Notes under the pieces: generated by a model | Told to the model about the DNA's origin: nothing | Database searches by the model: none | The model's input: only the letters and a program-made list of their open reading frames with translations | Program-made: the position numbers and the translations under genes | Part shown: positions 1-33,219 of the stretch, piece after piece | Layout: every line of letters starts with the position of its first letter | Numbering within the stretch: position 1 is the stretch's first letter | Assembly: GCA_016203755.1 (NCBI GenBank) | Contig: JACQMD010000096.1 | Coordinates: 1-33,219, forward strand | Direction of reading: 5' to 3' | From: Candidatus Roizmanbacteria bacterium | Lineage (GTDB): Bacteria; Patescibacteriota; Microgenomatia; GCA-001788215; 2-01-FULL-40-14 | Length of the DNA: 33,219 nucleotides

Positions 1-531
1 ATTCCACCCGTACACTCCCCCTGGAAAGCCGGCGTCATAGCAGAATTTCAACATGCCACCGTTGAAGCACAAAATGCCCTCCTCAAGCTACTGGAGGAGC
101 CGCCGTCATTCGTCCGGATTATTGCAACGGCCGACGCGGAAGATAAACTACTCCCGACGATTGTATCAAGATGCCACGTTATTCGTATCAAGTATAAAGT
201 ATCAAGTATCAAGTATGACAATTCAGAAATGAAAACAAGCACATTGGATGTGTTACTCAACAGTGGGGTAGGGGAGAGGTTTAGCCTGGCGGCAACTGTC
301 GGGAAAGATCGTGAAACCGCTGTTGCATTTCTGAAGCAAGCAGTCCTGGCTGTCCGTTCATCGTTACTTTCCAGCTATCAATCGCAGTCTTCGCCGTATA
401 CCAAATACCAAATACCAAATACAAATATGGTTCGTACTTTCTCACGCGCACTTGCTACACTTGAACATACCAACACCAATCCGCGCCTTCTTATGGAAAA
501 TCTCTTTTTGCAATTACCTCCCGAAATTTGA
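1..531 (+). CDS. holB: DNA polymerase III subunit delta-prime (clamp-loader AAA+), C-terminal part; 5' end lies outside the window
   Basis: Frame 1 is open from nt 1 to the TGA at 529-531; the ORF track shows only the internal-Met part 229-531. My translation of nt 1-190 reads ...EFQHATVEAQNALLKLLEEPPSFVRIIATADAEDKLLPTIVSRCHVIRI. It carries the QNALLKxLEEPP and TIxSRC motifs typical of HolB. Confidence 0.8.
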   Translation: MPPVHSPWKAGVIAEFQHATVEAQNALLKLLEEPPSFVRIIATADAEDKLLPTIVSRCHVIRIKYKVSSIKYDNSEMKTSTLDVLLNSGVGERFSLAATVGKDRETAVAFLKQAVLAVRSSLLSSYQSQSSPYTKYQIPNTNMVRTFSRALATLEHTNTNPRLLMENLFLQLPPEI

Positions 532-1353
532 AAGTAGTGTCGTCAAATCAGCAAGGTCAACATCACCATTACTATCGATATCGCCCGGAAGACTTGTTCC
601 AGATCTCCCGAAGTTGGTTAGAAGGGTGGTGAGATCCGAAAGGTCTATATCGCCATCACCGTCGATGTCTCCGGGGACAGAAGGAGTAGGAGAAATAACC
701 GGAAGAGTATCAAGGGGTATATCGCTTTTAACAGTAACATTATCAATATAATACGTTCTATCTGCCTCCCAAGTAACGCTTATTCCCAGCGCTATATAAA
801 TACTTCCGGTTGAGCTGGTTACTTTTTTTGTATAATCGTATCTTTTCCAACCCGCTACTTCTCCGGTTCTCCCTGTTCTATCAAAATCTACCTCATATTC
901 AGGTTTACGTTCTCCAATATACTTCATGACCGGCCAGCCAGTAGCGTCATCACCCGTGGGACTCCACAGATAAAAACTGAGATCAATGTTTGCTTTTGTA
1001 CCGGGAGGTACACGAAATTCACGAACAATCCACGTCGTTCCGTCATCATTTGCACCGGTTAAAAAATATTCGAGTGAATGAGCCCCATCCTGGGCTTGCA
1101 CTGTCGATTGCTCTATATGCCAGATGAATGGCTGAGCGCATTGTCCCATTCCCTCACAATGAATAGAATAATCAGGAATCCAACCATTCAACCCACTTTC
1201 GAAGCTTTCAGTGATGGTATAAACGATGGGGGTTACCGTAGGAGTGGGGGTAGAGACCGGATTCAGGTTATTCTCCCACAGGTATACCGGTGGATTGCCC
1301 GTGTAGTTGGCACCAAAGATATCAACATCCCCATCATTGCCGATATCTCCCAC
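514..1353 (-). CDS. C-terminal fragment of a secreted FG-GAP protein: last FG-GAP blade, Thr/Pro linker, beta-sandwich (CBM-like) module and duplicated dockerin-like segment
   Basis: 279-aa ORF with a GTG as listed start; the frame actually stays open upstream to 1410. Motifs seen: GDIGNDGDVDIF (FG-GAP), PTPTVTP linker, a YIDNVTV-type strand, then GDIDGDGDIDLSDLTTLLTNFG and GDIDSNGDVDLADLTTLLSNFG (two EF-hand-like dockerin repeats). The 3' end overlaps the holB stop by 18 nt (514-531, convergent). Confidence 0.7.
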   Translation of the reverse strand: MGDIGNDGDVDIFGANYTGNPPVYLWENNLNPVSTPTPTVTPIVYTITESFESGLNGWIPDYSIHCEGMGQCAQPFIWHIEQSTVQAQDGAHSLEYFLTGANDDGTTWIVREFRVPPGTKANIDLSFYLWSPTGDDATGWPVMKYIGERKPEYEVDFDRTGRTGEVAGWKRYDYTKKVTSSTGSIYIALGISVTWEADRTYYIDNVTVKSDIPLDTLPVISPTPSVPGDIDGDGDIDLSDLTTLLTNFGRSGTSLPGDIDSNGDVDLADLTTLLSNFGR

Positions 1354-1961
1354 CCGGGCATTGTGTGCGCTTCCGGTAAGCGCTTGCTTGGTAAAAGAAA
1401 AATTTGAGAACTACCATTATGACGGTACCAGGCAATTTCAGACAGTTCCAACGCTATCTGCAAATCTGGAAACCCATCACGGTTAAAATCAGCCACTTCC
1501 ACATCATGCGCCCATGTTCCATGAGAACCAATCGTATGACGGATCCAGTTGCCGCTTTTGGGGTCACCCGAAGGACGAGGATTTTCTAACCATATGACAT
1601 TAGTGGTTCCTGAACCATCCGGAACAACCACATCAAGATCACTATTGCGATCAATATCTCCCAGCTGCATGTCAGTCATAAACTCCTGATTTGTATTGGC
1701 GACAGGATATCTTGTCCATGAAGGATACTGATACCAAACCATATTTTCACTGTTGGCCATCCCGCCGATGACCAGATCTATATACCCGTCTCCGTCAATA
1801 TCTCCCATTGCCTTCACGTCTCCGGCCATGTCCGTTGGATCCACCCGAATGCGCGAAAACGATGCCGTCTGTTGAGCAGAAACAGAAGAGGCCGTAAAAA
1901 AGCCGAACAGAAGAAGGTCTGTTAAAACAAAACAGATAGTTCGATATAGTATACGATTCAT
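1263..1961 (-). CDS. N-terminal fragment of the same secreted FG-GAP/VCBS-repeat protein (frame breaks near 1393-1405)
   Basis: 232-aa ORF with a signal-peptide-like N-terminus, MNRILYRTICFVLTDLLLFGFFTASSVSAQQ. FG-GAP Ca-binding motifs: GDIDGDGYIDLVIGG, GDIDRNSDLDVVVPD, ADFNRDGFPDL. The last ~45 aa (LLPSKRLPEAHTMPGWEIS...) look like out-of-frame read-through across the start of ORF 514..1353. Confidence 0.7.
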   Translation of the reverse strand: MNRILYRTICFVLTDLLLFGFFTASSVSAQQTASFSRIRVDPTDMAGDVKAMGDIDGDGYIDLVIGGMANSENMVWYQYPSWTRYPVANTNQEFMTDMQLGDIDRNSDLDVVVPDGSGTTNVIWLENPRPSGDPKSGNWIRHTIGSHGTWAHDVEVADFNRDGFPDLQIALELSEIAWYRHNGSSQIFLLPSKRLPEAHTMPGWEISAMMGMLISLVPTTRAIHRYTCGRIT

Positions 1962-1972
1962 TTCTCTATACT

Positions 1973-2001
1973 AGAGTAGCCCTACAACTTCTAAAAATCA
2001 A
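1973..2001 (-). promoter_or_regulatory. sigma70-like promoter for the FG-GAP gene: TTGATT-17-TACTCT, ATG 11 nt after the -10
   Basis: Minus-strand reading: ttgatt (1996-2001), 17-nt spacer, tactct (1973-1978), then agtatagagaa and the ATG (1959-1961). No Shine-Dalgarno is visible. Confidence 0.4.
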
Positions 2002-2045
2002 CACGTATCTCCCAAATCTATGCTGCATTACGCCTCTAAAAACGC

Positions 2046-2074
2046 TTGAACTTGACCGGCAAGAGTGGTACAAT
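2046..2074 (+). promoter_or_regulatory. sigma70-like promoter upstream of gyrB: TTGAAC-17-(TGg)TACAAT
   Basis: ttgaac at 2046-2051, 17-nt spacer, tacaat at 2069-2074 preceded by tgg (extended -10 TGn). Confidence 0.5.
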
Positions 2075-2076
2075 GA

Positions 2077-4086
<2,010 letters not shown>

Positions 4087-4195
4087 ACGAAAATAACTAA
4101 ATAACTGAATAACGTAATAACTGAATAAATAATTGTGATAGTTGTTTTCGGTTTTTATTAGGGTATTTAGTTATTAAGTCATTTAGTCATTTTTC
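4087..4195 (+). terminator. long imperfect hairpin built from ~8-nt tandem words (ataactNa), followed by a T-run; probable gyrB terminator and member of a dispersed repeat family
   Basis: Left arm: aaataactaaataactgaataacgtaataactgaataaataa. Right arm: ttattagggtatttagttattaagtcatttagtcattttt. In one register I paired 21 of 24 positions by hand. The element ends in ttttt (4191-4195). Confidence 0.6.
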
Positions 4196-4219
4196 AGAAA
4201 CAGGAGGTGATTACTACAC

Positions 4220-4732
4220 ATGAACTTAACCAAACTCGCAAAATTAAAACATTCAACTGACAAATTTGCCGTCGTTATTGAAATCCCCATGGGATCAATG
4301 ACAAAGTATGAAGTGGACAAAGATAGTGAAACGATTTTCGTCGACCGGTTTGCATTTACTACCATGGGATATCCATTAAATTATGGATTTATCCCGGGAA
4401 CTCAAGCAGGAGACGGAGATCCGGTTGATGTGCTTGTCCTTTCTACGTATCCCGTTCATCCGGGAGCAGCAATGTATTGCCGCGCAATTGGGGTACTTAT
4501 GATGGAAGACGAGGCGGGAATGGACGAGAAAATTCTCGCTGTTCCGGTTGCGAAAGTTGACCCATTCCAGACACATATCAGAGATATTGCTGACGTACCC
4601 GACGCGATAAAGAATAAAATTAAACATTTCTTTGAACACTACAAAGAGTTGGAACCGGGAAAGTGGGTAAAAGTGAGAGAGTGGAAGGGGAAAACGGAGG
4701 CGGAGAAGGCGATACGGGAAGGGATGAAATAA
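4220..4732 (+). CDS. ppa: inorganic pyrophosphatase (family I)
   Basis: 170 aa. Motifs seen: VVIEIPMGSMTKYEVDKDS, DRFAFTTMGYPLNYGFIP, GDGDPVDVLVL, DEKILAV, FFEHYKELE. AGGAGG sits at 4202-4207, upstream of the ATG. Confidence 0.95.
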   Translation: MNLTKLAKLKHSTDKFAVVIEIPMGSMTKYEVDKDSETIFVDRFAFTTMGYPLNYGFIPGTQAGDGDPVDVLVLSTYPVHPGAAMYCRAIGVLMMEDEAGMDEKILAVPVAKVDPFQTHIRDIADVPDAIKNKIKHFFEHYKELEPGKWVKVREWKGKTEAEKAIREGMK

Positions 4733-4890
4733 GGACTCAAAGTATTTAAAGAGCTCAAAGATACAAAGAGTTCCAAAGACTCAAAACAAGTTCAAGGAAA
4801 AAAGAATAAAAAAGTATTGCTTTTTTGATTCTTTGATGATTTGAGGATTCATTTGAACTTTGCTTATTTGAGTCTTTGAGTATTTTTTTC
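4733..4890 (+). terminator. ~155-nt imperfect palindrome made of (N)ctcaaag-type words, ending in a T-run; probable ppa terminator
   Basis: Left half: ggactcaaagtatttaaagagctcaaagatacaaagagttccaaagactcaaaacaagttcaagg. Right half: ctttgatgatttgaggattcatttgaactttgcttatttgagtctttgagtattttttt. For example, agactcaaa on the left pairs with tttgagtct on the right. Confidence 0.55.
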
Positions 4891-4917
4891 ATTTGCTTAT
4901 TTGCGTATTGAAATGCT

Positions 4918-7464
4918 ATGCCAGACGAAATAACCAACATAACACAAACAAGTTACGGAAAGATATCTGAAACTCCCATCATCGAGGAGATGCAACGCTC
5001 GTATCTGGATTATGCCATGAGCGTCATTGTTTCACGCGCTCTTCCTGATGTGCGGGATGGACTGAAGCCGGTACACCGGAGGATTTTGTACGCCATGCAC
5101 AAACTCGGGCTTTCTTTTGCTGCGCGTTTTTCAAAATCCGCAAAAGTGGTCGGAGAAGTACTCGGAAAGTATCATCCACATGGCGACATGCCGGTATATG
5201 ATGCGCTTGCTCGTATGGCACAGGATTTTTCCATGCGGTACACGCTCATTGCGGGACAGGGAAATTTCGGATCAATTGATGGCGATCCGCCGGCAGCCAT
5301 GCGATACACAGAAGTAAAGATGGCAAAAATCTCGCAGGAGATTATGCGGGATATCGAGAAGGAAACCGTACCGTTTATTGACAATTTCGACGGGTCTCTC
5401 CAGGAACCAACGCTTCTTCCCGCTGCCATTCCGAATTTGTTACTCATGGGTGCAGACGGCATTGCTGTTGGTATGGCCACCAAAATCCCGCCTCACAATC
5501 TTGGAGAAGTAATCGACGCACTGGTATTTATGATAGAGCGCTCCGCGCAAGATCCAAATGAAAACAACAAATCAAAAAATGTACCCTCTGAGGCAGAGCC
5601 TATAACCACCGATCAGCTCATGAACTTTATCAAAGGCCCTGATTTTCCAACTGCAGCTACCATCTATGATATAGAAGAAGTCAAAAAGGTATACGCCACG
5701 GGCCGAGGTAAAATTATTATGCGGGCAAAAGCAACGATTGAAGAGACACCGGCGGGAAAACCAGCTATCATTGTGACCGAAATTCCCTATCAGGTAAATA
5801 AAGCAACCATGATTGGCAAAATTGCACAGCTGGTAAAGGATAAAAAAGTCACCGAAATTTCAGATCTCCGCGATGAATCGGACCGGCGCGGCATTCGGGT
5901 AGTCATGGAACTCAAGCGTGGGTCGATTCCGAAGAAAGTACTGAACCGTCTGTATAAATTTACACAACTCCAAACCACATTTCCGGCAAACATGGTAGCA
6001 CTCGTTGACGGAACGCCCAAAACATTATCATTGAAAGAAATCCTTGAGGAATTTCTCAAGCACCGTCAGCATATTGTGCGACTCCGGAGCGAATTTGAGT
6101 TGAAACAGGCAAAAGCGCGCGAACACATACTGGAAGGCCTCAAAATTGCCGTTGACAACATCGACGAAGTAATCAGCACGATCCGCCGTGCAACCGACGT
6201 TGAGGATGCAAAAACAAAACTCATGAGTCGCTTCAAGCTTTCAGATATTCAAGCTCAGGCAATTCTCGATATGCAGCTCAAGCGCTTAGCAGCACTCGAG
6301 CGACAAAAGATTGAAGAAGAGCTTGCCATGATTCGCGAAACTATAGCATATTTGACAGACCTTTTGGCCCATCCCGTCAAGATACTTGACGTCATTAAAG
6401 GAGAGCTGATACACACGAAACAAACCTTTGCAGACGAGCGAAAAACAAAAGTTATCAAAGGAAAAGTAGGGGAGTTTTCAGATGAAGATCTCATTCCTAA
6501 TGATGAAACACTCATTACGATCTCAAAAACTGGATACATCAAACGGGTTGCCAAGGGAACGTTTAAAGTCCAACGCCGGGGAGGCAAAGGGGTAATTGGC
6601 ATGGAAACAAAAGATGAGGATGACATCAAATATATTTTACCCGCGGAAACGCATGATATTGTCATGTTTTTCACCAACCGGGGACGCGTTTTTGAAATTC
6701 GTTGCTGGGATATAGGTGAAACAAGCCGGAAAGCAAAAGGCCAGGCAATTATTAACCTTATCAATATTGAACAAGGAGAGCTCATTCAGTCAGTGCTAAC
6801 CGTCACTCCGGAGCAGTTCGCCAATTCTGCAAAAAATGCTATTATGTTGGCAACAAAACGCGGCGTGGTGAAAAAAACATCATTTGCGAAGTATAAAAAT
6901 ATAAAAACTTCGGGTCTTATTGCAATCAATCTGGACAGTGGAGACGAGCTCGTTTGGGCAGAGGAAACAGAGCCGCACGAAGAAATATTACTGGTAACGC
7001 ACAACGGGAAAGTCATTAAATTCTCGGCCCGTGAAGTCCGTGAAACAGGTCGTGCCACACGCGGAGTAACTGGTATCCATCTGACAAAAGACGATTATGT
7101 GGTTGCCATGGAAGTAGTACCAACCCGTCAAATTCCTGATGATAAACGAAAAAAATATTTCCAGGATGTACTGGTGGTTACTGAAAAAGGATTGGGGAAA
7201 CGAACAGATATTGATGGTTTCCGGGGCCAGCACCGGGGAGGAAAAGGTATAAAGATTGCCAATTTAACCACAAAGACTGGTCTCGTTGCTCAGTCGCTTC
7301 TGGTAACTGAAGTTGATGAACAACTCATCATAAGTTCCAAAAAAGGACAGATCATTAAACTCCCCATAAAAAATATTCCGCAGCTATCCCGTGATACCCA
7401 AGGAGTGATCCTGATGCGTTTTACCGATAAAGGAGACTCTGTTGCTACCGCTACAGCGGTATGA
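4918..7464 (+). CDS. gyrA: DNA gyrase subunit A
   Basis: 848 aa. Motifs seen: [53 protein letters not shown] (catalytic Tyr region), and C-terminal beta-pinwheel GKG repeats ([29 protein letters not shown]). Confidence 0.97.
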
Positions 7465-7550
7465 GATGGGTAAATGGGTAATTAGGTGACTAGGTGAATG
7501 GGATTATGAATTTTACCCATTTACCTATTTACCCAATCACCTAATCACCT
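7465..7550. repeat. 86-nt palindromic word-repeat element exactly filling the gyrA-folD gap
   Basis: Left half: atgggtaa x2, ttaggtga, ctaggtga, atggg. Loop: attatgaatt. Right half: ttacccat, ttacctat, ttacccaa, tcacctaa, tcacct. It abuts the folD ATG at 7551. Confidence 0.7.
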
Positions 7551-8375
7551 ATGAGTATTCGAATAGATGGCAAAGCTCTTGCCGATGAAATCCTGACCGG
7601 TCTTAAACAGCGCGTGGCTGCTCTTCCTGTCCGGCCCATTTTGGCCGTTATTCAGATTGGAGAAAACCCTTCCTCGCATTCATATATTAGACAAAAAGAG
7701 AAAGTCGCACGGCTGGTGGGGATAGGTATCAAACAGTTCAAATTTCCCGCGCGGGTATCTTTCCAGACAGTTGCCGAAAAAATCACTCAGCTCAATGAAG
7801 ATCCCGCCATTACGGGAGTAATCATTCAGCGACCATTGCCGGCGCACTTATCTTCACATTCATTTATAAGTGCCGTTGCGGCAAAAAAAGATGTTGATGG
7901 TTTTCATGAAAAATCTCCGTTTATCCCCCCGATTTCACAAGCAATTACTCATATTCTTTCCGTTATCCTTCAAACAAAATCCCTTCGTATGGCGCTGCGG
8001 AACAAAAAAATAGTCCTTGTTGGCCGCGGAGAGACAGCGGGTAAACCGATTGGTGAAACATTGTCGAAACTGAATATTCCCGTCATCCAGGTGAACAGTG
8101 TCACACGCAATAAAGAAGAATTTTACAAAGAAGCGGACATTATCATCTCATGTGTGGGGAAGCGGGGAGCGGTGAAAGGGGCTCAGGTAAAACCGGGAGT
8201 AATGCTGATTGGAGTAGGCATCGAACGGGCAGATGAAAAACTGGTGGGAGATTATGATGAGGGAGATATCAAAGATAAAGCTTCGTTTTATACTCCAACC
8301 CCAGGTGGAACAGGACCTTTGAATATTGCGTACCTTCTGAGTAACCTGGTAAGCGCTGCAGAAAAGTCGACTTGA
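7551..8375 (+). CDS. folD: bifunctional 5,10-methylene-tetrahydrofolate dehydrogenase / 5,10-methenyl-tetrahydrofolate cyclohydrolase
   Basis: 274 aa. Motifs seen: IDGKALADEI, SHSYIRQKEKVARLVGI, VIIQRPLP, VDGFH, VLVGRGETAGKPIG, TPTPGGTGPLNIAYL. Confidence 0.92.
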   Translation: MSIRIDGKALADEILTGLKQRVAALPVRPILAVIQIGENPSSHSYIRQKEKVARLVGIGIKQFKFPARVSFQTVAEKITQLNEDPAITGVIIQRPLPAHLSSHSFISAVAAKKDVDGFHEKSPFIPPISQAITHILSVILQTKSLRMALRNKKIVLVGRGETAGKPIGETLSKLNIPVIQVNSVTRNKEEFYKEADIIISCVGKRGAVKGAQVKPGVMLIGVGIERADEKLVGDYDEGDIKDKASFYTPTPGGTGPLNIAYLLSNLVSAAEKST

Positions 8376-8400
8376 CAAAGTAGTTCTTTTACGATATTCT
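8372..8400 (+). promoter_or_regulatory. TTGACA-17-TATTCT promoter for the Phd/RelE operon; ATG 9 nt after the -10 (leaderless-type)
   Basis: ttgaca at 8372-8377 (overlaps the folD stop), 17-nt spacer, tattct at 8395-8400, then aaagtacgt and the ATG at 8410. No SD is visible. Confidence 0.45.
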
Positions 8401-8409
8401 AAAGTACGT

Positions 8410-8682
8410 ATGATACAGGATGTACTCGGTATAAAAGAATTTCAGTCAAAACTACCACTCATTGCACGAACAATCAATCAGGTTGGAGGTCATTATGTGG
8501 TTACCAACAGAACAAAACCTTCGCTTGTGGCTATTCCCTTTAGCGATTATCAGGAGATAGAAGATATATTGCTTGAGCTTAATTCCCCGGATGTACAAAA
8601 CGATATTAAAAAGGGGAGAGAGGAATATAAAATGCGAAAAACGAAGAAATTTCGTCCGTTTATAGAATCTTTGGATGAGTAG
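8410..8682 (+). CDS. type II antitoxin, Phd/YefM family
   Basis: 90 aa. Contains HYVVTNRTKPSLVAIPFSDYQEIEDIL, typical of Phd/YefM. It overlaps the downstream toxin gene by 8 nt. Confidence 0.75.
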   Translation: MIQDVLGIKEFQSKLPLIARTINQVGGHYVVTNRTKPSLVAIPFSDYQEIEDILLELNSPDVQNDIKKGREEYKMRKTKKFRPFIESLDE

Positions 8683-8938
8683 CTATACGATTGAAATCAC
8701 CTCAAAGGCACAGAAGGATCTTAAAAAACTTAACCCCGCTATTCGAAGTAGAATAGAAAAAGAAATTCTGAAGCTTGAACTGGATCAAAAGCCGCAGCAG
8801 TTCAAACCACTCATGGGTAGAAAGATAGCACAGTATAGAATTCGAGTTGGTGATTATCGGGTCTTATATGATTTGTATCCTGAAGATAACGTCGTCCTCA
8901 TTCTCCGTATTGGTCATCGAAAAGAAATATATCGGTGA
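8675..8938 (+). CDS. type II toxin, RelE/ParE (StbE-like) family
   Basis: 87 aa. Motifs seen: ITSKAQKDLKKLNPAIRSRIEKEI and YRIRVGDYRVLYDLYPEDNVVLILRIGHRKEIY. Confidence 0.85.
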   Translation: MSSYTIEITSKAQKDLKKLNPAIRSRIEKEILKLELDQKPQQFKPLMGRKIAQYRIRVGDYRVLYDLYPEDNVVLILRIGHRKEIYR

Positions 8939-8950
8939 GAAGAACCATTT

Positions 8951-8979
8951 TTGAGATTGCAGAGTACTTGTGATACTAT
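8951..8979 (+). promoter_or_regulatory. TTGAGA-17-TACTAT promoter upstream of the 472-aa ORFan
   Basis: ttgaga at 8951-8956, 17-nt spacer, tactat at 8974-8979. A 33-nt leader carries a weak aaggta before the ATG at 9013. Confidence 0.4.
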
Positions 8980-9012
8980 GGAGTAGACCGTTCGTTGTTA
9001 ACAAGGTAGAAA

Positions 9013-10431
9013 ATGGCTGCCGAATCTTTTGAACCTACAAGTGCAGATAACTCTCAAGAGAGGGGAGATCGTGTTCTTTCTCAAGATGAACTAGCGAATT
9101 TACTAGCATCTGTGGAGCCAATTCTATTCATCAAAGCCATGGCTTCTTTACCTCCTGAATGGTCTGATCCCGCAATCGACATATTACAAGAGACAATTAT
9201 TCAAGCTGCTCGTATTCCTGAAGACCAAAGACCCTCTGCAATTGCAGTACTTACCACAATAGAAAATACGGGAACGTTAGAAGCATTAGTAGCAGTAAGA
9301 GATTTATTATATACGCTCAGGAATATTAATTCAGAATCATTACCGGAGAGAGATGAGACATTATTTGCCTTTGCAGGGCAGGGAAAAATAAGAAAGGAAA
9401 CACCAGTAGCGGCGCATGCATTATTCTCGCAGGCATTTCCGCTTCACGAATTATCGCCTCAAGCGGATACAGTTATCTCCCAAACACCTGTCATTGTTGA
9501 ACCGGCCCAAGAATCATCGCCGGATCAAAGAACAATGCCGACGACAATACCCTTTCGGGCTAACCTGATAGTACAAACTATATTACAGAGGTTACGAATA
9601 GAACCTACTCTTAATCTAAAAAGAGAAGAAGTTATCGCGGCATCAGGATTAACCAATCCCGACTACAATAGGTTAAATAAGATTATTACTGAGGCACGGG
9701 AACAGTTGAGACAACTTGGAATTAAGTTAGAAAAAATCCCCCCGTTCAATAGAAAAAGGGGTGATAAAACAATATTCGTGGTAGAACCTCTCTCTAAAAG
9801 TGAACTGCAACTACAGCAGGAACCTGCCGAAGAGGTTTCAAAAGAAGGAGTTGACGAAAAGAAAACGAGTTATGATCTGGTAATATTTCGTAATACTCTT
9901 GGTGTCTACAGACGTTTACTGAAGGCAGTGCACCGAAGAGATTCTCAACCCGTCTCACCCGAACAACGCATTTCCTACCAGGCATCGTTAATGGTTTTAG
10001 AAAAATTTAACCTTTCTGTTGATGACTGGGAACTGCTTGGCGAAACGTTTAGTGTTCCCCTTAGAACTGACGAATCATATTCACTGGCGTCACTCTCCTA
10101 TGTGATAGCTTATTTGAAGACACCTCGACCGAAAGAAGTCAAACAGGAAGCAGAAGTCGCTGCCTCAGCATTTTCACTCATGAAGCAATGGGTACAGAAA
10201 AAAGTTGAAGAAATCAAAGAGGTGAGAAAACCAAAGGAAAAACAAGAAAACTCTCAAACAGCTGAGCAAAATGTGCTGGTTGAACCTGAAGACACGAGTC
10301 TCGAGATACCAGAAGATGAATCTCTCAGCGACTATGATGAGTCTGTACAACCAGCGCCGGAACAGGAGGAGAATGAAGGAGAACAAGAGAATAATGATTT
10401 CAGATTCCCCGAGCACGGGGAGAATAAGTAA
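9013..10431 (+). CDS. hypothetical protein (472 aa) with a winged-helix-like module and a strongly acidic C-terminal tail
   Basis: Long ORF with no overlapping competitor. aa ~183-259 (nt 9559-9789) resemble an OmpR-type wHTH (LKREEVIAASGLTNPDYNRLNKIITEAREQLRQLGIKLEKI...TIFVVEP). The tail reads EPEDTSLEIPEDESLSDYDESVQPAPEQEENEGEQENN. Confidence 0.6.
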   Translation: MAAESFEPTSADNSQERGDRVLSQDELANLLASVEPILFIKAMASLPPEWSDPAIDILQETIIQAARIPEDQRPSAIAVLTTIENTGTLEALVAVRDLLYTLRNINSESLPERDETLFAFAGQGKIRKETPVAAHALFSQAFPLHELSPQADTVISQTPVIVEPAQESSPDQRTMPTTIPFRANLIVQTILQRLRIEPTLNLKREEVIAASGLTNPDYNRLNKIITEAREQLRQLGIKLEKIPPFNRKRGDKTIFVVEPLSKSELQLQQEPAEEVSKEGVDEKKTSYDLVIFRNTLGVYRRLLKAVHRRDSQPVSPEQRISYQASLMVLEKFNLSVDDWELLGETFSVPLRTDESYSLASLSYVIAYLKTPRPKEVKQEAEVAASAFSLMKQWVQKKVEEIKEVRKPKEKQENSQTAEQNVLVEPEDTSLEIPEDESLSDYDESVQPAPEQEENEGEQENNDFRFPEHGENK

Positions 10432-10434
10432 AAA

Positions 10435-11400
10435 TCATCTCATACCAACTAACGTTTCATGCATAAGGGGATATGCAATCTTACCTTTCAGAAAGAGGTG
10501 AGGGATGACCTTTCTACTAAATTCAGTGAAGCCTTGTTGACCAAGCCATTGAAGCAGAGGAATATAGGCTTCATCTGTCTTCACAGAACCAAATCCTCCA
10601 AGTACCACGGTATGAACACAAGGCAAATCTTCAATGAAATCAAATACTTTCAAAAGATTTGGTAATCCTCCGTATACTGCATGTCCGCCTATATTTGAAA
10701 TGGCAACCCCAATCTGTTCTCGAGGAAATGTTTTAGACTGACGTACTTCATCAGCTGTTTGACAGTATACAGTCGACTTTTCACCAACATTGTTTTGCTC
10801 CAGGTTTCTATCTGCTTGTCGTGCATACCATCCATTTTGCTCAATTAAGTGTGCACGTGCTGCACCATTTGAAAGCGCGGCCAGAGCAAGTATACCGCCT
10901 CCTGAACCAATATCAACAATCTCCTCGTCATTCATTCGATCGGATACTGAATCTAGGGCATAGAGGGTGGCTTCCATAAAACCTCTAAATGTTGCCTGCA
11001 TAAAATCATATGGTAAATCAGAAAGCCAAATGGGACTTGGTGTTATTTTCCGAATAATATTTGGGGTAGCACGCCGTCTATTTTCTTGACTATCGGCTAT
11101 AACAAATCGATCACCTACTTGCAGGAGTGAAACGGGAGCAGAAGAGAGAATTGGTTGTGAACCGGCGGCAATAAATTCATGTATATAACGTTTGTAATCA
11201 GCTTGGGAACGGCATCCCATACGCAGTGGCACTTCAGTTTGTAATTCGGTATCTAGGAAGCATCCAACAGTCGGCGGGGCAGCAAATGCAGTAAGTTTCA
11301 GGGCACGATAGAGCCGTGCATCGCGTCGTCCTAATGCTTGTTCACTTATTGGCTGCCGCCATTGATCCGGAATATTGTGGGGTGAGACAAATTCGTTCAT
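10435..11400 (-). CDS. class I SAM-dependent methyltransferase (PrmA-like core) with an unrecognised N-terminal domain
   Basis: 321 aa. Motif I: IVDIGSGGGILALAALSNGAARAHLIEQN. A post-motif GVAISNIGG resembles the D-x-x-x-ANI of PrmA-type enzymes. I saw no (D/N)PP(Y/F) DNA-methylase motif. The stop is only 3 nt from the convergent 9013..10431 stop. Confidence 0.7.
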   Translation of the reverse strand: MNEFVSPHNIPDQWRQPISEQALGRRDARLYRALKLTAFAAPPTVGCFLDTELQTEVPLRMGCRSQADYKRYIHEFIAAGSQPILSSAPVSLLQVGDRFVIADSQENRRRATPNIIRKITPSPIWLSDLPYDFMQATFRGFMEATLYALDSVSDRMNDEEIVDIGSGGGILALAALSNGAARAHLIEQNGWYARQADRNLEQNNVGEKSTVYCQTADEVRQSKTFPREQIGVAISNIGGHAVYGGLPNLLKVFDFIEDLPCVHTVVLGGFGSVKTDEAYIPLLQWLGQQGFTEFSRKVIPHLFLKGKIAYPLMHETLVGMR

Positions 11401-11463
11401 ACGAGGAGAAAGTATAGCATACGAATATGATTAAACCTTGCCAAAAAGTAGAGCAGAAGAGTA

Positions 11464-13014
11464 TTACGCGTTCAATACTTCTGTTGAAGTAGTTGAAGCA
11501 ACATCTGAAATAGTAAATTCCGCTTGTCTGACGGCTCGTATTTTATCCTCAGCTTCTGCAAGTATTCGTTGAGTGGACACGATTTGAGCTAGGAAGCTAT
11601 CGAATTCTTCTCGTTGCAGACGAGATATTCCTTCCAAATATGAATCAGAGGTTATCCCTAAAACTAACTGATCAACTTGTGATAATGCGCCTTTAACGCC
11701 TGCTACATCACGGCGGACCGTTTTTTCTGTTTTAAGTTCAAGTCCTCGTTCTTTTTCACTGTAAACTCTCTCTAGTCGTGCAAGTGTATCTGCACTAGTT
11801 CTCATAGACTTTTCTCTTAGTTCTTCTTCGAGAGCATCTATTTCTTCCCGATCTTTTCTCCTTGCTTCTTCAAGATACTCTTCTTGTGCTTGTTTACGAT
11901 TCGCCTCTGCTTGCTGAGAACTTGCTAATGCTTCTTCCAAACTTCGAATGGCGTCTTCATACTTAGTTTTCTTATTTTCAAATTCTTCTTCAGGCTTCCG
12001 GACCGCTTTTAGAAGTGCTTCATTGGCAGCCCTCAGGACTTCATTTGCTTGTGAAAGTTCAGTAATCTTAGATTGTGCAATAGCAAGTTTATCTGTATGT
12101 GCTAATTGCATACTCTCTATTTCACGAGTTTTTTTAACTTCAAGAATTTTAGTAGACGCTTCAACAGCAGCTGTTGCTCTTTTCTCTGTCTCTTCATGTA
12201 CTAATTCTCCCATACGCTCTTTTAATAGCCTATTATTGAGACGTGCAATGTAGAGATCCAGTTCTTGTGGTGTAGAAATAGCACCTGTTACAATTTCATG
12301 CACTGTTTCCTGGACTAACTTATAGTCATAAACACCTTCTAATGACTCTTCCAAATGAGCAACCTTACCCGGTATGGGCAGTCTTAGTTGTGCAATTTTA
12401 TTTAGTGTACGAAGACTCCAAAACTTTGCCCTTTCCTCACTGCTTGTTATGTCCTGTTCAATTCGCGAGAGAAGAGAAGAAGGAATATACCCTATGTCAA
12501 CTTTTGTAGTTATGGTCGTTTTATCCTCGCCATAGCTACGAGCAATTTCGCGCGCTTTAAGCCCTTTACGGTTAAGATCTGCAAGCTCGCGACATTCCTG
12601 AATAGTCCCCCACGTATGGATACCATTTGCAGACAGTCTCATGAGCGAAGCAGTCTTATCATCCACTTCGCCATGAGAAACAGCTTGCACAGAAGTAATT
12701 CCTTGATTTTTTGCTGCCATGAAACGTGCAGCCCCATCAATAACTGCAACTGTACCATCTTCAAGGACTCGTACTGCTGGAGGATGAATGGGAACACCAC
12801 CTAGTTGGTCAATGTTTTCTTGTAAACGGGCAAGTGAATCTGGAGTATGCCTTTTTTGACTAGTTTCATCGATGAAAACTTTGCTTGGGTCAACATCCAG
12901 TAACTCGACTCGTCCTGACCCCATGCCATCCTCTGGACTAAAATTGATAAACTGTTCCTCTGTTAAGATTTCGTGGTTTAACATAGTCTCATTTCTGCAA
13001 GTATAGCAGATCAT
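11464..13014 (-). CDS. ParB/Srx N-terminal domain + HTH protein with a ~200-aa charged coiled-coil C-terminal half
   Basis: 516 aa. VELLDVDPSKVFID...SLARLQENIDQLGGVPIHPPAVRVLEDGTVAVIDGAARFMAAKNQGITSVQAV is collinear with the ParB N-domain, followed by an HTH-like LKAREIARSYGEDKTTITTKVDIGYIP. The C-terminal half is heptad-like and E/K/R/A-rich. The ATG at 13012-13014 directly abuts the upstream gene's TGA (TGAATG); an alternative start is the ATG at 12984. Confidence 0.75.
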   Translation of the reverse strand: MICYTCRNETMLNHEILTEEQFINFSPEDGMGSGRVELLDVDPSKVFIDETSQKRHTPDSLARLQENIDQLGGVPIHPPAVRVLEDGTVAVIDGAARFMAAKNQGITSVQAVSHGEVDDKTASLMRLSANGIHTWGTIQECRELADLNRKGLKAREIARSYGEDKTTITTKVDIGYIPSSLLSRIEQDITSSEERAKFWSLRTLNKIAQLRLPIPGKVAHLEESLEGVYDYKLVQETVHEIVTGAISTPQELDLYIARLNNRLLKERMGELVHEETEKRATAAVEASTKILEVKKTREIESMQLAHTDKLAIAQSKITELSQANEVLRAANEALLKAVRKPEEEFENKKTKYEDAIRSLEEALASSQQAEANRKQAQEEYLEEARRKDREEIDALEEELREKSMRTSADTLARLERVYSEKERGLELKTEKTVRRDVAGVKGALSQVDQLVLGITSDSYLEGISRLQREEFDSFLAQIVSTQRILAEAEDKIRAVRQAEFTISDVASTTSTEVLNA

Positions 13015-14628
13015 TCAAGTGCCTAAAGAATGATCTTCTACCCATTCATCCTCTGTTTCATACCACTGATCCTGTATTGTTTCAAATCTCACTTGTACCA
13101 GATCGAGAAGATAATCACGTAAGTCCTGTTCATAAACTCTTACCTCTGCTTTGCTCAGCGGAATGTTTTGACCGACATACTGAATGATATCTGAGATTGC
13201 AACCTTTTTGCTATCGGCATCATTTTTCTGTTCCTCCGTCAAAAATTCCCGCTCTCCATCCTGAATAAACTGATCAGCAAGATACGCAAGATCACGAAGC
13301 GTTAAGTCATCGAGCGCCTGCAGCTTGATAAACCTTTCAATCTCTTCAATTTCTCTGAGCCGATATGAGGATGCCTCTGGATCATATTCAAGGAGCATTG
13401 CCATGGCAGTATACTTTGTATGAACAGCCAGACTGTTAATGCCCCAGTCTATACCCATTTTATCCGCATATTCCTGCGCGGCCATGTGGAGAATACTGGG
13501 ACGTGATTCCTGACGGGTATCATGCCAATTTTCTTCATTGTATTCGTGTAATAAGTCTGACGAATATTTATCAATTAACCCATATATACCACGGCTCTCA
13601 TATGTTTTCCGAATACTACTGGGGTGTCTCGTCGCTGCTCCTCCATAGCTTTCCAGGTATTCAACGGCTTTTCGTCGCGTTTGAATAGCAAGATAATACG
13701 CCAGACTTCCGACAAGATGTGCATTTACGAGTAGGTCTTCCGGCAATTCTTTATTTTGCATAAATAATCGCTGAGCTTCTTCATAGGGTTCAATACACGA
13801 GGGCATACGGACAAGGTTCAAATTACTTTCTTGCCGTACATTGCCCTGTGAATCAGGACGAGAACGGTGCCGAGTCGTTTCAATACAGATCAACGCACTA
13901 GGCAATCGCCTATCAAATACTTTCTGTATAGGAATACCACCATAGATACATGCCTCCTTCATTTTTTTCCTCCCTGCTAGTCTCCCTAACCCAAGCACCA
14001 TACGTCGTATCGGAAATCCTTCGTGCACTTCATATTCCTCTTTATTACCAACAGAAACCGTTAGTATTCTCGGCATACGAAGTACCAGTGGTTTGGTACG
14101 AAGGAGTTCAGCAACAACATGGAGATTTTCTGTATTTTGAATCGCTGTTTGTGTCTCGTTAAAAAACGGCGGTTCACGACCCTCGGCATTGTAAAGAGCC
14201 GCTGAGAGAATTAATTTTCGTATCCGTAACTCATTGTTTCTTTCCCGGTATTCATCAGTTTCAGGAATTTCTGCCCCCAAACTATGAACAGTACTGGCAA
14301 AATTGGCTAAAATTGCTTGCACTTGTTCAGTATCCCGCTTTGCAGGATTGTTTTCCATGTAGACCGTTAATGCGCGGATTGCGGTCAGATGGGCAAATGG
14401 CGGGAAATGAGGATTAACTGCAATACTATTGACCGAGAGAAGAAAATCATTTAGATCAAATTCTGCTGTGCGAATGCTCCGACGAAGATCGAGTGCTTGA
14501 TTGGCTAGTTTTCTATCCTGTGGTGCATCAGGCATACAAACCACGGTATCAAGATAGGTATTAAAAAATTTCTCGAGATTCTCTCTTCGTTCAGGGTCGA
14601 TGTCGATAAGTCGGTCTGGAATATTCAT
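13015..14628 (-). CDS. hypothetical protein (537 aa), first gene of the 537aa-ParB-like operon
   Basis: Long uninterrupted ORF with no motif I recognise. It is translationally abutted to the ParB-like gene. Confidence 0.65.
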   Translation of the reverse strand: MNIPDRLIDIDPERRENLEKFFNTYLDTVVCMPDAPQDRKLANQALDLRRSIRTAEFDLNDFLLSVNSIAVNPHFPPFAHLTAIRALTVYMENNPAKRDTEQVQAILANFASTVHSLGAEIPETDEYRERNNELRIRKLILSAALYNAEGREPPFFNETQTAIQNTENLHVVAELLRTKPLVLRMPRILTVSVGNKEEYEVHEGFPIRRMVLGLGRLAGRKKMKEACIYGGIPIQKVFDRRLPSALICIETTRHRSRPDSQGNVRQESNLNLVRMPSCIEPYEEAQRLFMQNKELPEDLLVNAHLVGSLAYYLAIQTRRKAVEYLESYGGAATRHPSSIRKTYESRGIYGLIDKYSSDLLHEYNEENWHDTRQESRPSILHMAAQEYADKMGIDWGINSLAVHTKYTAMAMLLEYDPEASSYRLREIEEIERFIKLQALDDLTLRDLAYLADQFIQDGEREFLTEEQKNDADSKKVAISDIIQYVGQNIPLSKAEVRVYEQDLRDYLLDLVQVRFETIQDQWYETEDEWVEDHSLGT

Positions 14629-14701
14629 TAGCTTGTTTAACTATGTTAAAATAAAACTTCACTATACATTATATGTGCAATAAAACTATTATATCTTATC
14701 T

Positions 14702-15970
14702 ATGTCAGCAGAACACAAAAATCAATTTAGTCTTCGAGATACACTCAGCCAACTCAATGAGGGGAGAGATGTGGTGCTTCCGCCAGCTGACGATTTGCTA
14801 GACTCGGTATACAAAGAAGTTGATAGTTTATTAACTCTCCCGCAAGAACACCGTCTGCCTCCTCGAGATCTTGAGGATTATAGTCTTGGCATTGAAACGC
14901 TTCGATCTACAGCAGATCAATATCGTTTTGTGGAACAAGCAAAGCAAGAGACACAACAGTTAATGGCTCAACGAGCAAGTATTTGGTCGCAACGAACACA
15001 GATTCAAAATCCTGTCCTTACACTGCCATCTCGCGAGGACAAAGAGCGGCTGGCTGAACTGGCAACTCAAGAGGAAACAATTAATAGTCGCTTAGAAGAG
15101 TTGGTCTCTGAGTTGACCAATCGCTTCGATGTTTCAGTTGATCCAGATACCGGAGTAAACGTCGAAGAGCTTTCAACCGCAACACAAGATGAACTTCTCG
15201 GGCTATTGGGACAAAATTTAGGTTGGCTGACACTCTTATCTCAGAAAGCACGTAACCCTCTTGCTACCACACCTGAAAAGCCAAATGTTTCAATAACCAT
15301 TGAGCGTTTGGCCGGCGCTGTCACACTTGACGATGCAACGAGAGAACTGGTCCAACATCCCATCGATACGAGTCAAATCATTGCTCCAGGAATTTCGGTT
15401 TCATCAACAGGTATCACCATGCAACGCCAGGAAATTACTGATATTCCACGTCCCTCGGCATTTGAGCGCTGGGCACCATTTTTCGGCGTAGAAGTTCCGA
15501 GCAGAAAAGATGATTCTGCTGCGTACAATCGTTATGAAAATCAGGTGCGCAAGTACCAAGCAGTTGCACAAGCAATTGGTGATTTCTACTATGAGGAAGG
15601 TAAACCACGGCCATCCCGAATAGAACTAATCTCTCATATTACAGCCTTTACCCTTGAACATGCACTCCACTACACCAAGAATGCGACATTTGATCTCTCT
15701 CTAAGAGGAGAAAAAACACTATTTGAACCAATACGACTCCAACGGATTATTGCTGCAGTTGCTCGCGTAGTTGAGCTTAAGGCTTGTGAAGATGAGAAAA
15801 GGAATGCTGCACCTTTTGTACACCACGCTGAATATGCTGACCTTGCTAAACAACTGCTTACGATAACTGACGCTTCTTTTTTGGGAAAAGAAATGGGCAG
15901 TATCTTAGTAGTAGAAAATGGGAAGGCAAGACTTGCAGATGATATTAGTGATTCATTACAACAACCATGA
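14702..15970 (+). CDS. hypothetical protein (422 aa), paralogous over its N-terminal ~185 aa to the next gene
   Basis: Long ORF with a 4-nt ATGA overlap onto the downstream gene. The block AKQETQQLMAQRASIWSQRTQIQNPVLTLPSREDKERLAEL aligns with TAQETHQLVSELSTIWETRATIQKPSIVLYLPEEEERLKSL of the 866-aa protein. Confidence 0.65.
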   Translation: MSAEHKNQFSLRDTLSQLNEGRDVVLPPADDLLDSVYKEVDSLLTLPQEHRLPPRDLEDYSLGIETLRSTADQYRFVEQAKQETQQLMAQRASIWSQRTQIQNPVLTLPSREDKERLAELATQEETINSRLEELVSELTNRFDVSVDPDTGVNVEELSTATQDELLGLLGQNLGWLTLLSQKARNPLATTPEKPNVSITIERLAGAVTLDDATRELVQHPIDTSQIIAPGISVSSTGITMQRQEITDIPRPSAFERWAPFFGVEVPSRKDDSAAYNRYENQVRKYQAVAQAIGDFYYEEGKPRPSRIELISHITAFTLEHALHYTKNATFDLSLRGEKTLFEPIRLQRIIAAVARVVELKACEDEKRNAAPFVHHAEYADLAKQLLTITDASFLGKEMGSILVVENGKARLADDISDSLQQP

Positions 15971-18567
15971 CACCTGAACAGCCGAAAGAAATTAATTTAT
16001 ACACCGTATTTGACGATATGAACCAGGGAGTTCCTGTTGAACTTCCTGGTCCTGAACTCATCGAAGAAACTGTTCGTGATGCTATGGAAACCTCCGATGA
16101 GCGAACAGAATTTCATAAAGAACTTCTGACTCAAGAAGATGTTTTGTATGCTTCTCAAAGTGTAAATTCACTGTTGGAATTAAACCGGGAATATGAAAAT
16201 CTTGATCGAACCGCACAGGAAACTCATCAGCTTGTTTCTGAACTGAGTACTATTTGGGAAACTCGAGCTACAATACAGAAACCTTCGATCGTTCTCTACT
16301 TACCGGAAGAAGAAGAGCGGCTTAAAAGCCTGGAGGGACGCGAGGCGGCAATACATGAACAGTTGACCGCCACTGCAAACAGGCTCTTAAATTTCGGTGG
16401 CATTGATCCTGAAGTCGCAAAACGGGTTGATGTGCTAGAACTCCTTTCCCAGTCACAAGTGAACATTTTGCGACAGCTGGAACAGGCGCTTAACTGGATT
16501 GACGGAATAGTCAACACAGCACTCGTTGGTAATTATATGAGATCGGTAAATAAACAGTTTGCTGACCGGTGGCAACTGAAACAACGTTTGCCACCATCAG
16601 AAGGAGAACAGGAAACGGAAGCCGGTCAGTGGGAGTGGTTTATCGGTACCAGGCCACCGAAAGAAAATAAAACACAGCGTGAACAGTTTGATGAACGTGT
16701 TCGAGAATATGAGAAGCTTATAAGCGACGTTAAAGGGGCATTTAAACTTGACGACGAGCATATTTCAGATACAGAAATTCTACAACTGCTTCCTGGACTC
16801 AACGCACTGCAACTAGCTCACTTTGGAAAATACGGATCATTTGACACGGGGACAGATGAGAAGACAGATAGAGAGACGGAAGTCCTTTCAGCAAGATCGG
16901 AACGAAGAGTAGGTGTTATGCTTGCTGCCATAGAACGATTCCTCACACTTAACAAACGAAAAGAGGAACAAACCGACGAGCCTCTAGAGATTATAGAACC
17001 AGCATGGTTCATTGAGCAGGCGATATTGATGATATCACCTCACTTCGATTTCGCTTCGCACTACGCAAGCATCGTTAATCAAACAGGACGGTATACACCG
17101 ATTGCACAAGAGTTTGATACGGTCATGGCAATGCTGACCGACTATAAAACTAAACTGGGGGATCTTAGAACTCCTTACATTATTAAACCCTCCACTAAAA
17201 TTGAGGGCGCGTATGAACTGCCAAACGGTGAAGTCGTGACTGGCAAACAAGCAGTTTCCGTCCTTGAACGACTCATGCAAACCAGCGCGGAAAACCGCTG
17301 TTCAGTCGAAGACTTACGAATGCATGTTTACCCTCATCTGGAACCAGATGCCGGAAAGGCAGGAATCCATCGGCGCATTTCTGTTCTCAGAACAAAAGGT
17401 GTACCTATACCACGGGTAGATATGTCCGATCCAAATGCCGGATATTATATAGATAGAGAAAATCCATTGGTAGAACAGCCAAACCATGCTACACAAGACA
17501 CACAACCTCACGGGAAACCAGACAAACCACCGCTCCCTTTTCAGCCAGGAAGTAAAAAACTCGAACTAGCCACCTCACTGGCCAACTGCTCAGAAGCCAA
17601 TCCTATCAGTAGAGACGAATTGATTAAGTTGCATTATGAAGGTGATCCACTAGGGCGGAGTCATCTTAGCGTACAACTTTCGAAGATTAGACAAACATCC
17701 GGAGTCATCCTCCATGAAGATGAAGGTGGACTCTGGCTGGAAATTATAGGCGCAAAACAAGTACAATCCACTGGAGAAGGACAACCTGAAAAACCTACGT
17801 ATGCACAGAAACTGGAACAAAATATATATTCCATTAAACAAAAACTGGAAGAGGAGACAAATAAATCAAATGCCCGATTAACAGAAAAGGAGACTACAGA
17901 AATTGTCAGTCAATGCATTGATGCAGACATTATCACGCCTGGAGTACGGAAAGCTATAGAAAATATGTTTCTCGCTGCCCAAAAATTAAGAGCTTCGCTG
18001 CGATCTGACCGAAAAGGGGAACATTTAAGAGGAGCAACGTTTTTCCAGAGACATGTTGATGTATTAGCGAGTTTATTAAACGAAAAAGGAGATGTCGACA
18101 CATTAAGTGATGATCAGATCATTACGATACAGTCTGCAATCAACGAATCGCTTGCATTATTCTTATCGTCTCGGATGGGTGGAGATGATCGCTCATATGA
18201 TATTTTAGCTCTCAATGCGACACTGAATGCAGTTCTGTGGATACGAAAAAGTTTCCCGGAAGCAACTATTCGTTCAGTAGCGCCACGAGTCTATTATCAT
18301 GACAAAATTGGCATGCAAATAATCCTTGATACTCATGGTGAGTACGACGAAGAAGTTACTGTGTATGTAGCCAAAAAAGGTATAGCGAGAGATAAGATTG
18401 AACACTATGAAATTAATCATCGGGAACAAATTTATGAATATATTCGTGATCAAACATGGAGAGAAACATTCTCAACGGCTTTCGACTACGTCCAGAAAGC
18501 AAAAAAACCAAACGATCGATTTATGATCATCCTTGCCCCGAATGCACTTCCATCTATTACCAAATAA
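15967..18567 (+). CDS. hypothetical protein (866 aa): paralogous N-terminal domain plus two tandem OmpR-type winged-helix-like modules
   Basis: Long ORF. wHTH-like 1, nt 17254-17451: VSVLERLMQTSAENRCSVEDLRMHVYPHLEPDAGKAGIHRRISVLRTKGVPIPRV...GYYI. wHTH-like 2, nt 17554-17745: KLELATSLANCSEANPISRDELIKLHYEGDPLGRSHLSVQLSKIRQTSGVIL...GLWLEI. Confidence 0.7.
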   Translation: MTPEQPKEINLYTVFDDMNQGVPVELPGPELIEETVRDAMETSDERTEFHKELLTQEDVLYASQSVNSLLELNREYENLDRTAQETHQLVSELSTIWETRATIQKPSIVLYLPEEEERLKSLEGREAAIHEQLTATANRLLNFGGIDPEVAKRVDVLELLSQSQVNILRQLEQALNWIDGIVNTALVGNYMRSVNKQFADRWQLKQRLPPSEGEQETEAGQWEWFIGTRPPKENKTQREQFDERVREYEKLISDVKGAFKLDDEHISDTEILQLLPGLNALQLAHFGKYGSFDTGTDEKTDRETEVLSARSERRVGVMLAAIERFLTLNKRKEEQTDEPLEIIEPAWFIEQAILMISPHFDFASHYASIVNQTGRYTPIAQEFDTVMAMLTDYKTKLGDLRTPYIIKPSTKIEGAYELPNGEVVTGKQAVSVLERLMQTSAENRCSVEDLRMHVYPHLEPDAGKAGIHRRISVLRTKGVPIPRVDMSDPNAGYYIDRENPLVEQPNHATQDTQPHGKPDKPPLPFQPGSKKLELATSLANCSEANPISRDELIKLHYEGDPLGRSHLSVQLSKIRQTSGVILHEDEGGLWLEIIGAKQVQSTGEGQPEKPTYAQKLEQNIYSIKQKLEEETNKSNARLTEKETTEIVSQCIDADIITPGVRKAIENMFLAAQKLRASLRSDRKGEHLRGATFFQRHVDVLASLLNEKGDVDTLSDDQIITIQSAINESLALFLSSRMGGDDRSYDILALNATLNAVLWIRKSFPEATIRSVAPRVYYHDKIGMQIILDTHGEYDEEVTVYVAKKGIARDKIEHYEINHREQIYEYIRDQTWRETFSTAFDYVQKAKKPNDRFMIILAPNALPSITK

Positions 18568-18572
18568 CAAAT

Positions 18573-18603
18573 TTGAAATGTTATTGCGTTTTTCTGATAC
18601 AAT
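18573..18603 (+). promoter_or_regulatory. possible promoter TTGAAA-19-TACAAT, ATG 12 nt after the -10
   Basis: ttgaaa at 18573-18578 and tacaat at 18598-18603. The 19-nt spacer is suboptimal. ATG at 18616. Confidence 0.3.
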
Positions 18604-18615
18604 AGAATTATCATC

Positions 18616-20508
18616 ATGACCCGCGATGAAGGATTACAACCTCCGGATGCCCAGCACTTTACCGTTGCCACACCTACACCGGATAAAACAGTTCTTGCTT
18701 TTGCTGGCGCACTCCGTCATCAAGAAGGAGTTCCTGAACAATTACTCAATATTCTCCCTGTATCCGCTCCAGAGACTACCGTCGTCACTGCAGAATCCAA
18801 TTCAGAATCCAGACAGAGATCGCCAATACTGCAACACATTACTACCACTCTTCATACAACCAGTGAATTTGTAGAAACTATGGATGAATCGCCGGAATCT
18901 GTTGAACAGCTCAATTTTCTTTTAAGCTCCTTATACTTTGCAGGGCAATCATGGCTGATGAGTACTAAAGTAAACTTGCCTCCATCCGGTCAAGTACCAA
19001 AAATAGAACCCGTACAATCTGATGTTGCGCGAGTGACAACAACTCAGCCACCAGCCCCAACCGATATATCTCCTGAGGAAGGAGAAGGATCGAAAAGAAC
19101 CTATACATTTGATGAATTCCATCGTGAGGTGATACCACACTTCTCACGGGCTACTGCCAGAAAGCGATTTAACGAAGCATACACTACACTTGGATATTCT
19201 CAGCCTGGAACAGGCAACCGTATTGAAATGACAGCTGAAGAATTTGAAGAGCTCAAGGGTAGAGTAGATACCACACGCAGAACAGGCGGGAGACGGGCTA
19301 AACAAGTTGTCGATGAACCAAACGAGCCACTTGGTGACGGTGACCCGGACGGGGATGATCCAGATCCTGACCCTGACTCGGCAGATAGAGTTAACGCAAA
19401 TAAAAAAGAAATTAAAGCAGCTACACAAATGGTAGTTACTATTCACAGTACGTTAGATGAACTTACCCCCGTACTACAAGGAATACCAGAAGGAATGAGG
19501 TTTGTTATACCTAGTGCCGCCAATAGAATTATGAGTGATCTCGCACTCGATGGCTCCAATAGCAAAATTGAAATTGAAGAACTTCATCAGCTTGGAATTG
19601 CCTATGGTCATACAGCAATCAATTATGTAAGTCTTCTCCCACGGGATCTAGCCAGCATTATTGTATATAGAAAAGCGCAATTGAATGGAGAAACACGATC
19701 AGAAGAAATTGCTCGGACAATAGCCAATGCCGATAGTTATTTAACTGCTGAGGAATTAGGATTACTGAATTCTACTCGACTCGGAAATCCGCTGGAAGAC
19801 GTTGAGCAACCTGATTCCTTAGTAATACAGTTTCTAAAAGAAAAGTTAGGAACCGATTCAATTTTTCATGTGATGGAGTTTTGCAATTTTCTTGCACAAG
19901 AAGCTCGTTATAAAACTATGGAGTGGATCGAAGGAAATGAAAATGGAGAGGAGTTGTCAACAAATTTTACTGATCTTCTTGATTCATACATAGTACGTTT
20001 TCAGGAAGAATTAGGACGGAATCCAAATATTTCTGCTCATACGCATGATGCGGTAAACCAAAGAACAGAGCAAGAACAAGACTCATATCAAACAGCATGT
20101 AATACGATAAAAGAGAGAACGCTCGTAGTTGCCGCTCAATTTTCTAGCGAATTTCTCACAATATATAAGAGCACACAAAAAGCAATACAGGAAAGCCGTG
20201 AACTAAGAGCAAGGTTTCCTCTTGCTGCTAACTTGTTTGAGAGCCACCCGCTCATTGGACGACTGCGTAGCTTAGCAAAAAGAATAAAACTGGTCAGTGA
20301 TAATCCTGAACTAGAAAATATACGATTAGCAGCTAACTTGTTGATTTCAATGAATGAAGATCTTTATAGACTATTAGTCACTGGTCTTGAAAAAACTGAG
20401 ACCGATACTGCCAGAATCTTAAAAGATGCTAATTCAATAGCCCGTATTAATCAAACCTTAGACCTCTATCGCCAACTTCAGGAATCAACTCCAAAAGCAG
20501 CTGCGTAG
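18616..20508 (+). CDS. hypothetical protein (630 aa) with an Asp/Pro-rich linker
   Basis: Long ORF with no recognised domain. Low-complexity GDGDPDGDDPDPDPDSAD lies near nt 19330-19385. The C-terminal half looks helical. Confidence 0.65.
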   Translation: MTRDEGLQPPDAQHFTVATPTPDKTVLAFAGALRHQEGVPEQLLNILPVSAPETTVVTAESNSESRQRSPILQHITTTLHTTSEFVETMDESPESVEQLNFLLSSLYFAGQSWLMSTKVNLPPSGQVPKIEPVQSDVARVTTTQPPAPTDISPEEGEGSKRTYTFDEFHREVIPHFSRATARKRFNEAYTTLGYSQPGTGNRIEMTAEEFEELKGRVDTTRRTGGRRAKQVVDEPNEPLGDGDPDGDDPDPDPDSADRVNANKKEIKAATQMVVTIHSTLDELTPVLQGIPEGMRFVIPSAANRIMSDLALDGSNSKIEIEELHQLGIAYGHTAINYVSLLPRDLASIIVYRKAQLNGETRSEEIARTIANADSYLTAEELGLLNSTRLGNPLEDVEQPDSLVIQFLKEKLGTDSIFHVMEFCNFLAQEARYKTMEWIEGNENGEELSTNFTDLLDSYIVRFQEELGRNPNISAHTHDAVNQRTEQEQDSYQTACNTIKERTLVVAAQFSSEFLTIYKSTQKAIQESRELRARFPLAANLFESHPLIGRLRSLAKRIKLVSDNPELENIRLAANLLISMNEDLYRLLVTGLEKTETDTARILKDANSIARINQTLDLYRQLQESTPKAAA

Positions 20509-20553
20509 TATCAATCGATCCTCATGTCTTCCTGACGCCGTATCGACGTAATC

Positions 20554-20582
20554 TTGACATATGTTAACAAATAATTTACACT
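20554..20582 (+). promoter_or_regulatory. TTGACA-17-TACACT promoter for the Phd/PIN operon; ATG 9 nt after the -10 (leaderless-type)
   Basis: ttgaca at 20554-20559, 17-nt spacer, tacact at 20577-20582, then acgtttaat and the ATG at 20592. Confidence 0.5.
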
Positions 20583-20591
20583 ACGTTTAAT

Positions 20592-20906
20592 ATGTCTTTA
20601 ATAAACACTAATACCATTTCTGCACGAGAAATACAGAGGAACTATCGCCAGATATTCAACCGGGTGAGAAAAACAAATAAGCCTGTTGTTGTCATCAGTA
20701 ATAACAAACCACAGGCAGCTATCGTCAGCATGGATATGCTGGGAAAATTTAACCAGCTACAGCAGGAAGCTGATGCGTTTAGGCTCATTGACGCAATCCG
20801 CAACAGAAATGAAAAGAAAAATGAGGAATCGGCATACAAACAAATAACAGAGGAAGTTGAGCAAGTTCGTAAAAAGCGGTATGAAAAAGCCGAAGGCAGT
20901 CGTTGA
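20592..20906 (+). CDS. type II antitoxin, Phd/YefM-like
   Basis: 104 aa. ISAREIQRNYRQIFNRVRKTNKPVVVISNNKPQAAIVSMDMLGKF is typical of a Phd/YefM N-domain. It lies immediately upstream of, and overlaps, a PIN gene. Confidence 0.7.
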   Translation: MSLINTNTISAREIQRNYRQIFNRVRKTNKPVVVISNNKPQAAIVSMDMLGKFNQLQQEADAFRLIDAIRNRNEKKNEESAYKQITEEVEQVRKKRYEKAEGSR

Positions 20907-21321
20907 CACCAACCTTCTCGTCAACGGTATCATTGTTCCGAAAGGAAATCCTTACTTTCTTCTTGAAGCATGGCGCAAAGGATTGTTTACGTTAGTAACT
21001 TCCCAGCAACAACTTGATAAACTTGAAGAGGTGTTAACACGTCCTAAGATTTATAAGACTTACCACCTTTTGCCAAAAGACATCAGTATAATCATACAAC
21101 TGATTAATCAGAAAGCTGTTATTGTACTCCCATCAAAAACATCCCCGGTACTTGTTAGGGATTCAAAAGATACGTTTGTTATTCAAACAGCACTTGCTGG
21201 AAAAGCAGATTATATTGTATCAGGAGATAAGGATTTACTTGTACTAAATAATGACGCGAAATTGACACCATTGTTCATTCTTACCGCATCAGAGTTCCGT
21301 AGTAGTATAATAACAATATGA
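20881..21321 (+). CDS. PIN-domain toxin (PIN_3 / TIGR00305-like)
   Basis: KAVVDTNLLVNGIIVPKGNPYFLLEAWRKGLFTLVTSQQQLDKLEEVLTRPK ... DSKDTFVIQTALAGKADYIVSGDKDLLVL. I prefer the ATG at 20881 (MKKPKAVVDTN) over the ORF-track start at 20857. Confidence 0.8.
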   Translation: MKKPKAVVDTNLLVNGIIVPKGNPYFLLEAWRKGLFTLVTSQQQLDKLEEVLTRPKIYKTYHLLPKDISIIIQLINQKAVIVLPSKTSPVLVRDSKDTFVIQTALAGKADYIVSGDKDLLVLNNDAKLTPLFILTASEFRSSIITI

Positions 21322-21749
21322 ACATCAACTGGCTTCTGGTATTTGCCGGGCTTGGAGCAATTTTATTGGAACTTTTTATCGGTGTGCAAACAGGATTTGA
21401 TCTGGTTCTCATCGGCATTGCACTCATGGTCGGCGGGGGAGTCGGGGAGTGGAGCGGCAACGGAATGCTGGGAGTAAGCATCACGGCAATACTGTCATTT
21501 CTTTATATTTTTGTCGGCAGGCAATATATCAAACAAAAACTTGCCGTTCCAACAAAACACACCAACGTTGAATTGATAATCGGCAAGACCGGACGGGTAG
21601 AAAAGACTATTACCCCTCACCGGGCAGGGCAAATGAAGATCGGCAACGAAGTCTGGCGCGCTACCGCAGATACCAAAATTGAAGCGGGGAGCATGGTAAA
21701 AATTGAGGAAGTAAGCGGAGTTTCCGTACGTGTGGTAAAATACAAATAA
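21318..21749 (+). CDS. nfeD: NfeD-family membrane protein (C-terminal OB fold)
   Basis: 143 aa. Hydrophobic N-terminal half, then GKTGRVEKTITPHRAGQMKIGNEVWRATADTKIEAGSMVKIEEVSGVSVRVV. The ATG overlaps the PIN stop (ATGA). Confidence 0.85.
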   Translation: MNINWLLVFAGLGAILLELFIGVQTGFDLVLIGIALMVGGGVGEWSGNGMLGVSITAILSFLYIFVGRQYIKQKLAVPTKHTNVELIIGKTGRVEKTITPHRAGQMKIGNEVWRATADTKIEAGSMVKIEEVSGVSVRVVKYK

Positions 21750-21843
21750 ATAACTGAATAACACAATAACGTAATAACTAAATGAAAAACACCTATATGG
21801 ATTTTATAATTTTGTTATTCTGTTATTAAATCATTTAGTTATT
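21746..21843. repeat. second copy of the ataactga-word palindromic element (same family as 4087-4195), between nfeD and the SPFH gene
   Basis: It shares two identical 15-mers with the gyrB-proximal copy: aaataactgaataac (21748-21762 = 4099-4113) and aataacgtaataact (21765-21779 = 4108-4122). The right arms share atttagttatt (21833-21843 = 4165-4175). Confidence 0.7.
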
Positions 21844-21851
21844 CCGCGATC

Positions 21852-22733
21852 ATGGCAGAACTTTTTAACATATTCTTAGCAGTGATTGCAATTGTTGCCC
21901 TGACACGTTCGCTTCGCATTGTCAATCAATACGAAAAAGGCATCATTCTCCGCCTAGGTAAATTTCGCGCCATTGCCGATCCAGGAGTGACGTTTGTTTT
22001 CCCGTTCATTGAAAACATGATCAAAGTCGACATGCGCGAGCGTGTCATCAACGTCATGCCACAGGAAGTGATTACCCAGGATAACGTATCAGTAGTAGTT
22101 GATGCCGTGATTTATTATAAAGTTACCGATCCGGTAAAAGCAGAGTTTGAAATTGAAGATTTTGATTTGGCGGCAACGACATTGGCTCAAGCCAATCTTC
22201 GCAATATCATCGGCGATAAAACGCTCGACCAGACGCTCACTGCGCGCGACGTGATTAATGTAAACCTGCGCGATGTCCTGGACGAAGCCACAGATAACTG
22301 GGGCGTAAAAGTGACCCGTGTTGAAGTGCAAAAAATTGACCCGCCGCAGGATATTGTAGACTCAATGAGCAAACAGATGAAAGCAGAACGCGAAAAACGC
22401 GCGGCAATTCTCACTGCTGAAGGATTTAAACAGAGCAATATTTTGGAGGCAGAAGGGAAAAAACAAAAAGATATTCTGGAAGCAGAAGGAGCAGCCAAGG
22501 CACGAGTGCTGCGAGCTGATGCTGAAGCACAGGCCGTTCAAAAAGTAGCAGAGGCTGCCGAGAAATATTTTAAAGAACGCGCACAACTTCTCAAGAAGCT
22601 TGACGTCTCACAGGAAGTACTTTCAAAAGGCACCAAATGGGTACTTCCCGATAAAGCTGATTTAGTAAACGTGTTAAATCTTTCAGATGATACAGTCATC
22701 CCGATCCAAAAACGGAAATCTCCTGCTGCCTAG
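21852..22733 (+). CDS. SPFH/band-7 (stomatin-like, YbbK/QmcA-type) protein
   Basis: 293 aa. N-terminal TM, then [18 protein letters not shown]...[36 protein letters not shown]...[20 protein letters not shown]...[16 protein letters not shown], followed by an EAEG-repeat coiled coil. Confidence 0.92.
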
Positions 22734-22752
22734 TACAAATCATACGGATCAA

Positions 22753-22782
22753 TTGTTCCTGTCTTCAAGAAAACACTACAAT
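22753..22782 (+). promoter_or_regulatory. possible promoter TTGTTC-18-TACAAT
   Basis: ttgttc at 22753-22758, 18-nt spacer, tacaat at 22777-22782. ATG at 22797. Confidence 0.3.
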
Positions 22783-22796
22783 GTAAGTATTTTACT

Positions 22797-23792
22797 ATGA
22801 ACATTACAGAATCAAAACCATACTTGAGTCAAGAGGAAGCCACCGCACTCATACAACAATCACTCATCTCTTACACCCCTGACGAGCGGTTTCAACTATT
22901 TCAACAGGGTTGTAAAAAAGCACTCACTGCTTTTGATTCTTTTTTAAAACAAGCCGAAAGAAATGGTATATCGCCGGAGGGAATCCCATCTGCTGCTTTT
23001 TTAGATCGTCAGATTGAGCGGAAGTATCCATGGGATGCAAAGATGCAAGGAGAACCAAGGAAACTTGCTAAGATTTTCACGGCAAGAGCTTCATATAAAA
23101 AGGGGATACGTGAACAAACACCGAAAAGAATGGCGGTTTTGAGACGGTTGCAAACTACCGCAGAAGCACTTTCACAGACGCCACAAACGGTGTTTATACT
23201 AGCGGAAGGTTATGCAACCGGAATATTCAGTTCTGAAGAAATTGACGAAGAACTAAGAAAACTTGAGTTTACTGATACAACAATTCTTGGTATACTCGGT
23301 CTTCTTCAGCAAAACGAACCACAAGAAAAACTCGCAGCTTCCCATTCTGCTACCATTTTTGCCGCACCTCCTCCCAAGTCGGAGATCTTACAATATATGC
23401 AACCTAATCATACGGGAAATAGTACAAAAGCGACAACACTTCCTCAACAAGAAAAAAAACGTCGTACCGTAAATGTCTATCTACTCGGAGAGACCGGATA
23501 TGAGAGCATTGCGCTGTTACACGAGGAAGCAGAATTGCTCACCTTGTTACTCAAACAAAAAAATCAACTGACTTCTCAAGAAATCAGGAGACTTCTTGCT
23601 TCTGGAAACTCGCCGAGTATACTCACTCAACAAATCCAGAGGAAATTTAGAAGGGCCAACCGGTCTTCACCGATTGTCTCAAAAGGGAAAGGAACAAATA
23701 AAAAATACTCTATTCAAATTCAAGATGGTGAACAACTGGCATTTGATCGTCCGGGGAGTTCTGATAAAACAAATTCAACCGATTTATTCTAA
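22797..23792 (+). CDS. hypothetical protein (331 aa) with a C-terminal OmpR/PhoB-type winged-helix-like domain and no receiver domain
   Basis: nt 23508-23720 encode IALLHEEAELLTLLLKQKNQLTSQEIRRLLASGNSPSILTQQIQRKFRRANRSSPIVSKGKGTNKKYSIQI. This follows the Trans_reg_C pattern (L..E..LL..L....lsreel...........l...I.rlRrK....I......gY.i). Confidence 0.6.
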   Translation: MNITESKPYLSQEEATALIQQSLISYTPDERFQLFQQGCKKALTAFDSFLKQAERNGISPEGIPSAAFLDRQIERKYPWDAKMQGEPRKLAKIFTARASYKKGIREQTPKRMAVLRRLQTTAEALSQTPQTVFILAEGYATGIFSSEEIDEELRKLEFTDTTILGILGLLQQNEPQEKLAASHSATIFAAPPPKSEILQYMQPNHTGNSTKATTLPQQEKKRRTVNVYLLGETGYESIALLHEEAELLTLLLKQKNQLTSQEIRRLLASGNSPSILTQQIQRKFRRANRSSPIVSKGKGTNKKYSIQIQDGEQLAFDRPGSSDKTNSTDLF

Positions 23793-24286
23793 AGTCGAGT
23801 ATATTCTGCAAGAATATACGAGTTGAACCAATCAAAGAATGATTTACGAGGATCATCTATTTGTACCTTAGGATTATTGAACTCTATTCTCACAATTGCA
23901 AATTCGTCTTTTGCGGTCATTCTTTTAGTATCGAAAGCATGCATTGCAATTCCACCATCATGAAAAGGAATTAAATCAGAAGGCAACTGTGCAAACCGGG
24001 TTTCTCGAGCAGTATCAATACTCTCTTGTAAAGGTATCTCTCCCTGAGCATTATCGTCATCTTTTGTTCCAAATAGCTCCTCGCTTCCTTCGAAAAGTAA
24101 TGCACCATTACTAATGAGCGTGAGAAACTCTCGAAACGATTGAGGCAATACAACTCCTTTTTGTTTCTCGTATGCTGCTAATTCCTCTTTGGAGACCGTC
24201 GGAAATAAACTATTTCGCACATCTGTTTCCAATGCAACCTTTAATTGTTGATAATCCGATAGAGTCAAACCGCTTTCATACTTCAT
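23789..24286 (-). CDS. SMI1/KNR4 (SUKH-1) family protein, putative immunity protein
   Basis: 165 aa. VSKEELAAYEKQKGVVLPQSFREFLTLISNGALLFEGSEELFG is the characteristic SMI1_KNR4 N-terminal signature. 4-nt ATGA overlap with the upstream gene. Confidence 0.8.
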   Translation of the reverse strand: MKYESGLTLSDYQQLKVALETDVRNSLFPTVSKEELAAYEKQKGVVLPQSFREFLTLISNGALLFEGSEELFGTKDDDNAQGEIPLQESIDTARETRFAQLPSDLIPFHDGGIAMHAFDTKRMTAKDEFAIVRIEFNNPKVQIDDPRKSFFDWFNSYILAEYTRL

Positions 24287-24924
24287 AGTTCATCCTTTTT
24301 TGGTCGATAACTACATTCAAGAAATGTTTTGAATGTAAGATCAGTCGTAAAAAGTCCCGTTGTTAATTGATCATCGCTTATATCCAGTCGTATTCCTTGA
24401 CCATTACTTCCAAAAATGTCAACGGTGCGCCGATTAATAATAATAGTTGAACATTCATCGTCGAGAGTTGTCCGAATCAATCGTTCAACATTCCCAAGTG
24501 TTATCACCTCTGTTTCAAAACGCGATGGAAATGATTTCCTCGTCGCATGACCGCGTTTTTTTTCTAAACAACGTATCCCGCGAGGTTTATGAACACCCTC
24601 GCTTTTCACCGTTGCATGAGCGATAATTGAATCCGACTTTCCTCTGATCCACTGAACAGTTCTTTGCCTTTCGTTCTCATCAAGTATATCCCAGCGTTCC
24701 TGTACATCTTGTCCCACTCTCGATCTATACATACAGACAATGCGTGATGCAGTTGACTTATTAGCATCGAGCAGCTGGGCCAGTGGATCCTGATCATGCT
24801 TATTATACCGCACGTAATTGGCCCGATACATATCCGCAATATCCTGCCTCACCTGAACATATGACGGTACTATCACTTCATTTGAAGGTTGAGTAAGAAT
24901 GGTAGTATCCAACGCTGATTCCAT
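24283..24924 (-). CDS. hypothetical protein (213 aa), translationally coupled to the SUKH gene
   Basis: ORF with no recognised motif. It starts 2 nt after the xerC stop and overlaps the SUKH start by 4 nt. Confidence 0.55.
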   Translation of the reverse strand: MESALDTTILTQPSNEVIVPSYVQVRQDIADMYRANYVRYNKHDQDPLAQLLDANKSTASRIVCMYRSRVGQDVQERWDILDENERQRTVQWIRGKSDSIIAHATVKSEGVHKPRGIRCLEKKRGHATRKSFPSRFETEVITLGNVERLIRTTLDDECSTIIINRRTVDIFGSNGQGIRLDISDDQLTTGLFTTDLTFKTFLECSYRPKKDEL

Positions 24925-24926
24925 AG

Positions 24927-25829
24927 TTAACTTTTCTTCCGGTGATACTCCTGATGAATCTTTTTCAATTGTGGATTCGTAATGTGGGTATAGATTTGTG
25001 TTGTTGCCACGGATTTATGCCCCAGCATTTCCTGAATAGCTCGGAGGTCTGCTCCAGCAGATAATAAATCAGTTGCGAAACTATGCCGGATGCCGTGCGG
25101 CGTGATTTTCACTGGTAGTTTCGCTTTTTCAACGTATTTCTCAACGAGGCGTTGTACTGTTCTAACAGTCAACCTTAACGGCGCATCGCGCCTTCCACTT
25201 GTACGGATAAACAATGCCGGATCCTCATCGGTCCGTTCCGCGAGATACTTCTGTACCCAATAGGCTGCACTGTCTGAAAGAAAAACAACACGGCTTCGAC
25301 CGCCTTTTCCAATGACGCCAAATTCTTTCCGGTCAAAATTGATGTCGCCGCGATTGAGCCTCACCAGTTCTGAAACACGAAGACCTGTTGAAAATAATAC
25401 TTCAAGAATGGCCTTATCGCGGGCATTTTCTGGCATCGCAAGAAACCGTTCAAGTTGTCCGCGATCAAGAAACTTAAGGCTCCTGCTTTCACCTTTGGGA
25501 ATATCGAGCATTTCTGCCGGAATGGTTTTAATTTCCCGTTTTGCGAGGTATTTCAAAAACGAGCGAAGAGCTATAATGTGGTAACCTTGCGTGACGCGTT
25601 TTAAGGTCAATCCTTTCTCATCGGCATAGCGGGATAAGAATAACCGGTATTGCCGGACTACCTCCTGATCCAGTTCTGAAATTGTCTCGAGTGTCGGATA
25701 GCGTTTATGAAGGAAATCAAGAAACCTGTTGAGATAATGGTGATAATTGCGAATAGTAAGCGGTGACACATTTCGCTCAATTTCAAGATGTTCCAGAAAT
25801 TGCTTCATAAGGTCGGGTAGGGGAGGCAT
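24927..25829 (-). CDS. xerC: tyrosine site-specific recombinase, XerC/XerD-like
   Basis: 300 aa. N-terminal SAM-like FLEHLEIERNVSPLTIRNYHHYLNRFLDFL. Catalytic signature: GLRVSEL (Arg), HGIRHSFAT (His-x-x-Arg), LGHKSVATTQIYTHI (His, Tyr). Confidence 0.9.
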   Translation of the reverse strand: MPPLPDLMKQFLEHLEIERNVSPLTIRNYHHYLNRFLDFLHKRYPTLETISELDQEVVRQYRLFLSRYADEKGLTLKRVTQGYHIIALRSFLKYLAKREIKTIPAEMLDIPKGESRSLKFLDRGQLERFLAMPENARDKAILEVLFSTGLRVSELVRLNRGDINFDRKEFGVIGKGGRSRVVFLSDSAAYWVQKYLAERTDEDPALFIRTSGRRDAPLRLTVRTVQRLVEKYVEKAKLPVKITPHGIRHSFATDLLSAGADLRAIQEMLGHKSVATTQIYTHITNPQLKKIHQEYHRKKS

Positions 25830-25849
25830 AGTTTTGTATAACGTATAAT

Positions 25850-25929
25850 GTATAAAGTATCATGTATTATGAACATTTTAGCTAAAATGTTAAAAAATAT
25901 CTAATCCTTTATACTTACTACATGATACT
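25850..25929. promoter_or_regulatory. cluster of perfect inverted repeats in the divergent xerC / small-ORF intergenic region
   Basis: aacatttta-gc-taaaatgtt (25872-25891, 9-bp arms). agtatcatgta (25856-25866) pairs with tacatgatact (25919-25929), 11 bp. gtataaag (25850-25857) pairs with ctttatac (25907-25914). TATAAT-like words lie at 25843-25856. Confidence 0.5.
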
Positions 25930-25977
25930 AACTTGTGCGACATTGTCAAGTGGCCGATTCAATGCTATGCTCACAAT

Positions 25978-26235
25978 ATGAATTCGTCACTTCGTAAACT
26001 CGTCGAAGAAAAACTTCGCGATATTGTCTTTCCCCAATCAACCGAGGTAGACGTATATGCACTGACTGTTTTAGGGATTACCGGTTTATCTGCCGCACTT
26101 TTTGACTTTATATCCCAAAACAGTATTGAACTAACAAGTAATACACTGTTACCACTGCTTGTTTTTATTCTTCCATTGTTATTGGATACTCGATCACTCA
26201 TTATGCTCGGAGGTTTTTCTTCACGATATACATAA
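25978..26235 (+). CDS. small hypothetical membrane protein (~85 aa)
   Basis: The ORF-track ORF 25933-26235 starts at a TTG; the ATG at 25978 gives MNSSLRKLVEEK... with two hydrophobic segments. No homology recognised. Confidence 0.35.
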   Translation: MNSSLRKLVEEKLRDIVFPQSTEVDVYALTVLGITGLSAALFDFISQNSIELTSNTLLPLLVFILPLLLDTRSLIMLGGFSSRYT

Positions 26236-26264
26236 CCATTAATCATGCATTTTCTCAAAAACCC

Positions 26265-26558
26265 TTGACTGACAAAGAGCGTGAATATATGTCATTTGCT
26301 TTTTACATCGGCCTTTGTATTCTAACTTCCATTACCATTCTCGATACACGATTCTGGAATAGCCAGTTTGCCTTGTTTATTGGTCTTTATCTCTATGCAC
26401 GGTTTTTGAGTGCACTTTTTGTTTTGTTAACTGCATACCATCGAGTTATGCCCAAGATTTACATGTCACAACTTACTGATTACCAGATGACACTTGCGGA
26501 AGCTTTATTTATTACTATTACGACACCACTTCTATACGTTTTGCTTTCGGACTCATAG
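26265..26558 (+). CDS. small hypothetical membrane protein; possibly frame-disrupted (see 26494-26682)
   Basis: Hydrophobic 97-aa ORF with a TTG start and an alternative ATG at 26289. The overlapping +1-frame ORF 26494-26682 encodes another TM-like segment plus a basic tail. Confidence 0.3.
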   Translation: MTDKEREYMSFAFYIGLCILTSITILDTRFWNSQFALFIGLYLYARFLSALFVLLTAYHRVMPKIYMSQLTDYQMTLAEALFITITTPLLYVLLSDS

Positions 26559-26682
26559 ATCTGTTGGCGCTGCTCTTATTACGACGTACTGCCTGGTTCT
26601 CCTTGGCCATTCAATGCTCACTTATATGCAACGTCTTATTTTATTGCGGAAGAAAGCTTCCGACCCCCAAAAACGCCCCTAA

Positions 26683-27745
26683 AACGCGTTCTACATTATA
26701 AGAATGTATACGTAATCGTGTAACTTGTAACGTATAACGTGTACCATTGAAATAAGGTATACGTTTTACGTTACACGTTATAAGGTATGCGTTACACGAA
26801 AAAAGTGCAGGGGAGAACTCAACAAGTATAAGGTTTCCATTGATATGACAAGCTTAACTCCTAATTTACGATTGTTATATGGGAAAAATAGCGGGAAATT
26901 TTTTTCGGAGAAGTATTTACGATTGTTTTATTGAAATTTTTATAAGCATTGCAACAACAAAAACTATCATAATAAAAGAACATTAATTTCTCTTTTTTTT
27001 GACCACTCCTCCGCAGGTCCGCGAAGCAGTATGTCGTAAAAGTATGATTGTGCGTCATTACAAGTTTCCGTTCTCCTGCCGGGGATAAACAATTTTTACC
27101 CAACAGTCCCTTCCGAAAGAGAGTAAGTGTTTATGTTACACTCTCCTAATAGTTCGACAGATTTCTCCTTGCTTCTCTTCTTTCGAAATTCTGAAGAATA
27201 CGTGGAGTTGAAACGAAGAGAACATGGAGAGTATGCTCCCTGCCGCGATTCGCATAATGAATAATTTAGACCGTATGAATAGTATAATCATGCACTTTTG
27301 AGGCTGAATACTCATACTACTTCGGTATCGATTCCCGCTTCTGTTTTGAAGAAACTCTTGTAAGACTTAATTTAGACTATAAATACAAGCTATATTAATG
27401 ACTTCGAGGGTAAATTGTTGAAAAGATATCTGTGAGAGTACTGTAAGAGTTAGCACTTCCCTCTTGCATCTGACAGAAATTATCTATTTAGAGCGTAATA
27501 ACAAACTGTATAATAATTTTCGAGGCTAATTTTCAGTGAGCTGTTAAAACATTATTGTAGTCAAATAGAGGGAAACTGTATTCTCCCTCCTCTATGGTAA
27601 CGTTCTTTCGAAAATGTACCTTCAATACGCATAATAGATAGTATTTTATAAGAATCTATCGTGAAAAGTTATCCACGAGCTATATTATAGGTTATATATA
27701 ACTATAGGTTATATCTATATCAAACTACACCACTACCCTACCCGG
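26683..27745. other. ~1.06 kb region without a credible ORF, lying between convergent genes; contains repeats and hairpins (candidate ncRNA locus)
   Basis: The only track ORF here is the low-complexity 80-aa 26861-27103 (minus). All other intergenic gaps in the window are under 190 nt. Confidence 0.5.
26705..26798. repeat. imperfect palindrome made of (t)gtaacg/tatacg words
   Basis: Left arm: tgtatacgtaatcgtgtaacttgtaacgtataacgtgtacc. Loop: attgaaataa. Right arm: ggtatacgttttacgttacacgttataaggtatgcgttacacg. Of the innermost 15 positions I paired 13, plus one G-U wobble. Confidence 0.6.
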
Positions 27746-28549
27746 TCATTGATATTGCGTGGTGAGCAAAACGAGAATACTGACAACAACCAGTACCTTT
27801 ACATAATCGAGAATGGTATTCCGAAACAGACGTTTTGCGAAATAATGCTGGCCGACTCCAATGAGAGAATACGTAATAGTTGTAATAAATAAACTGCCCA
27901 TAATTGGTTTAACCGGCCAGAATGACATGCTAAACGATAGCTGTCCAACAATCAGCGAAAAGAAAAAGCTGTACAACACAACACGGGAATCTATCCGATC
28001 CTTCAATTCTACCGCCCACAGCGCCTGGATTATGAGCGGAAACACAATAATCCCGCTCAACAAACTATTAACGTAAGACGTTAACCGGAAGGATAATATT
28101 GTGTTGAGTAAAAAGAAATACGATGCAAGGGTTGCGAGAAACCCGACAGCGTGGGCTACCCGCAGCAATTGAATAGATCGCTCAGTTGCAATGTTGTAGA
28201 TATTCTCAACAAGCAGAATTGCGTACATGCCTATTCCATAAAACAGCGCGGTGGGCAGCCGGGTCAACCATCGTACTGGAAGCAGAAAGTAAAACAACCC
28301 GATTGACACGGTAAACATGGTAGGAACCAATAAAAGCGTGAACCATTTGACCCCTTTTAAATTTTCACGAAGTCCAATGGCACTGCCACCAAGTGCGGCA
28401 AACGTCAGTGCCAGAAGCAACCAATACCGCACATCGGCAGATACAATCTGGGTAGAGATTAAACCAAGGGTAAGAATGATGGTAATTGCGACAAATTCTT
28501 TTCTTTTCGAGAATCGAATCTGTCGAAAACGCTGAACAATCTTCTTCAT
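27746..28549 (-). CDS. polytopic membrane protein (267 aa), function unknown
   Basis: About 7-8 hydrophobic segments after a basic N-terminus (MKKIVQRFRQIRFSKRKE). It starts 12 nt downstream of the yebC stop, so it is probably co-transcribed. Confidence 0.65.
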   Translation of the reverse strand: MKKIVQRFRQIRFSKRKEFVAITIILTLGLISTQIVSADVRYWLLLALTFAALGGSAIGLRENLKGVKWFTLLLVPTMFTVSIGLFYFLLPVRWLTRLPTALFYGIGMYAILLVENIYNIATERSIQLLRVAHAVGFLATLASYFFLLNTILSFRLTSYVNSLLSGIIVFPLIIQALWAVELKDRIDSRVVLYSFFFSLIVGQLSFSMSFWPVKPIMGSLFITTITYSLIGVGQHYFAKRLFRNTILDYVKVLVVVSILVLLTTQYQ

Positions 28550-28561
28550 ACAACGGGTCCG

Positions 28562-29302
28562 CTAAACCTGTAACTCAAAGTTGGCAAAGACTTCCTGCAC
28601 ATCCTCTGTATTTTCAAGCTCTTCCATAAACGCAATGAGGTGATCTGCCTGCTTTTTATCGGTGACGGTAATGGCTGTTTGAGGTCTGAAAACAAGTGAA
28701 TGTCCGGAAAGAGCAAATCCTCCCTGCTCCAGTTTTTCCTTGACTGCATGTAATTGTTCCCGCTCCGTATAAATTTCGTACGCATCCTCCGCAATTTCCA
28801 TATCAATGGCGCCATATTCAACTGCCTTTTCAAGTACGCTGTCTTCGGTAATAGTTGGGGTTTTCTTGATGCTAATAAGTCCCTGATGCTGAAATAAAAA
28901 TGACACGCTTCCGGAACTGCCCAGATTTCCTCCTGAATGTTCAAACACGTGTTTCAATAGTGCACTGGTCCGTTGTTTATTATCAGTTGCTGTCTCAACA
29001 ATCACCGCAATACCTCCCGGTCCATATCCCTCGTATACGACATATTCTAAGGCGGAAGCCGTTTCCCCCTTCCCTGCAGCCCGATCAATCGCACGTTCTA
29101 TATTATCTCTGGGCATGTTGCTCGTTTTTGCTTTCTCGATGGCAAGGCGAAGTTTAAAATTGCTGGTACTATCGGTATTGCCGCCTGATTCCCGCACTGC
29201 AAGGGTAATTGCCCGTGCGAGTTTTGTAAACACTTGTCCCCGTTTTTGATCGAGAGACTCTTTTTGTCGCTTTATGGTGCTCCATTTACTATGTCCTGAC
29301 AT
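28562..29302 (-). CDS. yebC: YebC/PmpR-family DNA-binding transcriptional regulator
   Basis: 246 aa. MSGHSKWSTIKRQKESLDQKRGQVFTKLARAITLAVRESGGN...NFKLRLAIEKAKTSNMPRDNIERAI...YEGYGPGGIAVIVETATDN. Confidence 0.93.
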   Translation of the reverse strand: MSGHSKWSTIKRQKESLDQKRGQVFTKLARAITLAVRESGGNTDSTSNFKLRLAIEKAKTSNMPRDNIERAIDRAAGKGETASALEYVVYEGYGPGGIAVIVETATDNKQRTSALLKHVFEHSGGNLGSSGSVSFLFQHQGLISIKKTPTITEDSVLEKAVEYGAIDMEIAEDAYEIYTEREQLHAVKEKLEQGGFALSGHSLVFRPQTAITVTDKKQADHLIAFMEELENTEDVQEVFANFELQV

Positions 29303-29337
29303 ATACTCTGTATTATATCATTTTTGTTTTCGTCGGC

Positions 29338-29367
29338 TTGACAAATAGAAAGAAATCTCAGTATACT
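29338..29367 (+). promoter_or_regulatory. TTGACA-18-TATACT promoter; ATG 10 nt after the -10 (leaderless-type)
   Basis: ttgaca at 29338-29343, 18-nt spacer, tatact at 29362-29367, then gctccttact and the ATG at 29378. Confidence 0.5.
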
Positions 29368-29377
29368 GCTCCTTACT

Positions 29378-29968
29378 ATGTTGAGCTTGGAAGATCAAGC
29401 GATACAAGCAGCACTGAAGGGTCGCTGGGATGAGGCAGTACGACTCAACCAACAGCTACTTTCCATAACCTCTGCCGATACCACTGAAGTCCTCAACCGT
29501 CTCGCGTATGCGCAAGCAAAATGTGGAGGATTTCAGGACGCGTGCATCACCTACCAAATGGTGCTGCAAAAAGATCCATACAATCCAATAGCGCTTAAAA
29601 ACCTTGCAAAATACAAAGCGTATAAAAATGCTTCCGCCTCCCCCGCTTCGAGAGTATCGAAGGATAACGGGACACGGTGTCTTTCACCTGATATGTTTCT
29701 TGTTGATGCTCAAAAAGCAAAATCGGTAAATCTTATTAATCTTGCGCCCCGCGTAATCATCCAAAATATCTCAATCGGAGAACAGGTGTTTCCATACAGG
29801 CGCCGTTATGAATTACAAATAAAAAATAACAACGGGGTATATCTGGGAACCTTACCCGATGATATCGGGCGCAGTTTAATACAACTTCTGATGAACCAGG
29901 GAAACAACTGTGCGTTTTTTGTTAAAGATGTTGGCGAACGCCTGCTGACGATTTTTGTAAAATATTAA
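29378..29968 (+). CDS. TPR-repeat-containing hypothetical protein (196 aa)
   Basis: The N-terminal ~80 aa show TPR-like helices (GRWDEAVRLNQQLL..., LNRLAYAQAKCGGFQDACITYQMVLQKDPYNPIALKNLA). The C-terminal half is unrecognised. Confidence 0.55.
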   Translation: MLSLEDQAIQAALKGRWDEAVRLNQQLLSITSADTTEVLNRLAYAQAKCGGFQDACITYQMVLQKDPYNPIALKNLAKYKAYKNASASPASRVSKDNGTRCLSPDMFLVDAQKAKSVNLINLAPRVIIQNISIGEQVFPYRRRYELQIKNNNGVYLGTLPDDIGRSLIQLLMNQGNNCAFFVKDVGERLLTIFVKY

Positions 29969-29982
29969 ACGCATCTTGCAGT

Positions 29983-30834
29983 TCACTGTTGACTCCACGG
30001 TACGTCGGTCACAATAAGCTGTATTCCGAATCGTGCTTCAGTTGTTTGCTCTTTTTGCTCACAACGGGGAAACAAACTCACCAGACGAATAAAGGTTTTG
30101 CTGCGACTAAGAGATGGGTCAACACGCAACTCACAATTGCCGGATAACTGTTCTTCCCAATTATCAACCGCAACGACGCGTATACCCAGTCGCTCCAGAA
30201 GTCGACTCGTAACGGTTGCTAAACCAGCTGTTTCGCCCCCGTTATACACGCCTACAGAAATATCTTCAGCCGGGAGGGAAGATTCCCAAAACAGTTTCGG
30301 AAGAACAACATCAATTTTTCGAGGGTCCATTTTGTTAATTTCAACCCCGTCATTTCGTTTCTCGGTATCAAAAACCGGATAGTCTGCTATATCAATAGTA
30401 TCCTCTACCGGATGGTTCATCTTCGTAATCCAAAGAGTAACTAATCTATCCCAGAAAGGAAGTGTGGTTACTGTCGACTCAATAGGCACCCCCATGGTAG
30501 ACATAACCGAATTCAACAAAAGCTCTTCTCCTTTCTTCTCTACCGCAGACAGTGGACCAATATCTTTCAGTTTATAGAATCCGTATCCGCCGGGTACATC
30601 AAGATACACATCCTCCGGTAATTGAATTTTTTGTATATGTTGCCGGTCATACGCATACACGTTGAGAGTAAGTGTTGTACTATCAAGCACGTGGAATGAA
30701 CCTTCATACTTCCATAGACGGGCCTCATAGAACTTCCACATACGAACACTGAAACCGGCAAGCGCAATCAAACATACGATGATAACAACAGTAACTGTCC
30801 TCCCGATAGCAGATGAAGACTTGCGAGTTGCCAT
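29983..30834 (-). CDS. membrane-anchored protein with a C-terminal LytR_C (LytR/CpsA/Psr C-terminal) domain
   Basis: 283 aa. N-terminal TM: TVTVVIIVCLIALAGF. The C-terminal ISVGVYNGGETAGLATVTSRLLERLGIRVVAVDNWEEQLSGNCELRVDP matches the LytR_C pattern. Confidence 0.6.
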   Translation of the reverse strand: MATRKSSSAIGRTVTVVIIVCLIALAGFSVRMWKFYEARLWKYEGSFHVLDSTTLTLNVYAYDRQHIQKIQLPEDVYLDVPGGYGFYKLKDIGPLSAVEKKGEELLLNSVMSTMGVPIESTVTTLPFWDRLVTLWITKMNHPVEDTIDIADYPVFDTEKRNDGVEINKMDPRKIDVVLPKLFWESSLPAEDISVGVYNGGETAGLATVTSRLLERLGIRVVAVDNWEEQLSGNCELRVDPSLSRSKTFIRLVSLFPRCEQKEQTTEARFGIQLIVTDVPWSQQ

Positions 30835-30883
30835 ACTAATAGTATATATACATATAATAGCGCTTTTGGAGTGTCAAGTATAC

Positions 30884-31627
30884 TTACTGCACCTCAAGAG
30901 TTGAGAGCACCTGTTGGAGGTCTGGCGCAAGCTCACTCGTGATGGTTAGTAATGTACCGGTGGTGGGCTGATTGCATGTCAGATGTTCTGCATGCAAAAA
31001 CATTCGAGGGCAGAATTGACGGTCGAGCTGGTACTGTTTTCTTCCTCCATACAGATGATCGCTGACAATAGGATGATTGATGTATCGCAGATGGACACGA
31101 ATCTGATGGGTCCGACCGGTATGGGGTTTCACGGTAAGAAGCGTGAGTGGTTTGCCGGTTACCGGATTGCGGTATCCTTTTTTTGCTTCATAGAGCGTTT
31201 TTGCGTCCCGCCCTCCGGCAAATACGCCGAACTTTGTTCGTGCCCATGGCAACCTCCCCACCGGGGCATGGATTGTTCCGACCGGCGCATCCATACGGCC
31301 ATGGACAAGAGCTATATATTGTTTAGCTACGGTACGATCCTGAAACTGCTGTTTGAGCCGCTCAAATGCTGCTTCGTGTTTTGCAATCACCAGCACGCCG
31401 GAAGTATCTTTGTCAAGCCGATGCACGATCCCGTTTCGGCTGGCAAACTCTACTCGTATCGCCGGATCCCTTGGTCCTTGAGACCGCGAAGTTATGGCGG
31501 AAAGCCGTGATGCAGCCCAATCCTCAAGTGTAGGCGCCGTAACGGTTGATGCGCGATTCACTACCATTCCCGCAGGCTTATCAACCACGAGCATATCGGA
31601 ATCTTCATAAAGAATTGATGGTTCCAT
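30884..31627 (-). CDS. RluA/RluD-family 23S rRNA pseudouridine synthase (no S4 domain)
   Basis: 247 aa. Motifs seen: ILYEDSDMLVVDKPAGMVV, HRLDKDTSGVLVIAK (catalytic Asp), Y.ALVHG, GRTHQIRVHL. Confidence 0.9.
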   Translation of the reverse strand: MEPSILYEDSDMLVVDKPAGMVVNRASTVTAPTLEDWAASRLSAITSRSQGPRDPAIRVEFASRNGIVHRLDKDTSGVLVIAKHEAAFERLKQQFQDRTVAKQYIALVHGRMDAPVGTIHAPVGRLPWARTKFGVFAGGRDAKTLYEAKKGYRNPVTGKPLTLLTVKPHTGRTHQIRVHLRYINHPIVSDHLYGGRKQYQLDRQFCPRMFLHAEHLTCNQPTTGTLLTITSELAPDLQQVLSTLEVQ

Positions 31628-31999
31628 TCACCCCTGTTCCTTCTTCTGCTCACACGAAACACACACCGTTGCCGTGGGCATGATCGTCAAACGATCAGAG
31701 GGAATCTGTACTCCGCACTCTTCACAAATACCATATGTTCCTTCACCAATCCGTGAAATCGCATGGTCGATAGTTGCAATGCGCTCCGTCAGCTCGCGTT
31801 GAAGCGATTCGATACGTTCATGCGAACTCTGTTCAAACGCGTCAGTATCAGATGCAGCATTATCGGATACATGAGCAGGATCCTGCAACGGATCTTCTTT
31901 CGTCAGGTCGTTGAGGGCTTTCACTGCTTTTTTTTTATCTTTCGTAAGAGCAGCAATAATTGCACGTACAAGTTTTTTTTGATCCTTTATAGGAGACAT
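31628..31999 (-). CDS. DksA/TraR-family C4 zinc-finger protein
   Basis: 123 aa. YGICEECGVQIPSDRLTIMPTATVCVSCEQ (CxxC-17-CxxC). Its stop directly abuts the rlu ATG. Confidence 0.8.
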   Translation of the reverse strand: MSPIKDQKKLVRAIIAALTKDKKKAVKALNDLTKEDPLQDPAHVSDNAASDTDAFEQSSHERIESLQRELTERIATIDHAISRIGEGTYGICEECGVQIPSDRLTIMPTATVCVSCEQKKEQG

Positions 32000-32003
32000 A
32001 GTA

Positions 32004-32678
32004 TTATGACCTCTTCCTTTTTCTTATGATTAAACGGCTGAAAAATTTTGAGATACCTATCCTCTTTTTCCGAACCCATATAAACAGCAGTACTATGCTA
32101 AGCGTAATACTTCCCCATTGTTCATCTCCAAGTCTTCCGTAATATACATGAAATACGGTCAGAAAGTCAATAAAAAACATACTCAACGAAAAAAGCAGCA
32201 GCAGGATAAGTCCGCTCGTCCCGGGAGACAGACTGACCCGGCTTTTAAGTCTCCAGTACAAAATAATAAGAGATGCCAGAACAACTGTTTTATACCAGCC
32301 AATCGGATGATAGTTTGGCATGATGGTAGCGGTATATACTATGAGTGAGCCGGCAAGAAATGCCACGACGTACCGATCAAAAAGTTCCCAGAGCGGTATT
32401 TCTTTTTGTCTGCCCATCAACAATGCAAAGACAACACATGCAGCCGCAAGTCCACCGAATAGAGAAAAACCGGGAAAGAGGGTAAAAACTATCCACGAAA
32501 GAGGACGCAGACCGAACTCCTCAAAATGGGTCCCGATGTAGATCAATCGTGCACCAATGACTCCACCGAGAAACGTTACAATCGAAGTATCAAAAACAAC
32601 ACGTTCTGACCAGAGTTGTTCTTTCGCTTTTCTCCAAACAAGAAATAAACTTACAACATATGCAGCAACAATTAACAT
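32004..32678 (-). CDS. divergent Lgt-like (prolipoprotein diacylglyceryl transferase family) membrane protein
   Basis: 224 aa, collinear by eye with the E. coli Lgt core: FLGGVIGARLIYI vs FLGGRIGYVLFY; FPGFSLFGGLAA vs WDGGMSFHGGLIG. The GRLGNF and FRIIVEFFR motifs are not conserved. Confidence 0.45.
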   Translation of the reverse strand: MLIVAAYVVSLFLVWRKAKEQLWSERVVFDTSIVTFLGGVIGARLIYIGTHFEEFGLRPLSWIVFTLFPGFSLFGGLAAACVVFALLMGRQKEIPLWELFDRYVVAFLAGSLIVYTATIMPNYHPIGWYKTVVLASLIILYWRLKSRVSLSPGTSGLILLLLFSLSMFFIDFLTVFHVYYGRLGDEQWGSITLSIVLLFIWVRKKRIGISKFFSRLIIRKRKRS

Positions 32679-32689
32679 AGTTTCGATGG

Positions 32690-33219
32690 TTATCCACGGC
32701 TTACGTATACTCCTGTCCTGGTATCAATGATGACAGCATCGTGGTCCTTGACAAACATAGGAACTTTGACCCGGAGATTATTCTCAAGAAGTACTTCTTT
32801 GTAACTGCCTGATACCGTGTTACCACGCGCATCAGGAGGTGCTTCCTTTACCACATAGGCTACTTTAATCGGTAACTCAATAGCAATTGGCCGTTCTTCG
32901 TAAAACAGCACGTCGACTTGCATACCCTTCTTCAAAAATTTCCCTTTATCTCCAAGGGCACTATGGGGAAACTCAACCGGATCTTCAGATGCATCCTGTT
33001 CAAACACAAAATCTGTTGCATTTCGATAGCGGTACGTCACCCGTTGTTTATCAAGTTGTACATCCTCAACACGTTTTCCTGACACATAACTTTTAAATAA
33101 TGTTGCGCCGCTCAGTAGATTTTTGACGCGCAGCCGAATGGTAGCATTGCCGCGTCCCATTTTAACATGCTCGTAGGTAAGCACCTCATACGGCACTGCA
33201 TCTTCCTTGAAATATGTTC
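32690..33219 (-). CDS. efp: translation elongation factor P; 5' end runs off the window
   Basis: The frame stays open upstream of the listed GTG (33196) to the window edge (..TYFKEDAVPYEVLTYEHVKMGRGNATIRLRVKNLLSG...). This is the typical EF-P domain I loop and OB folds. Confidence 0.92.
   Translation of the reverse strand, partial: TYFKEDAVPYEVLTYEHVKMGRGNATIRLRVKNLLSGATLFKSYVSGKRVEDVQLDKQRVTYRYRNATDFVFEQDASEDPVEFPHSALGDKGKFLKKGMQVDVLFYEERPIAIELPIKVAYVVKEAPPDARGNTVSGSYKEVLLENNLRVKVPMFVKDHDAVIIDTRTGVYVSRG

Follow-up and report, generated by a model that had tools for sequence, protein, structure and literature searches.

Flexible genomic islands and integration-replacement hotspots between core genes have been described for many bacterial pangenomes. 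The block of seven genes between folD and nfeD on a 33-kb contig (33,219 nucleotides, here called the window) of Candidatus Roizmanbacteria (CPR) shares with such islands its conserved core flanks, a content that differs in close relatives, a deviant composition, and the presence of selfish toxin-antitoxin (TA) modules. It differs from them in that its cassettes contain no surface, glycosylation, or recognizable defense genes, no integrase, and no att sites, and in that its cargo consists entirely of CPR-restricted orphans, known here from MAG contigs of about five lineages. A preliminary description had put the block forward as a candidate novel system or integrated element bracketed by TA modules. 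That it is accessory DNA of deviant codon composition with TA modules on both sides was borne out, but its being a single unit was not. We consider it probable that the interval just 3' of folD is a gene-replacement hotspot and that the block within it is composite accessory DNA, as opposed to one integrated phage or plasmid.

Table 1. Features of the block and its flanks, with positions in the window
Feature	Position	Strand	Description
folD	7551..8375	+	Conserved left anchor of the hotspot, in the backbone run gyrB-ppa-gyrA-folD
TA1	8410..8938	+	Phd/YefM-like antitoxin (8410-8682) and ParE/RelE-family toxin (8675-8938), 8-nt overlap
A472	9013..10431	+	472 aa, acidic orphan (pI 4.75), A family, acidic C-terminal tail
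B321	10435..11400	-	321 aa, SAM-dependent methyltransferase, PrmA/PRMT-like Rossmann domain at aa ~140-250
C516	11464..13014	-	516 aa, ParB/Srx N-domain and HTH (aa ~27-200)
D537	13015..14628	-	537 aa, new D family, conserved partner of F
D/F intergenic region	14629..14701		73 nt, divergent, between D537 and E422/F866
E422	14702..15970	+	422 aa, old paralogue of the F866 N-terminal part (~410 residues), 4-nt overlap with the F866 start
F866	15967..18567	+	866 aa, new F family, N-terminal long-helix domain at aa 10-185
G630	18616..20508	+	630 aa, acidic orphan, low-complexity D/P-rich linker
TA2	20592..21321	+	Phd/YefM antitoxin (20592-20906) and PIN (VapC-like) toxin (20857-21321)
nfeD-SPFH	21318..22733	+	Conserved right anchor of the hotspot

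The coordinates given earlier for the seven open reading frames, their junctions, and the two flanking TA modules were all reproduced exactly. The genes are tightly coupled, as had been reported: TGAATG reads along the minus strand from 13017 to 13012, ATGA lies at 15967-15970, and a gap of 3 nt separates the convergent stop codons (10431 and 10435). There is a minus-strand transcription unit, D537-C516-B321, in which B321 is last, and a plus-strand unit, E422-F866-G630, which ends with G630. The D537-C516 junction and G630 are not assembly artifacts, since independent Logan contigs from run SRR12113384 match them at 99.6 to 99.7% identity. Just two of the seven proteins have recognizable folds, as first proposed, namely B321 (PrmA-like SAM methyltransferase) and C516 (ParB-like). 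The other five, A472, D537, E422, F866, and G630, gave no match in Pfam, NCBIfam, PADLOC, PHROGs, or PDB sequences, which upholds their orphan status, and apart from E and F, hhalign gave no relationship among the families. All of the cassette proteins are acidic and lack transmembrane segments, and they can be described as lineage-restricted, cytoplasmic, low-GC3 orphans.

The conserved backbone around the block runs gyrB-ppa-gyrA-folD ... nfeD-SPFH ... xer-DUF5656. Among the related loci, the gyrB-ppa-gyrA-folD order recurs in L003 (Roizmanbacteria GCA_024654245.1), in L025 (Roizmanbacteria RIFCSPLOWO2_01_FULL_40_14), and in L026-L029, and the left end of L005 is a C-terminal fragment of folD. 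On the other side, nfeD and SPFH are 63% and 83 to 84% identical, respectively, to their counterparts in L003 and L025, at an equivalent position. What lies next to folD varies. In L003, folD is followed by D554 (minus strand), F942 (plus strand), and nfeD-SPFH; in L005, the folD fragment is followed by D550 (minus strand), F658 (plus strand), and xer-DUF5656-YebC. In L025 and L026-L029, the order is folD-A418-A467-113-X798-nfeD-SPFH-...-xer, with X798 on the minus strand, and this order is present in at least 24 contigs. L003 and L025 are close relatives (92% identity for GyrA, 85% for FolD, and 95% for SPFH) that have no cassette gene in common, the folD-nfeD interval holding D/F in one and A/A'/X in the other. 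Because close relatives carry entirely different folD-nfeD cassettes, we interpret the folD site as a replacement hotspot.

Of the six protein families (E being counted with F), three, namely A, D, and F, are found at the folD-proximal locus in other Roizmanbacteria, in differing combinations and never alongside TA modules. Between genomes, their members are 26 to 32% identical, against 52 to 84% for backbone proteins. B321, C516, G630, E422, and both TA modules were found in this population only, and B321, C516, and G630 had no relative in any of the collections searched. The block in the window combines both cassette types, having an A gene as well as the D/F genes. Added to these are E422, C516 and B321 on the D unit, G630 on the F unit, and, at either edge, a type II TA module. 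A discrete element or a seven-gene system with the TA modules as its limits is not supported, A, D, and F occurring in other combinations and TA free in the relatives; nor are the seven genes kept in place in many genomes, as close relatives have different cassettes. The reality lies between the single-element and core-gene readings, as a replacement hotspot with a composite of lineage-restricted cassettes. Since related contigs are few, this picture is limited to about five independent lineages, represented by a handful of related MAG contigs, none of them closed genomes. Within it, a single mobile element with no sampled relatives could have brought in B321, C516, and G630 jointly. The cassettes of the relatives start 2 to 4 nt from the folD stop codon, too close for att sites to fit in between. 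Homologous recombination within the conserved genes on either side would account for the exchange of cassettes.

The block had seemed by eye to be more AT rich than its flanks. Bulk GC content agrees weakly (42.3% for the block, 44.9% for the left flank, and 42.5% for the right flank), and GC3 agrees clearly. Values for the seven genes (0.27 to 0.35) do not overlap those of 17 backbone genes in the window (0.38 to 0.49), the cassette genes being lower by about 0.11 (Mann-Whitney P = 1.8e-4). Cassette GC3 is also below that of the backbone neighbors in three of four relatives, L003, L025, and, less strongly, L005; in the AT-rich L004, neighboring genes overlap the D/F values. The low GC3 could reflect a foreign origin, as an alternative to relaxed selection.

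Low GC3, TA modules on either edge, a ParB-like gene together with a methyltransferase, and the restriction of B321, C516, G630, and both TA modules to this population would all suit a reading of positions 8410 to 21321 as one integrated mobile element, a degraded plasmid, prophage, or ICE remnant stabilized by its two TA modules. The ParB-like protein would then be a partition relic, and the methyltransferase would have an anti-restriction or epigenetic function. However, the block lacks integrase (as the preliminary description had it), relaxase, replication, capsid, and portal genes. No tRNA or Rfam match was found, repeats were at chance level only with no att repeat among them, and no relatives were found in IMG/VR, INPHARED phages, or PLSDB plasmids. 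The only recombinase, a tyrosine recombinase (24927-25829) 3.6 kb outside, was rejected as an island integrase; it is a syntenic Xer-type gene of the conserved backbone, 73 to 76% identical in the relatives. Moreover, A, D, and F occupy the equivalent chromosomal site elsewhere without TA, ParB, or methyltransferase genes, and the PIN gene overlaps the start codon of nfeD. We consider a single mobile element improbable.

Under the preferred reading of a composite region, the TA modules would be independent selfish or stabilizing insertions at its edges. Both have the features of type II systems (ParDE/RelBE-like and VapBC-like, with Phd/YefM antitoxins), that is, antitoxin-toxin order, overlapping genes, and promoter-like sites of their own, located by promoter scan at 8372-8400 for TA1 and at 20554-20582 for TA2. 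The TA1 toxin matches Pfam ParE_toxin above the cutoff (5e-15, 56.3 bits), and its antitoxin matches PhdYeFM below it (21.2 bits; cutoff, 29.8). The TA2 antitoxin matches PhdYeFM above the cutoff (2.8e-8, 33.9 bits), and its toxin matches NCBIfam TIGR00305 (2.2e-20); the PIN stop overlaps the nfeD start by 4 nt. TA1 is absent in L003, L005, and L025, and TA2 is absent in the relatives. Both modules are ordinary, with nothing unusual about them, and are independent of the seven genes.

A472, which has no profile or PDB match, has a homolog directly 3' of folD in L025 (4200-5447; phmmer, 1.1e-37; 32% identity over 395 aa) and others in at least 24 further contigs. G630 has no match in profile libraries, PDB, phages, viral contigs, or the related loci, and its sole other copy comes from the same population.

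C516 aligns with chromosomal ParB proteins through its N-domain and HTH, matching Thermus thermophilus Spo0J (PDB 1vz0) over residues 17 to 181 (1.9e-6) and Noc (6e-3). It also matches a ParB-like PHROG (7.9e-9), and its Pfam ParB_N score of 18.4 bits is below the cutoff. The GERRxRA arginine box of chromosomal ParB is degenerate in C516 (GAARFMAA), and in place of a short C-terminal dimerization domain there are about 300 residues of long, charged sequence that looks like coiled coil. C516 differs further in lacking a ParA neighbor or a canonical parS anywhere in the window and in being cotranscribed with an orphan and a methyltransferase. Its translation could begin either at 13014 or at the annotated Met11 (12984), and a k-mer search found nothing besides C516 itself.

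The adjacent methyltransferase, B321, is labeled PrmA in GenBank and resembles that enzyme, the ribosomal protein L11 methyltransferase, in its SAM-binding Rossmann core. The Pfam PrmA match (4.3e-9, 36.7 bits; cutoff, 22) covers profile positions 151 to 234 of 296 only, the score against the NCBIfam PrmA equivalogs is 39 bits for a cutoff of 188, the first 140 residues bear no relation to PrmA, and the gene lies in accessory DNA. No relative was found in the related loci. Judged from its sequence, B321 is of the PrmA/PRMT-like (protein or RNA) type and is not a DNA N6/N4/C5 methyltransferase. ParB-CTPase-fold proteins are often fused to SAM methyltransferases in bacteria and phages (PMC12704722). 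C516 and B321 repeat this pairing but as adjacent separate genes and without a phage context, and B321 is PrmA/PRMT-like, unlike the N6/N4 DNA methyltransferases there.

The divergently transcribed D537/F866 pair is also present in three other contigs, in two of them directly after folD; in L004, it stands amid ordinary metabolic genes, away from folD. Full-length homologs of D537 (26 to 30% identity) occur in L003, L004, and L005, each divergent from an F gene. The spacer in the window has promoter-like hexamers on both strands by promoter scan and presumably carries divergent promoters; in the relatives it is 39 to 69 nt long with only patchy sequence similarity. In structural models, D537 has a helical-repeat N-domain (aa 10 to 180) followed by a strongly conserved yet poorly modeled segment (aa 186 to 281), and its C terminus bears the motif VRFETI(R/Q)D. 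Its AF2 mean pLDDT was 62, Foldseek found nothing in the PDB at E < 0.3, and no member of the D family has a Pfam or PDB match. In the F866 model, the middle part, which includes winged-helix-like segments, is of low confidence, and the C-terminal helical plus alpha/beta domain (aa ~610 to 866) is confidently modeled (pLDDT, 84 to 94); this C-terminal domain also occurs as stand-alone proteins of 262 to 336 aa in L006-L008. Foldseek returned no meaningful PDB or BFVD match for F866, and a profile comparison with the PDB did not bear out the winged-helix idea. Neither D nor F has a fold or profile match. E422 aligns with F866 residues 1 to 410 (blastp, 2.6e-13), the F-family profile spans all of E422, and no such duplicate is present in L003, L004, or L005.

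The position of A, D, and F beside gyrBA-folD is kept in several genomes, D is conserved at full length, and the D operon includes a ParB-like protein. One might thus read these as vertically inherited, fast-evolving core genes, for example with D/F (plus C516) as a Roizmanbacteria-specific chromosome-organization or nucleoid module beside gyrB/gyrA. Foldseek hints of that kind, which point to MukF for F and to HEAT proteins (among them the condensin Ycg1) for D, are at noise level (probabilities of 0.10 or less, TM-scores below 0.2). F has just seven relatives among 1.84 billion representatives in an exhaustive HMMER search, parS and ParA are absent, and the proteins are strongly acidic. Since the L003 and L025 cassettes are mutually exclusive, neither is essential at the folD site. 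Core genes are, in our estimation, quite unlikely.

A locus whose cassettes differ among close relatives, rapid sequence divergence, the TA modules, a nearby SUKH immunity gene, and a weak match of B321 to PADLOC mad2 (2e-7, SAM-binding region only) speak for the block, or a D/F core with the methyltransferase and the ParB-like protein, as a new anti-phage or anti-plasmid defense system in a defense-island-like hotspot. Against this, PADLOC was silent for every other protein of the window and of the relatives' cassettes, no nuclease, NTPase, TIR, SIR2, or protease effector domain was recognizable, the methyltransferase is not of a DNA type, and D/F stands elsewhere without it. We judge a dedicated defense system to be unlikely.

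Our best guess for the composite region is that it works in association with DNA, as an accessory or conflict module. The D/F pair would be its functional core, with both products acting together: D as a helical-repeat scaffold and F as a probable dimer with long helices, segments that resemble winged helices, and a C-terminal domain for interaction, not catalysis. A DNA-associated role is suggested because a ParB-like DNA-binding protein and a methyltransferase appear to have been recruited into the D unit. No NTPase, nuclease, or PADLOC signature in support of defense was found, and housekeeping is a less likely role for these lineage-restricted genes of Roizmanbacteria than accessory conflict (defense or anti-mobile element) or regulation.

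The window is the whole 33,219-bp contig of a Candidatus Roizmanbacteria metagenome-assembled genome (CPR/Microgenomates; proteins MBI4130323-37). The preliminary description had placed seven ORFan-like genes between two toxin-antitoxin (TA) modules, and their coordinates and lengths proved to be exactly as it gave them. The junctions were right as well, with TGAATG on the minus strand at 13017-13012, ATGA at 15967-15970, and convergent stops 3 nt apart, and both flanking modules were present, a Phd-like antitoxin with a ParE/RelE toxin on the left and a Phd antitoxin with a PIN toxin on the right. Independent Logan contigs from run SRR12113384 were 99.6 to 99.7% identical over 11939-14426 and 18591-20526, so that at least these segments are not assembly artifacts. 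Only two folds were recognized, as had been proposed, a ParB-like protein (C516) and a PrmA-like SAM methyltransferase (B321). The other five proteins (A472, D537, E422, F866, and G630) gave zero matches in Pfam, NCBIfam, PADLOC, PHROGs, and PDB sequences. PADLOC-DB v2 profiles found nothing for the six proteins other than B321, and the cassette proteins of related loci matched neither PADLOC nor Pfam. Transmembrane segments are absent from all seven proteins, and six of the seven have a pI of 4.75 to 5.2 and a net charge of −21 to −37, the pI of B321 being 6.2.

Features of the window, with positions on the forward strand and assignments
Feature	Position	Strand	Assignment
FG-GAP ORFs	514-1353; 1263-1961	−	Overlapping ORFs, FG-GAP repeats in both
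folD	7551-8375		Left anchor
TA1	8410-8938		Left TA module
TA1 antitoxin			PhdYeFM, 21.2 bits, under the cutoff of 29.8, family tentative; 8-nt overlap with toxin gene
TA1 toxin			ParE/RelE; ParE_toxin 5e-15, 56.3 bits against a cutoff of 23
A472	9013-10431	+	A family
B321	10435-11400	−	Putative methyltransferase
C516	11464-13014	−	ParB-like
D537	13015-14628	−	D family
E422	14702-15970	+	F866 paralogue
F866	15967-18567	+	F family
G630	18616-20508	+	
TA2	20592-21321		Right TA module
TA2 antitoxin			PhdYeFM, 33.9 bits, over the cutoff of 29.8; ORF overlaps toxin ORF
TA2 toxin			PIN, VapBC-like; TIGR00305 2e-20, 73.1 bits against a cutoff of 29.15
nfeD-SPFH	21318-22733		Right anchor
SPFH-xer gene patch	22797-24924		Second low-GC3 patch
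SUKH-1/SMI1_KNR4 protein	23789-24286		Immunity-like; Pfam 1.4e-12
Tyrosine recombinase	24927-25829		Xer type
ORF-poor region	25830-27745		1.9 kb, GC 0.36-0.38, no ORF >100 aa

The strongest evidence on the nature of the block came from related loci on other contigs. The flanks gyrB-ppa-gyrA-folD and nfeD-SPFH or xer-DUF5656 are conserved in L003 (Roizmanbacteria GCA_024654245.1), L005, and L025 to L029, and the relatives' cassettes start 2 to 4 nt from the folD stop codon. Synteny, the comparison to which the preliminary description had pointed, showed a conserved folD/nfeD site that other genomes fill with different cassettes. L003 and L025 are 92% identical in GyrA, 85% in FolD, and 95% in SPFH, and no gene between folD and nfeD is common to the D/F cassette of the former and the A/A'/X cassette of the latter. 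Since close relatives differ wholly in their folD-nfeD content, the interval downstream of folD is a hotspot at which alternative cassettes replace one another. In the window the block is a composite: a D/F pair is joined by an A gene, by E422 (the paralogue of part of F), and by components not seen elsewhere, namely B321, C516, G630, and both TA modules. We consider it quite unlikely that these are fast-evolving core genes for chromosome organization. Between genomes with backbone proteins 52 to 84% identical, identity falls to 26 to 32% for A, D, and F. In other Microgenomates loci with nfeD-SPFH, folD and all of the cassette families are missing upstream.

By eye, the block had looked more AT rich than its surroundings. 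Bulk GC barely differs (left flank, 44.9%; block, 42.3%; right flank, 42.5%), and the tetranucleotide profile, suggested as a further check, does not set the block apart by correlation. GC3 is clearly lower, however, at 0.27 to 0.35 in the seven genes versus 0.38 to 0.49 in 17 backbone genes, with no overlap (Mann-Whitney p = 1.8e-4). Cassette GC3 also lies under that of the backbone in L003 and L025, with a weaker offset in L005; in the AT-rich L004, the GC3 of neighboring genes overlaps the D/F values.

One of the possibilities raised for the TA-bracketed block had been an integrated element, a degraded plasmid- or phage-derived island. The block indeed lacks an integrase, as had been reported, and no recombinase of any kind was found within 8410-21321. 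The only recombinase present is an Xer-type backbone gene: L005 and L025 have it in synteny (xer-DUF5656-YebC) at 73 to 76% identity. There was no att repeat, tRNA, or tmRNA, the repeats being short (15 to 28 nt), imperfect, and at chance level; Rfam gave nothing at the gathering threshold, and no element marks the borders. The A, B, C, D, F, and G proteins had no relatives in IMG/VR, INPHARED, or PLSDB. The missing border marks, the absence of relatives from mobile-element collections, the Xer backbone gene, and the tight cassette edges speak against one phage or plasmid having integrated here, and the relatives show alternative cassettes at the site. We regard a single degraded mobile element as very unlikely, and this false lead is removed. 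On the reading that we prefer, a hotspot with exchangeable cassettes, the swaps would occur by homologous recombination in the conserved flanks. From their profile matches, TA1 is predicted to be a type II ParE/RelE-Phd two-gene operon and TA2 a type II VapBC-like module with a Phd antitoxin, and both may be independent selfish or stabilizing additions. The PIN stop overlaps the nfeD start by 4 nt (21318-21321), a tight coupling of TA2 to the backbone operon nfeD-SPFH.

D and F form a self-contained module of two divergently transcribed genes, and this pair is conserved. The order in L003 is gyrB-ppa-gyrA-folD, a 554-aa minus-strand gene, a 942-aa F homologue on the plus strand, and nfeD-SPFH, and the 554-aa protein is a full-length homologue of D537 (27% identity, 1e-44). 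L005 has the same divergent pair, preceded by a C-terminal fragment of folD and followed by xer-DUF5656-YebC, like the right flank of the window, and L004 has it in an unrelated metabolic context. The C-terminal domain of F also occurs as stand-alone proteins of 262 to 336 aa, in L006 (just upstream of nfeD), L007, and L008. Residues 1 to 410 of F866 have an old paralogue in E422 (blastp 2.6e-13). An all-versus-all hhalign comparison for diverged paralogues found the cassette families unrelated, except for E with F and, weakly, A with A' (21%). An exhaustive HMMER search of 1.84 billion representatives with an F866+E422 profile yielded seven relatives in total. With F866, C516, or the D-family profile as the query, k-mer-prefiltered searches retrieved nothing beyond the cluster of the query itself, and such searching is insensitive here, because the D-family profile missed known D relatives. 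Pattern scans found nothing for the D family in GTDB genomes or JGI metagenomes and nothing for C516 in JGI metagenomes, and the F C-domain alignment is too divergent for search patterns. Alignment of the D/F intergenic regions, the one in the window being the 73 nt from which the D-C-B and E-F-G units diverge, revealed no convincing common operator. A transposon was also considered and was rejected because the pair in L003 sits 2 nt from the folD stop, leaving terminal repeats no room. Near the stand-alone F C-domain gene of L007, tandem orphans of 530 and 297 aa lie upstream (630-4169) and have a 176-aa N terminus in common that is 80% identical; this F-related locus has recently undergone a duplication or fission. 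A 556-aa ORF in L006 has a 71-aa segment in common with these orphans (hhalign 92%).

The alternative cassette of L025 (Roizmanbacteria RIFCSPLOWO2_01_FULL_40_14), recovered by an NfeD scan of GTDB genomes, is found on at least 24 contigs from several samples. It runs from folD through an A472 homologue (32% identity, phmmer 1.1e-37), a second, weakly A-like gene, an ORF of 113 to 114 aa, and an unrelated 807-aa minus-strand orphan to nfeD-SPFH. The A-family proteins end in strongly acidic tails with aromatic residues (window, 10300-10431; L025, 5350-5447 and 6780-6909), reading '...LEIPEDESLSDYDES...' in A472 and '...DLDIPEDEDPYEYLDDD' in the L025 homologue. An IPEDE-like motif common to these tails might mark a protein-interaction tail.

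AlphaFold2 models of F866 and D537 were built from shallow family alignments. The F866 model (mean pLDDT, 60) is poor in the middle and confident in a long-helix N-terminal domain (aa 10 to 185) and in the C-terminal domain (aa ~610 to 866, pLDDT mostly 84 to 94). In the D537 model (mean pLDDT, 62), an N-terminal helical-repeat domain (aa 10 to 180) is confident, and the most conserved stretch, aa 186 to 281, is poorly modeled. Foldseek gave no match to the PDB for either model at an E value of ≤0.001, and for F866 against BFVD it gave one match under the 0.001 threshold, with a TM-score of 0.08. Generic helical or coiled-coil proteins made up the top matches, and their TM-scores, normalized to either chain, did not exceed about 0.3; the matches to MukF and HEAT/Ycg1 were discarded as noise. 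Only a Q and two P residues are invariant across seven F C-domain members, so this domain is likelier a noncatalytic binder than an enzyme. An OmpR/PhoB-like winged-helix pattern recurs by eye in F- and A-family members; a profile of it recovered no OmpR or PhoB structure from the PDB, and Pfam was also blank. In F866, residues 530 to 593 form a helix-helix-helix-hairpin topology in the model at a pLDDT of <50.

In this genome, genes for a ParB-HTH protein and a SAM methyltransferase are also part of the D unit, an association of folds that has precedent (PMC12704722). C516 aligns with Spo0J of T. thermophilus (1vz0) over residues 17 to 181 (phmmer, 1.9e-6) and with Noc (6e-3), spanning the ParB/Srx N-domain and HTH, and by the look of its sequence the remainder is a long coiled coil. 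Pfam ParB_N scored 18.4 bits, under its cutoff of 26.3, and ParB-like families were the only matches in PHROGs, all for C516. Unlike in Spo0J ('aGERRyrAA'), the GERRxRA box with its CTP-binding arginine is not intact in C516 ('dGAARfmAA'), from which a loss of CTP binding is predicted. Neither a Walker-type ParA nor a match to the parS consensus at ≤3 mismatches was found in the window. The start of C516 is ambiguous in the 12984-13014 region: the ATG at 13014 adjoins the D537 stop, GenBank uses Met11 (506 aa), and an independent Logan gene call sides with the downstream start.

B321 is annotated in GenBank as a 50S ribosomal protein L11 methyltransferase. Pfam PrmA (4.3e-9), Cons_hypoth95, and MTS match it at aa 145 to 237, its motif I (GxGxG) reads 'VDIGSGGG', and PRMT and CARM1 structures match weakly; its Rossmann core predicts a class I SAM-dependent methyltransferase, PrmA/PRMT-like. 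A PrmA protein would be expected to match over its full length, including the N-terminal L11-binding domain; the B321 match is restricted to profile positions 151 to 234 of 296. Both PrmA equivalog models failed (NF001785, 39 bits against a cutoff of 188; TIGR00406, 32 against 183). Given these failures and the partial match, the L11 name is unjustified, and the present result corrects it. The sole PADLOC match was that of B321 to mad2 (2e-7), confined to the SAM-binding region. We consider a novel defense system unlikely.

Taken as a whole, the evolutionary and architectural explanation, namely a folD hotspot, alternative cassettes, and a composite block, is probably correct. On function we can offer only a tentative suggestion, that D and F may act jointly on DNA or DNA-bound targets in an accessory role, in conflict or regulation. 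A bolder proposal, which we think improbable, is that D/F would be a new self-contained two-protein DNA-acting system restricted to Roizmanbacteria-like CPR, with folds absent from the PDB: either a defense or anti-mobile-element module or a kleisin/HEAT-like chromosome-organizing pair with a recruited ParB-like loader and methyltransferase. If that were true, the folD hotspot would be the CPR counterpart of a defense island in which all systems are uncharacterized.

Three other regions of the window were of note. The patch between SPFH and xer has no relatives in related loci and consists of orf331 (+) and then orf213 (−), which overlaps the SUKH-1 gene by 4 nt; the latter two could be a polymorphic toxin-immunity pair. 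The same spot holds a 256/258-aa orphan in relatives, followed by two Aminotran_4 fragments in L025 to L029 and, in L003, by a single Aminotran_4 ORF with which the locus ends. The ORF-poor region is unusual for a compact CPR genome and gave nothing with Rfam. Its segment 25830-25950, which holds an inverted repeat, is 78% identical to L025/L026 over 125 aligned columns, and ~27002-27060 is 76 to 81% identical to L025 and L005; the region might encode an RNA not yet described or have a regulatory role upstream of xer. A frameshift or sequencing error may have split a single gene into the two FG-GAP ORFs.

A large part of bacterial diversity lies in the CPR, and many CPR genes are uncharacterized. 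As framed, the finding is no great surprise, because hotspots, flexible islands, and TA modules are familiar and CPR genomes abound in orphan genes. New here are three defined, previously unannotated families (A, D, and F), a conserved D/F pair for which no structural relative was detected, and a CPR hotspot made up entirely of uncharacterized cassettes. Should the genes be merely poorly constrained and lineage specific, the result would still be useful for the B321 label and the element lead. The D/F pair is a tractable experimental target, and the hotspot could yield further systems if the pair proves to be a new DNA-associated or defense system. The locus is a concrete, bounded example of how CPR dark matter is organized, in which the cassettes swapped between close Roizmanbacteria encode fast-evolving, acidic, cytoplasmic orphan proteins.
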